Notes under the pieces: generated by a model | The model's database searches: none | The model's input: only the letters and a program-made list of their open reading frames with translations | Told to the model about the DNA's origin: nothing | Position numbers and translations under genes: made by a program | DNA from: an uncultured virus (IMG/VR IMGVR_UViG_3300010356_001334) | Taxonomy: Duplodnaviria > Heunggongvirae > Uroviricota > Caudoviricetes | DNA: 64,000 nt | Direction: 5' to 3' (one strand) | Virus record (IMG/VR): IMGVR_UViG_3300010356_001334 | Shown: one piece after another, positions 1 to 64,000 of the stretch | Position numbering within the stretch: position 1 is the stretch's first letter | Layout of the letters: each line of letters begins with the position of its first letter

Positions 1-454
1 GATTGTGAAGTTGGTGGAATCGAGTTATATTGAAGGTAAAATGGAAGGAGATAAATTAGCGATCTTTGTAGGCTCTGCGAAGATGGCGGATGCTGTCGTA
101 GGGGCTTTAAAGAAGCAGTTTGGAAGACTCGATATCCGAACCTATCTTGAACGAGACCCGTATGAGAATGCAATTGTGCCTGATATTCGTGTCTCCACAA
201 TCTTAAGTCTCGGGACAGCAATTGACATCCCTCAGTTGAGGGTCTCAATCATGACAAACTCTATTGAAAGTCCAATTGCAAATGTGCAGACCTTAGGACG
301 TCTACGAGAACTTAAAGATCGAGATGTGCGATTCTATTATCTGTATTGCTCGACAATACCCAAGCATCAAGAGTATCATCTGAAGAAGATCGATCTCTTT
401 AGTAGTCGTGTTAAGGAACATAAACAACTGTTCTTAAGAACACTCTATCCCTAA
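1..454 (+). CDS. SF2 (DEAD/DEAH-like) helicase, C-terminal part (5'-truncated by the window edge)
   Basis: Motif V-like LGTAIDIP and motif VI QTLGRLR. Confidence 0.75.
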   Translation, partial: IVKLVESSYIEGKMEGDKLAIFVGSAKMADAVVGALKKQFGRLDIRTYLERDPYENAIVPDIRVSTILSLGTAIDIPQLRVSIMTNSIESPIANVQTLGRLRELKDRDVRFYYLYCSTIPKHQEYHLKKIDLFSSRVKEHKQLFLRTLYP

Positions 455-464
455 AAAGGAAAGC

Positions 465-680
465 ATGATTATGCTATTGATCATTTCAACCATGATTGGT
501 TTAACGATCTATATCGTTTTAAATAGAATCACTAAGAAGTTTATCTGGGATGAAATGACGCCAATGGGGCGTCAGAGAAAGACCTTCATTCGGTATGTCA
601 TGACTAAAGTTTATCTGCGAGACTGCATCGTGGGTTTCATCGTCTTGATGCCCGTGTTAATTTACTTCAATATTTTCTGA
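465..680 (+). CDS. Small membrane protein
   Basis: AAGGA RBS, two hydrophobic segments, followed by a terminator. Confidence 0.55.
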   Translation: MIMLLIISTMIGLTIYIVLNRITKKFIWDEMTPMGRQRKTFIRYVMTKVYLRDCIVGFIVLMPVLIYFNIF

Positions 681-685
681 CTGAT

Positions 686-734
686 ACTAGAGAGAGCCCG
701 TGTATGGGCTCTCTCTAGTGATGTTTTTTTTTTT
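686..734 (+). terminator. Intrinsic terminator
   Basis: 14-bp stem ACTAGAGAGAGCCC/GGGCTCTCTCTAGT followed by a T-run. Confidence 0.85.
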
Positions 735-794
735 GGTTTTAAATAAGGCAAGAGATCGAATGAACTACCTCTCATGATAAGGATACAATAAAAG

Positions 795-1133
795 ATGCAG
801 CTCACACCGAATATTCTAAAAACGTTGGTTGCCAGTATCTGTATCTTTACTGTATACATCTTGATCATGGTGACCATGTCAATTCGACAAAAGTACTTTC
901 CTGAATTTATCTTACAAACAATCCTTTACCTAAGTTATCTATCCATGAGTTTTATCATGGTAGCCAACATAGGAATCGTTTTAATTGTTGTTTATCACTG
1001 GTATCTCATAGTTCAAGGTAATGAATGGGAAAGTCAATTGATGATACCCGGTCTAATATCTGATATTGCGGTAATGATTATCTCTGTCGCATTGACTTTA
1101 TTAGCTTACGTTATTTTAAATGAAGGAGTCTGA
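795..1133 (+). CDS. Membrane protein (about 3 TM segments)
   Basis: Hydrophobic 112-aa ORF with AAGGA upstream. Confidence 0.6.
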   Translation: MQLTPNILKTLVASICIFTVYILIMVTMSIRQKYFPEFILQTILYLSYLSMSFIMVANIGIVLIVVYHWYLIVQGNEWESQLMIPGLISDIAVMIISVALTLLAYVILNEGV

Positions 1134-2496
1134 AATCATGGCTATTGCAAAATTAAAACCGGATGCCGAGATTAAACCTGTTTTAGAACTACCCCAAGTT
1201 CAAAAAGAAACGTATCAAGGTATTGTTGCGGATAACAATAACACCCCCCATGCGGCACTAGTAGCTTACATCGACGGGATGCCTTGGACTGTTGACTATT
1301 ATGGTCAACTCTTGGGTAAACATAATGACTTACGTGAAATTGACCCTGGTCAAAATGCGGCTTTTCAACAATACCAAAAAACAAAAGCTTTAGAGTTACG
1401 TGTTGCCAGTCCACTTCAGACAAGTTATGATAGTGAAAACGCGATCACGACGGTTTCAGGCAGTGCGCATATCGTTCACATTGTTCCCAATGTGAACGAT
1501 TACTTTATTGCAAATGCCGGATCTCGAGAAGCAGGTCTATTTCGAATTAAGTCTGTTGAACGAAAAGTCTTTAACCGAGATAGCGTTTATTTGATTGATT
1601 ATGATTTAGTCACCTACGCTAATGAAGACTCTGAAGTATGTCGAGATCTTGAATCAAAGGTCGTACGTGTCTATCGATTCAGTAAAGAGAGACTGACAGA
1701 AGGTCTATCTCCTGTCTTACGTGAAGAAATCTTTGCGCTCTCGACTGACATTGCAAAGTCGTATCACGATACGATTCAGCATTACTTCAAGAAGTTCTTT
1801 AATCGTACTCAGATGACTTTGGTTGTACCAGGGCAATCTAAATCAATCTATGATGCCTGGTTAGTATTATTCATTATTGCCATTGTCGATTCAAGGATTG
1901 CGCCAGAACTTCGGGATATGAAGGTAATCTCAACAGACCATGAGCGTTATTTGAACCAAGGTGCGCTCTGGCAGGTCTTATTGGATCGACAGTATGAAAA
2001 CCTTTCCTTAGTTCATCAGAAAGTTCAACTCGCACCTAAAACCCACTTTAACCGCTCTTCATGGTTAAAGGGTACTGCTTATTGGAACATGGACTACTAC
2101 GTCTATCCAGTCATTGAACATACTGAAACACATGTAAAGAATGATCCTGTTCCTCAAAACTATGGTTTTTCTTCCTTTGAAGGTCAGCCTGAGATGGAGA
2201 CTTTGAAATGGAAAGAACGTAATCTTTACACCGATGGGGTTTTGACAACACCGCTTATTAAGTCAGTCTTAGTCGATGATTACTACGTACTTTCAAAAGC
2301 TTTCTATGAAGGGGAGAGTAATATCAGTATTCTTGAAGTTTTAATTAAAGACTACTTGAAATATCAGACAATCGACTTAGTTCTGCTGGCAGCCTTAGTA
2401 AGAGAATATAAACAGTGGCCAGCTTTAGAGCAGTTCTACTATGGTCCTTTATTGATCCTTCTAATGAAAGATGCCGTTAAAGGGTTTTATCAGTAA
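1120..2496 (+). CDS. Putative virion structural protein of phiKZ-like phages (likely start ATG 1138)
   Basis: Long ORF, GGAG RBS before 1138, translationally coupled to the next genes. The YIDGMPWTVDYY motif recalls jumbo-phage structural proteins. Confidence 0.6.
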   Translation: MKESEIMAIAKLKPDAEIKPVLELPQVQKETYQGIVADNNNTPHAALVAYIDGMPWTVDYYGQLLGKHNDLREIDPGQNAAFQQYQKTKALELRVASPLQTSYDSENAITTVSGSAHIVHIVPNVNDYFIANAGSREAGLFRIKSVERKVFNRDSVYLIDYDLVTYANEDSEVCRDLESKVVRVYRFSKERLTEGLSPVLREEIFALSTDIAKSYHDTIQHYFKKFFNRTQMTLVVPGQSKSIYDAWLVLFIIAIVDSRIAPELRDMKVISTDHERYLNQGALWQVLLDRQYENLSLVHQKVQLAPKTHFNRSSWLKGTAYWNMDYYVYPVIEHTETHVKNDPVPQNYGFSSFEGQPEMETLKWKERNLYTDGVLTTPLIKSVLVDDYYVLSKAFYEGESNISILEVLIKDYLKYQTIDLVLLAALVREYKQWPALEQFYYGPLLILLMKDAVKGFYQ

Positions 2497-3122
2497 TGGC
2501 TAAGAAAACCCTTCCTACGTATAAAGATTTATGGGATCGTTACTATACGGTTAAAATGCTTTACCTTCACTCTAGAAGTGTAGAACAAGTAAGGCGGTAT
2601 GGTGTACGGATCTCAGGGGTTGACGAAATTGATCGGTATCTTGATCGACAAGAAATTACGACACAGCTTAACATTGATAGCATGTTTGAAAAACATCGTC
2701 AAGGTGTCACGATTCGGGTCTTGAGATATGAAGATACTGCTGAAATCTATAATGTTATCCATTCGCATTTGATTGCCTGGGCGGAATATCTGTCGACAGG
2801 AGTCAATATTGGAAACGCACCACTTAAGGATTTAATTGAACTAGATGCTTTTGCATCGGTGGTTTATGACAAAGCAAAATCAGTCTTTAGTAAAGAAGAG
2901 AAGGTCTCTGCGCTGGCTTCCAACTTTACTAATGTGCAGACAATTAACTTTAAGAATATTCTAGCCCGTGAAGTGAAAGAAACGGAAACACGAATGACAC
3001 CTTCTGGTCTTGAAGTTGTTACGATTAACAATGATAAACCCTTCTTCCCTGATCGGGAAAGTATGAAAGAAGTCTTTACTGATCAGATTAACCGTATCCA
3101 AGGATGGAGAACCAATGTCTAG
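2496..3122 (+). CDS. Hypothetical jumbo-phage protein
   Basis: TAATG overlap with the upstream gene. Confidence 0.7.
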   Translation: MAKKTLPTYKDLWDRYYTVKMLYLHSRSVEQVRRYGVRISGVDEIDRYLDRQEITTQLNIDSMFEKHRQGVTIRVLRYEDTAEIYNVIHSHLIAWAEYLSTGVNIGNAPLKDLIELDAFASVVYDKAKSVFSKEEKVSALASNFTNVQTINFKNILAREVKETETRMTPSGLEVVTINNDKPFFPDRESMKEVFTDQINRIQGWRTNV

Positions 3123-4524
3123 TCAATCGATGACTTTTGAACACTCTCCTCTATGGCCCGAAGTTCAAAGTATTATTAGTGGTCCTAGTAAGAAGATTTT
3201 GTATGACTACAAAGGAACACTTCATACAGAGAAAGAAGACCTTGCCATTTGGGACTTTAACTCTATTGAAGTCGTTCGAGACTATTTAAACAATATTGGC
3301 GAGACAGCGACTGTTGTCTTTAGGATGGGGATGGGTGACTATGTTAACCGTCTCTTTCCCTATCGCCAGAATTTAGAATTTACCATTAAGCGAACAGCGC
3401 TTGAAGAAGGTGGTAGTAATCGCGCTAAAGATGAACCTGTTCAAGTTATGCGCTACAAAGCCATCTTTAACACTTCTCGGAATCCACCTGTGGGCGGGAG
3501 TGAGCTTGAAACTTATCACGCGGAAGACCTTAATGTCTCTGATATGGTCGAAATTCACTTAGAGCTTGTCGATCGAGCTTTAGAACCGCTTCGAATCAAG
3601 ACAACAGGGGGAGCCTTTGCAAATGTTAAACCGGGTGATTTGATCCGGTCTTTATTAGCTGGAGAGTCTTCTAAAGTTTTAGTTGATGGAAAACCTGCAG
3701 CTCAAGGTATGGATTTGGTTGAACCCGATAATAAAGAACCCATTCCAAATGCCATTATCCCTCATGGCTTAAAGGTCACTTCGGTGCCGACTTTTATACA
3801 ACATCAGTTAAGTGGGGTATATAACCGAGGCATTGGAACTTATTTCCAGACCTATGAAGGTAAAAAGCTCTGGTTTGTCTATCCGACTTATGATACAGAG
3901 CGCTTTGACGGCAAAGACAAGAAAATGGTCTTTTATGCTGTTCCGCAAGAAAAGCTTCCTCAGCTCGATAAGAGTTATATGAAAGAGGGTAATGTTATTA
4001 AAGTTGCCGTTACTGCACAGCGTCGCTATACCGATAGCGCAGAGCTTGACTATATGAACGAAGGTTCAGGGTATCGAATGCCTGATGCACGAGCCTATAT
4101 GAAAAAACCTGTCAAGATCACAGAGAATGGCCCTCAGGCTTCTCGCGCTGAACTTAACCATGAAGTGATTATTAAAGAACGTAGTGATGGTTTGAATTAT
4201 GCCCCAATTGCGCAAGGGGGTCCGAGTTCAAACCCGTTTGTTGAACGTTCTAAAGTTATTCAGCGTTCAATGGCACAGATTGATTTAGTTTGGGAAAACT
4301 CAGATCCCTTACTAATTTATCCAGGCATGCCTTGTAAGTATATTTATCTTAGTCAAGGCAAAGCCATCTCTTTAAAAGGGACTATTCTTTTTGTCCATAG
4401 TTTTTCAGCTAAGGTTGAAAAGTATAATGCCAGTGCTTTTAGAATGACGTGTCGTGTCTCAATTGCCTGTGAAGCACAGACAAAGAGACCAGACCTTCCT
4501 GTTAAAGGAGCTGTCGGTGATTAA
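3115..4524 (+). CDS. Putative virion structural (baseplate hub-like) protein
   Basis: 469-aa ORF in the operon; C-terminal WENSDPLLIYPGMP motif. Confidence 0.55.
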   Translation: MSSQSMTFEHSPLWPEVQSIISGPSKKILYDYKGTLHTEKEDLAIWDFNSIEVVRDYLNNIGETATVVFRMGMGDYVNRLFPYRQNLEFTIKRTALEEGGSNRAKDEPVQVMRYKAIFNTSRNPPVGGSELETYHAEDLNVSDMVEIHLELVDRALEPLRIKTTGGAFANVKPGDLIRSLLAGESSKVLVDGKPAAQGMDLVEPDNKEPIPNAIIPHGLKVTSVPTFIQHQLSGVYNRGIGTYFQTYEGKKLWFVYPTYDTERFDGKDKKMVFYAVPQEKLPQLDKSYMKEGNVIKVAVTAQRRYTDSAELDYMNEGSGYRMPDARAYMKKPVKITENGPQASRAELNHEVIIKERSDGLNYAPIAQGGPSSNPFVERSKVIQRSMAQIDLVWENSDPLLIYPGMPCKYIYLSQGKAISLKGTILFVHSFSAKVEKYNASAFRMTCRVSIACEAQTKRPDLPVKGAVGD

Positions 4525-4807
4525 AAATCAACTCTTAAAGCTTCTGTCTTATTTTAGTAAGAAACCGATTATCACCGGTCAAGGGTTTACTACATCAGAC
4601 GATTCTATTCCAGATACGATTAATATTGAAAAGATAAAGACCAAGCCTGATCTAGTTCGGTATCGACTTGATCAAGAACTTGATTTTATTCTTATTGGAA
4701 TTAATAAACGCAATACACGCGTTGTCTACGAATTAAAGTGCGTTCAAACTAAAGAAACAGTTACCGTCGATGAGCGACTTTTTAAACTATTCTTTAGGAA
4801 ACACTAA
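4517..4807 (+). CDS. Hypothetical protein (GTG start at 4517)
   Basis: AAGGAG RBS upstream of GTG 4517; same frame as track ORF 4454..4807. Confidence 0.6.
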   Translation: MIKNQLLKLLSYFSKKPIITGQGFTTSDDSIPDTINIEKIKTKPDLVRYRLDQELDFILIGINKRNTRVVYELKCVQTKETVTVDERLFKLFFRKH

Positions 4808-4809
4808 GA

Positions 4810-5448
4810 ATGACTCGACTCTGTGGAGTAAGAAAAGAGTGGTTTAAAGACAAAGTGGATTGGTCACTTGGAAGAGGTTCGATCCTTTATCGGACACCAC
4901 CATGTCCTGATACAATTTCAGAGCACTTTCTTTCTGGTGTTGATTTCTTTTCAAGTTATGATTTTCCACATGAGACGCATTATATCTTTACACCTTTAAT
5001 CGGGATCATTGAACTAACCACCCAGCAAGTTCTCTGCCATGTTCTTGAAGATGATCCTCGGTGACGTATTTTTCATTTTGTTAATGAGTGTCAAGAAGAT
5101 CCTCATTATCTCATCGGAAAAAATAAACGACTCCATCTAAGTCATTGTGTAAGTAATAGCTTAAAAGAACGATTTGGGGATGTGGCTCCTCAATTTAATG
5201 AAGAAAGCTTACGATATTCATTATCTTTCAATCAAGTTCAAAATATCCTTTATCATGAGGAATACCCAGATACGGTTTTTCTATGCAGCTGGATCACCGT
5301 TGATCGTCAGTATCTGCTATGTGAACCGGAAATTAAAGAACTACAATGGTTAAAACTTAATGAAGTGGCTATTTTAGGTGTTGAGAGACCTGAGCAATTT
5401 GAAACAATCAGTTTAACACATATCTCCTGTCCAGCACGGATTGACTAG
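4810..5448 (+). pseudogene. Hypothetical gene (about 212 codons) with one in-frame TGA at 5062-5064
   Basis: Track ORFs 4810..5064 and 5182..5448 share a frame, and the stretch between them is open. Confidence 0.6.
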
Positions 5449-5463
5449 ATGTTTTATGAACAT

Positions 5464-5498
5464 ATAGAGAGAAGAGGCTTACAACCTCTTCTCTCTAT
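5464..5498. terminator. Long palindromic terminator-like hairpin
   Basis: ATAGAGAGAAGAGG/CCTCTTCTCTCTAT. Confidence 0.75.
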
Positions 5499-5519
5499 GA
5501 TTTTAAAACTTGAAATCAA

Positions 5520-6008
5520 GTGAGATTCCTATTTAACCTTACTTCTTGGAGAAAGATGATGAGTGTCGGTGAATTAAAGTCTGAAAAAGAGTTTCTGATT
5601 GAATTGGCACTTCATCAGTTCAATCTTCAATATAACAAGAACATCAAAGCCGAAGTCTGTGCAATTCGTTCAATTAAGCCAGGCTATGGTGCAAAGTATG
5701 GCTATGAGATTGATACTATTCGAACAGATGACTATGTGCGTCTGAGGATGTACTTTAATCTGGAAGGGATTAATAAATTAAAACCTTACCGCTTAGAAGT
5801 TGATAAGAACTTTGTCCCAGGTCAACTCGATGATGAAGTCTATGTCACCATTGGCACCGTGAACCCCTATTACTTAGATGCTGGTATTTATAAGTTTAGG
5901 TGGATCAATGAAGATTTATCCCGTTATAAGTTTTTGATGTATATGAATGGAAATGTCGTTGAGACACAAAATAGTGGCTATTTGAAATTAGTCAATCAGG
6001 GCGTTTAA
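5520..6008 (+). CDS. Hypothetical (probably virion-associated) protein
   Basis: ORF at the head of the tail-fibre cluster; likely start at MMSVG after GGAG. Confidence 0.6.
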   Translation: MRFLFNLTSWRKMMSVGELKSEKEFLIELALHQFNLQYNKNIKAEVCAIRSIKPGYGAKYGYEIDTIRTDDYVRLRMYFNLEGINKLKPYRLEVDKNFVPGQLDDEVYVTIGTVNPYYLDAGIYKFRWINEDLSRYKFLMYMNGNVVETQNSGYLKLVNQGV

Positions 6009-6009
6009 G

Positions 6010-6549
6010 ATGTCAGAGCTTCCACTTTTACCAATGGCTTCTATACAAGCAGGGGATTTACTTGCTTGGAGCCAAGATCCTTATTCGATGTGGACCGATT
6101 TAACACTTAAAACAATTCGTAAACTGACCAAATCAGACTATGGTCATGTTGGAATTGCATGGCGCTGTCACGATGGACTTGATGATGAACTTTTTGTCAT
6201 TGAAGCAACCATTCCAAAGATTCGAATTGCCCGTGTTACAACCGATCGACCTTTCCATTGTGTTCCGATGGGCGTTGAGTGGAATAACTTTAATAAGTCA
6301 TTTCTTTTAAGTAAGCTAGACTATCCCTATGGCGTCTCAGATGCCATTAGGGCCGCTTTAGGGATGCGTGCTCAGCGGGATATGAAATGGCAATGCGCGG
6401 AGCTCGCACATGCCTTTTATGAAGCCTCAGGGATCTTCTTACGAAAAGAATATACACCAGGTAAACTGATTACCAATGCCATGGAGTATACAGGAAGCCA
6501 GGTTTATCGTGTTGTAGGTCCAAATCGAACCATTTCAGCGATTGATTAA
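6010..6549 (+). CDS. Permuted papain-like NlpC/P60 (YiiX/YebB-like) amidase or peptidase
   Basis: GDLL...HVGI near the N-terminus and the catalytic-type CAEL later: the permuted His-before-Cys order. Confidence 0.7.
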   Translation: MSELPLLPMASIQAGDLLAWSQDPYSMWTDLTLKTIRKLTKSDYGHVGIAWRCHDGLDDELFVIEATIPKIRIARVTTDRPFHCVPMGVEWNNFNKSFLLSKLDYPYGVSDAIRAALGMRAQRDMKWQCAELAHAFYEASGIFLRKEYTPGKLITNAMEYTGSQVYRVVGPNRTISAID

Positions 6550-6772
6550 GTAGAAATCGTCTTTTAAATAATTTCTACTATCGGGCGGTACTGCACATCC
6601 CTGACCTAGTTGTCTGTGACTTAGCGAGAAACCTTTTCTTTAATTAAGAGTCCGGCTACACTCTAACCAAAAAAGTAGTCTAAAGATTTTTCTCTGATAC
6701 AGACAACTTTTAATCCTTAATGAGTTTGTTTGTAGCCTTTGTATTTTCCTACCCTTCGAAGGAGTTTCACAT

Positions 6773-9388
6773 ATGTCACAACTGAAGATTGCTCGCGTCT
6801 CGGCCCTGCCCACTCCGCTGGTTGCCAACACCATCTACCTGCTGCAAGTCTCGGACTCCGAGCTGCAAGTCGTCACCGTCGGTAACACCGCTGCTGATGT
6901 GCGTTCCTCGATCATCGGCACCGATGTCGATGGCAAGATCGCCGCTTCGGTGGGTGCGCTGAACACCACCCTGTCGCAAGCCATCGCTGACGCGATCGTT
7001 ACCGCTTCGAATGACGCGACCGCTAAGGCCGATGCCGCTCAAGCTGCTGCCAACACCTATACCGACGACCGCCGGAACGGGCTTGTCGAGATGACGACGG
7101 GTCCGGGTGGGAGGAATAGATTGTTGGCAGGATCACGCGAGATCTACCCCGTCGAGAATCCGCCAAGCGCCGAGAATCGGCTGGTGTGCGTCGATGCGCT
7201 CCCGTTCCTGGCGTTGAGCGAAAACGCAACCTACATTTTTGGCCGCGCTGTTGATGCAACGATGGTGTTGCGCCCGAAGGCGGGCGGGGCCGACATCTCA
7301 TCGCTGGCCGTGACGACGCTTTACAAAGAGGACGGTGTCACGCTTCTGACATCAGCAGCGTTTTATACCTGTTGGGCATGGGATGACTACCAACTCGCTC
7401 AGGTGCGCGATTTTACGAGCCAGAACAGCTACCTTTACAAGTCGATTGATAATTTTGCGACTTGCGGGAGTAACGCGCCGCTTTACAACAATAACAAGCC
7501 GGTGTTTTGCGTTGGGTGGAATAGTGCGCGCGACACGGCCGCAGGTAACGTCAGCATCATGGCCGCATGGTCGCTAACACGCGCCACGAACCGACGCGGC
7601 GAGGATTTGGTGGTTTTCGGGCAGTACAACGTCAACACGTCGCGCGCGGCTGGCGGGGCCAACGACTGGAGTAACGTGCTGTGCTCCCGCAACAACGGGG
7701 ATACGTGGGATGTGGTCCTCGAACTTAACACCGGCGGGGAAAACATTGTGCGGCACTGTCATGCGGTGCAGTTCGACCCCTACGAAAAAGAGTTCTGGAT
7801 TCAGTACGGAGACGGAGATTCGTCCGCGTTTTTCGTATGGGATGGGATTCATCCGATCGCCCCGAACACACGCGCCCGAGATGCCGCGCAGTATCGCGGC
7901 TGGCGCGGCATGGATCTGAGTAACAATCCGACCGGCAACTGGGCGACAGGACAAACCACAACGTTATTTTTCCTGCCTGACGTTGTGATTGCACCTATCG
8001 ATCATGGATTCACCGCTGCGCGCGGGGTGTACCGGCTGTCGCGCGACCTGAGCGTATTCGAACAGATTACCGACCCCGACGAAATCGGGCATCCCGAGGG
8101 GCATGCGCTGTATTCGGGGACGATGTGCCAGCGTACTGGTGCAATGATCGTCTCTACGCTAATTGAGGCGGGGTACAAGAATCCGAGTGCTGACTATACT
8201 CTTTGGATTTGGGTGGCTACGCCAGCCGGCAACTACCGCGACTGGACGCGGGTGGGCCGATATATGATCAACACGACTACTGGCAGCCGGCAGCACATGC
8301 AAATGCTCGGGCGCGCAGACGGGACGATCTGGATTGGAGCAAGCAATGGCGCCGGGAAAGAGGTGCATTCAACAGCCGTTTGTCTGATTGATGGGCTGCA
8401 CTCCGGGGAAGAGGAGGTAATCCATCCGGTATATTGGGTAGACCCGATTAAGGGCAATAACGCGAACAATGGTTATTCTCCAGCAACCGCATGGGCAGGG
8501 GTGGGCTATGCCTGCGGAGGAAACAGAATGACGTGTTCAGCCCTTCTTAATGTACTCCCAGGGCGGACGGTTGAGACGGCAACATCGTGGTCCCTGCGCA
8601 TCGGGGCGAATGCGCGACCTGCACAAACGAATTATCCACTACTTGTTCGTGGTGCTGGCCGTAAGCGCAGCGTGATTGCATCAACTGCGACATCAGCGTG
8701 GTTGGTGGTCTCCGAAACCAAGGTTAGCGCGTTTTTCGAGTCGGTCTCGATTGAAAACGCAGTCGGCCCGGTGTTCGATTACGGGGTTGGCGCAACCGAA
8801 GCGCACGTCGCCACATTTAGGGATGTTTTTCTAAAGTCCGCAGGTGCGGTGTTTCTTGTTACATCGGGGAAAATCAAGGTAGACCAGTTCGAAGCTGAAG
8901 TGGGGACATACCTTGGAGCTGCGTTAGGGACCGCCAATTTTGCCTTTGAAGCGGACGCCGGCGTTGTGCGCGGTGGGTCGCGGATTCTGTACTGGAAGGG
9001 TGGTGCGGGAGCGTATGGGCGACTGGAAAACGTTATCGGCATCGGGCAAACCGTTGCGGGTGTGGATCTGCATGCAGATGCCGTGACGCTGCCGGTTGTG
9101 CGCAACGTCGCAATTGACGCGGCGGTGCCGGTAGTGCGTGACAACCGCACAACCAAAACAACTGCGGCCGGCCTCGTCAGCAACAACGTCGGACGAGGCG
9201 CATCGACGGGGTTGATCGACGGCGACGAAGGTAGCCAAGTTGTTTCCGATCTGATGCTGATCGGCACGACCGGCGCCCCGAAGCCCGGCTCTCCGCTGAT
9301 CGGGGCCGGCAACGCCAACGCAGGCCCGGCGCTCGACATCAACGGCGTGGCCTACGGCACGCCGAAAAACGTCGGGGCGTTTGCCTGA
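6773..9388 (+). CDS. Chimeric tail fibre/tailspike: native N-terminus fused to a foreign Asp-box beta-propeller and beta-helix (depolymerase-like)
   Basis: GAAGGAG RBS; Asp-boxes SIDNFAT and SRNNGDTW; YWVDPIKGNNANNG and PGSPLIGAG beta-helix caps; high GC. Confidence 0.7.
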   Translation: MSQLKIARVSALPTPLVANTIYLLQVSDSELQVVTVGNTAADVRSSIIGTDVDGKIAASVGALNTTLSQAIADAIVTASNDATAKADAAQAAANTYTDDRRNGLVEMTTGPGGRNRLLAGSREIYPVENPPSAENRLVCVDALPFLALSENATYIFGRAVDATMVLRPKAGGADISSLAVTTLYKEDGVTLLTSAAFYTCWAWDDYQLAQVRDFTSQNSYLYKSIDNFATCGSNAPLYNNNKPVFCVGWNSARDTAAGNVSIMAAWSLTRATNRRGEDLVVFGQYNVNTSRAAGGANDWSNVLCSRNNGDTWDVVLELNTGGENIVRHCHAVQFDPYEKEFWIQYGDGDSSAFFVWDGIHPIAPNTRARDAAQYRGWRGMDLSNNPTGNWATGQTTTLFFLPDVVIAPIDHGFTAARGVYRLSRDLSVFEQITDPDEIGHPEGHALYSGTMCQRTGAMIVSTLIEAGYKNPSADYTLWIWVATPAGNYRDWTRVGRYMINTTTGSRQHMQMLGRADGTIWIGASNGAGKEVHSTAVCLIDGLHSGEEEVIHPVYWVDPIKGNNANNGYSPATAWAGVGYACGGNRMTCSALLNVLPGRTVETATSWSLRIGANARPAQTNYPLLVRGAGRKRSVIASTATSAWLVVSETKVSAFFESVSIENAVGPVFDYGVGATEAHVATFRDVFLKSAGAVFLVTSGKIKVDQFEAEVGTYLGAALGTANFAFEADAGVVRGGSRILYWKGGAGAYGRLENVIGIGQTVAGVDLHADAVTLPVVRNVAIDAAVPVVRDNRTTKTTAAGLVSNNVGRGASTGLIDGDEGSQVVSDLMLIGTTGAPKPGSPLIGAGNANAGPALDINGVAYGTPKNVGAFA

Positions 9389-9580
9389 TCTAATCCCCCT
9401 CGCGCGGGGAGGGACCCGAAGTCGCAAACGGAAAGCCCGGCATCTGCCGGGCTTTTCTCATTCTGGGAGGGCTGCACCTGGGGGTATGTAGTCGGGCTCG
9501 CCGGCCCGGCTGCCGTACCGGTAGGCCGTGACCTGCTTGTTGTCGCGCGTCATCTGGAGGAGGTGGGTAGGATCGTACGC
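7070..9580. other. Horizontally acquired high-GC segment inserted into a native tail gene
   Basis: Codon style shifts at about 7070; bacterial-type terminator; 3' stub of a foreign minus-strand gene; native frame remnant resumes at 9581. Confidence 0.7.
9431..9457. terminator. Bacterial-type bidirectional terminator inside the captured segment
   Basis: GAAAGCCCGGCA-TC-TGCCGGGCTTTTC. Confidence 0.75.
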
Positions 9581-9763
9581 GGCGCCGCGCTGTACTTCTA
9601 CAACACCGCTGACCAATCTTTCCTGAAGATCGCCGAATACGAGTCGCTGGACTTCGTCCTGCCGAACCGTGCGATCCTGGAAGCGCTGTCGGTCATGGAT
9701 GGTAAGCTGGCTTACAACGGCGCGCTGGTTGGCACCGTTCAAGCTGGCACGAACGAATGGTAA
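9581..9763 (+). pseudogene. Orphaned C-terminal remnant of the native 6773 gene (GAALYFYN...AGTNEW)
   Basis: Same C-ending codon style as 6773-7069; ends in GxNEW like the neighbouring paralog (VGINEW); followed by a phage-type hairpin. Confidence 0.65.
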
Positions 9764-9811
9764 GATCAACATCTACTAGTAATAGTAGATAGATCTTCTA
9801 TCGTGTAAGTC

Positions 9812-9849
9812 CATGACACAGGGGGACCTTCGGATCCCCCTGTGTCATG
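9812..9849. terminator. Long palindromic terminator-like hairpin
   Basis: CATGACACAGGGGGA...TCCCCCTGTGTCATG. Confidence 0.8.
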
Positions 9850-9958
9850 TCAATAAAAGACCTCGTTGAAAAAGACCAAATCATTTGAATAGGGGGCACC
9901 TAGATACGCCCTTTCACGATAGTCTATAAATCAACCATCTTTGATAGAGGTGTGTCTT

Positions 9959-10711
9959 ATGTCGAATTTGCTCCAGCTCAATGCTTTGACTGCAGCGCCT
10001 GAACTTGCTGAAATCTATGTCGTTTATAATCGACAAGATTACAGAATGACTTTAGCGACTTTGGTCTCATTGGTAACCAAGTCTTCTTTAGGTCTGGATC
10101 TTGTCAACAATACGTCAGATTTAGATAAGCCTGTTTCATCTGCAACACAGACAGCTTTAAATTTAAAAGCTGATGTTAATGCAGTTCCTAGCATTGAAGC
10201 ATTTAATCAACTTTCCAATTCTCTCCAGAACTATATCTCTCTTGCGCAGTTAAATGCGGCAATTGATGAGATCACAGCCGCTCTTAACAATTATACAAAT
10301 ATTAATCAGGTCAATAATGCAATTAATACCGCACTGTCCCCGGTTAATCAATCTTTAGCACAACTCTCTAGTGAACTTCAAGCACAACAGCAACGCCTGA
10401 GTCAACTGGAAACACTGCAGCAAAATAACATTACGCGTGTTGTCTTAGATGAAGCAGTAGCACTGGTTCGTCAAGATACTCAAGATTTAATTAATGATCA
10501 AGCAGCATCAGTAAATGCTACTGTTTCTCAATTAACAAACCAGATTAATCAGATCAATCAGTCATTGACAGCTGTCAATGCAGCCCTCTCGACAAAAGCC
10601 GATATTAACCACACACACGCCATGAGTGAAATTGAAGGTTTAGAAGCCTTCATTGAAGGTGTCATTCAAGAAGTGGGTGGGGATGTTAGCGTCGGTATCA
10701 ATGAGTGGTGA
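9959..10711 (+). CDS. Tail fibre-like coiled-coil protein
   Basis: LGLDLVNNTSDLDKPVS and KADINHTHAMSEIEGL fibre repeats; GAGG RBS before ATG 9959. Confidence 0.7.
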   Translation: MSNLLQLNALTAAPELAEIYVVYNRQDYRMTLATLVSLVTKSSLGLDLVNNTSDLDKPVSSATQTALNLKADVNAVPSIEAFNQLSNSLQNYISLAQLNAAIDEITAALNNYTNINQVNNAINTALSPVNQSLAQLSSELQAQQQRLSQLETLQQNNITRVVLDEAVALVRQDTQDLINDQAASVNATVSQLTNQINQINQSLTAVNAALSTKADINHTHAMSEIEGLEAFIEGVIQEVGGDVSVGINEW

Positions 10712-10736
10712 GATGTCTTTAATCTAGGAGACTTGC

Positions 10737-11312
10737 ATGCCCAAAATCCATAAGGTGCAGCGTCTTCCTGATGTTTTAGTTGGGAATGACATCTATCTTG
10801 AAAAGAAAGGTGATGGAGCCGTACTCCATGTAACCAATCTTGCAGGAACAGCTGCGTTAACGATTAAAGACCCTATCTGTTTAAATGGCCCTACTGAGCT
10901 CTTTCATGGTGAAGTAGGTGAATACACCATTCAGAGTTATAGTGATCAGAATGACTATGTTTTTAATAGTCTACATGGTGAAGTTTCTAGAATTGATGAC
11001 AAGATCTACTTTGTCTCAACCAATCCTCTATATACGACGGCTTCTTTCATTGTAAATGGTCGAACCTTTACAATTACAATGAAGCCTATCCTTGTTGTAC
11101 CACCTACTATTCAGTCACCGACTCAAAATGCAAGCAACGTAGGTGTCACTGGAACAATCGCCTATGCTTCTGAGTCTGATTTAAATTTTGATGGTGCTAG
11201 CGATGTACATGTTTCGTCAGATTGGGAACTGTCAACCGATCCCGATTTTACAACGATCGTAGCTTCTAGTTATAACAGTACAACCAATCTAACCTCTTGG
11301 TTACTTCCCTAA
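10737..11312 (+). CDS. Tail-associated protein with an Ig/FN3-like module
   Basis: N-terminus similar to 6773; HVSSDWELSTD module shared with 13188. Confidence 0.65.
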   Translation: MPKIHKVQRLPDVLVGNDIYLEKKGDGAVLHVTNLAGTAALTIKDPICLNGPTELFHGEVGEYTIQSYSDQNDYVFNSLHGEVSRIDDKIYFVSTNPLYTTASFIVNGRTFTITMKPILVVPPTIQSPTQNASNVGVTGTIAYASESDLNFDGASDVHVSSDWELSTDPDFTTIVASSYNSTTNLTSWLLP

Positions 11313-11331
11313 CAGCAAAGGAGATAGATAA

Positions 11332-11925
11332 ATGAGCTATGTCCTTCGTGCTGATATTGAAGAAGGTGGACGACTGATATTACAAACAGTCGATGGGAGT
11401 CAACAAGCTGTTCCGATTAGTCTAGCGACAGCAGTAGAGAGTCTCAATTTCCTTAACTGGTCGGTGACTGTTGGATTAATCTCTCAATTTAAGATTAAAA
11501 ATTATCATTTCTCAGATCACTATTCTGTTAAGACTCAAAATGGAAAAGTTTGGGTAAATGATGACACAATCTACTATCAGCCGGATGTTTCAGGTGAAGG
11601 TGGGTTTACAATCAATGGCACGCATTATCGTGTCTATGTGTTAGATGTCGCACCCGCCAAGCCGTCTATTGTCTACCCAGAAGACAATAGTGAAAATATC
11701 TCCACTCAGGCTGAATTTGTTGCTTCACAGTTTATCAGTGAAGATCCTGCTCTTCGACATATCCGGTCTCGTTGACAGATTGCAAAAGATCCTGATTTTG
11801 TCGATATCATTCTTGATCGTGAAGGCGGTGATATTTTAAATATGCTTCAAGCATATCGTCTTCAATACGGACAAGAGCTCTATGTGCGTGTTCAGCATGT
11901 CGGTGAAAAGAACATGGTGGTTTAA
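11332..11925 (+). pseudogene. Tail-associated Ig/FN3-like protein with an in-frame TGA (11773-11775) at a conserved Trp position
   Basis: HIRSR*QIAKDPDFVDII...YVRVQHVG aligns with HVSSDWELSTDVNFIDIV...YVRVRYKG of 13188; frame open to TAA 11923-11925. Confidence 0.7.
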
Positions 11926-11934
11926 TGAATGATG

Positions 11935-11969
11935 TCAGAGTAGGTAGGCTTTTAGCCTACCTACTCTGA
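11935..11969. terminator. Long palindromic terminator-like hairpin
   Basis: TCAGAGTAGGTAGGC/GCCTACCTACTCTGA. Confidence 0.8.
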
Positions 11970-12037
11970 TGTTTGTCCATGATGTAGAAAGAGTCCAACC
12001 AAATCCAGTGAATGAAGCTTTCTCGAGGAGAATAACT

Positions 12038-13132
12038 GTGTCCGCTTACTATCGCTATCCGGAAGATCCCACTGGGTCTAACCCGGATAATCTTGTCTCA
12101 GGTGAACTCTATCAACTCAGCGATCGACCTGTTCGAGTTGCTGTTCCGAAATATGCCCCTTTCTTTACAGATTCTTTAATTGTCTATGACGGCTTAACAC
12201 AGCAGCCTTTAGTTCGTGGGCAAGATTATAAGATCCCGACAATCTCTCGCGAAGCAACATTGCGTTTTGGTAAAGAGATTGCCGATGCTATTCTGATTGA
12301 AAATTCGAATGTTTCTAGTGAAATCAGGATTACATATCAAGTCTTAGGGGGTGTTCATCAAAACAACATTGACAATATCGTTAACATCTATGAACAATTT
12401 GTTAACGATAGTCGTGGGGTTGACTGGGTTACAGGTGTCTATGGTAAACCTAGCGAATACCCACCAACTCAGCACGCACATCAGTTAAATGATGTTTTTG
12501 GTTTTGAACCGATTACCTTCCAGCTTGAACGGATTGCACAAGCGATTCAGCTTGGAAATAGTCCTGCCTTTGAATTGATGTTAGAAGCAATGCGAAATAA
12601 CATTGCTTCGAATGCTGAAATTGATCAAGGTTTAGCTGTTGACAAATACATGACGTTAAAGCAACTTATCTACGCGATGGATAAGTTTAACTTTAATAGC
12701 ATGACGGTTAAACCGAATGTTCGTCGTCTTTGGAATGGTGGAGATCTGTGGTTTGATTTAGAAGCCAATAACATCGAGGATAGTGTTACCTATTATTGGA
12801 CCATTGAACACATTAGTACATCCCCTGAAGATTTTCACCTTACGAGTGGATTGATTCAGATGGTTGAAGGGGTTGGTCAGTTCATGGTTCAGACTGTCCG
12901 AGATCGCCATTTTGAAGAGGAAGAAAAATTTAGAGTTGTTATCCGTAAACATGGGATTGAAGGTCATGTTTTAGCAAAAAGTCGAATCATTACCTTAGCT
13001 CAACATGACCCGTTCTATCAGGATCGCATTCTGGAAGCTTTACGCATTTGCTGCATCAATTCTCCACGTATTAAAAGGACAGCTAAAACGCATGCTGTTA
13101 ATCGTGGACAGTGGCGTGCCCCTTTTAATTAA
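12038..13132 (+). CDS. Virion tail/baseplate protein (YPxDxTG-N family of phiKZ-like phages)
   Basis: GAGGAG RBS before GTG 12038; YPEDPTGSNPDNLV and KPSEYPPTQHAH motifs. Confidence 0.65.
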   Translation: MSAYYRYPEDPTGSNPDNLVSGELYQLSDRPVRVAVPKYAPFFTDSLIVYDGLTQQPLVRGQDYKIPTISREATLRFGKEIADAILIENSNVSSEIRITYQVLGGVHQNNIDNIVNIYEQFVNDSRGVDWVTGVYGKPSEYPPTQHAHQLNDVFGFEPITFQLERIAQAIQLGNSPAFELMLEAMRNNIASNAEIDQGLAVDKYMTLKQLIYAMDKFNFNSMTVKPNVRRLWNGGDLWFDLEANNIEDSVTYYWTIEHISTSPEDFHLTSGLIQMVEGVGQFMVQTVRDRHFEEEEKFRVVIRKHGIEGHVLAKSRIITLAQHDPFYQDRILEALRICCINSPRIKRTAKTHAVNRGQWRAPFN

Positions 13133-13187
13133 ACAAACACACAGGGCGGGTTTTGATAAACATGTCCTGTGTCAGTCTTGAAGGAGA

Positions 13188-14960
13188 TTGAAGATGCCTC
13201 GTATTCTGAGTAGGCAAAGTGCTGGAAAGTCTTTTGTTAACCCATTAGAGCTTCATGAAGGCGGTACAGGAAAAAATACAGCTCCTGACGCACTCAATGC
13301 ACTCTATGGGATTCCGAGTGGTTTAAAAGGACAAGCGCTCGGTCCTGTTGAGCTTAATGGCCAAGGACGTTTAGACTTAAGTGCGTTGGAAGGAATTTCT
13401 TTAACGGATACGGGTATCGATGGCGATAGCACGATTCAACTGCGTGAAACCAAAGAATACTTTTTAACGACTTACGATAGTTATCAAGATTATGAAGTCG
13501 AAGGTGTTCTAGGTGTCGCGCGTATTGAACGTAACGTCATTTACTACACAGCAGGACAAACACCAGGGATTGGTGGTTTTATTATTAATGGACGAAGAAT
13601 TAATATTCTTGTCCAAGGTATTGCAATGGTAAAACCTAGTATCACGGTTCCGGTCAATAACGCTATTGATCGTCCTTTATACATGACGTTCATCGGAACA
13701 AGTTTCCAGACGCTCGGAGGAAGTGATAATCACGTTAGCTCAGATTGGGAGCTCTCGACTGATGTGAACTTTATTGACATCGTTCAAAGATCTTACGATG
13801 ACACTACGAATCTTACTTCATGGGCAGTGACTGATATGCAAGAATTAAAGAAACACTATGTCCGAGTTCGGTATAAAGGACAAAATGCCGGTTTAAGCCC
13901 ATGGTCAAATGCAGTAGGATTTACTACGGGTAATGACGGTATTGCAAACACTGAAACCGGTTTTATTGTAGCAAATCCAGAAATTACAAATCAAAGTTTT
14001 GGACATGATGTATCACTTAGCGCAGATGGAACAATGGCGTTAGTCGGCGCACCTTTTAATCCAAATTATGCAAATTCAGCTGGCGCTGTTTATTACTTTA
14101 AGAAAATCAACGGAATTTGGACACAACAACAAATTATATATTCTCCTTTTCCAGCAGAAAATGAAACTTTTGGTTATTCAGTTTCAGTTAATAGTGACGC
14201 AACAGTTATGGCAGTTGGTTGTTGGAAAAATGGGCCTTCCTATTTAGGGAAAGTTTATATCTTCATTAAAGTAAATGATATTTGGCAATATCAACAAAAA
14301 CTTTTACACCCTCTTCGAGATCCTTTAAATGATATTTCTTATGAATTTGGAATTGGCGTTGCTATTAGTGGCGACGGAATGAGTTTATTTGCTGGAAACC
14401 ATATTGATAATTATACACCAACTAACACTATACCAAACTCCGGCGGAGCTTATTATTTTACTCGCTCAGGGGATGTATGGACCTATCACTCTGCTCTATA
14501 TCCACCAATTCCGCAAGATCCGCTATATTTTGGACACAATTGTACATTAAATAATGACGGAACTTGGGCTGTAATTGGCGCTCTTGGTGAAAAATATCAA
14601 AGTATAATAAATGTTGGTGCAGTTTATATTTATAAAAAAGTTAATAATGTTTGGCAGTATCAGCAAAAAATAGAATCACCTGAAAAGATTCAACAATTTC
14701 AATTTGGTTATAGCACTTGCTTGTCAAAAGATGGTTTAATGTTAATCGTCGGATCAACATTAAATTCTGGAAAACTTTTTTTATATAATCGAGTTGGCGA
14801 TACATATGTTTACGACAGAGAAATTCAGTTATTAAGTAATGGCGGTGTAAATGGCGGAGCGTCTGTTGCTATTAATGAAAATAAAAACTACCTTTTAACA
14901 GGTGTAATAGGAGGTTATAGTTCTCCGTTTTCGGGAGGCGTTGTAAAAATTATTGAGTAA
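13188..14960 (+). CDS. Tail-associated protein with FN3-like domain and FG-GAP-like beta-propeller repeats
   Basis: Repeated FG-x-x-V-x-L...GA...GAVY units in the C-terminal half; AAGGAG RBS. Confidence 0.75.
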   Translation: MKMPRILSRQSAGKSFVNPLELHEGGTGKNTAPDALNALYGIPSGLKGQALGPVELNGQGRLDLSALEGISLTDTGIDGDSTIQLRETKEYFLTTYDSYQDYEVEGVLGVARIERNVIYYTAGQTPGIGGFIINGRRINILVQGIAMVKPSITVPVNNAIDRPLYMTFIGTSFQTLGGSDNHVSSDWELSTDVNFIDIVQRSYDDTTNLTSWAVTDMQELKKHYVRVRYKGQNAGLSPWSNAVGFTTGNDGIANTETGFIVANPEITNQSFGHDVSLSADGTMALVGAPFNPNYANSAGAVYYFKKINGIWTQQQIIYSPFPAENETFGYSVSVNSDATVMAVGCWKNGPSYLGKVYIFIKVNDIWQYQQKLLHPLRDPLNDISYEFGIGVAISGDGMSLFAGNHIDNYTPTNTIPNSGGAYYFTRSGDVWTYHSALYPPIPQDPLYFGHNCTLNNDGTWAVIGALGEKYQSIINVGAVYIYKKVNNVWQYQQKIESPEKIQQFQFGYSTCLSKDGLMLIVGSTLNSGKLFLYNRVGDTYVYDREIQLLSNGGVNGGASVAINENKNYLLTGVIGGYSSPFSGGVVKIIE

Positions 14961-14966
14961 TATACG

Positions 14967-15004
14967 CATAGACAAGGGGAGGCTTTTGCCTCCCCTTGTC
15001 TATG
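14967..15004. terminator. Bidirectional terminator between convergent genes
   Basis: CATAGACAAGGGGAGGC/GCCTCCCCTTGTCTATG. Confidence 0.85.
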
Positions 15005-15013
15005 GTTTATAAA

Positions 15014-15901
15014 TTAATGGCTGTGATTGTTACTATTTCCACCACTGTCCATAATGGAACCCGTAGCAGTAATGTTTCCATTTACTGCTACGTCTCCACT
15101 AATTGAAGTCGTTGCTCCACCTCCACCACTTACACTTAAACCTCCAGTAATCGTTGAGGCTGAATTTTCTGTATGGTTCGATGCATTAATGGTTGAACTA
15201 CTACTATTAGTTGTAATCTCAGGCGTATTAAACTCAATGCTTTGACTTGCATTAACTACAAAACGCTGTGTGTTAATGATCACTTCGTTTGCAGTTGTGG
15301 CAGTCAACCTACCTTGCGTTGATTCAAGTAAAATCGTATTTCCAAGGTCATCTGTAATTTCAAGAGTTCCATTACGAGTATCGAGCTCAATATCGTATTT
15401 AACAACTTCGCCATCGTTATCACTTGTATGAAGCGTGATTGTCTTGTCAACTGTATTGACTTCGAACCAATAGCTGGTATCGTTGTCATAGGGTGCAAGT
15501 CCACTAGGTTGATTACTGAATGCATAACGAACTGTTTCTAAACGACGCAGTTCAGGCTCTCGCATCATCGTTGTCCAGTAATAATCAGACGTATCTGCAA
15601 ACCTAAACAGAATCACTGTTTCACTAGGTTGGACATCAGGTGATGTTTCTCGATTACTATGACCAAATGGAATCCACTTTGCCTTAATAACGGACCCACC
15701 TTTAATACTACTTGGCTTACTGACACCATGTTGATCCGGCGTTGAGACTTTGTATTCTTTGGAATCAGGACTTAACCCGCCCTTATCCATACTAAAGTCT
15801 TCAATTGGTGTGACTTCAATAAAGTCATCCCCTCGAACTTTAGCTTTTGTTACAATCCCTAAAGAGTAAAGCTTCAGCCCTGAACTTTTGCTTGTATCCA
15901 T
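15014..15901 (-). CDS. Baseplate central spike (gpV/gp5-like)
   Basis: OB-fold-like N-terminus, beta-helical C-terminus and terminal HxH (NHSH) metal-binding tip; GAGG RBS before ATG 15901. Confidence 0.75.
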   Translation of the reverse strand: MDTSKSSGLKLYSLGIVTKAKVRGDDFIEVTPIEDFSMDKGGLSPDSKEYKVSTPDQHGVSKPSSIKGGSVIKAKWIPFGHSNRETSPDVQPSETVILFRFADTSDYYWTTMMREPELRRLETVRYAFSNQPSGLAPYDNDTSYWFEVNTVDKTITLHTSDNDGEVVKYDIELDTRNGTLEITDDLGNTILLESTQGRLTATTANEVIINTQRFVVNASQSIEFNTPEITTNSSSSTINASNHTENSASTITGGLSVSGGGGATTSISGDVAVNGNITATGSIMDSGGNSNNHSH

Positions 15902-16021
15902 AAATAGCCTCAAATAAATAAAAGAAATCCCTACCATAGCAATCTTCTTTAAGTTTAAGAAAAGTCTAGATTACTATATCTTGTACTACCAAATCCAAAG
16001 TCTTTTAAAATAAAAAAGATC

Positions 16022-16420
16022 ATGACACAGCCTATACTTCTTTATCGAGATCCTGATTACCCAAATCGAATCAGGATTGCTGAACATGTTTTAATGCGTA
16101 CACAAGAGATCGTTGAAGGTCCTTTCATCTGGTCTCGTTTTGTTCAAGGTCCTTATCATCCTACACTGGGCTTTTTGTGTAGCTGTGGAACCTGTCGTAT
16201 TCCTGTTGAAGTCTTTATTCGAGATCCTCAAACGTATCAATATGAGCGATTTACCGATGAAGATCATATCTGGCGTTCACTAAATGAATTTGTTGATCCT
16301 GAAAAGCTTACAGCCATTCACTATACAGGCACCCGAGCCATCGATTCATTTGCTGTAGGACTTTCTAAAGATGCTGAAGAGAAGCTTCCTGAACGCCTTA
16401 GACCTCCAAACTGTCAATAA
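16022..16420 (+). CDS. Hypothetical protein
   Basis: Isolated ORF between a promoter-like motif and a hairpin. Confidence 0.6.
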   Translation: MTQPILLYRDPDYPNRIRIAEHVLMRTQEIVEGPFIWSRFVQGPYHPTLGFLCSCGTCRIPVEVFIRDPQTYQYERFTDEDHIWRSLNEFVDPEKLTAIHYTGTRAIDSFAVGLSKDAEEKLPERLRPPNCQ

Positions 16421-16426
16421 TGTACC

Positions 16427-16462
16427 ACACACTGACTAGGGCTAAAACCCTAGTCAGTGTGT
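16427..16462. terminator. Long palindromic terminator-like hairpin
   Basis: ACACACTGACTAGGG/CCCTAGTCAGTGTGT. Confidence 0.8.
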
Positions 16463-16523
16463 CTTATGTCTTTTCTTTTAAACGCTACCGATCCAGTGAC
16501 CCAGAATACTAAGAACGTTAAAA

Positions 16524-19016
16524 ATGAAAATCCTTTCAATCGTTTTAGTCGGATATCGAAACTTTAAACTCCGACAAATCCAACGTCTTGAATTTCGACC
16601 CACTCTAAAAACACAACTTATCTTAGGCAGCAATGGTAGTGGAAAGTCTTCAATTTTGAAAGAACTCTCTCCTCTTCCTGCTCACCACAGTGATTTTGAG
16701 AAAGGTGGGCGTAAAGAAATCGAAATTAGTCATAACGGAAAACACTATCTTCTCCAAAGCCTCTTTGATCAGGATGGGAACCGTTATCCGTTTATTGTTG
16801 ATGGTGAGAATCTCAATCCAGGCTTCACTGTTACGGTCTATAAAGAGTTAGTCAAAGAGCACTTTAATTACACACCTGAAGTGCATGCACTACTTATCGG
16901 TTCGATTCGTTTTCCGACCATGAGTATCAATGATCGTCGTAATTGGTTTATGAAGATCAGTGAGACTGATTACACGTATGCACTTAAATACTATCAACGA
17001 CTTAAAGAGAAAGTCAGAGATCTACAAGGCGCACTCAAGCTCAATCAGACGCGTCTTACGCAAGAGACCAATAAATGTCTGACAGAAAAAGATGAAGAAG
17101 AACTTCGACTAAAGATCCGAGAACTTAATCAGATCTTAAATACACTCATTGATCATCGCAAACCACGTCTTTCTAATCCAGAAGAAGCAAATCAGTCTTT
17201 AGAACAACTAGAAAGTACTCTACAACTAGATATAAGCCGTCTAGAGACGATATTGACTAAGTTAGGTGATCAAGGTATCTCTAAAAGTATCGAGGTCTTA
17301 GAACACGATTCCATTACACTCCAAGCAGGTCTTCAATCCCATCAAAATGAGATTGTTAAAATCTGTGACTCAATTGAAAAGGTGCAGAAAGAACTTGATG
17401 CTGCTTTGACTTCTTCTCAACATTCTCTAGAAGAAGTACAAAGAACTTTAAGAGAATTTGAAGAGACGCGTACCGAGCTTCAAAGTAAAATTCGTTTACC
17501 GATGAACTTTGAGAATATTGATTCAGTGATCTCATCACTAGAAGCTGTTAAGCCTTCTCTAGAAGACATTCTGAGTCAATTGAGTCAGTGTCCTCGACTT
17601 GACTATGAAAGAACAACCTATCAGCAACTTCTCGATCAAGGTCCACATTTAAACCAAGCTTATTTAAAGTTAAAAGATGCTGAGAGTAAACTCTTCATTC
17701 AAAAGCAGCATCTGGAATCACATCGTGCTAAAGGGCTTACTGAATGTCCTCAATGTAAGCATGAATGGTATCCGAATTATGATGAGTTAAAATATAAACA
17801 AGTTTGTAAAGAGCATGAGAATTTACTCTTTGCTCTGGGTAAAATTGAAAAAGAAATTCAGGATAATAAGAAGTCTATTGAAGAACATCAACACTTCTTT
17901 CATCTTCTTGAACGCTATAATCAGAACACGCGACACTTTGAAGCGCTACGTCCCTTCTGGATGTATATAAAAGCCTCTGGGAAGCTTCTAGAAGAGCCTG
18001 ATAGCCTTTTACACCTTATCCAGAGCCTGACCCTTGATCTTCAGTATCATAAGCGTATAGCGCTTCTAGAAGAGCGTATTAAAGAACATCAAAAACTTCA
18101 GTCTTTGATGGAGAATACAAAAGAAGTCGATGTCGGTAAGCTCAAACAGATGATGCTCAATGACAATGAACGACTTCACACATTACAAGATGAGATGCGT
18201 CTTAAACATGCGCAACTTGAAACAACAAAGACACAGATTCAGACTTTGAATCTAATTCGTCAACTTGAGTCTAAAATCGAATCTCTATTCAAAGAACGCA
18301 AAGTTCACTATCAGCGCATTATTGAAGATCAGTGTGTTGCTGCGCTCGATGAAATCATTCGAAATGTGAAGTTAAACCTGAGTCAGTATGAAAGAACACT
18401 TTCTCAAACCGATATCCAAAAAGCGATTGTGGTTTCTTTATCTAAGCAGATCAAAGAAATCGAGTATGATCTTGACCTTCTAAAGAAAGCTCAAAAAGCA
18501 CTTTCACCAACTGAAGGTTTAATTGCTAAAGGAATGACAGGGTTTATTAATCACTTTGTCAGAGAAGTGAATCAATTCATTGAAAATATCTGGCTCTACC
18601 CCCTTGAAATTCTTCCAATCGAAATGGAAGACGATAGCTTAGATCTTGATTATCGATTTGAAGTTAGGGTTAATAACGATCCTCGAATTGTCCCTGACAT
18701 CAGTAAAGCAAGTCGAGGAATGCAAGAAGTCATTAATTTGGCCTTTGTAGCTGTTTCAATGAAATACCTAGGTCTTTCTAATACACCCATTTTCTTGGAT
18801 GAATTTGCAGCTTCCCTAGATGTCTCACATCGACAGTCCGCATATCGAGCAATTGATCATTTGATTGAATCGACCGACTATAGCCAAGTCTTTATTGTGA
18901 GTCATTATCAAGATGGCTACAGTAGTCTAAGTTCATCTGAAGTTTTAGTTTTATGTGATAGTAATGTAGAACTTCCAAAAGGAATGGTCTATAATCAACA
19001 TGCTCAATTTCATTAA
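16524..19016 (+). CDS. sbcC: SbcC/Rad50-like SMC ATPase
   Basis: Walker A GSNGSGKS, long coiled coil with CPQC zinc hook, signature SRGMQ, Walker B IFLDE, H-loop VSH. Confidence 0.92.
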   Translation: MKILSIVLVGYRNFKLRQIQRLEFRPTLKTQLILGSNGSGKSSILKELSPLPAHHSDFEKGGRKEIEISHNGKHYLLQSLFDQDGNRYPFIVDGENLNPGFTVTVYKELVKEHFNYTPEVHALLIGSIRFPTMSINDRRNWFMKISETDYTYALKYYQRLKEKVRDLQGALKLNQTRLTQETNKCLTEKDEEELRLKIRELNQILNTLIDHRKPRLSNPEEANQSLEQLESTLQLDISRLETILTKLGDQGISKSIEVLEHDSITLQAGLQSHQNEIVKICDSIEKVQKELDAALTSSQHSLEEVQRTLREFEETRTELQSKIRLPMNFENIDSVISSLEAVKPSLEDILSQLSQCPRLDYERTTYQQLLDQGPHLNQAYLKLKDAESKLFIQKQHLESHRAKGLTECPQCKHEWYPNYDELKYKQVCKEHENLLFALGKIEKEIQDNKKSIEEHQHFFHLLERYNQNTRHFEALRPFWMYIKASGKLLEEPDSLLHLIQSLTLDLQYHKRIALLEERIKEHQKLQSLMENTKEVDVGKLKQMMLNDNERLHTLQDEMRLKHAQLETTKTQIQTLNLIRQLESKIESLFKERKVHYQRIIEDQCVAALDEIIRNVKLNLSQYERTLSQTDIQKAIVVSLSKQIKEIEYDLDLLKKAQKALSPTEGLIAKGMTGFINHFVREVNQFIENIWLYPLEILPIEMEDDSLDLDYRFEVRVNNDPRIVPDISKASRGMQEVINLAFVAVSMKYLGLSNTPIFLDEFAASLDVSHRQSAYRAIDHLIESTDYSQVFIVSHYQDGYSSLSSSEVLVLCDSNVELPKGMVYNQHAQFH

Positions 19017-19040
19017 TTTCTTCAAAGGACACTGAACTCC

Positions 19041-19487
19041 ATGAATCAAATGAAAATTACGTTTCAACTTAGCGCTGAACAAGAAGCACGCATGCAAGAG
19101 ATGATTTCTCGAAGCGTTCGTTATATTGGAACGGTTAATAACTACATTTTAAGTTATGAAGGTTCTCGTGATCATTTCTTGATGCTCATGGAGACGGTTT
19201 ATAACTACGTATTTGATCTTCCTAATTCAGAAAGACCAATGCCAAAGCTCTATGAGCCGGAGGATAAACGTTTATATTGGCATGAGTCATATCAAGATTA
19301 TCTTTGGAAACGTGCTCCGTGGTCTTATTTTAAAGACAATTATCACGAATGCTCTATTCCAGAACGCTTCATTACTCAAAAACGCATCAATGATTTAATT
19401 GAAGCACAAAAGTCTCTCGAAGGAGAGGATGAAGAATTTATCGGAGATGTTTATCGTTTTCGAGCACGTTTTGAGGAATGCGTTTGA
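19041..19487 (+). CDS. Hypothetical protein
   Basis: AAGGA RBS, 148 aa. Confidence 0.6.
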   Translation: MNQMKITFQLSAEQEARMQEMISRSVRYIGTVNNYILSYEGSRDHFLMLMETVYNYVFDLPNSERPMPKLYEPEDKRLYWHESYQDYLWKRAPWSYFKDNYHECSIPERFITQKRINDLIEAQKSLEGEDEEFIGDVYRFRARFEECV

Positions 19488-19837
19488 ATACCGACTATGT
19501 TAACTTTGTTAATGAAAAACAAATCAACTTAATTGATGTTGGTTTTTCTTTAGGGATTTGGTTTTTTGCATTACTTTATTTCATGGTTGTTGCAATTGAA
19601 ATCTATCTCTACTTAACAAATGAAAAGAATATTGTTTATGAGTGGTTTAAAAAGATAAAGAATAAAGGTATTTTTAGTTTATTTAAAGACCCGAGATTCA
19701 TTATTTTCTTTATCTCTTCGCTTTTAATACTATTTTTAATGTTTACACACCTTGACTGGTTTTTAATATTTACTAATTATCTTCACACGACTGAGTTCTC
19801 TGAAGCCGACACTTTATATAAAATTCATGTAAACTAA
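19478..19837 (+). CDS. Membrane protein (AT-rich)
   Basis: Two hydrophobic segments; overlaps the upstream stop. Confidence 0.5.
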   Translation: MRLNTDYVNFVNEKQINLIDVGFSLGIWFFALLYFMVVAIEIYLYLTNEKNIVYEWFKKIKNKGIFSLFKDPRFIIFFISSLLILFLMFTHLDWFLIFTNYLHTTEFSEADTLYKIHVN

Positions 19838-19842
19838 GTCTA

Positions 19843-19877
19843 ACACAGACAGCAAGGTTATCCCTTGCTGTCTGTGT
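19843..19877. terminator. Bidirectional terminator
   Basis: ACACAGACAGCAAGG/CCTTGCTGTCTGTGT between convergent genes. Confidence 0.8.
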
Positions 19878-19882
19878 CATGA

Positions 19883-20500
19883 CTAAGTATGGTTTGATTT
19901 AATGTAGTTTTCTAGACTGGCTACTTTTTGAATAAGAAGATCATTTTCTTCACGAAGTGCGACATTTCGAGCATAAAGCGTTGATCGCCCTTCAATATGA
20001 ATATTACGCTCTTGTTGAGTTACTTCGTGCACATTGTAATCAACCAGAACATTCATTGAAGTCTCAACTTGTCGAACAGCAACCGAAACGCCTAAACTGT
20101 TCTCAACGAGGTCTTTAATGTCACTAAGAACCGCTGTAAGATCTTGAGAAACAGGTAGTGGGGGTAGAGATACCCCTAGCATTACAGAGCGATAAGGAAT
20201 ACCATTAACAGAAGGATATGAAAGAATATACCGAGAAGGAACATAGAGCCAGTGACCTTTCCGTGACTGCAATGAAACAATGTAGTTGTCTTTAGAAAGA
20301 TCTTCCTCATAGACTGCTTCATCAATTCCATAGACGTCGTAGATAGACGCTTTTGGGTCTTCATTATTAGCAAGATAGTCACTAATACGTCTGATTGCTT
20401 TACATGTATATTCGATCTTATCAATAACTTCTACATCAAAAGGCGCAGCAAGATCATAGAATCCTGAACTTCCAATAACAGGTAAGATAGAAAATGTCAT
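19883..20500 (-). CDS. Putative virion structural protein
   Basis: 205-aa ORF coupled to the upstream minus-strand gene. Confidence 0.6.
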   Translation of the reverse strand: MTFSILPVIGSSGFYDLAAPFDVEVIDKIEYTCKAIRRISDYLANNEDPKASIYDVYGIDEAVYEEDLSKDNYIVSLQSRKGHWLYVPSRYILSYPSVNGIPYRSVMLGVSLPPLPVSQDLTAVLSDIKDLVENSLGVSVAVRQVETSMNVLVDYNVHEVTQQERNIHIEGRSTLYARNVALREENDLLIQKVASLENYIKSNHT

Positions 20501-20503
20501 GGG

Positions 20504-21802
20504 TTAAGCTCCATTACTACGTGCTGCAACCATATAGTTAACGCTATCGTACATACGAGTCACATAAAGAACTCCGTCTCGATAGACACGTCGCATAGGG
20601 TTTGCGATGCTAGTGAACTCAGTAGCTGTCTCTGCAGTCTTAATGAGCTCAACCATCATTAAGACCCAGTCTCTTGTATAGACGCTCATGCGGTTAAAAT
20701 CGAGTGAGTTAGTTGAGACCGGGATATAGTCTTTAAAAAGTTCCATTAGTTTACGTCGCCCTTCAATATTACTAATGCCATTTAAAGCTAGGACTGTAAT
20801 GGCTTTATAATCGAAAGGAAGAATCGTTAAGTTTGATTCAACAAAGGCAGGAGAAATAGAATTCCATTTAGCACGTGCAAATTGAAGGGTTTCAATAGGA
20901 TTACTTGCTGAGCTATAGATTGCTGAGAGTTCTGTCAAGTTTGGAATTGCAATCTTATCCCATCGAGGATAAAATAAGAACTCGGTTCGTTTAAAGATAT
21001 CCGGAAAGATCACTTTCCACTCGGCTTCACTATGTGTACTATTTTCAAGGACATATTGCGCAATCGCGTCTTTAATTGCATCGATATTATCCCCATTTTT
21101 ACCATAGACTAAAACACCCCACATCACCGAAGTCTTTTGAGCTTGGTTATTGGGATTAATGTAATCAAAATTATAAACACGAGTATACGTATCTGGATAG
21201 ATACCCTTATACGTCTGAATGCGCTCGACCATTTCACCGACGGTCATAGTGTTAAGCTGAGTAGCTAAGTCACCATAGCTTCCAAAGAATCGATCTAAGA
21301 GATCGACTGGAGGAACCGTCACAATTTCATAATCGGTGTACTGGTTCTCAAAAGCTTCATTACGTGTCCAAATTCGAATGTCAGTCTCAGGATGAGTTAG
21401 GCTATCCCATGACATCCATTCAGGAACAGTACGTTCAGAGCCAACATGAAGTGCACCTAATACAAAATTCTGGATTTTTCCATTGAAAAAGGTCAGAATA
21501 GTATTTTGAAGATCGACCGTATCGTAAGGATAGGTGTTTTGTTGCATGTAAGTGAGGACTTCACTTACAACGGCAAGGATTTCTTGAACTTGTGTTTGAG
21601 GAAGCTCATACGTTTCCCCGGTATCAAGATTACGTGCCTTAAATGTATGAAGAACATCTCCGACAAAATCAGGATCTTGATACTCACCGCGCTCACGTGT
21701 ATACGTGAGCGCTAAAGGCGAGAGTTCAAAGTGTTCTGAGACAACACCGGGTTGATTTTTAATTGAAGCACTCTTTGTTACAAATCCACGAATTGAACGC
21801 AT
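20504..21802 (-). CDS. Putative virion structural protein of phiKZ-like phages
   Basis: 432-aa ORF; FELSPLALTY and IFPDIFKRTEF motifs; position next to RNase H. Confidence 0.6.
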   Translation of the reverse strand: MRSIRGFVTKSASIKNQPGVVSEHFELSPLALTYTRERGEYQDPDFVGDVLHTFKARNLDTGETYELPQTQVQEILAVVSEVLTYMQQNTYPYDTVDLQNTILTFFNGKIQNFVLGALHVGSERTVPEWMSWDSLTHPETDIRIWTRNEAFENQYTDYEIVTVPPVDLLDRFFGSYGDLATQLNTMTVGEMVERIQTYKGIYPDTYTRVYNFDYINPNNQAQKTSVMWGVLVYGKNGDNIDAIKDAIAQYVLENSTHSEAEWKVIFPDIFKRTEFLFYPRWDKIAIPNLTELSAIYSSASNPIETLQFARAKWNSISPAFVESNLTILPFDYKAITVLALNGISNIEGRRKLMELFKDYIPVSTNSLDFNRMSVYTRDWVLMMVELIKTAETATEFTSIANPMRRVYRDGVLYVTRMYDSVNYMVAARSNGA

Positions 21803-21836
21803 AATTCATTAACCCTTTAAAAGAAGGAATTCAAAA

Positions 21837-22121
21837 TTGACGCATTTGGCAAAATTAATCTTTTACCTCTTGCGTGAGCTCATTTTTGACAACAAAGACG
21901 AGTACAATCACAAGAGCGTGAAATTTAACACCCGTAAATTTTTAATCCTGATTTTGTTTACTTTATCTTTTTTAGCCAATTTCTGGGTATTCAATCGATT
22001 TTTAATTGTGGCGGATGACTATATTAAACTTCAAGAAAAAGTTAAAGTAAGTTGTCCGTATCTACTTAAAAAATCAGAAATGACACCCGATAAAAAAGAC
22101 ACGGTAGGCACCATCAGATAG
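21837..22121 (+). CDS. Small single-TM protein (lysis-related function possible)
   Basis: AAGGA RBS, one TM helix followed by a short coil and a Cys. Confidence 0.5.
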   Translation: MTHLAKLIFYLLRELIFDNKDEYNHKSVKFNTRKFLILILFTLSFLANFWVFNRFLIVADDYIKLQEKVKVSCPYLLKKSEMTPDKKDTVGTIR

Positions 22122-22190
22122 CTAGGAAAGTTGAGATTTTAAAAGCTTTCCTCTTAGATTATCGACAAATCATGATTGTGAGGAAAACAC

Positions 22191-23681
22191 ATGACAAAAG
22201 AAGTCATGGAGCACGGTGTCGTCATCTATACAGATGGTTCTGCGCGCCCTAACCCAGGGTTTTATGGTTCAGGTCTTCATGGGTATGTCTATGCACTTCT
22301 TGATGCAAATGACAAACCCACCAAGATCAATGCTCTAATCGCAACTGACAAAGGTTACATCTATCAGAAAGACTTGGATAAGACAGATGCACGTCCTGTT
22401 CAAGTCACGCGCTATCTGGATAGTTTTTCAGCCAGTCTTGAGCAAGGTACAAACAATATCGCTGAGATTGATGCGGTTAGTTTATTCTTTGAACATTATG
22501 AAGATATTGCTAATGAGATTGAAACCCTATATATTTTAACAGATAGCGAGTATGTGGTTAAAGGAGTGACAGAATGGGTTGAAGGTTGGAAGCGTCGAGG
22601 CTGGATGACGTCTAATATGACCCCTGTCAGTAATCAATCTTCTTGGATGCGACTCGACTCCCATCTTCAGAACTTTAATAATCGAGCTACTTATGAGATT
22701 GCTTGGGTACGTGGCCACAATGATGATTTTGGAAATGTCAAAGCAGATTACTTAGCTGGAATTGCTACGAATCATTCAACGGATAATAAAGAGACCCAAT
22801 TCAAAGTCATCAGTGATCCTTTGCGTTATCATAAGTGTGATGACAACCTTCATCCTTTCTTGGGGCTTAAACGGATCTACTTTAATACAGACCCTAAGTT
22901 TAATGAACCAGGGGTCTATTATCAGACAGGATGGTCTGGCACAGATTTCATTGTAGGGAAGCGTACGAGTGAAGCAGCCTTTTCAGTTGTCAAGCTCAAC
23001 ACGCCTGACCCCTTAGTTGAAGAAATTATTCAAGCGCAATATAACGCCCCTTCAACGTTCAATAGCATTGTCTATGCTAAGATTGATCGTATCAAGAGTC
23101 CGGATGTCCTACCTTACCTTGTCACTCATGGCCGCTATGCTCTGTCATGTGACAAGCGGAATCTTAATCTGAACTTCCTTGATCGTAAACCAGTCACGAT
23201 TGAAGTTAGACCTGGTGAGCTCCCACTTTACGCAATTGATGTTTTGAACCATCTAGAACAAATTCTAGAAACGCTAGAAGAACACTATCTAGAACACAAA
23301 ACTTATACAGGTGTTTCAACTCAGCTCTATACGCTTCATGACATCACCGCTCACTTTTATGAAAAGGGTGAAAAGACAGTCGGTAAGAAAATAGTTCCCA
23401 CTACCACGCTTAAAAAAGACTATGGTGTAGGGATTAAAAAGACTGAAGTCAATATTACGGAAGAGATCAATGAAGAGACTAAAACATTTTCACTGCCTTT
23501 GATCTTTACAGATGACATTCCAAGTCGCAATACCTTTAAACATCTTGAAGAATCTCATCCGACCGTCTATCTCGTGACTTGGAAAGATGCTGAAAAAGTT
23601 CTTCGGTATTCGACAATAATTAAGACGGAAGAAGCTGTCGGAATTTGGTCCAATTACTTTGCAAACATGGTCTATTTTTGA
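22191..23681 (+). CDS. rnhA: Ribonuclease HI with a C-terminal extension
   Basis: IYTDGS, TNNIAE, TDSEYV and WVRGH..GNVKADYLA: the complete RNase H catalytic set. Confidence 0.92.
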   Translation: MTKEVMEHGVVIYTDGSARPNPGFYGSGLHGYVYALLDANDKPTKINALIATDKGYIYQKDLDKTDARPVQVTRYLDSFSASLEQGTNNIAEIDAVSLFFEHYEDIANEIETLYILTDSEYVVKGVTEWVEGWKRRGWMTSNMTPVSNQSSWMRLDSHLQNFNNRATYEIAWVRGHNDDFGNVKADYLAGIATNHSTDNKETQFKVISDPLRYHKCDDNLHPFLGLKRIYFNTDPKFNEPGVYYQTGWSGTDFIVGKRTSEAAFSVVKLNTPDPLVEEIIQAQYNAPSTFNSIVYAKIDRIKSPDVLPYLVTHGRYALSCDKRNLNLNFLDRKPVTIEVRPGELPLYAIDVLNHLEQILETLEEHYLEHKTYTGVSTQLYTLHDITAHFYEKGEKTVGKKIVPTTTLKKDYGVGIKKTEVNITEEINEETKTFSLPLIFTDDIPSRNTFKHLEESHPTVYLVTWKDAEKVLRYSTIIKTEEAVGIWSNYFANMVYF

Positions 23682-23693
23682 TCGTTTTCAAAG

Positions 23694-24164
23694 GTGAGGA
23701 AAATGTCAACGCCTATTAACCAAACACTTGGAGATAACTTCTTTAAACGTTATCTCAAAAGAAAGCTAACTTCCATTCTTCCTAGACGTGTGAAGCGCAT
23801 GTTCTACTTAGGTTCTCTATTGAACCTTTTTCTAGGAACAGATAAACCTGAGCTCTCTGTTGTAGATCAAGTCAATACTAAACTTGATCTAGCTAATACG
23901 AGTACTGGGCTCCTCTTTCCGATCTATATTGGAACAAAGTATTGGGGTAGTGTTAAAGACACACCTATTGAATTAAGTCAGAATACATTTAAACCGAGTC
24001 AAATTCTTTTAAATGAAACTGAAGACATTGATGTTTGGAAAATTAGTCTTTATCTGACTAAACGCTGTCCAGATTGGATGGTCTATGGGTCTGAAGAGCT
24101 ATTGACTTCCGACACGCATGATCTTGTTAAAACTTTAAAAGAGCTTAGGCCAGTTTTACATTAA
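23694..24164 (+). CDS. Hypothetical protein
   Basis: ORF downstream of RNase H; likely ATG start at 23703 after GAGG. Confidence 0.6.
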   Translation: MRKMSTPINQTLGDNFFKRYLKRKLTSILPRRVKRMFYLGSLLNLFLGTDKPELSVVDQVNTKLDLANTSTGLLFPIYIGTKYWGSVKDTPIELSQNTFKPSQILLNETEDIDVWKISLYLTKRCPDWMVYGSEELLTSDTHDLVKTLKELRPVLH

Positions 24165-24171
24165 AAATATT

Positions 24172-24624
24172 ATGTTAATTTTTACTTCAGGCAATATCTT
24201 TGAAGCGCAAGCCGATGCCTATGTTAATCCTGTCAATTGCATGGGAGTAATGGGTAAAGGCTTAGCGCTTGAGTTTAAAGAACGCTTTCCTCAAAATTAC
24301 ACAGCGTATAAATTTGATTGTCAAAGAAAGGAAGTCCGTGTTGGGGAAATGCATGTCTGCTTTATCCATGACCACGGCTATCCAAAATACATCATTAACT
24401 TTCCAACTAAGATCCATTGGAAAGATTCAAGTCAAATCAACTATATTCATGTTGGTCTTCAGTCATTGTTAAGATGTATTGAAGAGCTAAAACTAAACTC
24501 TATTGCGATTCCACGAATCGGATGCGGTCTAGGGGGTTTAGATTGGGTTTTAGTAAAAAAAGAAATACAAAAAGTATTAGGGAATGTCTCTAATACTAAA
24601 ATTTATGTCTATGAAGGGTTATAA
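24172..24624 (+). CDS. Macrodomain ADP-ribosylhydrolase (DarG/Poa1p-like)
   Basis: GNIF...VNPVNCMGVMGKGLA, INFPTK.HW and IAIPRIGCGLGGLDW motifs. Confidence 0.9.
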   Translation: MLIFTSGNIFEAQADAYVNPVNCMGVMGKGLALEFKERFPQNYTAYKFDCQRKEVRVGEMHVCFIHDHGYPKYIINFPTKIHWKDSSQINYIHVGLQSLLRCIEELKLNSIAIPRIGCGLGGLDWVLVKKEIQKVLGNVSNTKIYVYEGL

Positions 24625-24626
24625 GA

Positions 24627-24983
24627 GTGACCATTGACTATAAAAAACAACTGGAAGAGGAATTTCAAAGCTTCTATCGAGTTGTTTCTCAAGCCGGTGT
24701 TAATATTCAACATGTCTCCATTACACTTTTCGATATCTTTATTCGATTCAGTCTAAATGGACATATGGAGCAATATCGTTTTGCCAGATTAAACTCAGAT
24801 TGGACGCCGTGTATTAAAAAGACCAATGATCCTTTTGAAGATTACGTCTTCAATATTCTGTGTTCTTTCTTTGATAAAGAAAAAGAAGTTGAAAAAGATA
24901 AAATTCTCGAAGGTAAGTTAAAAGAGTTAAGTCGTATTCTTAAGAAGAGTCATGTTGTTTACCATCTTAATTCGCTGACATAG
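24627..24983 (+). CDS. Hypothetical protein
   Basis: Follows the macrodomain gene and ends within a hairpin. Confidence 0.55.
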   Translation: MTIDYKKQLEEEFQSFYRVVSQAGVNIQHVSITLFDIFIRFSLNGHMEQYRFARLNSDWTPCIKKTNDPFEDYVFNILCSFFDKEKEVEKDKILEGKLKELSRILKKSHVVYHLNSLT

Positions 24984-25016
24984 AGGAAGGGCTTTTACGC
25001 CCTTCCTCTATGTCAG
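24975..25016. terminator. Bidirectional terminator
   Basis: CTGACATAGAGGAAGGGC/GCCCTTCCTCTATGTCAG (18-bp stem). Confidence 0.85.
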
Positions 25017-25021
25017 TAAGA

Positions 25022-25939
25022 TTACTTTACAAAAAGTTTACGAAGTTGTTCAGCGATATTATTCACAGAACCGACTGCAGTTTCAACATAATAACCATAT
25101 AGCGCAATTGCTTCAACATACTTAGCAACTTCATAAGCTCCTTCAGCCAGATTCTTTGCAGTCTGACCAGAAACATTAGCGATGTCGCCTTGTTCCATGC
25201 GTTGATTAATCAATGCAAGTAAGTCAGTTGTTTTCTGAACATCCGAAGCAATAACCTTATAATTCTGTCCTTTACGAGATTGATCCAGCTTTTCACTTAA
25301 AGTAAAAATGATATCAAGATCAGCAAAACGATCAATAACCTTATTTAAAGGACGGCGAGAAAGCGTTGAGAATTTAGAATCGAAGAACTGCTGGATCTGC
25401 TTCTGACGATCTTCACGCTCGACACGAATACGCTTATAAGTATCAGCATGCGATTTCAAAGAAATCCGAATGTCCGCATTAGACAAGAACATCGAAAGCT
25501 GAAGATTATAGTCTGCTAAAACTTTTCGACCATCTTCAATGATCTTCTTATCATAGGACAGAAGTAGTTGAAGATACGGAATCAGTTTTCCATTAAATCC
25601 CTCAGGCACAGCAACCAGTGTTGACTCGTAGACTAAGAAACTATAACCATCAAGTGCTTTAATGATGTCTTTGTGAAGCTTAGATGTAATTGCTGGTTTT
25701 TGTTCAACAGGATCAACTAACTTATTCAAATTCGGAATATAAGCCTGAATCATCTCTGCTGACTTAGGTAGAAGATTCCTAAAGACAGAAATAACATTTG
25801 AGACAACAGTGGACTCAACAGCCAGACGCTTGACCATGAGCTCATAGCTCGGAGGGGTCAGTTCTTCATTTGCTAAAAGCATGGTAAAGTTCCTTAATGA
25901 TTTATCTTTTGAAAACGAGGGAACGACCCCTGTCATCAT
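25022..25939 (-). CDS. Putative virion (internal head) protein
   Basis: Divergent from uvsX as in phiKZ-like phages; AVES potential protease site near the N-terminus. Confidence 0.55.
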   Translation of the reverse strand: MMTGVVPSFSKDKSLRNFTMLLANEELTPPSYELMVKRLAVESTVVSNVISVFRNLLPKSAEMIQAYIPNLNKLVDPVEQKPAITSKLHKDIIKALDGYSFLVYESTLVAVPEGFNGKLIPYLQLLLSYDKKIIEDGRKVLADYNLQLSMFLSNADIRISLKSHADTYKRIRVEREDRQKQIQQFFDSKFSTLSRRPLNKVIDRFADLDIIFTLSEKLDQSRKGQNYKVIASDVQKTTDLLALINQRMEQGDIANVSGQTAKNLAEGAYEVAKYVEAIALYGYYVETAVGSVNNIAEQLRKLFVK

Positions 25940-26037
25940 CGTTATAAAGGCAGAGCAAAAACGCTCTAACCGGACTCATACTATAGCGGGAGACACACTC
26001 CCTATAGTAGAAAAATCATTAGGAGTAGTTTTCAAAC

Positions 26038-27495
26038 ATGGAACGTCCCTCCCTTCGTCTTCCTCCTCCGGTTAAGTTTATGCTCAATACGGGCGCTTTG
26101 ATGGATATCCCAACTGCCCAGTATGTAAAGGGTACGCATGATCAACGTGTGCTCTTAGGAGGCATTGGAAACATTACGGGTATTGTGGGTCCCGGTAACT
26201 GTTTTAAAACCACGATCATGCGGTTTATGGAACTTTCAGCGGTGAGTCGTATCATCACGACCGTTCCAGATACCTATATCGGCACGTACGACACAGAAAT
26301 CAACACACACGAAGATCGGAACCTTAAACTGTCTCAAAGTTTTGAAGTTTTTAAAGACCGAGACATTTTAACGGAAGGGGTATGGCAGATTACGGATAAA
26401 TCTGTTTATCCCGGTAATGAATGGTTTGGTGCAGTTAAGAGTTATCTGAAAGATAAACGTGATGACAAGAAAGCATTAAAGTATGAGACGGCTTATCTAG
26501 ATCGCGATGGTGTCACTCCGATGAAAGTCATGACGCCTACGTTTAACGATATCGATTCCTTGTCACATTTCATCACAGCTGACGTTGAAAAGACAATGGA
26601 TACGACGGAACTGGGTGAGTCTGCGGGTAATACCATCTATATGCGTCAAGGTCTGGCTAAGTCTCGAATGCTCATGGAGATGCCGACACTTGCTGCAGCT
26701 AGCATGAACTACTTTCTTTTTACTGCTCATATCGGTAAAGAGATCGTCATGCCTTCGGGACCGGGCACGCCTCCGCCTCGTAAACAGCTTCAACATATGT
26801 CAAGTGGAGAGATCATCAAAGGGGTTACAAATAACTTCTTTTATCTTCTTCATAATTGCTGGTTGATTCATTCTGCACGCCCTTTTATTAATCAAGGCAC
26901 TAAAGCGCCTGAATACCCCTATCAACCAGGTGATGAAGTCGCTGGTGATCTCGATCTAAACATTGTAACGATGAAGCAGCTTCGGGGTAAAAATGGTTCT
27001 TCTGGGTTCTCGATTGAACTTCTAGTTTCTCAAAGTGAAGGGGTGCTGGCTTCTTTGTCGGAGTTTCATTATATCAAGAAGTCAAATCGATATGGATTAG
27101 AAGGCAATGATCGAAACTATAGTCTTGCACTTTATCCTGAAGTAGGTCTGTCTAGAACGACAGTAAGGCAGAAACTACGAGAAGATAAGAAACTGCAACG
27201 GGCTATGGAGATCACCAGTCAACTGTGTCAGCTTGAAGAGTTTCATCGTCATCTTAAAGATGAGCTTCTTTCTCCTGCTGAACTACGAAAAGCCATTGAA
27301 GAAAAAGGCTTTGACTGGAGTTGGTTGCTTGAGAATACACGTTCTTGGCACACCCTTAATGATGAACAACACCCTGGTTTCCCTTTGAGCACTTATGATC
27401 TGTGTCGTGTCGCCAAAGGTGAATATCATCCGTATTGGTTAGAAAAAGATAACAAAACCGTGAAGCCCGAATACCTTAAAAAGAAGGTTGTTTAA
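26038..27495 (+). CDS. uvsX: UvsX/RecA-like recombinase
   Basis: NTGALMDI, Walker A GPGNCFKT, YDTE and DIDSLS motifs; AGGAG RBS. Confidence 0.85.
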   Translation: MERPSLRLPPPVKFMLNTGALMDIPTAQYVKGTHDQRVLLGGIGNITGIVGPGNCFKTTIMRFMELSAVSRIITTVPDTYIGTYDTEINTHEDRNLKLSQSFEVFKDRDILTEGVWQITDKSVYPGNEWFGAVKSYLKDKRDDKKALKYETAYLDRDGVTPMKVMTPTFNDIDSLSHFITADVEKTMDTTELGESAGNTIYMRQGLAKSRMLMEMPTLAAASMNYFLFTAHIGKEIVMPSGPGTPPPRKQLQHMSSGEIIKGVTNNFFYLLHNCWLIHSARPFINQGTKAPEYPYQPGDEVAGDLDLNIVTMKQLRGKNGSSGFSIELLVSQSEGVLASLSEFHYIKKSNRYGLEGNDRNYSLALYPEVGLSRTTVRQKLREDKKLQRAMEITSQLCQLEEFHRHLKDELLSPAELRKAIEEKGFDWSWLLENTRSWHTLNDEQHPGFPLSTYDLCRVAKGEYHPYWLEKDNKTVKPEYLKKKVV

Positions 27496-27874
27496 AATGG
27501 ATACAAAAGCTATTGAGAAGTTCAATGAGTTCATGCGTGGACCCATGGAACAGTACCAAGCGCCTCGTCAAGAAGATGAACTTGATTTGGTTAGGATTGT
27601 TCGAGAAAAAATGGTACAGGCAGGTCTTCTTGAAAAACTGCCTTTGGCGTTTGATAATAATCGTTTTATTCAGGAAGCGATTGGAAAACCCTCTCATGCT
27701 CAGCAATATAACCTGAATCGATATTTCTCAACACAGCTGATGGCGGCACAAGACGATACATTGGTTCAGCGCTATGCACTGATCTATGAAATTCGTCCTG
27801 ATGAATGGTTAAATGTTTTTGATAATACCATTCTACCTGCCATTGTCAACTTCAATCTTCCTGTTGAGATCTAA
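27488..27874 (+). CDS. Hypothetical protein
   Basis: Sits in the operon between uvsX and an RNAP subunit. Confidence 0.65.
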   Translation: MFKMDTKAIEKFNEFMRGPMEQYQAPRQEDELDLVRIVREKMVQAGLLEKLPLAFDNNRFIQEAIGKPSHAQQYNLNRYFSTQLMAAQDDTLVQRYALIYEIRPDEWLNVFDNTILPAIVNFNLPVEI

Positions 27875-27877
27875 ACA

Positions 27878-28546
27878 ATGTCTGGGAATCGCCAAAAGGC
27901 AACAGCATTTATCCTTCAGAACCTGGAAGCAATTCTTCCAGGCAATGCTGATACGCCACGATACAAAAAGTATCTTGAGTCTTTGTCAGATGAAGCTTTT
28001 GATACTTATATGAAAGATATTAAGAATGGGGATAAGTGGCTAACCCTTACTGCTCCTAATTTTGCCAAGACTAAGCTCTCCCTTGAGCGTAACTTCGAAG
28101 TAGCAAAGAAACTAGGGATTTCTTTCTTTCACCACCTGTGGATTAAAGGAGACGAAGATACACCTTCTTACTTGACACCGATCAAGTACATGGTGGTTAA
28201 GCTCCCTTTCAGACTGGCTTCTCAGCGTCTAGCAAAGAAGATGTCAATTCCTAAGAACCAGCGAGTGATTAATACGCTCACAGGTCAGCCAACTGGGGAT
28301 TCAAAGGGTGCTAGTATTTCTTACCCTGAGCTTCGTGTCTGCGCTGCAATGGGTCTTGAGAATACCATGGTAGAACTGATGAAGTATCGTGGTGGAGATA
28401 TTCGAGGTGGCGCAGCACTAAATGCTTCCCTGATGAGAACAGGTCATGCAAATATGAAGACTTTATCTCATTTTGCGAGCGGGGTTCAATCTACCGCAAC
28501 GCTTAAGACGTTCTTAACCTCAGCTATGCTGAAAAATACACTTTAA
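27878..28546 (+). CDS. rpoB: Virion RNA polymerase beta subunit, C-terminal piece (phiKZ gp149-like)
   Basis: YMVVKL...LTGQPTGDSKGASISYPE matches the beta C-terminal YMLKL...TQQPLGG...GEME region. Confidence 0.8.
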   Translation: MSGNRQKATAFILQNLEAILPGNADTPRYKKYLESLSDEAFDTYMKDIKNGDKWLTLTAPNFAKTKLSLERNFEVAKKLGISFFHHLWIKGDEDTPSYLTPIKYMVVKLPFRLASQRLAKKMSIPKNQRVINTLTGQPTGDSKGASISYPELRVCAAMGLENTMVELMKYRGGDIRGGAALNASLMRTGHANMKTLSHFASGVQSTATLKTFLTSAMLKNTL

Positions 28547-28552
28547 TCAGTC

Positions 28553-29281
28553 ATGGATTTTGAAGCTTCGACGATCTATGTTGACATTGACGCACTTTTT
28601 GATACACGTGCAGCGACTTTAAATACATTTGGTTTAGAGCAAGCTCGTGTTGCGATTGCATCAGGCTATTATGATCGTCTCTATGATGAATTTGAAGGCA
28701 TTGATAGGGCTTCGTATTTAGAAGCTTATCAAAAACGAAATGTTTTAACTTTAAAAGATGCCATGGTGACGCCAGTAGCAAGGATGATTTATCTCTTTGC
28801 TAAGCAGACATTGGAAGCATTAGTTGCCTCCCCTTACCGTCGTCAACCTAAAGTCTTTTTAAATGTTTATCCGTATCAACTTGAAGAAGAAACTGTTAGG
28901 TATATTGTTGCAGGACTTCGCGCTGTTACTAAGAACACTATTGATGTTGAAATAGGGTATTTAACCCTTGAAGAGATTACGCCGCGTTACGTTAAACAAA
29001 ACTACGCAGTCATGGTAATGTACGAGTATTGGAATTGGTTAGAAGTCCATGCTCAAAATGAAAACCTTACACAGACACAATGTCCTCAAGTAACATTGAT
29101 TGGACCTCGTCTTGTTAAGTCAAAAGAAGCTGCACAAAAACTCTCAGGTCAGGATGTCTTTACAGCCATTGAAACCTATACAGGTCTTTTCATTAAACTG
29201 CAACTTTATCCTGTCAATGTTTTTTGTGTAGATCTGAATAGACTTAAAAGTAAGGGTGATGTAAAAACAGACACAGACTAG
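28553..29281 (+). CDS. Conserved hypothetical protein (HAD-like N-terminal motif)
   Basis: IYVDIDALFDTR at the N-terminus. Confidence 0.6.
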   Translation: MDFEASTIYVDIDALFDTRAATLNTFGLEQARVAIASGYYDRLYDEFEGIDRASYLEAYQKRNVLTLKDAMVTPVARMIYLFAKQTLEALVASPYRRQPKVFLNVYPYQLEEETVRYIVAGLRAVTKNTIDVEIGYLTLEEITPRYVKQNYAVMVMYEYWNWLEVHAQNENLTQTQCPQVTLIGPRLVKSKEAAQKLSGQDVFTAIETYTGLFIKLQLYPVNVFCVDLNRLKSKGDVKTDTD

Positions 29282-29305
29282 CCTTAAATGGCTAGTCTGT
29301 GTCTG
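29268..29305. terminator. Bidirectional terminator
   Basis: CAGACACAGACTAGCC/GGCTAGTCTGTGTCTG. Confidence 0.8.
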
Positions 29306-29311
29306 AGAGTA

Positions 29312-29743
29312 TCACTCACTGACTTCGTCAATAGAAATTACAATGTTACCAATATCAGTTTCCCCCGGAACCATGTCATCAATTTTAAGTTCTGAAGGTA
29401 ATTCTAAGACACGTGGTAATATTTCTTCATGTTGATCGGGTCGATATTGCATTAAGGCTTGCGCCACAAGTGATGTAAGGTTTGTTGTGTTCTGATCCGC
29501 CTTAGCAGCTACCTTCAGGCGTGTCCGTCCGATGATCTCACTATCGAGCCCATTCATCAAGTTAATGAGCATGGCTTTATCACTTTTATCTTCAGGTAGT
29601 TTATCTCCTTCTGTTAAAAGTGAAATCAGTCTACGACGTAGCTGTCGATTCTCATCTAAGACACGTTTATCTTCAGGTGAGAAAACACCATCATCCTGAC
29701 GATCAAGAATTTCAGGCTCGTGATTTAAGTTTTCAGATTGCAT
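29312..29743 (-). CDS. Hypothetical protein
   Basis: AGGA RBS, 143 aa. Confidence 0.65.
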   Translation of the reverse strand: MQSENLNHEPEILDRQDDGVFSPEDKRVLDENRQLRRRLISLLTEGDKLPEDKSDKAMLINLMNGLDSEIIGRTRLKVAAKADQNTTNLTSLVAQALMQYRPDQHEEILPRVLELPSELKIDDMVPGETDIGNIVISIDEVSE

Positions 29744-29770
29744 TTCGTATGTGTCCTGTAGTGAGTAGTA

Positions 29771-29795
29771 TTTAAGCCATGTACATCTTAGTTGA
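29771..29795 (+). promoter_or_regulatory. Candidate phage promoter motif TTTAAGCCATGTACATCTTAGTTGA
   Basis: Recurrent intergenic motif located upstream of ORF 29824. Confidence 0.5.
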
Positions 29796-29823
29796 CTGAA
29801 CGTGGCATCTGTCTGGAGGCAAA

Positions 29824-30273
29824 GTGCAAAGCCGTTCTTTCAATTGGTGGAATCAGTCAGCTTTGACGTTAACACCGTATGAAGAAGCGATTAGGCGATT
29901 GAAAGCAGTGGGTGTTCCGAGTGTAGACGTTTATCGAGATATCCGAAGCATCGAAACAGTCTTCCCTACAATCGATCTTTATCTTGAAGAGATCGAGCGT
30001 ATCATAAAATGTTTAGAAAATGATAGCTTCTACAAACCCAAGAGTCCTTTTGTTGTGGGGCGTGTACGACGTCAATCGTTTTACTTGACAAGAGAAGGCA
30101 TGTATTTAGATGTCGAAGAGGTCCATCAACGCTTTGTCAATCGCGCAATCTATCTATTGTCTTTATATGAAAGGAGAGAACTCGAACCTAATAAGTCCGG
30201 TTTATTGCAGTCAAATCTACACCGTGCCGTGACACTGATCAATAACTTAATGGATCTGAGTCAAGGTCTCTAG
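29824..30273 (+). CDS. Hypothetical protein
   Basis: GGAGG RBS before GTG. Confidence 0.65.
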   Translation: MQSRSFNWWNQSALTLTPYEEAIRRLKAVGVPSVDVYRDIRSIETVFPTIDLYLEEIERIIKCLENDSFYKPKSPFVVGRVRRQSFYLTREGMYLDVEEVHQRFVNRAIYLLSLYERRELEPNKSGLLQSNLHRAVTLINNLMDLSQGL

Positions 30274-30329
30274 CTGTCTTCATTTAAACATGACGAACAG
30301 CCTTCTACGCTCTTCTAAAGAAAGAGGCT

Positions 30330-31049
30330 ATGATGGTGAGTCGAAAACCTAAACAGCAGCCCTACGGGGCAATTATTAAGTCAGGTGCTGTTGGGAGTAT
30401 TTTGTCTCGTCTATTTCAAAGAATTCTTCATAACCTTGGGATCACCCCTGATCGCTATGAAGCTTTGATGGCAAGATACATCCAAAAAGCAGAATCCTTA
30501 CCTGATCGAAAAGAAGGGACTTCTAGAGTTAGTTTGAGCAAAGAACTCTTGAAGAAAAGCATGACCTGGAAGACTTTTCTGAAAGGTCTGGAATTTCTCT
30601 ATGTTTCGAAGTTTGAGATTCGTCTTAGACTTCATAACGAAGAAGGAAAAATCTTTTATTGCAATAAAGTTGTTGTGATGAACCAAATTACCATGGAAGG
30701 GAAAATTCTTTCTGAGTTTTATTTGGACATCATGAAGTCAGTGGGAATGACGACGGATCTTTACAATGAATTGATGATTCGTTATGTCAATAAAGCCTGT
30801 TTAACAGGAAGTCGTAAAGATCGTGCAGCGGTAAGGGCGAGTTTAAATAAAGAACTTCTGAAACCCAGTATGACATGGAAGACGTGGATTAAAGGCCTTG
30901 TTTTCTTAGCGATTACAAAAGTTGAAGTCTCCCTTGTTCTGACGCACGAGTCACGAAGAATTACCAGTCACGAAGACACCATTCTTCTTGATGATTTTGA
31001 GGAGGATTATTTGCGTGCAAAAGACGAACATTCCGAACACGAAGAATAA
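30330..31049 (+). CDS. Hypothetical protein with two tandem homologous domains
   Basis: SKELLKKSMTWKTFLKGL and NKELLKPSMTWKTWIKGL repeats. Confidence 0.7.
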   Translation: MMVSRKPKQQPYGAIIKSGAVGSILSRLFQRILHNLGITPDRYEALMARYIQKAESLPDRKEGTSRVSLSKELLKKSMTWKTFLKGLEFLYVSKFEIRLRLHNEEGKIFYCNKVVVMNQITMEGKILSEFYLDIMKSVGMTTDLYNELMIRYVNKACLTGSRKDRAAVRASLNKELLKPSMTWKTWIKGLVFLAITKVEVSLVLTHESRRITSHEDTILLDDFEEDYLRAKDEHSEHEE

Positions 31050-31527
31050 ACTTCGTGAACTGATGATCGAAGCTTTTATCATTGAGTTTGAGATTCTCAA
31101 TGACGAAGAGCAAAAACAGGTTCTTCCATGGGTAGAGAGTCTAAATGTAAAAGGTCTTTACAGATTCTTAACTCAAGAAACCATTCTTGAATTGGGAGAG
31201 GTCATTGCCGGAAATCCGACTATTCGGCAGTTCGTTCTGTCTTTGTCAGAACGAGTGCAAATTTTGATCTTGACGTCAGATGAATTGACCCAGAATACCT
31301 TGGTTAAACTCATCGACGAAATTATCAAAGTTCGTGAGATGTACCAGTTTGGGTCTGCAAGCATTATTGCTAAAGCAATCGCGGGATCTTTAGAGATGTC
31401 AAAAGACAATCTTACTAAGGTTCTCAATGCCAACACGTGGATCCTTATCCTCTATTTGAGTCTAGCCTCAGGAGCCTATAACCTGGCGCTTCAACTCTAC
31501 GCTGAAATCCAACAAGGAAAGTCTTAA
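30988..31527 (+). CDS. Hypothetical protein (start probably GTG at about 31015)
   Basis: GGAGGA RBS; ends 1 nt before the next ATG. Confidence 0.6.
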   Translation: MMILRRIICVQKTNIPNTKNKLRELMIEAFIIEFEILNDEEQKQVLPWVESLNVKGLYRFLTQETILELGEVIAGNPTIRQFVLSLSERVQILILTSDELTQNTLVKLIDEIIKVREMYQFGSASIIAKAIAGSLEMSKDNLTKVLNANTWILILYLSLASGAYNLALQLYAEIQQGKS

Positions 31528-31528
31528 A

Positions 31529-32434
31529 ATGCAAAATACTCGTAAAACGCTTCGTGAACAACTGATGACTGTGCGCTCCGCGCTTGTGGGTGGTCTCCAG
31601 CCTCGTATCCCGACCAATGCATCGAGCTGGGAAGCTGATGGCGTTGACCATATCAACATCAGCCGTTATGGTAAGACCCCACTGGGTAAGATGCTGGACA
31701 TGGACCATATTCGCAATTTTGAACATCCGCTGCTTGGACCGTTCAAAACGATGAATAGTCTGTGGTTCTTCCTGCGCGCCCGACAGCCCAATGACCATAT
31801 CCGTGTTCTGAATAATCCGGAGCTGCGTGGCTTTGTGTTTAATTCGTGCGGTGGTGTCAAAAGCGGTGTTCCGAACTTCCGTGCAGTGGTGATGCATGCT
31901 GCGTATCTTCGCATTAAAGCTTTCAAAGACATCACGCGTCTGATGATTGAGTCTGAACTTCCGTTTGATTCTTATAAGACGCTTCAAAGCGGAATTCGTG
32001 TTCGCTTCGAGCATACGCTTTGGGTGGTGAATGCATTTGAAGAAATTCGTAAAGCGCTCAAAGAAGAACGTGAACCGAATTTCTCGCATCTCATGGATCG
32101 GGATGCTCAAGACATCTACTCTGGTGTTTTGAAGATGCTCAATCCAAATGGCAATACCTTGAGTGTTGAAGAAATTAAAGCGCTGACGACGCCGACGCTC
32201 AAGCCGAAGAAAGAAGTGGACGAAAAAGCGCCTGAAGTCGTTCAACAGGTTCATGAAGAAGAATCTGTTTTGACTGAAGAAGCTTCTCTTCAAAGTGATG
32301 AAAGTGTTATCACAGACGCAACGGAAATTGAAACAGACGTTGCTGCCGAAGCAGCGGTTAGTGAAATGGCAGAAGTTGTTTCACCGACTGAAGAAACTCA
32401 AATGGGTGAAGAACTCGTTGAAGCACGTGCTTAA
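31529..32434 (+). CDS. Conserved jumbo-phage protein (DGVDHINI family) with an acidic tail
   Basis: AAGGA RBS; host-like codon use; DGVDHINI...TPLGKML motif. Confidence 0.65.
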   Translation: MQNTRKTLREQLMTVRSALVGGLQPRIPTNASSWEADGVDHINISRYGKTPLGKMLDMDHIRNFEHPLLGPFKTMNSLWFFLRARQPNDHIRVLNNPELRGFVFNSCGGVKSGVPNFRAVVMHAAYLRIKAFKDITRLMIESELPFDSYKTLQSGIRVRFEHTLWVVNAFEEIRKALKEEREPNFSHLMDRDAQDIYSGVLKMLNPNGNTLSVEEIKALTTPTLKPKKEVDEKAPEVVQQVHEEESVLTEEASLQSDESVITDATEIETDVAAEAAVSEMAEVVSPTEETQMGEELVEARA

Positions 32435-32447
32435 TTAAAGCATACCC

Positions 32448-32500
32448 CACAGCTAGAGGCTTTGGCCTCTAGCTGTGTGTTGACTTTTCTTTTTTGTTTT
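32448..32500 (+). terminator. Intrinsic terminator
   Basis: CACAGCTAGAGGC/GCCTCTAGCTGTG followed by T-rich sequence. Confidence 0.8.
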
Positions 32501-32513
32501 TAAATAAGATTGT

Positions 32514-33581
32514 GTGACATGTTGTTTAAAGGAAAAGATCATGGCCATTAGTGCACAACGCTTTACCATATTAGATCGAGAAACAAATATCTCGACCGCG
32601 AAGTTTAAAGCTGACATGGATAGCATGATCTTAAATGATCCTGCAAATGCTTTAAAAGATCCAAATACGCAATTACAGAGTTTACTGGATTCTGCTAATC
32701 AAAAAGCCCTTCAAGGTAAAGAAGCACTTTCAGATGCGTTTTCTCAAGCTTCTCGTCTTGCTAAAGATGCTGCTTCTCAAATCACTGACCTAGCCTCTCT
32801 TCCGACAGAAATTTTAGGTGATTTTCTTTCTTCTATCACCGGAGGAAACTTAAGTCTTCAGAAATCCTTAAAGAGCATGTTAAATAAATGCTCGAATAAA
32901 GGATTAGGGTATGGAACACCTGGTAAGCCTTTTGATCTTTCTATGAACTGTGGCGCAGGTGATATTAGCTTGGGTCAAAGTGGAGGAAGTAGAGGTTGTG
33001 ATGCCGGTTCTTTTAATGATCTTTTAAATAAACTTACTGGTGGTGGATATAACGCTTCCTTTAAAGATTTAAATAGCCTTTTGAAGTCGCTCATGGCTTT
33101 GTCGGGCTACGGCTATAATCTTGGAATGTGTGGTGTTTTTAATGCACTCTCACAAGGGATGCCGAAGGATGTACTCTCTAGAGCCTCAGGAGGCCTTCTA
33201 AGCCTTTTAGGATCATCCGGTAATACCAATGGCTTCCTAGATGTTGCAAAGAGCTCTGTAGGACTTACACCACTTCTAACAAACCCTGACAGTATTCGTG
33301 GGTTCTTTGATAACTTTAAGAAACCTTCTAATGTTAAAGAATCCAATTTATCTAATTTAGCTGAACGAGCGCTAGGTGGTGCTGAGCTCTTAAATGAAGA
33401 TTGGAATCGAAGTCAGTTTGATGGAAGTGTGAGTATTGCTCAGTCTTCAAGAAATCGAGCAGATTTATCTGATGCTTTCAGTGCTCGTCTTTCTGATCGA
33501 AGCTTTGGGCAGGGTTCTTTAAATAGTGCACCATCTAACGATGATGATTTTCTATTAGGTGCGTATTTGATGCGAGCATGA
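32514..33581 (+). CDS. Putative virion structural protein (likely start ATG 32541)
   Basis: AAGGA RBS before MAISAQ; Gly/Ser-rich helical protein. Confidence 0.55.
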   Translation: MTCCLKEKIMAISAQRFTILDRETNISTAKFKADMDSMILNDPANALKDPNTQLQSLLDSANQKALQGKEALSDAFSQASRLAKDAASQITDLASLPTEILGDFLSSITGGNLSLQKSLKSMLNKCSNKGLGYGTPGKPFDLSMNCGAGDISLGQSGGSRGCDAGSFNDLLNKLTGGGYNASFKDLNSLLKSLMALSGYGYNLGMCGVFNALSQGMPKDVLSRASGGLLSLLGSSGNTNGFLDVAKSSVGLTPLLTNPDSIRGFFDNFKKPSNVKESNLSNLAERALGGAELLNEDWNRSQFDGSVSIAQSSRNRADLSDAFSARLSDRSFGQGSLNSAPSNDDDFLLGAYLMRA

Positions 33582-33588
33582 CTAATCG

Positions 33589-33624
33589 ACACAGTGAGTA
33601 CGCCAAAAGGCGTACTCACTGTGT
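33589..33624. terminator. Bidirectional terminator
   Basis: ACACAGTGAGTACGCC/GGCGTACTCACTGTGT. Confidence 0.85.
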
Positions 33625-33630
33625 TCACGT

Positions 33631-35748
33631 TTAAAAACGTTCGCCTTCAAATACAGCCGTTCCTGCAATTGGTACTTGAATCAAGTCTGACAACGCGCCC
33701 GATGCACCTAGGGTGATATCATTAATAAATCCGTTTTCAACGGAGTTCTTAAATAAAGAAACATGGTAGGCAGGTGAAGTCGCTTTCTGCTTAGCAGCAA
33801 GCAGCTTCTTTGTCATCTTTAATTGTGCTTTAGGGAAAGGATATATCTGACTATAGATATCCATACCCGCTAAAACATTCAAGTAGTCGGCAGCAATATT
33901 ATCTTCATCCATGGTAATGTCTGTCTCAAGGAGTTTCCCTGAAGACATCGGCATGTGCATGATGGTTGAGAGGTCGACAATATTCACCGACACATCTAAG
34001 GCCAATGCCTGCCCTTGTGTATCAAATTGAAGATTAGAAGTGCCTCGCGTAATACTGATAGATTCAATCATAGCCAGACGGGACTGGAGACGACCTCGAT
34101 CATAGATCTGGCAGTAGAATGGTGAGGTATAGGATTGCTTACCTGTAGAGCGTGGCATCGCACCTGCTAAGAGCATATAGAACGGAATCCAGATATTAAT
34201 CATCCGAGAAATTGGATTATTGTACGGACTGATCAACTGAATCGTATATGAACCCCTTGGAAGGGTCGCTGAGGAACTTTGCCAGTGTTTGGGGATATCG
34301 ATGTAGCCTGAACCCCCTAGGCCCGGTACAAGACCTGCAAAGCCGAGTGTGACGCCATCGAGCGCGCCCATGCCTAGGTTAGTGAGAGCACCTGCAACTT
34401 CACCAATGGCACCACCAACTAAATTCCCATCCGCAAAAGAGAAACGTGCTTCTCGCGCTTGTGACGAGATCCCATTTAACTTTTGAGCAAGATCTGACTC
34501 AGCAACACTGTTTCCGAATGACTCACTGATTGAACCTGTATGGTCAACTCTAAAGACGGCGAATTGAGAACCATCTCGCCATTCGGCATCTGCGTACTTC
34601 TTAAAGCTATCAATATAGCCTCCTTCAGTACGCTGTTTACCATCTTGAGCATTGGGATCTACACGAGGATCAATATCTTGCTTAACCTCAGCACCATCAG
34701 GCGCTGTATAGTAATCCCCAAACATTAATAGTTCATTAAAGAAAGCTGCTAATGTAGGTTGAGATTTAATATCCGATACATGAGTAGTGTGTGCACCTGT
34801 CCCGGAATGATCTCGCCTTAGATAGCCTTCAAAATCAGTCGAGGTGCCATTGTCGAGCATCTTGAAGTCTGTCATAAAAAGCTCATTAGCCATACGCTGA
34901 GCTTTATTGGCCAGTGCATAAATATCAAAATAACCATTACCATTAAAGACATCAGGCATCAGTCGCGATAGATCATTCATTTGCTCTTCATCGAGCTTAT
35001 AGGGTTTACCTAAACGCTGCTTATCTTCTTCATTAAGGATCTTTTTAAAGATCCCGGTGTTAACAGCGTGGTTGTTGACAAGAAGATTAACCGTGCTCCA
35101 ATAAAGGTGCATAGTCGGTTTCAAGGTGAAGAACTTACTGGTCTCACGTCCCATCAACCAACTCACAGCTTTACCTACTGCAACTGTAACAGTTAATAGC
35201 GGAAAAGCAACAGCTGTGATTGCAGTTCCGACGACTTTTCCAAGGGTATAAAAAGCCGTTGGTGCACGACCTGTTCTAGCTAAGATCGTTTGTTCTCGAT
35301 CAAAAGCTCGAAGTAAGAATGTTGAAAGTGAATTATACTGAGGTACACCAAAGCGCAAAAAGATCTTTTGAGCGGGATCATCAATCCCTTCACTATAAGC
35401 GCGCCCCATGCCATAATTACCACTGACATTACTGACACTCACATTTTCTCGATTCTTGAAACGCCCTTTAACACGAATATCTGAATAACGAGTCCATTGA
35501 GGTCGAGGATTAATCCCAATATTGCATCCTAGACGACCGTCAGTGAATTTCGCTGAGGCTGAACTCCAATATCGATTCTTGATATCCGTGCTATCGGCAA
35601 GGTCTTCATCTGAGACCATGAATGCAGTCTTAGCCCACGTCTTATCAAGCGGATTAGAGTCACTGGTGGTGTGGTCAGTAGGACTAATTTCTTGTCCTTT
35701 AAACTGATCTACGGCAGAGGTTACTGAATTGACTAATGAAGAAAACAT
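33631..35748 (-). CDS. Virion tail/baseplate protein (phiKZ gp182-like)
   Basis: Lies downstream of the giant lytic tail protein; PRSTGKQSYTSPFYCQ motif; AAGGAG RBS. Confidence 0.7.
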   Translation of the reverse strand: MFSSLVNSVTSAVDQFKGQEISPTDHTTSDSNPLDKTWAKTAFMVSDEDLADSTDIKNRYWSSASAKFTDGRLGCNIGINPRPQWTRYSDIRVKGRFKNRENVSVSNVSGNYGMGRAYSEGIDDPAQKIFLRFGVPQYNSLSTFLLRAFDREQTILARTGRAPTAFYTLGKVVGTAITAVAFPLLTVTVAVGKAVSWLMGRETSKFFTLKPTMHLYWSTVNLLVNNHAVNTGIFKKILNEEDKQRLGKPYKLDEEQMNDLSRLMPDVFNGNGYFDIYALANKAQRMANELFMTDFKMLDNGTSTDFEGYLRRDHSGTGAHTTHVSDIKSQPTLAAFFNELLMFGDYYTAPDGAEVKQDIDPRVDPNAQDGKQRTEGGYIDSFKKYADAEWRDGSQFAVFRVDHTGSISESFGNSVAESDLAQKLNGISSQAREARFSFADGNLVGGAIGEVAGALTNLGMGALDGVTLGFAGLVPGLGGSGYIDIPKHWQSSSATLPRGSYTIQLISPYNNPISRMINIWIPFYMLLAGAMPRSTGKQSYTSPFYCQIYDRGRLQSRLAMIESISITRGTSNLQFDTQGQALALDVSVNIVDLSTIMHMPMSSGKLLETDITMDEDNIAADYLNVLAGMDIYSQIYPFPKAQLKMTKKLLAAKQKATSPAYHVSLFKNSVENGFINDITLGASGALSDLIQVPIAGTAVFEGERF

Positions 35749-35768
35749 TGAAATCTCCTTGATGACAC

Positions 35769-35798
35769 AGAGGACGGTCTCAGAAGAGACCGTCCTCT
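35769..35798. terminator. Palindromic terminator-like hairpin
   Basis: AGAGGACGGTCTC/GAGACCGTCCTCT. Confidence 0.75.
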
Positions 35799-35803
35799 AT
35801 GCA

Positions 35804-38800
35804 TTACATCACTTTTCTAGACATGTCTAAGGACGGCGGCTGGGCACGACCAGTGCGTCCCATGTTCCGATTATCCTGTTCCTTAAGAGAGTCTGCTGAA
35901 TTACCCTGAGAAGCCTTTGCGACAGTCGCAAGAGCTGCTGCCAGCATTTCAGCCACTTTCTCAGTTTTGACATTTTCAAGGATGTCTTTAAGCACAGCAA
36001 GCGAGTCTTGTTGGATACCAACAGATTTATCGAGTGCTGTTTCAATATTCCCCATATTGGGGCCAGTAAAGGATTCGCCAGACTCTCTTCGCTCCCTAGC
36101 CAACATAGAACTACCGCGACTATCGACAAAAACACCACCACTGCTAGACGCATACATCTCTCGTGAAGATGTGTTCGGTGTGACGCTGGTTGCAGCGCTT
36201 TGGGTCGGTGTTGGGAGTGAGAGCCCTTGTCCACCCTTAGAAGGCATAGAGGTTTGTTGAGTCGAAGCAGGTGTCTGATCACCTGTAGGTGTTGTCAGAG
36301 GACTCGATCCTTCAGACGGCTTAAGACCAGGACCTTCACTTGATACTTTAAGTCCTTGACCAGCATTAACATTAACACCGTAGCTTGCGGACTTATCTTT
36401 CAGTTTCTTAGAAAGATTCTCATAGATAGCGCGAACCGTTAAAGGTTGTCCACTCTTACTATAAAAGATTCCTCTATTAGCCGATGCGGCTTGAGGAAGT
36501 GCTTGTGCTGCAATAGTGTCTGGTGAAAGAGACAAGAACTTATTGGCACCACCTGGACCTAAGAAATGTGACAGATATAGATCTGTAAAGTTTGTATCTG
36601 GTTTTACCCGACTAATATAGCGTTGGTTCTGCTTGACATATTCGGAAGCCAGGAGTGTTGCAGCTTCAACATCAAACGGAGACGCATTGGCTTTAAGACC
36701 ATATTTCGAACCAAACTTAGCCACTTGCTCTTGCCAAGTTGATCGAATAAATTGATAAAGTCCAGCGGCTGTGCTAGTGCTTGCTCTAGCATTTGGATTA
36801 AGGTCCGATTCCACCACAGCAAAGGCTTGCATGAGAGAAGGATCAACACCCACCTTCCTAGCATGCTTAGCGATCTCATTCTTGATATCGCCACCCTTAC
36901 CAGACGCTTTACCCAAGGGTTCGCCTTGTGTGCTGGTCGGTTGGGGTTCTGCTTCTTGCGCTTGATTCCACAGTTGTTCTTCTGTGGGCATCTTTTCTTG
37001 CGCTGTCGTAGAAGTATCAGGCGTAATATTTAGTTGAGTACTTGTCGCACTTTGTTTATTTAGCGCGCCATCATTCGATGCAGGTTGATTTAAAGCACCG
37101 GTTGGTTGGTTCATTGAAGTTGCAGAACCATCAGGCATCGAAACAGATCCAGGACTGCCAGATTGGTTTCGATCATTATATCCACCAATACGACCACTAC
37201 CCGAACTCGAGCCAGACATAATCGTCTCTTTTGACCCAGAGGGTGTTCCGGGAGTCATCGTAGACGAGCCATCGGCCATCTGAGTCTTAGGTTCTTCTGC
37301 AGGCTTACCAGGAGCTTCTAGAAGTCTCATTGCAAGATCGTGATTACGACGATACTTTGTCGCATTTGGAACTGTGCCGTAGCCACCACCTCCTCGATAC
37401 AAGGACGCAGCAATCATGACATCTCTTTCACGCGCATTATCTCTAGCTAATGCAATGTTCTTCTGAATACCTGCAGGTTCAATATGCCAAGGTTCACCCC
37501 CGACTGGCCGAGTAAAGCCATACTTCTTCATTAAGCCAAGTTTTTCAAGTTCATTGGCATCTGAAGAATTAATATCAATCGCCATACCCTTTTCATGCAG
37601 AGAGCGACCTGGCGCGGCAGCCTTTTGCGGGAACTGACGATGAAGTGCAGCTTGACGTTCATAAGAACGATAGCCTGAATTAACCTGGATCGTTTTTCCA
37701 GTCTTTTCCCCGTATTCCTCAGCCATTCCTAAGAAGTGCTTGAGCATGATAGGGTTACTACCCTCAATCTCAACACCCTTACCCAGTCGAAGGTATTGGC
37801 TACCTGCCTGACCGGTCTTAGGTGCACCTCCAGCTTCAGGGACTGAACTAGGTGCGCTTGCGCCACTTAAGTTATTAAGACTCTGTGTAGTCGGTGCTTG
37901 ACCTAATTGTTGAGTCTGAGGACCATCTTCACCCGTCTCACCGCCTGTTAAGGCTTGAGTACCAAGCCCAGCTTGCTGAGCTTTTTTCTCATTGATAAGG
38001 GTTAAGAGGTCTTTTTGCTTTTCACCTTCTTTTAGAGGTTCCTTCTCTTTAAAAGTGCCACCTGTTATGTAATCCAAGAAAGCCCCTGACTTACTCTTAT
38101 ATGGCGCATCAGGTGCTTTTGCTTCTTCTTGTTTCTTTTCAGGAAGGATGTTTTCCTTAGAGCCTTTAGAGGATTCACCTCTTAAGTTAGAAATCAAGAT
38201 ATCATTCGACTCTTTAATCTTTGTCTTCTCATTGCTGAGTTCAGACAAAGCTTTTAAAGGACTGACTGTGACGTCGTAAGGTCCTTCAGGAAGTGCTGTG
38301 GCTTCGAGATACTTGATTAGTTTAGAAGGCTCTAAGTCTTTAACTTCACTGAGCTTCTTTTTACCATCGACAGCATAGAGCGCAGTGATGTGTGTCAGGA
38401 AAATAGGCTTAAAGCGATTCGTATACCAGTAGGCAAACTTCTCACCTGTCTCCTGATCGTCCTTATCAATATTGAAGATTTCAGCAATCTCTTCAGGATT
38501 GACACGACGTTCGTTGATGGATGCTTTACCATTCTCATACGTTAGACGGCCATCTTGCAAGTACTCTTCAAGCACATAGACGTGATGGTTATATTGATCA
38601 ACATCAGAATTGTAACCAAAACCATATTGACGTAAACGAAGTCTTTCATAATCGTTTGCGTTATTACGCTTAGCACGCTGATAGAGTTTATAGATGCCAT
38701 AGCCTGCTAGAGCAAGCGCTGCGCCACCAATGACAACAGGCGTCGCAACTGCACCTGCAATAGACGTGACAGCTGCACCAGCTAACTTAGCACCTGCCAT

Positions 38801-41800
38801 GATTGCGCCAGGTAAAGCCTTAGTTGCCATAAAGGCAGCAGAACGTGCACCATACTGCAAACCTGTTCTCAGGACTGTTCCACCAATACTAGCTGCTTTA
38901 GAACCAATTGCAGTCACACCTGTCTTAGCCGCATTAAAAAGACCCGCTGCTTTACCAAGAAGTCCTGTCTTAGCGGCTGTAGCGCCAGTTGCTGCAGCAC
39001 CTGCACCTGCTGCACTAGCACCTGTACCAGTAGCGCCTGCTGCCGTTGAAGCTAGACCTGTAGCACCTGAGGCTGCTGAAGCAGCCGACCCTGCACCAAA
39101 TAGACCTTTCAGTCCACCGATAGCAGAACCGACTCCTGAAGCAATCTTTCCACCTACAGCACTTAATCCCGCTTTAGCAGAACCTAATAGACCACCTGCG
39201 CCCTTAGCTAAGGACCCTAAAGTCGTAACCGCTCTACTAGCTAGACTTGCAGCGCTTCCGATCGACTTTGTGAGAAGCCCACCCAGACCTGTCAGTTTAG
39301 TAAAGCCAGAACCCAGAAGACTCATCACTCCACTAAAACCAGATGACAAAAATGAGAAGAGTCCACCTAGTTTACCAAGGAGATTATCAAAGATATTTCC
39401 TTGTTTATACTTTAGGCTTAAGTCTGCTTCTGCACCTTGCTTAGTACGCGAGCGCTTCAGTTCCTCAAGACGCTCTTGACGCTCTTCAACACTACCATCG
39501 CGCCGACCATCGCCATCTTTATCATTCCAGGCTTTTTCACCTGTTTTCTTAACCAGGATCTGCTGTGCTGGTGTTGTAAGTGGTTTTTCTTTAGGTGTAG
39601 ATTGAGGATCTTGAGTTGGTGTAGCTGAGCCTAGAAGTCCTCCTAGACCTGAAGCGACTGAACCTAACCCTCCACCAATTCCCTTTAGAACACCTAAGCC
39701 TTTACCAAGAAGCCCTTTACCGGCAGTAGCAGCTGTCGCTGCCGTCGCGGCTGTGGAAGTAACTGTATCTTTGGCTTTTCCAAGAACTTTGTCTTTAAGA
39801 CCGCCTAGTTTTCCACCCAGTCCTTTTGCCGCATCAACCATACCACCTAAGAAACCGGTCGTATTGGGCGCTTGGACCTGAGGAACATCGGTAGAAGAAG
39901 TCTCTGCGACTTCAGATGTCTTTTCAACAACGATCTGAGGGGTTTCAGATGACAAAGGTGAAATACCCTTTGGCTTTTTCTTTAGTCGTTCAAAGACACT
40001 TTCTTTATCTCCAAGGAGAATATCTCGAATATCGACAAGAACTTCGTAAGATCGATCTCTAAAACCTTTACCTAATCCATCAAAGCCTTGGAACTTATCT
40101 TTAATGAAGTCTTTAAACTGACCAAAGGTTTTAACTGACCCTTCTTTCAGCTGACTTACCGTTGAAGTGATCTTGTCTTTAACGTAAGAGGCAGCACCAA
40201 TCGTTCCTTTGACAATGGTCATAAAGGTCGATTTGATCTTCTCACCTTTACGATCATAAAGACCTTGTGCTTTGTCTTCTGCTGTTAGAATAACATTACC
40301 GAATTTATCGACAATGTTTTCTTTAGCTTCTAGAAGCTGGTCAATGGTTTCAATGGCCTTACCTGTAGCTGAGTCGTAATAATAACCTGCTTTTAATTTA
40401 AAAGCCTGAATAACAGGCTCAGTCATGCCAGGGAGATAGAGGTCTTTAGCACTATTGATAAACTTAGAAAGACCTTCAGCGGTTTTCTTAGCAAGATTTT
40501 TGAGCTCTTTAAAGCCAGCAGGCAGATGTTCCATCAAGGTCTTCTGACCCATCTCGAGCACACTTCCAGCCAGAGCAGTGGCTTTTCCAAAGAGACTACT
40601 AAGTCCTTCTTTAATTGCGCCTTTATTATTGTCAAAAGACTGACTGACAAAATCAAGCGCAGGCTTAGCAACTTTATCCTTACCTACAGTAAAGACACGA
40701 GAAGCAGCACCGTAAACGTCGCCACTGACCCGCGTAGCTAAATCAAGAACATTCTTGAAAGTCGAGGATAGTAAAGAACGATAGTCGTCCTTAGATCCAA
40801 ACTCATCTTGATCTTCATTACCTTGGCTAGAACGAACAACCTTTCCAAGACGCTTAGACTCACTGCTAAGGAGTTTGACAATGGAAGCCGTATCTTGACG
40901 AATCTGATATAGCAATCCATCATTAGTAACTTTACGACCGCCTTTACCGAGTTTATCAACTTGATCACCCAGGTGTTTAATGGCGGCCATTGTGGCACCA
41001 TTCATAGACTGCAAATCGATGCGCTTTCCGTCTGGAGCAGCTTCTTCACCAAAGTTCTTACGAACCTCTTGAGCCATGGGACCTGAGTGCGGTTCTTTAT
41101 CACCCTTTCCTGGTTGATAGAACCAGTTATATAACTTAGTCTTCTTGAAACCATCAAAGGCTTCTTGAGGCGACCACTTCTTAGAGAGTCCTTGTTCTTG
41201 AGGAACAAAGGATTCATCCATGCGAGGATAGGGATTAAGTTGATAAGAAGAGGATTTTGTCTTTCTAAATCGTTCAGAGACTGTTTTTAAGAGCTCTGTC
41301 GGATTCATTTGACGAATGGCTTGTTTGACATTGATGTCAGAACGAACAATCCCTTCTTCTTCTAAGAACTTGGCATAGGCTTCTTCATCAACCTTAAAGC
41401 TACCCTTATCCGTTCTCTTAACAATTCCCGTTTCAGTTAAAGCATCACCATAGCCTGCTTGGATGTAGTCATTAATATTCTTATCAAGAGAAGGCGTCGC
41501 TTTACGGATCGATTGGATCTGTTTAGTAAATGCTAGACTGGTTGCTTCTTTATTGTCTCCCTCACTCATCATAGAAAGTTGTCGATCGACCACTCTCTTG
41601 ACAGAAGGAGATAAAGACTCATAAGCACTTGTGTTCTCAATATTTTCTTTGGTATATTGAATATTGCTAACACGAGACAAACGACTTAAGAAACGTTTAA
41701 GTTCGATTTCCTCATCATTATCAAGATAGTGATCTTGACGAATATAGTCACTGGCTTCATTAAGCTTAAAGTCTTGTTGGCTCTTACGAACCTCAGATGA

Positions 41801-43351
41801 GAGCGATTCTTTAATACGGGAAGCGAGTTGTTTCTTTGAGACAAACTCACCACGTTGATAATCGTAGGTCTGCAAGGGGACATCTTCAGTACCGGTGCGC
41901 ATCATTGCAATTTCACGATGGATTGCAGCTAGGTGACCCGGAATAACATCCACAAGCGAGATATGCGCTTTCTTATCAAACCCCATTACTGGTGAAGATA
42001 GTCCACCGAGCTCACTTGCCAGTTCTGTTCGACCAAATTCACGACTTGGATCACGATCTTTAAAGTGTTCTAAGATAAAGTCACCGGCTTTAGTGAGCTT
42101 ACCTTTAACACTAGACGGATCGTTAAGATTCTCTTGCCACCAGTCTTTCTTCTGGAGTTCAGAGATTGAACCTGCTGGATTCTTTAAGATGCTGGCTAGT
42201 TTAGATAGACCCTCATTAAGCTGAGGCGTCTGTTCTGTCTTATTCTTTATTCTCTTTGCTACAATGTCTCTAAAATAACCAATTGCGCTACTGGCAGCTG
42301 TTGCGCCTGCCATTTCTGCTGCCGTCAAGGGTTCTTCACCCATGTCGATCAGCGTCTTGTTCATTTCTTGGATTTGCTCTTTACCACTTTGAGCAGAATC
42401 CAAAACCATGTCAATGTTGTCTAGAGATAAAGAGATCCCGCCAACGAATTCTTTTGCACTTTGCTTAAGACGATCAATACCTTTCTTTAGAACTGATTGA
42501 TCGCCATAGAGTGACTCAAAGAACTTATTTCGTGTCATCTCCATGAAGCGTTCACTATTGGTGATCTTCAAATACTCCGGTAACGAAGTATTCTTAATGA
42601 TCGCTTCATTTTGAACTTTATTTGCTTCACGGTACTTCAACGACTTTCTGTAGTAGTCTTGCTGTGCTAAAAATCCCCGTAGTTGGAGTTCTAGCATCTT
42701 CTTCTGATAGCGCTGAGTAACTGATGTCGTGTACTGAGCTTGGATCGATGTGTTGTTTGCGATCATTCCAAGCAGATGCGAGGAAGATTCAAAACGCTTC
42801 TTCTCAATCTCTTCTTTGACTAAGCCTTTAGCCGCTGTCAGAGGACTCTCATGCTGAAACCCCTGACCAAAGATCTGCTGACTAATTTGATTAACCGTCT
42901 GTTCTTCTTGGTTTGTGCGGTTATCGTAATCGGCATAGGTACTAGTTCCTGTTCTTTCAACGATTTTCTTCGTGATCGACTTCAACCCTTTCTGGGTCTC
43001 AGGCACCATACTGTCGATCTTGGTCATAATACGATTGACACGAGGTTTTAACTCTCTGACCGTCTCATCGTATAGTTCATAGGAGCCTTGCGATACTTCT
43101 CCTAAACTCTCTGTTATTTCACCATAGGCACTTGGAAGTGCCTTCTTCAGTGTCTGGTGAATAAACTGGGGAGAGGTTAAAGTATCTTTGGTTCCTTGAA
43201 GCGCTCCCTTGACAACATTACTCACCACGCTGCGTTTCTTAGGTTCAGTGGCTTCTTGATTTAACTCACTACTGATATCAGTATTAAAGTCAAGGTCAAG
43301 ATCCATGTCAAAGCTAGGATAATCCGCTTCGAGATTTCTCTTTCCGGCCAT
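35804..43351 (-). CDS. Giant virion tail protein (phiKZ gp181-like) with an internal S74-like domain, an M15 peptidase and a lytic transglycosylase
   Basis: SDINVK...GPMAQE; SGYRS...SLH...AID...EPWH; VES...AAGLYQF...YLSHFLG. GAGGAGG RBS before ATG 43351. Confidence 0.85.
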   Translation of the reverse strand: MAGKRNLEADYPSFDMDLDLDFNTDISSELNQEATEPKKRSVVSNVVKGALQGTKDTLTSPQFIHQTLKKALPSAYGEITESLGEVSQGSYELYDETVRELKPRVNRIMTKIDSMVPETQKGLKSITKKIVERTGTSTYADYDNRTNQEEQTVNQISQQIFGQGFQHESPLTAAKGLVKEEIEKKRFESSSHLLGMIANNTSIQAQYTTSVTQRYQKKMLELQLRGFLAQQDYYRKSLKYREANKVQNEAIIKNTSLPEYLKITNSERFMEMTRNKFFESLYGDQSVLKKGIDRLKQSAKEFVGGISLSLDNIDMVLDSAQSGKEQIQEMNKTLIDMGEEPLTAAEMAGATAASSAIGYFRDIVAKRIKNKTEQTPQLNEGLSKLASILKNPAGSISELQKKDWWQENLNDPSSVKGKLTKAGDFILEHFKDRDPSREFGRTELASELGGLSSPVMGFDKKAHISLVDVIPGHLAAIHREIAMMRTGTEDVPLQTYDYQRGEFVSKKQLASRIKESLSSEVRKSQQDFKLNEASDYIRQDHYLDNDEEIELKRFLSRLSRVSNIQYTKENIENTSAYESLSPSVKRVVDRQLSMMSEGDNKEATSLAFTKQIQSIRKATPSLDKNINDYIQAGYGDALTETGIVKRTDKGSFKVDEEAYAKFLEEEGIVRSDINVKQAIRQMNPTELLKTVSERFRKTKSSSYQLNPYPRMDESFVPQEQGLSKKWSPQEAFDGFKKTKLYNWFYQPGKGDKEPHSGPMAQEVRKNFGEEAAPDGKRIDLQSMNGATMAAIKHLGDQVDKLGKGGRKVTNDGLLYQIRQDTASIVKLLSSESKRLGKVVRSSQGNEDQDEFGSKDDYRSLLSSTFKNVLDLATRVSGDVYGAASRVFTVGKDKVAKPALDFVSQSFDNNKGAIKEGLSSLFGKATALAGSVLEMGQKTLMEHLPAGFKELKNLAKKTAEGLSKFINSAKDLYLPGMTEPVIQAFKLKAGYYYDSATGKAIETIDQLLEAKENIVDKFGNVILTAEDKAQGLYDRKGEKIKSTFMTIVKGTIGAASYVKDKITSTVSQLKEGSVKTFGQFKDFIKDKFQGFDGLGKGFRDRSYEVLVDIRDILLGDKESVFERLKKKPKGISPLSSETPQIVVEKTSEVAETSSTDVPQVQAPNTTGFLGGMVDAAKGLGGKLGGLKDKVLGKAKDTVTSTAATAATAATAGKGLLGKGLGVLKGIGGGLGSVASGLGGLLGSATPTQDPQSTPKEKPLTTPAQQILVKKTGEKAWNDKDGDGRRDGSVEERQERLEELKRSRTKQGAEADLSLKYKQGNIFDNLLGKLGGLFSFLSSGFSGVMSLLGSGFTKLTGLGGLLTKSIGSAASLASRAVTTLGSLAKGAGGLLGSAKAGLSAVGGKIASGVGSAIGGLKGLFGAGSAASAASGATGLASTAAGATGTGASAAGAGAAATGATAAKTGLLGKAAGLFNAAKTGVTAIGSKAASIGGTVLRTGLQYGARSAAFMATKALPGAIMAGAKLAGAAVTSIAGAVATPVVIGGAALALAGYGIYKLYQRAKRNNANDYERLRLRQYGFGYNSDVDQYNHHVYVLEEYLQDGRLTYENGKASINERRVNPEEIAEIFNIDKDDQETGEKFAYWYTNRFKPIFLTHITALYAVDGKKKLSEVKDLEPSKLIKYLEATALPEGPYDVTVSPLKALSELSNEKTKIKESNDILISNLRGESSKGSKENILPEKKQEEAKAPDAPYKSKSGAFLDYITGGTFKEKEPLKEGEKQKDLLTLINEKKAQQAGLGTQALTGGETGEDGPQTQQLGQAPTTQSLNNLSGASAPSSVPEAGGAPKTGQAGSQYLRLGKGVEIEGSNPIMLKHFLGMAEEYGEKTGKTIQVNSGYRSYERQAALHRQFPQKAAAPGRSLHEKGMAIDINSSDANELEKLGLMKKYGFTRPVGGEPWHIEPAGIQKNIALARDNARERDVMIAASLYRGGGGYGTVPNATKYRRNHDLAMRLLEAPGKPAEEPKTQMADGSSTMTPGTPSGSKETIMSGSSSGSGRIGGYNDRNQSGSPGSVSMPDGSATSMNQPTGALNQPASNDGALNKQSATSTQLNITPDTSTTAQEKMPTEEQLWNQAQEAEPQPTSTQGEPLGKASGKGGDIKNEIAKHARKVGVDPSLMQAFAVVESDLNPNARASTSTAAGLYQFIRSTWQEQVAKFGSKYGLKANASPFDVEAATLLASEYVKQNQRYISRVKPDTNFTDLYLSHFLGPGGANKFLSLSPDTIAAQALPQAASANRGIFYSKSGQPLTVRAIYENLSKKLKDKSASYGVNVNAGQGLKVSSEGPGLKPSEGSSPLTTPTGDQTPASTQQTSMPSKGGQGLSLPTPTQSAATSVTPNTSSREMYASSSGGVFVDSRGSSMLARERRESGESFTGPNMGNIETALDKSVGIQQDSLAVLKDILENVKTEKVAEMLAAALATVAKASQGNSADSLKEQDNRNMGRTGRAQPPSLDMSRKVM

Positions 43352-43386
43352 ATTCAGGCCTCCTCTTTTAAAATCATACTCACAGG

Positions 43387-44844
43387 ATGCCAGCAATGCA
43401 AAATATGCTCCAGGCGCTTCCTTTTAATATCGGTCTTTTAATCTTGACGCCTGATTCAATTCGAGGCCTCAAACAGATTAAAGTTTTAGATATTTTCACA
43501 GGCGCAGGCTCAAAAGAATTTCACAATGAAGGACTGTTCTCCGTTGAAGCCTTTGGTAAAGTGGGAGATGAAAGACGCAATCGTCTATTTGCCTATATCG
43601 ACTTAAACGTTTCTGTATTTCATCCGACGCTCTATAAAGCGATCATTGATCTGAAAGAGTTGTATGGAAAGATCATGGCTGGTACGACTTACGCGGTCTT
43701 TAATAAAGAAACTAAAGACTTTGAAGCTTCTAACATGGTTGATGGTCAGACTGGCTTTGAATTCTTCATGTCTCATTTTCACGAGTTGCAGTTTGAAGAG
43801 CGAAAGAGCACGTCTCGTGAATTTGCTATTAAACTTGTCAACAAGCATCGTGAGCAAGCAACAATCAGTAAATTGATCGTGATGCCTGCAGGTCTACGAG
43901 ACTTTACTATCGAGCCCAATGGTAAGCCCGTTGAAGATGAGATCAATACACTATACCGTAAAGTCCTCTCTCATTCAAATGTGATTGGTCCTCAAGGTGC
44001 TAAGTCTGATCTTAGTCACGTTGATGCTACACGCTATAGTCTTCAGATTGCAGTTGTTGAAGTGTACGATTATATCATCAACTTGCTCGAAGGTAAGTCC
44101 AAGCTCATTCAAGGATGGTGGACAAACCGGACCATCTTCAATAGTACTCGAAACGTTATCACTTCGAACGTTCCACGATCCTTAGAACTGGGTGACCCGA
44201 TTACGCTTGGTCCGAATCATACTGTCGTAGGTTTGTATCAGTCTTTGAGGTCCATCTTCCCTCTGGCAATTAATCTGGTTCGAGAGATTGCTTCTAAAGT
44301 CTTCTCGGGTCCTAATACCCCTGCACGTTTAATCAACACTAAGACGCTTGAAGCAGAAACAGTCAGTATCCTCCCTGAGTCTTACGACGAGTGGATGACA
44401 CAAGAAGGTCTTGAGTCAACGATGGCGCGCTTTGAGATTGAAGCACTGCGTCACGAGGAAATCAAGATTGGAGAACATTACTTTGGTCTGGTCTATAATG
44501 ACGGTCAATATGTAAAGTTTGTTCAAGGTATTCAGGAGATCCCTGAAGGCTTTGATAAGAAGTACGTTTCTCCCATTACGTATGCTGAACTCTTCTATCT
44601 AGCGATCTTTGAACGGATTAAGAAGATTCCAGGGTTTGTGACACGCTATCCCGTTATTGGCTTTGGTGGTATCTATCCGAGCTACGTGTACCTGAAGACT
44701 ACGACACGCTCTCAAGTGTTAAAAGAATTAGATGACTTCTGGCAAGAGACTGATCGAATCGCAAATGAGTTTCCGATTAAGGGACAGCCTTTTGTAAACT
44801 CATTGTCTCCTGCTACTAATAAGCTTAAGAACCTCGGTGCCGAT
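43387..44844 (+). CDS. rpoC: Virion RNA polymerase beta' subunit (phiKZ gp180-like), exon 1
   Basis: GLFS..FG, VMPAGLRD, EGKSKLIQ, TRYP and LGAD (start of the catalytic A-D-F-D-G-D). The frame is cut by an intron; the 3' exon is presumably in the N gap. Confidence 0.88.
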
Positions 44845-44944
44845 TAACGTAAGTGACTACTTACAAAGTCCGGTCTTATCGAAATATAAGACTGATTCTT
44901 CTTGAATTGCTGGGAACTCCTGTTAGACAGAGACGCTAAAGCGG
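44845..44944 (+). ncRNA. Group I intron 1 (5' part; remainder in the N gap), inserted in the catalytic DFDGD motif
   Basis: Exon ends in U; candidate internal guide CAAAGTC (44864-70); P2 hairpin 44871-94; P element AATTGCTGGGAACTCC (44905-20). Confidence 0.8.
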
Positions 44945-45691
44945 NNNNNNNNNNNNNNNNNNNNNNNNNNNNNNNNNNNNNNNNNNNNNNNNNNNNNNNN
45001 NNNNNNNNNNNNNNNNNNNNNNNNNNNNNNNNNNNNNNNNNNNNNNNNNNNNNNNNNNNNNNNNNNNNNNNNNNNNNNNNNNNNNNNNNNNNNNNNNNNN
45101 NNNNNNNNNNNNNNNNNNNNNNNNNNNNNNNNNNNNNNNNNNNNNNNNNNNNNNNNNNNNNNNNNNNNNNNNNNNNNNNNNNNNNNNNNNNNNNNNNNNN
45201 NNNNNNNNNNNNNNNNNNNNNNNNNNNNNNNNNNNNNNNNNNNNNNNNNNNNNNNNNNNNNNNNNNNNNNNNNNNNNNNNNNNNNNNNNNNNNNNNNNNN
45301 NNNNNNNNNNNNNNNNNNNNNNNNNNNNNNNNNNNNNNNNNNNNNNNNNNNNNNNNNNNNNNNNNNNNNNNNNNNNNNNNNNNNNNNNNNNNNNNNNNNN
45401 NNNNNNNNNNNNNNNNNNNNNNNNNNNNNNNNNNNNNNNNNNNNNNNNNNNNNNNNNNNNNNNNNNNNNNNNNNNNNNNNNNNNNNNNNNNNNNNNNNNN
45501 NNNNNNNNNNNNNNNNNNNNNNNNNNNNNNNNNNNNNNNNNNNNNNNNNNNNNNNNNNNNNNNNNNNNNNNNNNNNNNNNNNNNNNNNNNNNNNNNNNNN
45601 NNNNNNNNNNNNNNNNNNNNNNNNNNNNNNNNNNNNNNNNNNNNNNNNNNNNNNNNNNNNNNNNNNNNNNNNNNNNNNNNNNNNNNNNNNN
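44945..45691. other. Assembly gap (747 N)
   Basis: Run of N; should contain the intron 1 3' part, the beta' C-terminal exon and the beta start. Confidence 0.99.
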
Positions 45692-47259
45692 GAGAACATC
45701 GTCAAACGTGGATCTTTGAACCTGAAGCTTATAAGCTTAATCAAAACCCTGAAACACTGATCGTCATTAACTATGGATACTTAGACGTTGTTCATAAGTA
45801 CATCCCGACGATGATGGCGAACTATCATCGCTGGCTGAACCGCCAGAATACCGTTTGGGCTAATGTTAATAAGATCGCTTCTAGTAGTGAACGCCATCAG
45901 TTCATCTTTTATCCGATTGCTAAGGTCTTGCAAGGTCGAACGATTCTAGAGAAGTATGCTAAAGAGTCGCCTTCGATTAAGATGATGCAGATCTTTGGTA
46001 GTCATGGTGATGGTGGGTATCTTCAGCTGGATATGTGGAAATGGCTTAATCCCGCAACGCGTAAGCAAAGTCTCTTAGGTCAGATTGATCCACGTCACTA
46101 TAACAAGATCAATCTTGTCTTTCAAGGTACTTCAGGTAACCAAGCACTCGTTAATTTAGGTTATTTGAATAGCTGGATCAAGGGTCAGCCTAATACAACA
46201 GAGTTTGGTTCAATTGTTCAGTTTGAACCGCTCTTTATTCAAAAGCTCTTCTTGAAAATGTCGATGTCGCTCAATGCGATTGAGACGAATGAAGAGAATA
46301 TGGAAGGACTTGATGAGATTGAGAATTCAACAACTCCATCTCAAATTGCTCCTATTCCTAAGACCTTAACAGAGCCTTCTAGTCAAGATATTGAAGAGGG
46401 TGAAGTTAGCGACACTGAACTCGATAAAACTTCAACGATCTCTGAAGATGACGTTGAAGAAAAAGAAGATAGTAGAATTGAATCAGGTTTTGTTCAGAAA
46501 GCAAAGGTCCTTCCTAAGAAAGGACCTCTTGAAAAAGAACCTGAGTCTGATACTGAGATTGCGCTTGCTTCTTTTACTTCATCATTCATGGACGAAGTTG
46601 AAAAGGACATTGAAGCGCTTGATAAGCTTAGCCTTACTCAACTTAAGAATAAAGGTACAAAGCTCAATGCTGAAGATCCTCTCATTGAGGAAGAACTGAT
46701 TGACCTTGATCAAGTTCGTGCTAAGGTCTATCAATCCAAGCCACCTTCAGATCGACTTAAAGACTGGATCTCTGAAGACGCTGAAGCAAACTTGATTACG
46801 GCTTCTGAATATCGAAAGCTTGAACAGTCTATTGAAAGCTATAAAGAAAGTAAAGATCCTTACGGTTCAAACGCACCACGTATTGAAGCCATGGTGATCA
46901 AAGAGGAAGATGTTGTTCTTTCCCCTGAGAAAACAAAGATTGAACTCAGTGATACTGTTCCTGATGTCACCATGGGGAACTCTACCCTTAAAGCGTTTGA
47001 TACGCAATATCTTCGTAATGTCTATAAGAAAGACATCTTGCAAGCAATTGACAGTGTTCAAAATGCTGGCGTCGTCATTAAGAACCACGAAATCGAAGTG
47101 CGTCATAGTGCGCTTGGGTCGTATGAACATCATCGACTTGAATTGAAGCCTGTAGATGGGATGCCTTCTACGATTCAGTTTACCCTGCCCCAAGTCAATG
47201 AAGATGGGACATTCACGGCTAGCGGAAACCTTTATTTATTAAGAAAGCAAAGGGTGGAT
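45692..47259 (+). CDS. rpoB: Virion RNA polymerase beta subunit (phiKZ gp178-like), exon 1 (start in the gap)
   Basis: Open frame ending ...EDGTFTASGNLYLLRKQRVD, which matches the beta GTFIING.ERV..SQ region. Confidence 0.85.
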
Positions 47260-47747
47260 TAAAAGTCTTGCTTATAGTTTAGTTTTTAATATCACTATAA
47301 GTAAATGAACAGATAGCGTTCTTTTAGTTTATTTAAAGAGCACTGTTTGTTCCGAGGTCCACAGTAGCGTAGAAATATGCTACAAGAAAAACCTACCTAA
47401 CTGCGGGAAAACGTCTATAATCTTAGTTTTTACCACTTGCACATGGAAACGTAGTGTAATACTCGTAGGGTAATGATCCAATCGAGCATGGTCAAAACAA
47501 AACTAAGAGACGCAACCGACGCAACGAAGCTCCTAAGTGGAAACATATGGAGTGTGTTCAGAGGCCATCGAAAGCTATTGCGTAGTTCAGCATAATAACA
47601 TCCGTATAAAACCGGGTGGTCGTCTTGAAAAAGGCGATTAAAGCGAGTAGAGTAGGGAAGAGAGTATATATCAAACTCTCTTCCCGAAACGGTAGGCATC
47701 TTAACGTGTAATGACGAAGATGAAGATATGGTCCATTTGTTGGAATG
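47260..47747 (+). ncRNA. Group I intron 2 (488 nt, no ORF)
   Basis: U|...G boundaries; guide GTCCAC (47357-62) pairs with exon GTGGAU; P AACTGCGGGAAA; P3 CCTACC/GGTAGG; P7 GGCCA/TGGTC; S AAGATATGGTC. Splicing restores QRVD-LPIRK. Confidence 0.9.
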
Positions 47748-49169
47748 CTGCCAATACGAAAGATTTCGCCACAGATTGTATCGCTCTCTACCTATTATGG
47801 TAAGACATTCGTACAGACCAGTAGTAAGGTTGTTAATAATGACCTAGCCTGGCTATATCGAGAGATCAACGCAGCTTCCCTGCAACAAGGTCTCTTGATC
47901 CATGAAGTCAACCCTGGCAATGTCTTTGACCATGACTTTAAGGGTCCTTATATCTACAACGCCCTTGCTCAAGAATACGAGCAGTTTAAAGTAGGGGACT
48001 ATAGTCTTTACTTTGATCATCGTGTTCGAGATAAACGAGTTAATCCTGAACTCTTGAAGATTATTGAGAAGAAAGGACGTGTTTGGTGTGGGTGGTCAAA
48101 AGACAAGAGTCCCATTGTTGTCGACAAGGACAATATCTTCTACGAAGTCAGAAGAGATGGTGAAACCCGTCTCGGAAACATCTATGAGTTTTTAGAACTC
48201 GATACAGCTAAGTGCCCTATTAACTTTGCTGAAACACGTGTCTTCTCAAAGTACATCCCTGTTGGTGTGATGCTTTCATACTACCTAGGTTTTAGTGCTT
48301 TGATTGCACTTCTAGGGGAACAGTATCGGGTTGTTCCTGCAAAGAAGAATAAACAGCTTGAAAAAGACGAGTACGCTATTAGCTTCAGAGATGAAAGCTA
48401 TATCTTTAAAACAAAGAATAAAGCCAATACACTTATTTTGGCAGGCTTTCAAGACTTTGAAAAAGTCACTAAACTCTACGATCGAAAAGACTTTGAACAT
48501 AAAGATGTCTATTTAAATCTTCTACTGGCTAAGAAGATGAGTGCGATCTATGTCCGTGAACTGGATATGATGGAACACGCTTTCATTGACCCTATCAGTA
48601 AAGAAGTCTTGCAAGATATGGGAGAACCCACGACCTTTATTGCATTGGTGATTCGTGCGGTCGAGATGTTGATGAGTTATGATCATCCCGCTTCTCAAGA
48701 TCGTGCAGCGATGCGAGATCGTGGTTATGAACGTTTTGCTGGCACAGTCTACAAAGAAACTATGCAGGCTATCCGTCAATTCAGGAACAAGAACCTTGTT
48801 GGTCGTTCTAAGATTGACATGAGTCCGTATCAGATCTGGAATGCGATTATGAAGGATAGTGCATTGAAGATCGTCGAAGATACGAACCCGATCCAGAACT
48901 TGAAAGAATCTGAAGTCATTACCTTTGCTGGAACAGGAGGTCGTGATAAAGATACGATTACGAAACCTGCACGTGCCTATCACAAGAACGACTTAGGGGT
49001 GTTGTCTGAGTCGACAGTCGATAGCACCGCTGTGGGTACGATTGCATATTTGAGTGCAGATCCAAATATTAAAAACGTTCGAGGATTGATGAGAGACCAA
49101 AAGAGTCTTTCACCGACGAATATCCTATCGACGAGTGCATTGCTTTCACCAGCATCGATGAACGACAAT
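47748..49169 (+). CDS. rpoB: Virion RNA polymerase beta subunit, exon 2
   Basis: TNPIQNLKE, GGR...RAYHKNDLGVLSESTVDSTAVG (beta H..HYGR.CP.ETPEG-like region). Confidence 0.88.
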
Positions 49170-49543
49170 TAACGTTTATTCTGTTTAGAATAGACAGTGG
49201 TTCTCACTATCGGAAACGGTAGTGTAGTATTCTCTCTAACTGCTGGAAACTCCTAAAGCTGTCTCACCACAAGCATCGCGAAAGCAGATGCTGAAGGTCT
49301 AAAAACGAGACAGATGCGGCATATGCCAAAATGGACAATCAGCAGCCAAGTCCCTAAGGTCATTGACTATGGGAAAGGTTCAACGACCAAGACCTTGTCA
49401 GTCTGTACACTCAAGTGAGTGGAAATGGGAGACACCTTAACACGTCATGGTGAAGGTGAAGATATGGTCTGCTCTTTCAGGGAAAGCCTGAAGCTGCGCG
49501 TGATGGCGCGGGAGGAAGGGTAACGTCTTCCTCTGAACTACGG
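49170..49543 (+). ncRNA. Group I intron 3 (374 nt, no ORF)
   Basis: U|...G boundaries; P AACTGCTGGAAA; Q AATCAGCAGCC; R GGTTCAACGACCA; S AAGATATGGTC; P3 TCTCTC/GGGAGA. Splicing restores MNDN-PKRVMF. Confidence 0.9.
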
Positions 49544-50671
49544 CCTAAAAGAGTAATGTTCATCACTACGCAACACTCGCACACGATCGCATCACCCGGT
49601 TATCGACAGCCATATCTTCGTACTGGGTATGAGTTTGTTATTGGAAAGAGAACGTCTAAACTTTTCTCGACAGCAGCTGAAGAAGATGGGGTTGTTGAGA
49701 GTGTAAATCAAAAAGGGATTATTGTCGCTTATGATTCTGGTTTAAAGATTGGGATTCAGTTGGGTCGACTCTATGGGAAAGCAGAAGGAACCTATTACCC
49801 TCATGATGTCGTGACGCCTTATAAAGAAGGTGAACGCTTTAAGAAAGGTGATATCCTAGCTTATAACACGAAGTTCTTTGAACCTGACTTCATTGATCCT
49901 AAGCAGATTATCCTGAAAGTCAATAATGCCATCAATACGGCGTTCATGGAATGCAGTCAGACTCACGAAGACTCGTGTTCTATTAGTGCTAAGATCAGTG
50001 ATAAGTTTAAAACTGAAGTCACTAAGGTTAAGTCTTATATTGTTCGATTTAATCAAAACCTACTTGAAGTTCAAAAGCCGGGTAGCACAGTTGAACCTAA
50101 AGATGTTTTGATGATTATTGAAGATGAGATTACTTCGTCCCATACGCAGTTTAGTGAAGACGCGCTATCAACATTGAAACGTTTGTCTAACGTAGCGCCT
50201 CGAGCAGGTGTTATGGGGACGGTTGAGAAGATTGAAATCTTCTACCATGGTGATAAACGCGATATGTCTTTGAGCTTAAAGAAGCTTGCAGATAAGAGCG
50301 ATGCTGACATGGCTCAGAGTGCCAAGGCCTCTAATCGTCCTGTCATCTCAGGTCGTGTTACAGATGAGTATCGTGTTGAAGGTACGCCACTTGAGCTGGA
50401 TCACGCTGAAGTCAGAATCTATATCACGGTTGTAGCTGGAACAGGTGTTGGTGATAAGGCTGTCTTTGGACACCAAATGAAGAGCACGGTATCTGAAGTT
50501 CAAAAGTATGAGATGCATACTGAAGAAGGTGAGGAGATCGATGCGACTTTTGGCTATCGCTCTGTCGCTAACCGAGGCGTAATGTCACCTTCTATTATTG
50601 GAACAACGATTACGTTGCTTGATAAAGTTGGAAAGATGGCAGTCGATATTTACGAAGGTAAGAAGTCTTAA
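49544..50671 (+). CDS. rpoB: Virion RNA polymerase beta subunit, exon 3
   Basis: PKRVMFITTQ, PYLRTGYE, THEDS and GVGDKAVFGHQMKS (beta GDK...HGNKG motif). Confidence 0.88.
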   Translation, partial: PKRVMFITTQHSHTIASPGYRQPYLRTGYEFVIGKRTSKLFSTAAEEDGVVESVNQKGIIVAYDSGLKIGIQLGRLYGKAEGTYYPHDVVTPYKEGERFKKGDILAYNTKFFEPDFIDPKQIILKVNNAINTAFMECSQTHEDSCSISAKISDKFKTEVTKVKSYIVRFNQNLLEVQKPGSTVEPKDVLMIIEDEITSSHTQFSEDALSTLKRLSNVAPRAGVMGTVEKIEIFYHGDKRDMSLSLKKLADKSDADMAQSAKASNRPVISGRVTDEYRVEGTPLELDHAEVRIYITVVAGTGVGDKAVFGHQMKSTVSEVQKYEMHTEEGEEIDATFGYRSVANRGVMSPSIIGTTITLLDKVGKMAVDIYEGKKS

Positions 50672-50682
50672 TTGACGTATTG

Positions 50683-50721
50683 ACAGGACTAGAGGAGGCA
50701 TTTAGCCTCCTCTAGTCCTGT
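50683..50721. terminator. Palindromic terminator after the RNAP operon
   Basis: ACAGGACTAGAGGAGGC/GCCTCCTCTAGTCCTGT. Confidence 0.85.
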
Positions 50722-50828
50722 GCCGACATGTATAAGAGCCGATATCATTTGAAGAGCTTACTGCGTCTCTATATTTACGAAACGCTTTAATAAAGCTCAT
50801 CTAGACAGCTGGTTTTATTTTTAAGGAG

Positions 50829-51032
50829 ATGGTGATGGAAGGCTTGGTGAATGAAAAAACACATGAAAGTGCTCTGGTTCTGGCTAATGCGGGTGAACTC
50901 ACTGCACTGGTGATCAAGAAAGTGGCTGGTAATGATATTAGCACAGCAGTCAATGGTTCTGTGTTGACGCGTGAGATGATTCAGAATATTCTGTATCGCA
51001 AAATTACTCAATCCATCGCGAACCGTAAATAA
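50829..51032 (+). CDS. Small hypothetical protein
   Basis: AAGGAG upstream; precedes the gp177-like gene. Confidence 0.55.
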   Translation: MVMEGLVNEKTHESALVLANAGELTALVIKKVAGNDISTAVNGSVLTREMIQNILYRKITQSIANRK

Positions 51033-51067
51033 CACAAAATTCATTGTAAGTTTCAAGGAGAGTTATC

Positions 51068-52588
51068 TTGATTAACCAAGCCACATACCTGAACGCCGCC
51101 ACTGTCGCCAAAGAGCTTGCTGATAAGAATATTTATCTTCAAGCGCGTCCTACTTCTGTTCTAGGTGAATTGCTTGATCTGAGCACTTCAGTTCTTGCTG
51201 AAAATAATACAGATCTTCCTCGCATTCTAGTTAACCCGAATACCCCGAATCAAGTCGCACTGCGTTCAGCAGAAGAGCGCGCAAATGCCGTTCAGTATAC
51301 GACCGGTGACTATCATGAACCGAGTCAGCATTCACTAAAATTAATGGCACTTGCTGAAGACTTGGCTCCTTTTATCACAAGCCATATCTCGCACGCACGA
51401 AACACTGTTGCGCCCTTAGTGGTTGATCTGTCGGATAAGCTTCAGAAATATCTGGATACGGCAAAACCGCTTGACCCGGTCTCATTGTTCGAGATTGAGC
51501 AACGTAGTCTGCCTGCTTTGGTTGTGGATGAGTCATTCCAAGCAGACGGTCTTGAAGCTTATGCTGGAACGGATGCCAAGTACCGCTCATTCCCGCATAT
51601 TCTCGATGTCCCTGAAGAAGATAGCTTCTATCAAGACTTGGTGAACTTGGGTAGTAACCGTTTGAATGGTCTGGTTAATGATTGGCTGAAAACGAAAGAC
51701 CCTTCTTTTATCAAAGCGGTCTATATCGTTAATTTCTCCAATCAACTTGACGCACTTCGTACGGTCAATGGTGGGAGCTATGAAGGTCTGTATGCGTTAG
51801 GTGATCCGGGTGTCGGAAATAACCCCTATGATACGCTTGATCTTGCTTTGGCCATTTACCTTATTGGTACACGTTTAATTTCTAACGTAGTTCCGACCAA
51901 GGGTGTGTCTTTGGTGGAATATAAGAGCGCAATGCGGTCAATGATTGATTATGCAGGTGCTCAGATTCATAAGTCCCTCAAGGCCGTTCAGCGTCAACAT
52001 GAAGCGAATGTGCTCGTAACTGAAGCCATTATCAGTAAAAAGAAGATCGTTGTCAACAAGATCATCTATCGTTCTTGGCTTGAGTCGGGTGGTCAACCTG
52101 AAGTACTCTTAGGCATGCTTGCTAGTGGTGAAGTTCATTACGCAGTAGGTGCAATTGAAGAAGCAAAAGAAAAGCTGCTTCGTCAATGGGCAAACTACGT
52201 GATGCTCTCCCAGACCAACATCAAGGCTGAAATGCATAAGCGTTTCCGTGACTACGCTGAAAACGAAGTCATGATGGGTCTGAATGAACTGACTGATCTT
52301 GAAAAAGAATACGCCCAAAACTGCGTAAACTTTAAAGACCGTGTTCAAGCATTAGTCAATGAAGAGATTGAGCATCTGAGCCATCGTTTAATGGATGATG
52401 TTCATCACACGGCTTTGCATCTAATTGCAAAGGCTCGTTTCTTCTATACCTCTGCTTATTCGATTCTGAATGAAATGGCCACTGTAGCAAAAGACAATCC
52501 CAATATTGATCCGCGTGAAGCGGCACTTCTGAGCGTGATCAGTTATGTGGGTGAGTATTTTGAAGAACAGATTGTCTGCGTGAAATGA
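51068..52588 (+). CDS. Virion structural protein (phiKZ gp177-like by synteny)
   Basis: AAGGAG RBS with TTG start; lies between the RNAP beta gene and the protease. Confidence 0.6.
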   Translation: MINQATYLNAATVAKELADKNIYLQARPTSVLGELLDLSTSVLAENNTDLPRILVNPNTPNQVALRSAEERANAVQYTTGDYHEPSQHSLKLMALAEDLAPFITSHISHARNTVAPLVVDLSDKLQKYLDTAKPLDPVSLFEIEQRSLPALVVDESFQADGLEAYAGTDAKYRSFPHILDVPEEDSFYQDLVNLGSNRLNGLVNDWLKTKDPSFIKAVYIVNFSNQLDALRTVNGGSYEGLYALGDPGVGNNPYDTLDLALAIYLIGTRLISNVVPTKGVSLVEYKSAMRSMIDYAGAQIHKSLKAVQRQHEANVLVTEAIISKKKIVVNKIIYRSWLESGGQPEVLLGMLASGEVHYAVGAIEEAKEKLLRQWANYVMLSQTNIKAEMHKRFRDYAENEVMMGLNELTDLEKEYAQNCVNFKDRVQALVNEEIEHLSHRLMDDVHHTALHLIAKARFFYTSAYSILNEMATVAKDNPNIDPREAALLSVISYVGEYFEEQIVCVK

Positions 52589-53304
52589 CAAAACTTGTTC
52601 GTAATGCCGGGAAGGTCTTGAGTCAGCTCATTGATCTTCCCGGTAAACCTGTGATTACCAAGAGCGCACTGTCAATCCAAGTCCCTGTTCGATTTCGAGA
52701 GATCGAGTTGGCTCAAGTCGGTGCCTCTACGTTTGTCTATGGGTTATTTGCTATTATTCTCGATAGTGGTGAATATGCACTGTGTAATGTCAATGCGTAT
52801 GTCGAGCTTGGACCCGCTTCTGTCGAATTAACAACCATTGATGGTGAAGAATACTATAATTTTAAGTATCTTCCCAATCAAGTTGTGATTAAGACAAAAG
52901 ACTTGGTTTGTCGCGCTAACTTAATCTATAAAGCGATTGAAGAGTTTGTCTTTAAAGGCAAGATTCCTTGGTATGTCGATTATGAAGACATGGGGAAAAT
53001 CTTTGATACGGCTAAGCGTCATGCTCGGACCAGTGCAGAGATCATGCCTAGTGTCGTTGAATTTATGGCGGCCTATATTGCCCGTAGTAAAGAAGATCGT
53101 ACTAAGTATATTCGTGAAGTCTCAAAAGACTATAAAGACTATAGCAAAGAAAACCTTGAATGGGTGCCGATGCGTAGTGTTTACTGGTCTTCCCCTGGTA
53201 CTGTCAATAAGCTCGCTGGCGCCTATTTCTCTGATGGTATCGTAAGCGCTTTGGTTAACCCCAGTGAGCGTGTTGAAAAAATTGAACGTATCTTGAGAGC
53301 CTAA
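52585..53304 (+). CDS. Conserved protein (phiKZ gp176-like by synteny)
   Basis: ATGA overlap; GKIPWY and KLAGAYFSDG motifs. Confidence 0.6.
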   Translation: MTKLVRNAGKVLSQLIDLPGKPVITKSALSIQVPVRFREIELAQVGASTFVYGLFAIILDSGEYALCNVNAYVELGPASVELTTIDGEEYYNFKYLPNQVVIKTKDLVCRANLIYKAIEEFVFKGKIPWYVDYEDMGKIFDTAKRHARTSAEIMPSVVEFMAAYIARSKEDRTKYIREVSKDYKDYSKENLEWVPMRSVYWSSPGTVNKLAGAYFSDGIVSALVNPSERVEKIERILRA

Positions 53305-53307
53305 ATC

Positions 53308-54096
53308 ATGTCAAAAGTCTTCTTCTCGGCAACCAAGTTGCCCATGTTAAAAAAGAAAGGGATCATTAAGCCTGATGCCGATGGTTACTATGAATTGGTT
53401 GTTGGGGGTTTAAATACTCACAATAATACCGGTGCGTGGTATTACACCATCGAAGGCGTTCGTGAGCTCTTTGGCCCTGGTAGTCTTTTACATCGCCGGA
53501 TCGCAAACGGTTGTCTGCGTGCTGAAGTGAATCATCCGAAGAAACGTCCTGGCGAAACCGATGAACGTTTCTTTGAACGCATGCTCGACATCGATCGAGA
53601 TAACGTATGTGCTCACTTCAAAGACCTTTGGCTTGATGAGAACTTTGGACGGAATCATCCAGAGTACAATAACCCGCATCTTGTTGCAATGATGGCAAAG
53701 GTAAAGCCTTCAGAGCCCAAAGGTAATATCCTGAAAGAATCTCTTGAGAACCCCAATGAGAACGTTTGCTTTAGCATTCGTGCTTTAGCAGATGAAGGCT
53801 TTTATCAAGGTAAGCGTATTCGGGTCCTTAAAGAAATTATTGCCATTGACCTTGTTAACGAGGGAGGTTTGCTTATTGCCTCCAAGTGGGACAGTCCTGC
53901 CACTGAAAGTATCGGTAACATTACTGAAGACGATTCTTGTGCAGGTGAAGCTATGCGGATTACTCAATCCATGCTGACACGTATTGCAAACGATACTCGT
54001 GTCGGAATGGCAACTGAGTCTTCTCGTGATGCAGTTGAGTTCCTTTCTCAGAAACACTTTAAAACGGCTTCTAAGCCGATCTATGCTAAGTGGTAA
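53308..54096 (+). CDS. Prohead maturation protease (phiKZ gp175-like)
   Basis: GYYELVVGGLN, EVNHP, CFSIR and D.VNE motifs; C-terminal A-T-E candidate autocleavage sites. Confidence 0.8.
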   Translation: MSKVFFSATKLPMLKKKGIIKPDADGYYELVVGGLNTHNNTGAWYYTIEGVRELFGPGSLLHRRIANGCLRAEVNHPKKRPGETDERFFERMLDIDRDNVCAHFKDLWLDENFGRNHPEYNNPHLVAMMAKVKPSEPKGNILKESLENPNENVCFSIRALADEGFYQGKRIRVLKEIIAIDLVNEGGLLIASKWDSPATESIGNITEDDSCAGEAMRITQSMLTRIANDTRVGMATESSRDAVEFLSQKHFKTASKPIYAKW

Positions 54097-54101
54097 GTCC
54101 T

Positions 54102-54135
54102 ACACAGGAAGAGGCTTTACGGCCTCTTCCTGTGT
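54102..54135. terminator. Palindromic terminator
   Basis: ACACAGGAAGAGGC/GCCTCTTCCTGTGT. Confidence 0.8.
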
Positions 54136-54158
54136 GTTCTAATGTCTTCTGAGATCTA

Positions 54159-54184
54159 TTTTAGCAATATAGATCTTAACTGAA
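54159..54184 (+). promoter_or_regulatory. Candidate phage promoter motif TTTTAGCAATATAGATCTTAACTGAA
   Basis: Recurrent motif lying between a terminator and the SLT gene. Confidence 0.5.
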
Positions 54185-54309
54185 CCTGTTTCTGTGGTTT
54201 TTGTTGCACGCTCTTTAAATAGTTTGAGCATTTTCCTTTAACCCCTTTTTCTTTAAAAAGGAGCAGTATCGATCTACGGATCACGCACGACCTTAAAAAG
54301 GAGTTCCTC

Positions 54310-54633
54310 ATGGCACGTTGTTCTATTCGTTTTATTCTAAGTTGTTTTCTGGCTCTTACTACTTTTCATGCATATAGTGCAAGTAAAGTAGAAGCATTAG
54401 AGAAATACATTTCGAGTGCTTGCAAGACGTCTTGTGTCGATCCAAGTCTTTTGTTGCTATCTGTCAACAAGGCATCAGAAGAACTAGATGTAAACCCTGT
54501 GACGCTTTTGGCAATTATAGAAGTCGAGTCGTCCTTCAAGCATAGAGCGCTAAATAAAACCAATGGAAGGAGTGTGGGTTTATCTCAGATCCAAGTAAGA
54601 TGGCATCGAGATAAATTCACAACAACAAACTAC
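54310..54633 (+). pseudogene. Lytic transglycosylase (SLT) gene, N-terminal part, interrupted by a tnpB element
   Basis: Signal-like N-terminus, AIIEVESSF and GLSQI motifs; the frame then runs into the IS left end. Confidence 0.8.
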
Positions 54634-56091
54634 CTCCGAGAGCGTAAAGCTCTGTCCTTCAGGGCGGAGATGTAAGCGAAGTTGTATTGTATAAAACCTA
54701 TATAACCTCTCTAATGAAAGGAGTAGTGTATGACAGAAACATCTAAGCTCCTGAAGAAGGGGTTTAAGTTTCCTATCTATCCGACTGCTGAGCAACAGGA
54801 ACTCATCGAGCGCACTTTCGGCTGCTGTCGTTATGTCTATAACCGCGCTTTGGCCGAGTCTAAAGAAGACTATAAGACTTATGCTGAGTTGTTAGAAAAA
54901 CGACTCATGGATAAACAAGCACGACCCGATGTTTCAAGCTATGGGTTGGTTAATAAGTTGCCACGCTTTAAACGCGATCCAGATAGCACTTGGCTAAGTG
55001 ACGTTTCAGCTGTCGCGCTCCAGCAGAGCCTGCTTCATCTTGGTGCCGCCTATGCACGCTTTTTCAGAACCAAGCAAGGTTTCCCCAGGTTTAAGTGCAA
55101 GCAAGGTCGACAAAGCTTCTCACTGACAAAAGCTGCCTTTAATCTTCAAGAAAGTGGTCTTTGTATTGCTAAATGCATTACACCCATTAAGGTTGTGTAT
55201 AGCCGACCTCTCCCGTCAACACCGTCGAGTTTGACAATTAGTCGTACACCTTCAGGTAAGTACTATGTCTCTTTCATTTGTGAGTACCAACCAACACCAA
55301 CCTCTGGCACACAGGTTACTGGGATCGATGTCGGCCTTAGTCATCTCTTAGTGCTTTCCAACGGCATCAAAGTCGATAACCCACGTCACTATGTAAAAGC
55401 ACAACAGCGTCTCAAGCGTGCCCAGCAAGCCCTCTCTCGTAAACAAAAAGGATCCCGTAATCGCCATAAACAACGTCACAAGGTAGCCAAACTTCACGAA
55501 CATGTCGCTAACTGCCGACGTGATCATCACCATCAGCTCTCTCGAAAGCTCGTCAACGAAAACCAAGTGATCGGTATCGAGGGACTTCAGGTGAAAAACA
55601 TGATCAAGAATCGTCGACTCTCAAAGCACATCACAGATGCAGGTTGGAGAAGCTTCCGAAGCATGCTGGAGTATAAAACAGTCGAAAGCCAGCACACCAC
55701 ACTTGTCGTGATGGACACCTTCTTCCCGAGCAGTCATCTCTGTGCAGCCACAGGCCAAAAGCTTGATCGTAAGCTTCTACTTAGCGAGCGTAGCTGGGAT
55801 TGTCCACACTGCGGCCAGCTTCATGATCGTGATGTGAATGCAGCTCAAGTTATCGCAACTGAAGCACTTTTTGCAGTGAGTCAATACCCTATCGATGTTG
55901 TGCGTGGAAAGATCCTGCTGGCTAATGCACGATCTGCTTAGGGAGAAGGATTTGTCAATAATCAACACCGCGATGACACGCGGTGTCAGCCCATGGAGCG
56001 CTCTTGTGCAGTCAGACATCGCGATGAAGTGGGAAGGGGACTCCGTGAGGACCCTAGGAATCCCTGTCCTTTAGGGCAGGGAGGATGTCAA
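54634..56091 (+). mobile_element. IS200/IS605-family tnpB-only element (left boundary about 54631-54634)
   Basis: Left hairpin AAAG-CTCTGTCC-TTCA-GGGCGGAG; right hairpin GAAT-CCCTGTCC-TTTA-GGGCAGGG ending TCAA; no tnpA. Confidence 0.85.
54730..55941 (+). CDS. tnpB: RNA-guided endonuclease TnpB (element 1)
   Basis: HTH IYPT..Q..FGCCRYVYN; RuvC GIDVG, IEGL and DRDVNAA; C-terminal CPHC. Confidence 0.93.
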   Translation: MTETSKLLKKGFKFPIYPTAEQQELIERTFGCCRYVYNRALAESKEDYKTYAELLEKRLMDKQARPDVSSYGLVNKLPRFKRDPDSTWLSDVSAVALQQSLLHLGAAYARFFRTKQGFPRFKCKQGRQSFSLTKAAFNLQESGLCIAKCITPIKVVYSRPLPSTPSSLTISRTPSGKYYVSFICEYQPTPTSGTQVTGIDVGLSHLLVLSNGIKVDNPRHYVKAQQRLKRAQQALSRKQKGSRNRHKQRHKVAKLHEHVANCRRDHHHQLSRKLVNENQVIGIEGLQVKNMIKNRRLSKHITDAGWRSFRSMLEYKTVESQHTTLVVMDTFFPSSHLCAATGQKLDRKLLLSERSWDCPHCGQLHDRDVNAAQVIATEALFAVSQYPIDVVRGKILLANARSA

Positions 56092-56111
56092 GTTCCTAAA
56101 GTCTTAAAAGC
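55942..56111 (+). ncRNA. Predicted omegaRNA of TnpB 1 (guide GTTCCTAAAGTCTTAAAAGC from 56092)
   Basis: Structured region from the tnpB stop to the right end TCAA; the guide is the 3' flank, as established for TnpB. Confidence 0.65.
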
Positions 56112-56145
56112 GCACAGTCGTATCGCGAACTTGAAACTTCATTAA
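56092..56145 (+). pseudogene. C-terminal remnant of the SLT gene (VPKVLKAHSRIANLKLH*)
   Basis: Y-V-x-K-V is the typical SLT C-terminal helix; in frame with the N-terminal part; followed by a hairpin. Confidence 0.7.
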
Positions 56146-56155
56146 ATGTATTTTA

Positions 56156-56183
56156 AGGTCTAGAGGCTAAAGCCTCTAGACCT
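56156..56183. terminator. Palindromic terminator
   Basis: AGGTCTAGAGGC/GCCTCTAGACCT. Confidence 0.8.
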
Positions 56184-56200
56184 ATGTCTGTTTAAAAAGT

Positions 56201-56225
56201 TTTTTAGTCATATATATCTTACATG
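56201..56225 (+). promoter_or_regulatory. Candidate phage promoter motif upstream of tnpB 2
   Basis: TTTTTAGTCATATATATCTTACATG, similar to the motifs at 29771 and 54159. Confidence 0.5.
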
Positions 56226-56257
56226 CCATTCTTACAGAAACTAAAACCGGAGAAACT

Positions 56258-57460
56258 ATGACTCAAAATCAAAAGCCTCTGGTCAAAGGCTTTAAGTGCC
56301 GTATTTATCCAACAAAAGAACAAAAAGACTATCTTCAAAAAGTCTTTGGTTCTGCTCGGTTTATCTATAACCATCTTTTAGCTGAATTAAAAGATGAATA
56401 TGAAAACTATAAAAAAGACCAAAGCATTCAAAGAACACCAATAAATAAAATATCATTAGCCTATAAACTGCCTTCTTTAAAACAAAAAGAAGAATATCAA
56501 TGGTTAAACGATGCCCCTGCACAAGTTCTTCAACACGCCAGTGGTCAACTTGCAGAAGCCTTTTTAAGATTCTTTAAATCAAAGATTGGATATCCTAGAT
56601 TTAAATCTAAACACGGTCGACAATCTGTAACGTTTAGTAATCAAATCTATTCAATCGATGGCAATAGACTCAAGCTACTAAAATGCAAATCTTTGTTTAA
56701 AGTTAAGCTTCATCGAGCATTACCGTCATCTGGTTTAAAATCATGCACAGTCAGTAAAACTCCAAGTGGAAAGTATTATGCTTCGTTTTTATGTGAGTAT
56801 ATTCCAGAGAAAACATCAGGAACTGGTTTTCTTGGCATTGACGCAGGCATTACTGACTTAGCAACACTTTCAAACGGACTTATTCTTCTAAACCCAAAGC
56901 ACTATGTTAAACAACAATACAGACTAGCGCAACTTTCAAGACGCCTAACTCGTAAACAAAAAGGATCAAAAAATCGAAATAAAGCTCGACTTAAAGTTGC
57001 TAGACTTCATGATCACATAGCTAATCAGCGCTGTGATTACATGCATAAGTTCACGACAAGCGTCATACGCGAAAACCAAGCTGTCGCCATCGAGAACTTG
57101 CAAATTAGAAACATGATCAAAAACAGACGACTCTCTAAACATATTGCTGACGCAGCATGGGGTGAGATGAGACAGCAATTGGCTTATAAAGCTATTGCTA
57201 GTCAAAACTGTCTTCTTGTTATTGCTGATCCGTATTATCCGAGTACTCAACTTTGCCATAGATGTAACACAAAACCAAGTCAGAAAATTAAACTCGGCGT
57301 GACAAAGTGGGTATGTGAATACTGCGGAGAAAAACATCAGCGTGATCATAATGCTTCTTTGAATCTTGAAGTCCTGGCAAGATCTTACTATTATCAGCAA
57401 AAGAGAAATGGAGAAATTGCTAGTATTATTTTAGCCAAACCTTATTCTCCGTTAATTTAG
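56258..57460 (+). CDS. tnpB: RNA-guided endonuclease TnpB (element 2; no IS left-end hairpin seen)
   Basis: RIYPT..Q..FGSARFIYN; RuvC GIDAG, IENL and QRDHNAS; zinc finger CHRC...CEYC; GGAG RBS. Confidence 0.93.
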   Translation: MTQNQKPLVKGFKCRIYPTKEQKDYLQKVFGSARFIYNHLLAELKDEYENYKKDQSIQRTPINKISLAYKLPSLKQKEEYQWLNDAPAQVLQHASGQLAEAFLRFFKSKIGYPRFKSKHGRQSVTFSNQIYSIDGNRLKLLKCKSLFKVKLHRALPSSGLKSCTVSKTPSGKYYASFLCEYIPEKTSGTGFLGIDAGITDLATLSNGLILLNPKHYVKQQYRLAQLSRRLTRKQKGSKNRNKARLKVARLHDHIANQRCDYMHKFTTSVIRENQAVAIENLQIRNMIKNRRLSKHIADAAWGEMRQQLAYKAIASQNCLLVIADPYYPSTQLCHRCNTKPSQKIKLGVTKWVCEYCGEKHQRDHNASLNLEVLARSYYYQQKRNGEIASIILAKPYSPLI

Positions 57461-57473
57461 TTAAGATCTTTAG

Positions 57474-57590
57474 TCAAACTACCGTAGGGTATACGGGAAG
57501 TCAAGCCTGTGGAGAAGATCGTGAAGTAGGCGACTCGATGAAGCAGGAAGATCTGAAGTCTGGACCATACCACATCTTAACTGAATGATA
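57474..57590 (+). ncRNA. Predicted omegaRNA copy 1 (scaffold 57474-57573; guide ATCTTAACTGAATGAT...)
   Basis: TACCGTAGGG..CGGGAAGTCAAGCCTGTGGAG...GATGAAGCAGGAA is typical of tnpB 3' RNA; the terminal CCAC can pair with GTGG (pseudoknot). Confidence 0.75.
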
Positions 57591-57631
57591 CGCTAGTATC
57601 AATTTTAACAAAGCCCTGAAAGGAGAAAATC

Positions 57632-57835
57632 ATGGCTGCTATTCTTATTGTCATCGGATACTTCGCAGTTATCCTGAGTATTACGATGCTGTCGATGAAA
57701 CTGGTCAGGACAAAAATCATTCGAACTTTGTTCATTGGACTGGGTTTGCTCCCAAGTATTCAACTCATTATTCTTGGGGTCTTACTGGTTGAACTATATG
57801 GACAACGCGCTCTTAAAGGAGTTCATCATGAATAA
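57632..57835 (+). CDS. Small membrane protein
   Basis: AAGGAG RBS, two TM segments. Confidence 0.65.
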   Translation: MAAILIVIGYFAVILSITMLSMKLVRTKIIRTLFIGLGLLPSIQLIILGVLLVELYGQRALKGVHHE

Positions 57836-57944
57836 GGTTAAAGCTCTTTGCAAGAATGGCAATGGTCTTGTTCGGTCGGTCCTTCTGATCACCGCTGGTG
57901 TCAGTGTCTGGATGTGGCAAATTGCCACCATCCTTGACAAATAA
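57828..57944 (+). CDS. Small membrane peptide (38 aa)
   Basis: AAGGAG RBS before ATG 57828. Confidence 0.5.
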   Translation: MNKVKALCKNGNGLVRSVLLITAGVSVWMWQIATILDK

Positions 57945-57961
57945 AAAATCATCAAATGTCA

Positions 57962-57996
57962 GGAGAGGTTTTAAACCTCTCCAGCTTTTTCTTTTT
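57962..57996 (+). terminator. Intrinsic terminator
   Basis: GGAGAGGTTT/AAACCTCTCC followed by a T-run. Confidence 0.7.
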
Positions 57997-58009
57997 GAGG
58001 ATTTAATAA

Positions 58010-58186
58010 ATGCCTTCAAAATCAGAGAAACAAAAGAAGTTCATGGCGGCAATTTGCCACGATGAAGAGTTTGCTAAAAAGAACCACATTGATCAAGAAG
58101 TCGCGTGTGAGTTCTTTGAGGCAGACAAACAAGAAGAAAAGAAGAAACAAGAAAGTGTTGTTGAGAAGTGGTCTAAGAAGTCTTAA
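58010..58186 (+). CDS. Small phage protein MPSKSEKQKKFMAA... (58 aa; absent from the ORF track)
   Basis: GAGG RBS; resembles a widespread small phage family MPSxSxKQxxFMAA. Confidence 0.65.
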   Translation: MPSKSEKQKKFMAAICHDEEFAKKNHIDQEVACEFFEADKQEEKKKQESVVEKWSKKS

Positions 58187-58227
58187 AACGCGTTCTGTGC
58201 CATTTTAATTGATCTAAGGGGTCTGTC

Positions 58228-58638
58228 ATGCTCAAAGAGCTTAATAACGCCATTGGTGGCGCCTATGTGGCTTCTCATTGTGTTTCTCGTCGTGTTGATC
58301 TAGCTGGGATTCGATATGTCTCAGCATCTGATCAAGTTTGGCCTTTTAATCCCAAACTCTATGTAGAACCGATTGAAGTCGACAGTATCATCTACACAGG
58401 AGTCTACACTCTCCTTAAAGAAGATGTCGTTGATGAAGATCAATATAAACTTTCAAACTCTGAAGGTCAATATCATCTTGGAACAAAACTGGTGATGTTG
58501 AAAAACGATCTTCATCTTCAGATTTTTGATGGTGAAGATGCTTGGCACGAATTCATTCCGAAAGGAAGTCAGGTTGCTAAAGTGCTTCGAAATGGTCGAG
58601 TATATTGGGCAGTGATCTATGCTCAAATCATCCATTAA
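58228..58638 (+). CDS. Hypothetical protein
   Basis: AAGGGG RBS, 136 aa. Confidence 0.6.
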   Translation: MLKELNNAIGGAYVASHCVSRRVDLAGIRYVSASDQVWPFNPKLYVEPIEVDSIIYTGVYTLLKEDVVDEDQYKLSNSEGQYHLGTKLVMLKNDLHLQIFDGEDAWHEFIPKGSQVAKVLRNGRVYWAVIYAQIIH

Positions 58639-58709
58639 GAGACCCTGCTCTTAGAAAAAAGATAACAGTGTACATCTCTAGTGAGGAAAGCAAGTTATAC
58701 TAGCAATTC

Positions 58710-58826
58710 TCAAACTACCGTAGGGTATACGGGAAGTCAAGCCTGTGGAGAAAATCGTGAAGTAGGCGACTCGATGAAGCAGGAAGATCTGAAGTTTAGA
58801 TCATGCCACATCTCTATTGAACGATG
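58710..58826 (+). ncRNA. Stand-alone omegaRNA copy 2 (scaffold 58710-58809; guide ATCTCTATTGAACGAT...)
   Basis: 95 of 100 nt identical to 57474-57573; no adjacent tnpB. Confidence 0.75.
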
Positions 58827-58955
58827 CTACCACACATCGCTTCAGTTCTTTCTTAAAGAGTGGCTTGAGCTCAACACTTTTTAATGGAAGATTTTCTTAA
58901 CGCAAGTAGTTTCCTGTGGCAATCTGCCATAATACCATAAATGAAGGAGTAATCT

Positions 58956-59408
58956 ATGTCCCGCGCAAAACGTGATGAGAATCTGGTCAACGCCATCGCT
59001 TCGTCGCTGTCCAAGGTAACCGATGGTGTGATCTCGTCGGACGGTGATGTCTTTAACAGCAATCTGCCGGAAGGTCTGACTCCGGAAACGGTTGAAGCAG
59101 TTTCCAACTATACCACGGCTTTCGTTGCCAGTGGTCTGGAAGCGGTTGGTAAGGCCGCAGTGTCTGCCATGGAAAAAGACAAGAAGCTGAATAATGTTTC
59201 GGCTGAAATTCCCATGGGCGCTTTCGGTAGCGTCGGTTACGGTGTAACCCGTAGTCGTGAAGCTGTGGTTCCGGGTACGGACAAGACCACAACGGTCTAT
59301 GGCGGCACCAAGGCAAATGTGGCTTTTGTGGCTGGCAAGAACGCTGGTCAACTGGCTGCTGCTAAGCGCTCTATCAAAGAGATGGCTGAAGAAGCACTGA
59401 AGAAGTAA
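58956..59408 (+). CDS. Conserved, probably highly expressed jumbo-phage protein
   Basis: GAAGGAG RBS and host-like codon bias. Confidence 0.7.
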   Translation: MSRAKRDENLVNAIASSLSKVTDGVISSDGDVFNSNLPEGLTPETVEAVSNYTTAFVASGLEAVGKAAVSAMEKDKKLNNVSAEIPMGAFGSVGYGVTRSREAVVPGTDKTTTVYGGTKANVAFVAGKNAGQLAAAKRSIKEMAEEALKK

Positions 59409-59422
59409 TCTGTTCTGATGAC

Positions 59423-59456
59423 ATAGAGGGAGAGGGCCTAGGCCCTCTCCCTCTGT
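59423..59456. terminator. Bidirectional terminator
   Basis: AGAGGGAGAGGGC/GCCCTCTCCCTCT followed by a T-run. Confidence 0.8.
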
Positions 59457-59471
59457 ATCAGTATTTTTTTT

Positions 59472-60194
59472 TTACCATCGAGCATAAATAGATTTATTTT
59501 CAACTGAAAGGTTTGCAGTTACCAATAGTTTTTCTTTTAAGAAATCTGACTTTGAAATCTCTTTAATTGTAGTTGTTTTATATGTATTCCATGTTGAGTT
59601 ACGATTATAATCAAACGTAATCTCATAATAGCCTGGATTTAAAACATTAACAGAATCAAAGTGAAATCTTTTCTTAATTTCAACTTTGATTGTTATAACG
59701 TATTTTGGTTCTTGATTAATTTGAGGTAATGCTTTTAACTCAGATACATAGAGCTTACCAATTTGCTCTGGGATATATGTTCTGGTGTTTTCATTGTATG
59801 TAACTAGCCAGTGTTCATTACTAGCACGCACATCATAGACTAATCGAGCATTTGGTTTTAATGCATATTCAAAAGAAATTGCATTAATATAAAGTCCACC
59901 TTTCCATCCTTCATTCTTTCCTTGATATCCAGCATCTAAGACATCATAAGGAAGAACAGCATAACCAATGATTGCTCCATATAGGCATGTTGAAGCTGTA
60001 ATCCGTGGTGTTGTTCGGTCTTCCATATTTGCTTGCCTAAATCCAATACGCGGAATATAGACATTAGGACGATCTTTCGTAATATGGATAAGGAAGGGAT
60101 CGGGAAGCTGGTTGGCTGTTACGATGGTGATATTTTTCTGAACTTTATCAGGAAGGCGTTTGATAAAAAATTCAAGTTCTTGAAGAGAAGACAT
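59472..60194 (-). CDS. Putative internal head protein (AT-rich)
   Basis: EDRTTPRI and EHWLV motifs; C-terminal SVE...IYARW tail. Confidence 0.55.
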   Translation of the reverse strand: MSSLQELEFFIKRLPDKVQKNITIVTANQLPDPFLIHITKDRPNVYIPRIGFRQANMEDRTTPRITASTCLYGAIIGYAVLPYDVLDAGYQGKNEGWKGGLYINAISFEYALKPNARLVYDVRASNEHWLVTYNENTRTYIPEQIGKLYVSELKALPQINQEPKYVITIKVEIKKRFHFDSVNVLNPGYYEITFDYNRNSTWNTYKTTTIKEISKSDFLKEKLLVTANLSVENKSIYARW

Positions 60195-60248
60195 TGTTCT
60201 TTAGTCCTAGTGTGCGTTACCACTGGATCTTTCAAATGAACAGTGGGA

Positions 60249-60284
60249 GACACAGGGAGAAGGCGAAAGCCTTCTCCCTGTGTC
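60249..60284. terminator. Terminator after the tail tube gene
   Basis: GACACAGGGAGAAGGC-GAAA-GCCTTCTCCCTGTGTC. Confidence 0.85.
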
Positions 60285-60323
60285 AGCACTAGCTTTCTTT
60301 TTTGGCTTTTAGACCATTAAAGA

Positions 60324-61193
60324 TTAGATCACATTACCTACGCGAGCCTGGGCAATATTCTCAGTCGACTCTTTATACCCTTTTTCAATCGAAGCTACAT
60401 CAGCAGAGATTGACTTAATAAAGGATTCGCGTACCTGTGGTGAACTCCATACTTTATTGATCCCATCGAGCAACTCTTGACCAAACACACGTGTACCTTC
60501 ATTGATAAAGGTCAGCGAGGTCATTTCAACCGAGAGTTCCTTAATCGAAAGCGCAGACGTTTTATCCATCTTGCCTTCAATCGGACCTGTGCCTTGCGGC
60601 CAGACGTTCGTCGAGATCCAGGTGCGGACAACGCGCTTACCCGTCGGATCCGGTTCAATGAAGGCAATTGTGCCACCATACCAGTCGGCCAGGTTATCAG
60701 TCGGACCACCACCTTCGAGCGTCGCTGTCAGCGGGGTCTTGGTCTCAGGATGCATCAGACCATACATAATCCAACGTTCCAGGAAGTTCTGGAAGACGTT
60801 GCCATATTTCTCAACCATATTGATGGTCAGAGTGGAGCGCTCACGCTTGACATCCGTGAACTCCTGGAAGAATTCACCACCACCACCAAACGCGTGTTCC
60901 GCCACTTCAACCGTCAGGCCAGCCTTCAACCCTTCAATGGTACGAGCGTGTTTTTCAATCATCACCTTCCACGCCGTCACCCACTTATCCGGATCAGGCA
61001 TGAATTGGAAGAATTCAGGCGACTCCAGAACGATCGGGATCAGGTTACGCGGAACATAAGCTTGAGCCGAGACCCATTCAGCCGGGTTCGTGGCCCAGCC
61101 AAATTGACCACCCAGCATTGGGTCAAGCTGAGGCATTTCATTGCCAGAAGACCAAGCCTTAGCGCCAAGCAGCGCATCGGTAAGACGTGCCAT
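60324..61193 (-). CDS. Tail tube protein (phiKZ gp30-like)
   Basis: Directly downstream of the sheath; GGQFG...YVPRNLI and FIEPDPT motifs. Confidence 0.8.
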   Translation of the reverse strand: MARLTDALLGAKAWSSGNEMPQLDPMLGGQFGWATNPAEWVSAQAYVPRNLIPIVLESPEFFQFMPDPDKWVTAWKVMIEKHARTIEGLKAGLTVEVAEHAFGGGGEFFQEFTDVKRERSTLTINMVEKYGNVFQNFLERWIMYGLMHPETKTPLTATLEGGGPTDNLADWYGGTIAFIEPDPTGKRVVRTWISTNVWPQGTGPIEGKMDKTSALSIKELSVEMTSLTFINEGTRVFGQELLDGINKVWSSPQVRESFIKSISADVASIEKGYKESTENIAQARVGNVI

Positions 61194-61224
61194 GTTTATT
61201 TACTCCTTAAATGTAGAAGAGGGA

Positions 61225-63303
61225 TTACTCGCCCGCGTAGTCTTCGATACGACGAGCGACCACGTAAGTCGTCATCACCGTCTTCATACCCGCAGCCCAG
61301 ATATCGATCGGCAGCGTCCAGGAGTAGTTACGCACTTCATCCAGACTGGTGAAATAAGCGCGCGGACGAATCACAAAGCGATCGTCAAACTTACCACGGA
61401 CTTGCTCACTCACGAAGTCATTCACACGCTTAGTGAACTGAGCAGGCGTCAGACCCGAGATACCAGAGAAGGTACGATGCGCCTTGTGAGCAATCTTGTT
61501 CAGCTGAATGATAGCGCAAGCTGTCAGATAGCTCGTCAGGACCGAGGTATCGTCGCCATAGACCGTCTTGATTGCCGGGAAGACATAGCTGGTGCGATCA
61601 TAGCGGGTAACCCAGTTCAGACCCACATCCCAGTTACGGTTACGCACGTTATCAGGCGTCCAACGGATCGACAGGTCATACTGTTCTTCAACCAGCGAAC
61701 CAGGGAAGCCATCGAAGTTACGACCATTCTTCCAGATGCCGTTCCCAGCACCCATATAACGCGCCGACTTCACACCCAGTTCATAGGTCAGCGGGACCGG
61801 ATTGACGATCTGACTGGCACGAATACGACCCACGCAACCTTGGATCAGGGCACGGAAGACCGGTGTACCAAAATAGGTCGATTCAGGATGCAGTGACAGA
61901 CGCGATTGCAGCGCAGCAGCAACCGAATACTCTTCAGCAGCCGTCAGAACGCGCTCACCATACTCCGAAGGCGACAGGACCACGAAGGTGTCCTTACGGT
62001 TCGAGATAAACGAGATCAGGTCATATTTGGTCTCGAGCGGGAAACCCGTGTCGTAGATATGACTTTCAACGTGATAAGCGATGTCGTTCAGTTCATCATT
62101 CTCGTTGGCGTAGCGCTTCATGTACTCCGAGACGAGTTGAGCGTGCAGTTCATGCGACATCGTACCGTCACTACCGCCACCGGCATAGACGTTGGTCGAT
62201 TGCGAGAACCGAACTGCGTCATCCGAATCTGTAAAGATGTAGCTGTGGTAAGGAACGTTTTGCGAAGTCGTACCGGTCACAAAGTTAAAGAGGTGCTTAT
62301 CTTCAACATCAGCCGTAAAGTCCGAATCATCATTCAAGAACGGCACTTCGGCTGCTTGGAACTGAGCCAGCAGCAGATCAATGTTCTCTTGATAAACCTT
62401 CACACGACCAAATTCACCATACTGCTTCGCGTAGCGCGGATCCTTCAGACTCTGGTAGTCTTCAATCGCACGTTCACCAAAATACAGGCGAGAAGTCGTC
62501 AGCGGATCAACCACTTCCGGCTTGAAGCTCACCATGATCTGCTGTTCGCCAAAGGTGGATTCCACCATCTTCGCCGAACCCGTTGCTGCGTTCTTACGAA
62601 TCACAGCCATCATGTACGGATAAACCTTCTCACGCGCCATCAGTTTGGTAGGCAGTGCTGATTGGTTATCTGCATTGATCGACCACAGACGGATACCGGC
62701 CAGGTTACCGTCCTTACCAATGAACGAATGCTCCAGTTCAAAGATCGGATAACGCTGCGACTGAACGCTCGTTGCCGGATCAACTTGGTCACCAACAACA
62801 ATACCAGCCGCACCAAAGGTTTCAGCCAGCGCATGGGTATCCAGATGCTGAACCACAAACTTGACACGGTGACCCGCGGCCTGACCCGTGATGATTGGAT
62901 CACCTGCTACGTCAGTCTTAATCGAACCGTCGCTATTGCGCTGATAGATATCAACTTGAGTCGGGAGCACATCCAGATAGACACGCAGCGTGGGCTTCGG
63001 ACCTGCATCCACCGGGATCATACGGACATACATTGCCGCATTGCCTTCCGCATTCACGCCATTGGAATGAAGAGTCTGGTGGTTGAAATACTCACTACGC
63101 TCAGTGAACGTTTCTTCACCATACATCTGAAGACGTTCATTGCCCACCAGGAGTTCTTCCGTGGTCGGACCCTTCTGGGCATAGATAAAGTACTTCGGCA
63201 GATGCTGTGGAAGCTCCTCGGGAGCGCGGCCATAGGGCCGGGTGCTCAGATCCTGGACGCCATAGTCAACAACTCCCGGCGCGCCATTAATGATGGTTTT
63301 CAT
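61225..63303 (-). CDS. Contractile tail sheath protein (phiKZ gp29-like)
   Basis: NGAPG...PQHLP, GGSDG, YDTGFPLETK and PESTYFGTP motifs; 692 aa. Confidence 0.88.
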   Translation of the reverse strand: MKTIINGAPGVVDYGVQDLSTRPYGRAPEELPQHLPKYFIYAQKGPTTEELLVGNERLQMYGEETFTERSEYFNHQTLHSNGVNAEGNAAMYVRMIPVDAGPKPTLRVYLDVLPTQVDIYQRNSDGSIKTDVAGDPIITGQAAGHRVKFVVQHLDTHALAETFGAAGIVVGDQVDPATSVQSQRYPIFELEHSFIGKDGNLAGIRLWSINADNQSALPTKLMAREKVYPYMMAVIRKNAATGSAKMVESTFGEQQIMVSFKPEVVDPLTTSRLYFGERAIEDYQSLKDPRYAKQYGEFGRVKVYQENIDLLLAQFQAAEVPFLNDDSDFTADVEDKHLFNFVTGTTSQNVPYHSYIFTDSDDAVRFSQSTNVYAGGGSDGTMSHELHAQLVSEYMKRYANENDELNDIAYHVESHIYDTGFPLETKYDLISFISNRKDTFVVLSPSEYGERVLTAAEEYSVAAALQSRLSLHPESTYFGTPVFRALIQGCVGRIRASQIVNPVPLTYELGVKSARYMGAGNGIWKNGRNFDGFPGSLVEEQYDLSIRWTPDNVRNRNWDVGLNWVTRYDRTSYVFPAIKTVYGDDTSVLTSYLTACAIIQLNKIAHKAHRTFSGISGLTPAQFTKRVNDFVSEQVRGKFDDRFVIRPRAYFTSLDEVRNYSWTLPIDIWAAGMKTVMTTYVVARRIEDYAGE

Positions 63304-63341
63304 GTGTCAAATCCTCTCTTTAGAAGAAGTGGAGAAAAAGA

Positions 63342-64000
63342 ATGCCTCTGTTCAAAACGAGTTACGATACAACGGTGGGTAAGATCTTCGATATGAAGAA
63401 ACTAGATCTTTCCCTGAAAGAAGCTTTGATCACCGGGAGTCTCGGTTATCGGCGGCTTGGGGTAGAAAAGATCGATCAATGCGCTGCTGTCTTTGTGATT
63501 GGAGGGCCTGATGAAAACAACATTCCTCCTTTTATCCACCCCTACCTTATTCAGAACTATAAAGGTCAGAATTATTTAATTTCTGATCTTCGTTTATTCC
63601 GTCCAAATTCACGAGAGTTTTTGACCGAGCGTGAGTTTGAACTGAATGTTCGGAATAAGACAGAATATGGACTTTCTAAGAGTCGTGCTGTCCTGAATCT
63701 GCTTTGGCTCTCGGACTCAGTTTCAAGTCTTCGTACTCGCTTCTCCTTTGCAGGTTCAGTGTTTGCCACTTGGTTAAGTCAAGCTATTGCCAGAGCATAC
63801 GCTTTAGATTTCCAAGAACAAATGAAAGTAACAGCTGTAGGAATGTACTATTACTACAGCCTTTTCACCACAGAGACTCGCCTCACCGATAGTGCGCTTG
63901 AAACAGCAGTCATCCATACCATTAAGACGACAAAAATCCCTGCATCTGAAGTCTATTCTTTATTTGAAGGCTTAGGTGAGATTAAGGGGATTGAAGACTA
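63342..64000 (+). CDS. Virion structural protein (phiKZ gp28-like by synteny), 3'-truncated by the window edge
   Basis: GGAG RBS; MPLFKTSYDTT...IPPFIHP; frame open to the end of the window. Confidence 0.7.
   Translation, partial: MPLFKTSYDTTVGKIFDMKKLDLSLKEALITGSLGYRRLGVEKIDQCAAVFVIGGPDENNIPPFIHPYLIQNYKGQNYLISDLRLFRPNSREFLTEREFELNVRNKTEYGLSKSRAVLNLLWLSDSVSSLRTRFSFAGSVFATWLSQAIARAYALDFQEQMKVTAVGMYYYYSLFTTETRLTDSALETAVIHTIKTTKIPASEVYSLFEGLGEIKGIED

Follow-up and report, generated by a model that had tools for sequence, protein, structure and literature searches.

A TnpB element and a gene-less mini-element of a phiKZ-like jumbo phage as candidate RNA-guided homing units

The question raised by the locus described here is why a jumbo phage carries a tnpB gene together with a second copy of the RNA scaffold that follows this gene, but without any tnpB attached to it. 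The locus lies in a 64,000-nucleotide stretch of DNA (hereafter the window), which is that of a phiKZ-like jumbo phage, with split RNA polymerase beta subunits, a tail sheath and a head protease. A sequence-only reading of the window proposed that the locus is a domesticated system, in which one nuclease is served by two guides aimed at promoter elements. The features of the locus are summarized in Table 1.

Table 1. Features of the two units and of the related motif copy (window coordinates)
Feature	Position	Strand	Evidence
Upstream half of the intergenic motif, CATATAT	56209..56215	+	Insertion boundary relative to the sister contig
Unit 1, tnpB-2 element, 1358 bp	56216..57573	+	blastn against the sister contig, contig joint in run X4, length check
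Left end of unit 1, 42 nt, no hairpin, begins ATCTTAC	56216..56257	+	Sequence, folds
Predicted omegaRNA scaffold core, copy 1 (within right end 57461-57573)	57474..57573	+	Repeat, covariance model
Putative guide 1, flank of the right end of unit 1	57574..57593	+	Empty site of the sister contig, 1 mismatch in 16
Unit 2, mini-element, 136 bp (36-nt left part and scaffold, no ORF of its own)	58674..58809	+	Contig joints, identity to the sister contig
Predicted omegaRNA scaffold core, copy 2	58710..58809	+	Repeat, covariance model, folds
Putative guide 2, flank of the mini-element	58810..58829	+	Sequence, contig joints
Unoccupied motif copy, perfect to guide 1 bases 1-12, preceded by TATAG	54173..54184	+	Sequence match

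The ORF at 56258-57460 (+ strand), termed tnpB-2, encodes a protein of 400 aa and is preceded by GGAG as a ribosome-binding site. TnpB-2 contains the Pfam domains HTH_OrfB_IS605 (E 1e-17), OrfB_IS605 (5e-30) and Cas12f1-like_TNB (2e-15), all above the cut-offs, and matches the ISDra2 TnpB chain 8h1j_A with an E value of 2.5e-67 in a phmmer search. The three RuvC acidic residues, which had been recognized from the sequence, are D195, E279 and D363. They are invariant in an alignment of 24 sequences with relatives, as are the zinc-finger cysteines C333, C336, C353 and C356 (CxxC...CxxC). The triad and these cysteines align to the GVDVG, GTEHL and DRDENA motifs of the solved ISDra2 TnpB (8h1j_A), and we take these motifs to hold the catalytic residues of that enzyme. 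tnpB-2 is thus an intact, active-looking nuclease gene. Comparison of TnpB-2 with deposited phages by tblastn gives 423 records, every one of them below 60% identity, which only shows that tnpB is common in phages. Protein relatives are found at 95%, 86% and 67% identity, and a 24-sequence profile search of genome contigs gives, among the matches listed, relatives at 36-44% identity only. No relative is detected when viral contigs are scanned with peptide words of TnpB-2, and no match when 54000-60000 is compared with deposited phages by megablast.

The 100-nt scaffold downstream of tnpB-2 recurs in the mini-element with 5 differences (at 57517, 57560, 57562, 57565 and 57569), indicating that the repeat noted from the sequence is real; a repeat search lengthens it to 116 nt at 92%. 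When further copies are sought with a covariance model, none is detected in the window beyond these two; a 73-kb sister contig (estimated to be 27% complete) has one scaffold. The scaffold is found in relatives by nhmmer and by the covariance model, the latter with 24 matches in 83 sources. The 80 genome loci account for 21 of the 24 matches, 10 at E<=0.0005 and 11 at E 0.05-0.9, and 19 of these 21 begin within ~120 nt past the tnpB match. The hairpin CCGUA/UACGG and the helix CCUGU/GCAGG are conserved. In an alignment fitted to the covariance model, 98.7% of the cells are paired, 9 of the 10 pairs change on both sides, and none of 500 shuffles reaches the score. A 21-mer of the scaffold core is present in 29 metagenome stretches, two of which are the window's own sequence; a TnpB match is present in 13 of the other 27, directly upstream of the core in 11 of the 13. 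These results identify the scaffold as the omegaRNA core that is conserved in this TnpB clade, and the proposal that it is a TnpB omegaRNA is borne out by its homologues just 3' of tnpB and by the strong covariation. Single-sequence RNA folds of the two scaffolds are no better than those of shuffles (z +0.37 and -0.98), so that the argument for a scaffold structure is the covariation only. CCAC is a possible partner of GUGG(A), as is UUCAC in relatives, and in the ISDra2 omegaRNA, as far as the available part of its description goes, the pseudoknot partner is located at -103 to -105. Covariation in relatives gives the GTGG/CCAC pseudoknot no compensatory support, and TTCAC is kept uncompensated where the internal motif has changed. 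Rfam RAGATH-18 was considered as the identity of both scaffolds and rejected, its score of 27 bits being below the gathering score of 44.9. In the RNA-library run X19, a contig covers 58725-58951, contigs bearing adapter letters start at 57598 and 58725, and no contig covers 57460-57563 or 58604-58707; since neither RNA ends nor transcription can be established from contigs, this pattern says nothing on expression.

Both scaffold copies end in CCAC, as the sequence-only reading had stated, and the flanks that follow, ATCTTAACTGAA... and ATCTCTATTGAA..., differ from each other yet both start with ATCT-N4-TGA. One related IS is present at six loci, where the sequence is common up to ...GGTAGTTCAC and then continues into four different flanks. 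The right end therefore stops at CCAC, because the relatives are common up to TTCAC before they diverge and because TTCAC is the transposon-encoded motif (TEM) of ISGst2 in the available text of bioRxiv 10.1101/2023.03.14.532601. This position of the scaffold 3' end agrees with the insertion boundary 57573/57574 relative to the sister contig. It follows that the two differing flanks represent two guides that one nuclease could use, and the earlier proposal of two guides for one nuclease is supported to this extent.

Comparison with relatives shows that both units are discrete insertions that are present in some genomes and absent from others, a pattern which in itself gives no direction of gain or loss. 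The sister contig aligns by blastn at 91-94% on both sides of unit 1 and lacks 56222-57573, with a 6-nt overlap; a scan of viral contigs for the 136-aa neighbour gene finds this same contig only. One contig of the DNA run X4 joins 56218 to 57577 and 58671 to 58808, so that both sites are empty in it. A contig of run X21 likewise joins 58671 to 58808. The site of the mini-element is thus filled in the window and the sister contig and empty in the X4 and X21 contigs. Empty alleles are represented by the sister contig L001, by L003 and by contigs of runs X2, X4 and X21, and, for both units, filled as well as empty alleles come from sequencing runs on sludge and wastewater in different studies. 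The evidence leaves aside runs X5-X18 (shares 0.40-0.47) and the RNA runs X20 and X22-X24. A tnpB-2 element that is ~96% identical (54-55 differences over 56210-57560) is present in another context in runs X4, X21 and X19. The flank at this third site is again of the ATCT-N4-TGA type and has no match within the window.

The two units are inserted at the same point of an intergenic motif, between an upstream half, which ends with the TAM-like TATAT (unit 1) or TGTAC (unit 2), and a downstream half, ATCT-N4-TGA. Each guide therefore reads the downstream half and the unique sequence behind it. By analogy with the ISGst TAM/TEM pair, TATAT, the last five bases of the upstream half, is presumed to be the TAM of the tnpB-2 element. 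Each unit opens by repeating the initial 6 (unit 1) or 9-11 (unit 2) bases of its own 3' flank, ATCTTAC at the left end of unit 1 mimicking the start of the flank of this unit, and the boundaries are ambiguous by 6 nt (ATCTTA) and 9 nt (ACATCTCTA), respectively. When guide matches are sought in relatives, guide 1 meets the uninterrupted site of the sister contig with 1 mismatch in 16; for guide 2, contig joints are the only representatives of the empty allele. No further site with fewer than 3-4 mismatches in 16 is found in the window for either guide, and on the + strand none lies within 3 mismatches of guide 1. Related motifs near 29771, 54159 and 58662 are intergenic and on the + strand. 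The motif that had been reported at these positions thus exists, and the flanks of the units are halves of this recurrent promoter-like motif. It is rare: a 19-letter version with at most 3 mismatches has 2 matches in the window against 0.33 expected, and 5 of 100 shuffles reach two. A scan for sigma-70-type promoters gives nothing at the motif, a result of little weight in a phage that encodes RNA polymerases itself.

The window and the sister contig agree at 134/136 positions of the mini-element, against 73-93% identity in its flanks (intergenic DNA 73-74%, genes 87-93%; binomial P = 2e-5). The sequence-only reading would have had to be abandoned if copy 2 were a decayed IS remnant; instead, this identity indicates that it is a discrete 136-bp unit conserved far above its surroundings. 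The left ends of units 1 and 2 have only ATCT..TA in common, so that the mini-element did not arise from unit 1 by a simple internal deletion. In the 73 kb of the sister contig the mini-element is present and no tnpB-2 homologue is found, the sole match, 47% identical to TnpB-2, being a copy of the neighbouring tnpB-1 described below. The mini-element is best read as an omegaRNA-only passenger that would borrow TnpB in trans, resembling the palindrome-associated transposable elements (PATEs). Its right end is kept; its left part is unlike that of unit 1 and non-palindromic.

We consider it fairly probable, from this anatomy, that the two units are selfish RNA-guided homing units, a TnpB element and a guide-only mini-element that uses TnpB in trans. 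Unit 1 would supply the TnpB nuclease and its own omegaRNA, and unit 2 would supply the same scaffold with a different guide and borrow the TnpB of unit 1. In a mixed infection with an insertion-free relative, guide-loaded TnpB would cut the uninterrupted site, and recombinational repair off the element-bearing genome would copy the unit in. The outcome would be transposon non-restorative homing with marker exclusion, by which the units would spread between co-infecting phages. As in homing elements, related genomes have either the filled or the empty allele, and guide 1 is directed at the empty one. Because the units are absent from close relatives and aimed at uninterrupted sites there, they have the look of selfish homing rather than of tamed regulation. 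Several observations count against this explanation. The sister contig carries the mini-element with no tnpB-2 homologue in its 73 kb that might serve it in trans, the left ends of the two units have little in common, presence and absence give no direction of events, and the conservation of the mini-element would also suit purifying selection on a function beneficial to the host. The terminal hairpin of the scaffold, which copy 2 keeps (GAUCU/AGAUC), is degraded in copy 1 by 4 of the 5 differences, with a possible weakening of the omegaRNA of the window itself. The copy of the flank at each left end is predicted neither by peel-and-paste transposition nor by simple homing.

It is rather unlikely that the units are ordinary non-autonomous members of the IS200/IS605 family, namely a tnpB-only IS and a PATE, which are moved into TAM sites by a TnpA of the host or of another element through peel-and-paste, with the phage as one landing place among others, and in which TnpB serves restorative homing only. 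The sharp boundaries, with TATAT/TGTAC on the left and (A/G)CCAC on the right parallel to the ISGst system (TEM TTCAC), and the occurrence of one element at more than one site speak for this explanation, and about three quarters of tnpB genes have no tnpA nearby according to the available text of bioRxiv 10.1101/2023.03.14.532601. However, the subterminal palindromes of IS200/IS605 elements for Y1 TnpA are not seen in DNA folds of the left or right ends. The left-end folds of both units are no better than those of shuffles (z -0.11 and -0.29), in agreement with the lack of a left-end hairpin remarked on earlier, the right-end folds give z +1.26 (copy 1) and -0.81 (copy 2), and copy 1 has a degraded right-end hairpin. 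Neither is a transposase matched, by Pfam or PHROG, among 60 further ORFs scanned in the window (25 against PHROGs only and 35 against Pfam only), a scan of 64 kb of the phage genome apart from nested ORFs and a 786-aa ORF (44902-47262) that spans an N run. Moreover, all three insertion sites seen have the ATCT-N4-TGA context, which extends beyond a 5-nt TAM, and the repeat of the 3' flank start at the left ends is not a product of peel-and-paste.

An elaboration of homing that we regard as doubtful is that the units are promoter-splitting, promoter-rebuilding elements, which home ectopically into new promoters. The right end (CATACCAC / CATGCCAC) may mimic the upstream half of the motif and the left end (ATCTTAC / ATCTCTAGTGA) the downstream half, and an insertion may leave a working motif both before the cargo and before the displaced gene. 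In each guide, bases 1-12 are the common motif half, so that TnpB could nick or cut other copies, and every new site may yield a new guide automatically. The mini-element, the site in the window and the third site in other runs may all stem from such homing, and selection may keep the mini-element as a second weapon in phage-phage competition.

Domestication, in the sense that an immobile TnpB with two guides regulates the phage's own promoters or is a standing weapon against related jumbo phages, is improbable. In its favour, the nuclease is intact, transposase-type ends are absent, and the mini-element is conserved far above background. Promoter-repressing TnpB derivatives encoded by phages (TldR) are known, according to the available part of PMC13565253. 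In addition, bases 1-12 of guide 1 are matched perfectly at the unoccupied motif copy, beside a near-TAM (TATAG, against TATAT at unit 1), and ISDra2 TnpB, in the part of its description at hand, tolerates mismatches at positions 13-16, which lower cleavage yet still allow it; this perfect match keeps the idea of regulation alive. However, the units are missing from close relatives at collinear loci and are therefore not fixed, and each full-length guide match is an empty allele (for guide 2, from contig joints only), which is the configuration of a selfish element. Only two scaffolds are present in the 64-kb window and one in the 73 kb of the sister contig, the loss of RuvC catalytic residues that is the hallmark of TldR is not found in TnpB-2, and the motif is too rare in the window to be a general promoter code that is read. 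The term domesticated is thus not upheld. The claim that the guides are aimed at promoter elements stands in so far as the flanks are halves of a promoter-like motif, and regulation by them is unsupported.

It is very improbable that copy 2 is an inactive residue of an old insertion of the tnpB-2 type whose gene was lost, since its identity in the sister contig amid diverged flanks, the precise 136-bp indel in two further runs, and the intactness of both conserved helices and the terminal hairpin stand against this, even though copy 2 has no ORF or adjoining tnpB, its left part is unrelated to that of unit 1, and scaffold cores lie beside decayed tnpB fragments in two metagenome loci (L098 and L112).

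The homing pair can be compared with known systems, as far as the available parts of the cited sources describe them. Like ISGst2, a tnpB-only IS1341-type element of Geobacillus stearothermophilus (bioRxiv 10.1101/2023.03.14.532601), unit 1 has the three Pfam domains, an intact RuvC triad and a structured RNA directly 3' of tnpB, whose last bases (...CAC) adjoin the guide; the omegaRNA overlaps the right end, whose motif is similar to TTCAC, the flank serves as the guide and the empty site as the target. Unlike ISGst2, unit 1 has no subterminal left-end hairpin, a left end of only 42 nt and no tnpA found, and it resides in a lytic-type jumbo phage; the insertions there share one extended motif, and its left end opens with a repeat of the first bases of the flank. 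PATEs with omegaRNAs would need TnpB in trans (same source), and the mini-element is likewise gene-less, carries a right-end RNA scaffold with a guide of its own, and accompanies a full element in which the nuclease is encoded. It differs from PATEs in lacking evident palindromes at its ends, in having a left part unlike that of the full element, and in being 98.5% conserved across phages.

IS605 is spread in plasmid populations in a manner dependent on TnpB and independent of TnpA (PMC13565253; PMC11870625). Here, as in that transposon non-restorative homing, a guide is aimed at the empty allele, and filled and empty alleles exist on homologous replicons, which are co-resident plasmids there and would be co-infecting phages here, known from sequence alone. 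The units also resemble the free-standing homing endonucleases Seg and Mob of T-even phages (PMC13565253), whose intergenic nuclease genes are present or absent among related phages, and marker exclusion would likewise be expected in mixed infection; here, however, a guide RNA would recognize the target, and a second guide can come from a separate 136-bp unit. With the nuclease-dead TldR repressors of phages (PMC13565253) they share a phage TnpB relative, an adjacent guide RNA and an aim at promoter-like regions, but TnpB-2 keeps D195, E279 and D363 and the units are mobile indels rather than fixed regulators. TnpB homing has been shown for chromosomes and plasmids, and the case of phage co-infection is theoretical in the available part of PMC13565253; our literature search found no paper reporting TnpB homing between co-infecting phages. 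The locus, with an active-looking TnpB, a guide-only mini-element, filled and empty alleles and no transposase-type ends, offers a natural test bed. If homing is true, RNA-guided nucleases would join protein homing endonucleases in driving marker exclusion in jumbo phages, and a 136-bp RNA gene would exploit a nuclease whose gene lies in another unit. The compact 100-nt scaffold, being common to two guides, also lends itself directly to the design of multiplexed TnpB targeting.

A second tnpB gene (tnpB-1, 54730-55941), which is not mentioned in the sequence-only reading, is located directly upstream with its own HgcC-like RNA and is 46% identical to tnpB-2. The tnpB-1 element has the same configuration as unit 1. 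The right end has a sharp boundary at 56091, the sister contig contains a 98% identical copy of the element at another place, and its guide meets the empty site of the sister contig with 2 mismatches in 16. A 12-pair terminator-like hairpin is present at 56156-56183, just upstream of the motif half that precedes unit 1.

Unit 1 (the tnpB-2 element) and unit 2 (the mini-element) are insertions that are absent from relatives. The sister contig, a related viral contig of 73 kb with an estimated completeness of 27%, aligns collinearly with the window (91-94% identity). The region 56222-57573 is missing from this contig, with an overlap of 6 nt, and therefore unit 1 is a 1358-bp block when its right end is set at CCAC. 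The empty site of the sister contig reads CATATAT followed by ATCTTAACTGAACGATACGC. Scaffold copy 2 is present in the sister contig. When the contigs of four public sequencing runs are compared with 55900-59000 of the window, a 2139-nt contig of the DNA run X4 joins 56218 to 57577 and 58671 to 58808, and a contig of run X21 contains the latter joint as well, so that copy 2 is a precise 136-bp insertion with 9 ambiguous bases. X2 and X21 contain additional empty sites for unit 1, which are more diverged, and the tnpB-2 element recurs at about 96% identity in a further context, represented in X4, X21 and X19. The sequence-only reading regarded the system as a candidate domesticated one; domestication is not borne out, because both units are present or absent as insertions among relatives (the sister contig, X4 and X21). 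The positions of the features are summarized in the table.

Features of the window and their positions (units 1 and 2, their parts and the motif: plus strand)
Feature	Position	Remark
SbcC-like protein gene	16524-19016
Macro-domain protein gene	24172-24624
UvsX-like recombinase gene	26038-27495
RNA-polymerase beta-type subunit, two pieces	47745-49172; 49556-50671	consecutive ORFs
48-nt repeat	47686-47733; 49422-49469	one before each beta piece
SLT-transglycosylase-domain gene	54310-54675	121 aa
60-nt replacement	54634-54693
tnpB-1 element	54703-56091	tandem with tnpB-2 element; right end sharp, ...GGATGTCAA
tnpB-1 gene	54730-55941	403 aa
HgcC-like RNA	55972-56104	30 bits
Unit 1 (tnpB-2 element)	56216-57573
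TnpB-2 gene	56258-57460	400 aa
Scaffold copy 1	57474-57573
Guide 1	57574-57593
Unit 2 (mini-element)	58674-58809	no ORF of its own
Scaffold copy 2	58710-58809
Guide 2	58810-58829
Motif instances	about 29771, 54159, 56209, 58662	56209 split
GC island	6773-9388	GC 0.57-0.58
Run of N	44945-45691	747 N

The 100-nt module shared by the two units is a real repeat with 5 differences, which a repeat search extends to 116 nt. A covariance model of this scaffold, built from seven sequences and run on 83 sources, gives 24 matches, two of them in the 64-kb window, where a third copy is not found, one in the sister contig and 21 in 80 genome loci. Ten of these 21 have E<=0.0005 and 11 are weak (E 0.05-0.9). 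All but two (L064 and L008) begin within about 120 nt after a tnpB match on the same strand, and matches directly behind distant tnpB genes are also obtained by nhmmer from three scaffold copies. In L064, a Microseira genome, the match is strong (75 bits; 1123-1275, minus strand) and precedes a tnpB of opposite orientation; it may be either a right end on its own or part of an adjacent element. In an alignment that had itself been fitted to the model, 98.7% of the cells of the helices CCGUA/UACGG and CCUGU/GCAGG are paired, and nine of the ten pairs vary on both sides, with shuffles and slid registers nowhere near this. A 21-mer of the scaffold core occurs in 29 metagenome stretches, two of which are the window's own sequence. 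A TnpB match (29-40% identity) is present in 13 of the other 27, directly upstream of the core in 11. Two metagenome loci, L098 and L112, contain the core (at 4001 and 3261, respectively) with only an 81-aa tnpB fragment 240 nt upstream; there, the omegaRNA core has outlived its nuclease gene. Covariation and position behind tnpB identify the scaffold of units 1 and 2 as that of an omegaRNA. The 100-nt core is plausible as a working RNA, because a 116-nt scaffold suffices for ISDra2, in which the 5' part within the gene is dispensable (Nakagawa et al.).

Six loci of one related element share a common sequence up to ...GGTAGTTCAC, followed by four different flanks. By homology, the right ends of units 1 and 2 stop at ...CCAC, so that each guide begins with ATCT, as the sequence-only reading had placed them. 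TTCAC is described as the transposon-encoded motif of ISGst2 in the preprint of Meers et al. For the pseudoknot proposed between GTGG and CCAC, relatives with other internal motifs still have TTCAC.

In all three cases the insertion splits one motif at an identical position, between its upstream half, which ends in TATAT or TGTAC, and its downstream half, ATCT-N4-TGA. The flank of the tnpB-2 element in its other context starts with ATCTACTTTGAG or (AT)CTAACTTGAG. Both flanks and the third site are of the ATCT-N4-TGA type, and the suggested link between the guides and this motif holds. The motif is rare in the window; a strict 19-mer of it has 2 matches there at <=3 mismatches against 0.33 expected. 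The motif is a putative promoter; a strong terminator-like hairpin precedes its split instance.

Against the empty site of the sister contig, guide 1 has 1 mismatch in 16. For guide 2, the sole match in the DNA examined is its own flank, and its empty allele is seen in the X4 and X21 contigs. No other site on the plus strand of the window matches either guide with fewer than 4 mismatches in 16. At 54173, bases 1-12 of guide 1 are matched perfectly and positions 13-16 are mismatched, and the preceding pentamer is TATAG, not TATAT. For ISDra2, double mismatches at 1-12 are reported to abolish cleavage and those at 13-16 to reduce it (Nakagawa et al.). The proposal of two different guides for one nuclease is borne out at the level of sequence, as two omegaRNA scaffolds are each followed by their own flank. 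TnpB-2 has the complete set of the family's three Pfam domains. Its D195, E279 and D363 and four cysteines are invariant in an alignment with 24 relatives, and align with the matching motifs of the solved ISDra2 TnpB.

We lean towards regarding this locus as an RNA-guided homing pair. The anatomy of the units and their insertion polymorphisms are observed, and we infer cleavage, use in trans and biased inheritance. With the rebuilt motif and an RBS in front of its gene, TnpB-2 would be produced, would associate with one or the other omegaRNA and, in a relative infecting the same cell, would cut the motif and flank where they are uninterrupted. The filled genome would then serve as a repair template, so that the unit is copied into the cut site. 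The UvsX-like recombinase is relevant, because homing would need recombination-dependent repair. The mini-element would be a passenger like PATEs (palindrome-associated transposable elements), dependent on TnpB in trans, an idea already published for PATEs (Meers et al. preprint). TnpB-dependent, TnpA-independent spread is reported in plasmids (PMC13565253, PMC11870625) and is presented as theoretical for phages in PMC13565253; our literature search found no paper showing it in phages. The locus could serve as a natural system in which to study RNA-guided homing in jumbo phages. Against a homing pair, the 73 kb of the sister contig carry the mini-element without tnpB-2, copy 1 has a damaged terminal stem, and gain of the units cannot be told from loss by their presence or absence. 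An RNA-library contig spans 58725-58951, which, as a contig, is no proof of transcription.

A classical IS is disfavoured, because folding reveals no left-end hairpin in either unit, no transposase is matched in Pfam or PHROG among 60 further ORFs scanned, and copy 1 has a degraded terminal hairpin. The left ends of the units have only ATCT..TA in common. At its start, each unit repeats the opening bases of its own flank (ATCTTA in unit 1, ACATCTCTA or more in unit 2), a feature that is not explained by peel-and-paste. That copy 2 is only a decayed IS remnant is very unlikely, because the mini-element is identical at 134 of 136 positions between the window and the sister contig, whereas the adjacent intergenic DNA is 73-74% and the neighbouring genes are 87-93% identical (binomial P 2e-5). 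This conservation reflects either recent transfer between lineages or strong constraint.

The tnpB-1 element, which the sequence-only reading did not mention, lies directly upstream, and its protein is 46% identical to TnpB-2. The HgcC-like RNA behind tnpB-1 scores under the gathering score and differs from the scaffold of units 1 and 2. The sister contig contains a 98% identical copy of the element elsewhere (locus L002). Compared with the sister's empty site, after ACCTAT, the guide of the window's tnpB-1 element has 2 mismatches in 16. A motif variant is found upstream of a tnpB-1 copy in the sister contig. The tnpB-1 element shows the same configuration as units 1 and 2. The zinc finger of its protein has CAATG at the first CxxC. 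The SLT-transglycosylase-domain gene encodes 168 aa in the sister contig and is cut short in the window, where 60 unrelated nt take the place of about 120 nt of it and the tnpB-1 element comes next; the reverse complement of this replacement resembles sequence at the far end of L002.

The window comes from a phiKZ-like jumbo phage. Its gene products include split RNA-polymerase beta subunits, a tail sheath and a head maturation protease, along with many virion proteins. The GC island (about 7-10 kb; genome GC about 0.40) contains an 871-aa ORF without a Pfam or PHROG match and may be foreign DNA. The run of N, which is masked or withheld sequence, lies inside a 786-aa ORF (44902-47262) and causes the dip of the composition profile to a GC of 0.13. 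The repeats before the two beta-subunit pieces are 79% identical.

What the first reader, a model, noticed from the sequence alone, without database searches (positions are those of the whole stretch)
58662..58838. Stand-alone omegaRNA cassette bracketed by a duplicated promoter-like motif
Seen: scaffold copy 2 is flanked by near-direct repeats ACATCTCTAGTGA (58672-84) and ACATCTCTATTGA (58808-20). The scaffold's own 3' end (TTTAGATCATGCCAC) resembles the upstream half of the motif (TTTAAGCCATGTAC, TTTAGTCATATAT). In both copies a hairpin starts 12 nt into the guide (TGATAC-GCTA-GTATCA; CGATG-N8-CATCG). Inference: the upstream motif transcribes the guide RNA, while the scaffold end plus guide rebuilds a promoter for the downstream gene. 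The cassette could therefore insert into promoters at little cost. The hairpins may set guide length.
Basis: partly seen in the sequence, partly recalled or inferred. Interest (0 to 1): 0.75.

Follow-up and report, generated by a model that had tools for sequence, protein, structure and literature searches.

The report
Protein-less TnpB guide-RNA cassette in phage
A 136-base, gene-less second copy of a transposon nuclease's guide-RNA scaffold sits in a promoter-like site of a giant phage; it probably gives that nuclease a second target and is a phage example of a kind already described in bacteria.

Summary
Window 58710-58809 is a second copy of the omegaRNA scaffold that follows the TnpB gene at 56258-57460. 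The first 86 nt are 98.8% identical; the 116-nt repeat is 92% identical. It carries no protein. A 13-mer stands on both sides of it (12/13 alike here, 13/13 in a related phage).

The window is a phiKZ-like jumbo phage from sludge metagenomes. A relative about 92% identical lacks both TnpB genes at this locus but keeps the cassette at 98.4% identity, while its flanks are 70-87% identical. One metagenome contig skips exactly the 136 nt between the two 13-mers, leaving a single-motif allele. This evidence is weak: one contig with a 21-nt side. RNA-library contigs cover the cassette.

The 13-mer belongs to a rare intergenic motif (CATRTAY-ATCT-TA-TGAA). The motif also lies upstream of three tnpB ORFs and of several phage genes, so the promoter reading is plausible but unproven. 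The hairpins are weak. At the TnpB site, the only one with an intact empty allele to read, the hairpin belongs to the target.

Best reading (0.55): a stand-alone omegaRNA used in trans by TnpB to cut cassette-less genomes during co-infection, so the cassette homes. Stand-alone omegaRNAs are already in print, so this is a new member of a known kind.

The parts
58672..58684 (+). Left copy of the flanking 13-mer (ACATCTCTAGTGA), part of the promoter-like motif GTGTAC-ATCT-CTA-GTGA. It is the candidate promoter of the cassette RNA and holds an 11-13 nt match to the cassette's own guide.
   Evidence: Exact 13/13 repeat in L002.
58685..58709 (+). 25-nt leader of the cassette. It is unlike the left end of the TnpB element and holds an inverted 15/17 match to the tnpB 3' coding end (57415-57431).
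   Evidence: (I8), (shuffle P 0.0175; a hint only).
58710..58809 (+). OmegaRNA scaffold copy 2, stand-alone. The last 14 nt differ from copy 1 at 4 positions, and 3 of these strengthen a terminal hairpin (GATCTGA-AGT-TTAGATC).
   Evidence: 2 differences in 125 nt against L002.
58742..58785 (+). Scaffold core with a sub-threshold match to Rfam RAGATH-18. The closing stem and the GGAG/CGAUGAA loop are kept; the apical part is shorter.
   Evidence: 27.1 bits, gathering score 44.9.
58810..58829 (+). Presumed guide 2 (16-20 nt). It overlaps the right copy of the 13-mer (58808-58820). High conservation against L002 ends at 58829.
   Evidence: Whether the scaffold/guide border lies before or after ATCT is not resolved.
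58822..58839 (+). Hairpin CGATG-N8-CATCG. L002 has CGATGC-TAAC-GCATTG at the same place.
56258..57460 (+). TnpB2, 400 aa, the likely protein partner. The RuvC D/E/D motifs are present.
57474..57573 (+). OmegaRNA scaffold copy 1, which lies wholly downstream of the tnpB2 stop codon.
57574..57601 (+). Guide 1 and the target hairpin (TGATAC-GCTA-GTATCA, 57586-57601). This DNA is contiguous with the left flank in the empty allele.
56203..56221 (+). Left junction of the TnpB2 element: the motif's upstream half TTTAGTCATATAT plus ATCTTA. The ATCTTA is repeated at 57574-57579.
   Evidence: X4 joint 56215->57574, 6 ambiguous letters.
54165..54186 (+). Another motif instance (AATATAGATCTTAACTGAACC), upstream of the transglycosylase gene. 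It matches the first 12 nt of guide 1.
   Evidence: (D13).
29771..29801 (+). Another motif instance (TTTAAGCCATGTACATCTTAGTTGACTGAAC), in a divergent intergenic region upstream of the + strand gene at 29824.
54694..54718 (+). Motif variant (CCTATATAACCTCTCTAATGA) 13 nt upstream of the TnpB1 start codon, inside the TnpB1 element.
   Evidence: A counterpart lies upstream of the G001 orthologue.
58956..59408 (+). Downstream 150-aa gene of unknown function. Its leader contains the cassette. It shows the highest contig depth of the stretch in both RNA libraries.

Best explanation
The cassette (about 58672-58829) is a protein-less, non-autonomous derivative of the TnpB2 insertion element. It consists of the omegaRNA scaffold, a new flank that serves as guide, and a short unrelated leader.

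It sits inside a promoter-like motif in the leader of a highly expressed phage gene. Inferred steps follow.
1. The RNA is transcribed on the + strand, probably from the left motif copy or by read-through.
2. It is bound in trans by TnpB2, whose own scaffold is 98.8% identical over the 86-nt core.
3. During co-infection the complex cuts phage genomes that carry the uninterrupted site (left flank plus ATCTCTA[G/T]TGAACGATGC).
4. Recombinational repair from the cassette-bearing genome copies the 136 nt in. The cassette is thus a guide-only homing element that rides on TnpB2.

Shown: homology, absence of a gene, an intact nuclease next door, presence/absence alleles, and local conservation. Inferred: transcription start, loading, TAM compatibility, cutting and homing.
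For: - Scaffold homology: 116 nt at 92%, with an 86-nt core at 98.8%.
- No conserved ORF. The 67-aa frame over the cassette is cut to 49 aa in L002.
- TnpB2 is full length. It aligns over 10-371 with ISDra2 TnpB structures (E 2.5e-67) and keeps the GIDAG / IENL / RDHNA motifs.
- The TnpB2 element is itself a clean insertion with an empty allele in L002 and in X4, so the flank after the scaffold is target DNA, that is, the guide.
- The relative L002 keeps the cassette with 2 differences in 125 nt. The upstream gene has 52/411, the upstream spacer 9/30, the downstream spacer 24/123 and the downstream gene 60/453. The conserved island runs about 58664-58829 and ends 16-20 nt after the scaffold.
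- One X4 contig joins 58671 to 58808, skipping 136 nt. Another X4 contig stops at 58680, which I read as a fork in the assembly graph; the tool does not say so.
- An RNA-library contig (X19, depth 24.3, 2 other letters) spans 58725-58951.
- Three of the four substitutions in the scaffold's last 14 nt turn mismatches or wobbles of a terminal hairpin into Watson-Crick pairs.
- Stand-alone omegaRNAs that work in trans are documented (PMC10691335, passage read, citing Altae-Tran 2021). PATEs encoding omegaRNAs are noted in bioRxiv 10.1101/2023.03.14.532601 (passages read).
Against: - No transcription start or RNA end is established. The RNA evidence is contigs from libraries that may contain DNA, and depth cannot rank genes.
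- The cassette-less allele rests on 1 contig in 1 of 2 DNA runs laid. Its side is 21 nt, below the tool's own caution line of 30, at min_likeness 88. It could equally be a deletion between the two 13-mers.
- The left flanks of the two sites differ (..CATATAT vs ..GTGTAC), so one TAM may not serve both.
- If ATCT belongs to the scaffold, the flank and the scaffold end share AYATCT. That would predict self-targeting.
- The cassette lacks any sequence upstream of 57474 of the parent, which a full scaffold might need.
- In G001 (27% complete) no TnpB2 was found, so there the cassette may be an orphan.
- 21% of 314 160-nt windows in the window-L002 alignment are at least as conserved as the cassette. 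The two genomes are mosaics, so the island could be a recombination patch.
Confidence: 0.55

Rival explanations
1. Inert fossil. The cassette is the leftover right end of a decayed or rearranged TnpB2-type copy, or a small ectopic duplication. It has no present function. Its conservation reflects recent shared ancestry or a recombination patch.
For: - The leader 58685-58709 looks like a rearrangement scar: an inverted 15/17 match to the tnpB2 3' end, P 0.0175.
- No left-end homology was found.
- G001 shows no TnpB2 in the 73 kb held.
- 100%-identical blocks elsewhere show that mosaic exchange is common.
- The single-motif allele may be a deletion between the 13-mers.
Against: - The island of 98.4% identity is flanked on both sides by 70-87% identity. 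Its edges coincide with the motif and with 16-20 nt of guide.
- The changes in the terminal stem improve pairing instead of degrading it.
- The core is 98.8% identical to the working copy.
- RNA-library contigs cover it.
Confidence: 0.25
2. Regulatory module. The cassette was kept because it supplies or modulates expression of the downstream 150-aa gene. It could do so through a rebuilt promoter or 5' leader. Alternatively, TnpB-omegaRNA-2 could bind without cutting at the partial match in the left motif copy (11-13 nt next to the native left flank) and so repress its own promoter. This would be a TldR-like use of a still-active TnpB.
For: - The motif lies upstream of three tnpB ORFs and several genes.
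- The scaffold-2 end matches the upstream-half consensus TTTAG.CAT..AY better than the native left flank does.
- The downstream gene shows the highest contig depth in both RNA libraries.
- Guide 2 matches the left junction at 12/13 positions (window) or 13/13 (L002).
- Guide-length-dependent switching between binding and cutting is reported for a TnpB (PMC13507860, abstract in a search listing only).
Against: - The promoter function of the motif is untested, and the motif is rare.
- TnpB2 keeps its catalytic residues, unlike TldR.
- The cassette-less allele evidently exists, so the gene does not need the cassette.
Confidence: 0.12
3. Promoter-cassette shuffling. The unit moved by recombination between repeated 'promoter plus stem-loop' motifs, as described for T4-type phages, and not by any TnpB or TnpA activity. 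The scaffold was a passenger.
For: - Direct repeats of the motif bracket the unit, each followed about 12 nt later by a small hairpin.
- The motif recurs at several loci.
- The comparison with T4 PeSL cassettes is recalled, not read here.
Against: - Only the right copy is followed by the conserved hairpin.
- The TnpB2 element has only a 6-nt repeat.
- The model does not explain the conservation of the scaffold.
Confidence: 0.08

Closest known systems
Stand-alone omegaRNAs of OMEGA (TnpB/IscB) systems (Altae-Tran et al. 2021, as summarised in PMC10691335, passage read)
   Same: A mobilised scaffold plus a new guide, without effector or transposase, in the same genome as a compatible effector locus. 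Such RNAs are reported to work in trans and to add target sites.
   Different: Here it lies in a lytic jumbo-phage genome, embedded in a promoter-like motif with 13-nt direct repeats. It shows a natural presence/absence polymorphism and is retained in a relative that lacks the neighbouring TnpB. Its function was not tested here.
PATEs (palindrome-associated transposable elements) derived from IS200/IS605 (Meers et al., bioRxiv 10.1101/2023.03.14.532601, passages read)
   Same: A gene-less miniature of an IS element that encodes an omegaRNA and depends on proteins encoded elsewhere.
   Different: PATEs keep both the left-end and right-end palindromes recognised by TnpA. This cassette shows no homology to the left end of the TnpB2 element, and I saw no matching pair of subterminal palindromes when reading the sequence.
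RAGATH-18-derived reRNAs of IS607 TnpB (PMC11061315, passages read)
   Same: The guide RNA lies wholly downstream of the ORF. The closing stem and conserved loop letters of RAGATH-18 are present in both scaffold copies.
   Different: The score is below Rfam's threshold (27.1 vs 44.9). The apical 46 positions are replaced by 19 nt. Only about 24-28 nt separate the motif from the guide, against about 50. The protein scores higher with the IS200/IS605 model. The flanks do not carry the AGGAG/GAGGG TAM.
Free-standing homing endonucleases and transposon 'non-restorative homing' between co-infecting phages (review PMC13565253, passages read)
   Same: The proposed logic is the same: cut the allele that lacks the element in a co-infecting genome, then copy the element in by repair.
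   Different: Here the mobile unit would carry only the specificity (the guide), not the nuclease.
TldR, phage-encoded nuclease-dead TnpB-like repressors (PMC10705468, abstract in a search listing)
   Same: An RNA guide encoded next to a phage promoter region, with possible binding at a promoter.
   Different: TnpB2 keeps the RuvC D/E/D residues. There is no evidence of repression here.

Membership tests
Stand-alone omegaRNA (OMEGA/TnpB) | Sequence homologous to the right-end scaffold of an effector-linked element in the same genome | tested here: met
   116 nt at 92%, with an 86-nt core at 98.8%. Only these 2 copies occur in the window.
Stand-alone omegaRNA (OMEGA/TnpB) | No effector or transposase gene within the unit | tested here: met
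   The unit is 136 nt. The overlapping 67-aa frame has no family match and is truncated to 49 aa in L002.
Stand-alone omegaRNA (OMEGA/TnpB) | Its own guide, i.e. a flank different from the parent's | tested here: met
   The first 20 nt after the scaffold differ at 6 positions (ATCTCTATTGAACGATGCTA vs ATCTTAACTGAATGATACGC). The partial likeness reflects the shared motif.
Stand-alone omegaRNA (OMEGA/TnpB) | A compatible, catalytically intact effector in the same genome | tested here: met
   TnpB2 lies 1.25 kb upstream. Pfam and NCBIfam identify it as TnpB, and the D/E/D motifs align with ISDra2 TnpB. The ISDra2 residue numbers are recalled.
Stand-alone omegaRNA (OMEGA/TnpB) | Evidence of mobilisation (presence/absence at the site) | tested here: inconclusive
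   One contig in X4 skips 58672-58807. It is a single contig with a 21-nt side, and a deletion between the repeats is not excluded.
Stand-alone omegaRNA (OMEGA/TnpB) | Expressed and loaded in trans; guides cleavage | not testable with these tools
   The only data are RNA-library contigs covering 58725-58951.
PATE (IS200/IS605 miniature) | Both left-end and right-end subterminal palindromes of the parent element | tested here: not met
   No match of the TnpB2 left end (56216-56257) outside itself. The leader 58685-58709 is unrelated, apart from an inverted 15/17 match to the ORF end. The TnpB1 element, by contrast, shows paired hairpins.
RAGATH-18 reRNA / IS607 TnpB | Rfam RF03064 at or above the gathering score | tested here: not met
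   27.1 and 26.6 bits against 44.9.
RAGATH-18 reRNA / IS607 TnpB | IS607-type TnpB protein | tested here: not met
   IS200_TnpB 342.8 bits against IS607_TnpB 182.9 bits; both are below their cut-offs.
RAGATH-18 reRNA / IS607 TnpB | TAM AGGAG or GAGGG at the left flank | tested here: not met
   The left flanks read ..GTCATATAT and ..CAGTGTAC.
Jumbo-phage promoter | A conserved motif recurring upstream of genes, in their orientation | tested here: inconclusive
   About 6 independent intergenic instances in the window and G001. The core is rare: 10 matches, 4 of them called intergenic, with 8-9% of the DNA intergenic.
Jumbo-phage promoter | Transcripts start at a fixed distance from the motif | not testable with these tools
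   Contigs cannot show starts. Adapter letters abut contig ends at 57598, 58725 and 58845, which is at best a hint of fragment ends.

The most novel reading that the evidence does not exclude
A 136-bp 'guide-only gene drive'. The cassette carries nothing but specificity. It borrows TnpB2 in trans to cut cassette-less phages in mixed infections and copies itself in. It can live in a promoter because it keeps the upstream half of the motif for its own transcription and offers a motif-like scaffold end to the downstream gene. The native left flank plus an 11-13-nt seed match to its own guide, retained at its left junction, would let the same complex bind there without cutting and throttle the cassette's promoter. 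The result would be a self-regulating, protein-less selfish element inside a jumbo phage.
Probability: 0.2. Interest if true: 0.7.

Novelty: new member of a known kind. Interest (0 to 1): 0.45.

Why it matters
The biological role of stand-alone omegaRNAs is still described as unknown (PMC10691335, passage read). A lytic phage is a simple setting for asking that question. Both partners lie within 2.6 kb, a relative keeps the RNA without the neighbouring nuclease gene, and wild populations seem to hold alleles with and without both the cassette and the TnpB element. That makes a direct test possible: does a guide alone behave as a homing element between co-infecting viruses? It also shows how TnpB elements may sit in phage regulatory DNA without silencing the gene behind them. 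For annotation, it warns that TnpB guide RNAs can occur away from any tnpB gene.

Tried and rejected
Searches that found no useful relatives.
- GenBank phage collection: no DNA match for 54000-60000 (megablast) or 57400-59000 (blastn). No tblastn match for the 150-aa neighbour. TnpB2 finds 423 records, all below 60% identity, best 41.5%.
- No whole genome is held for the window.
- Earlier findings of this scan: nothing by place or by sequence.
- IMG/VR scan with TnpB2 alone: none.
- Scans with an alignment of TnpB2 and 15 relatives: the 80 kept viral loci are at most 46% identical, and the 80 kept genome loci mostly at most 41%, with short partial matches up to 49%. These are too distant to define the scaffold border, so I did not use them further.
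- Scaffold 22-mer in species genomes: 0 matches.
- Scaffold 22-mer in JGI metagenomes: only two contigs 99.9% identical to the window.
- Closer TnpB2 relatives (95%, 86%, 67%) exist only in ENA/Logan sources, whose contigs could not be fetched.

Ideas tested and not supported.
- The motif sites are fossil right ends. Not supported: scaffold vs the upstream 110 nt of 7 sites gives P 0.078-0.89.
- The hairpins are terminators. None was called at either site. Sigma-70-like sites number 11 against 7.8 expected, and none lies on the + strand at the motif.
- The scaffold folds better than chance. It does not: z scores are +0.37 to -1.52.
- The motif is the phage's general promoter. Rejected: it is rare.

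Read-laying results that are not evidence. RNA depth bins with little or no cover (for example X20 at 58623-58823) are not evidence of absence. Of the 24 runs listed, from 16 studies, 4 were laid. The many runs that hold about 0.4 of the words were not resolved, apart from X4.

Full report
**What the window is.** Pfam identifies three phiKZ-type virion genes: an S80 prohead protease (53308-54096), a phiKZ gp29-type tail sheath (61225-63303, minus strand) and a tail tube (60324-61193, minus strand). Rfam finds two group I introns, at 47339 and 49170. Many intergenic regions carry strong hairpins followed by TATG. That is the shape of phiKZ late promoters as described in PMC7598289 (passages read). 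The window is therefore a phiKZ-like jumbo phage. Near-identical DNA occurs in activated-sludge and wastewater metagenomes. Nothing similar is in the GenBank phage collection.

**The locus.** Two TnpB genes stand in tandem: TnpB1 (54730-55941) and TnpB2 (56258-57460). They are 46% identical, and both match the IS200/IS605 TnpB models. TnpB2 aligns along its whole length with the solved ISDra2 TnpB and keeps the three RuvC acidic motifs. Directly after its stop codon lies a 100-nt scaffold (57474-57573).

**Checking the observation.**
- A second scaffold copy lies at 58710-58809. The whole repeat is 116 nt at 92% identity. The first 86 nt are 98.8% identical.
- There are only these two copies in the window.
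- The 13-mers ACATCTCTAGTGA (58672-58684) and ACATCTCTATTGA (58808-58820) flank the second copy. The degenerate motif is over-represented: 6 matches against 0.79 expected.
- One JGI metagenome contig 99.9% identical to the window holds both scaffold copies 1236 nt apart; a second contig of that identity begins inside copy 2. The arrangement is not an assembly artefact.
- The 67-aa frame over the cassette has no family match and is truncated in the relative. The unit is non-coding.

**A relative gives the element borders.** IMG/VR contig IMGVR_UViG_3300029935_000002 (L002/G001; 73 kb, 27% complete) is about 92% identical to window 50291-64000.
- It lacks window 56222-57573. It reads ...TTTTCAGTCATATAT-ATCTTA-ACTGAACGATACGC without interruption. 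In the window, ATCTTA stands at both junctions, 56216-56221 and 57574-57579. The TnpB2 element is therefore a discrete insertion, and the DNA after the scaffold is target, which makes it the guide.
- It also lacks the TnpB1 element. In the window that element replaces 129 nt of a 168-aa transglycosylase gene that is intact in L002.
- It keeps the stand-alone cassette, and there the two 13-mers are identical.
- The only TnpB in its 73 kb is a TnpB1 orthologue at another locus. Only one scaffold-2-type copy is present.

**Conservation.** Against L002, the cassette proper has 2 differences in 125 nt. The gene upstream has 52/411, the spacer upstream 9/30, the spacer downstream 24/123 and the gene downstream 60/453. 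The conserved island runs from about 58664 to 58829. It spans the left motif, the leader, the scaffold, and 16-20 nt beyond the scaffold. As a caution, the two genomes are mosaics with 100%-identical blocks elsewhere, and 21% of 314 160-nt windows are at least as conserved.

**Population data.** Of 24 runs from 16 studies that hold part of 56100-59500, I laid four.
- DNA run X4 has a contig joining 56215 to 57574. It skips 1358 nt, with 6 ambiguous letters and a 58-nt side. This is the TnpB2 empty site.
- X4 also has a contig joining 58671 to 58808. It skips 136 nt, with 9 ambiguous letters, a 21-nt side and depth 10.8.
- Another X4 contig ends at 58680, which I read as a fork in the assembly graph there; the tool does not say so.
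- This is one contig, below the tool's 30-nt caution line. A deletion between the 13-mers would give the same allele.
- X4 and X19 also hold a TnpB2-type element with a different left context. It is roughly 95% identical by my count (54 other letters in 1293 in X4; about 92% over 382 nt in X19). X4 holds a scaffold end followed by unlike letters after ...ACATCT. Both suggest further copies.
- RNA-library contigs cover the cassette. X19 has a contig spanning 58725-58951 at depth 24.3. Both RNA libraries cover the 150-aa gene at the highest depth of the stretch.
- Illumina adapter letters (recognised from memory) abut contig ends at 57598, 58725 and 58845. This is a hint of fragment ends, no more.

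**The motif.**
- Besides the two cassette flanks, related sequences lie at four other places:
  - 54165-54186, upstream of the transglycosylase gene;
  - 29771-29801, upstream of the gene at 29824;
  - the uninterrupted TnpB2 site;
  - a further G001 locus about 100 nt before a ribosome-binding site and ATG.
- Variants lie 13-36 nt upstream of all three tnpB start codons.
- All instances are intergenic and co-oriented with the gene behind them.
- This fits a promoter or operator. It also makes sense of an element that inserts so that the upstream half of the motif drives it.
- The motif is rare, however, and no start site is known.
- The scaffold-2 end resembles the upstream half over about 15 nt only. 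Scaffold 1 does so less, and longer similarity is absent.

**The hairpins.** Small stems start at position 13 after the scaffold in all four site versions, with different loops in the window and in L002. They are weak. They are not called as terminators. At site 1 the hairpin is present in the empty allele, so it belongs to the target locus and not to the element.

**RNA family.** Both scaffold copies give a sub-threshold match to RAGATH-18: 27 bits against a gathering score of 44.9. The closing stem and the conserved GGAG/CGAUGAA letters are present, and the apex is shorter. RAGATH-18-derived RNAs guide IS607 TnpBs and lie wholly outside the ORF (PMC11061315, passages read). Here the position outside the ORF agrees. 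The protein type, the TAM and the score do not. The TnpB1 right end gives a sub-threshold HgcC match of 30 bits against a gathering score of 50.

**Open points.**
- Whether ATCT ends the scaffold or starts the guide. All three right ends seen share it, and so do all three left flanks.
- Why the first 6 nt (TnpB2 element) or 11-13 nt (cassette) of the target are repeated at the left junction. Classical IS200/IS605 insertion makes no duplication. Recombination between motif copies, or integration at a shared core, would.
- Where the 25-nt leader came from. It has an inverted 15/17 match to the tnpB2 3' end, P 0.0175.

**Verdict.**
- The cassette is best read as a stand-alone omegaRNA that TnpB2 uses in trans, probably homing into cassette-less phages (confidence 0.55).
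- An inert remnant is the main rival (0.25).
- Stand-alone omegaRNAs acting in trans, and gene-less IS miniatures encoding omegaRNAs, are already in print (PMC10691335; bioRxiv 10.1101/2023.03.14.532601; passages read). Homing between co-infecting phages is already part of the conceptual scheme (PMC13565253, passages read).
- My searches turned up no description of such a cassette in a phage. That is not proof of absence.

Noticed in passing
window 54634-56091 (TnpB1 element), with L002 4344-4472: The TnpB1 element has IS605-type paired subterminal hairpins (CTGTCCTTCAGGGCGG at the left, CCCTGTCCTTTAGGGCAGGG at the right) and ends ..TGTCAA. It interrupts a transglycosylase gene and replaces 129 nt (43 codons) that are present in the relative, whose gene is intact at 168 aa. 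Its orthologue in G001 sits at a different locus with an identical right end.
   Followed up: partly
window 57455-57467 vs 57574-57586: The 13 nt just after the tnpB2 stop codon (ATTTAGTTAAGAT) are complementary at 12/13 positions to the start of guide 1. The predicted fold of the precursor pairs them. This could be an 'anti-guide' that masks guide 1 in the unprocessed transcript. It could also be chance.
   Followed up: no
window 57574-57593 vs L002 4597-4616: Guide 1 of the window phage differs from the empty site of the relative at one position (T vs C, position 13 counted from ATCT). This could be an escape change at the target of the TnpB2 element.
   Followed up: no
window 47339-47750 and 49170-49493: Two group I introns (Rfam, 57 and 82 bits) separate three long ORFs (44902-47262, 47745-49172, 49556-50671) that have no Pfam match. 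This is probably one split gene of the phage.
   Followed up: partly
window, many intergenic regions (e.g. 56156-56190, 14975-15005, 35770-35800, 59419-59460): Strong GC-rich hairpins are immediately followed by TATG. This resembles terminator plus late-promoter pairs of phiKZ-like phages. One lies just upstream of the TnpB2 insertion site.
   Followed up: no
window 55972-56104: The TnpB1 right end gives a sub-threshold match to Rfam HgcC (30 bits, gathering score 50, E 3.7e-4).
   Followed up: no
runs X4 and X19, left of window 56210: A TnpB2-type element, roughly 92-96% identical by my count (54 other letters in 1293 in X4; 31 in 382 in X19), has a different left context (...GACCTGATATGGTA) but the same 12 nt ATATATATCTTA before its left end. 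About 15 further runs hold only about 0.4 of the words of 56100-59500, roughly the share that the TnpB2 element makes up. The element may therefore be more widespread than this phage.
   Followed up: partly
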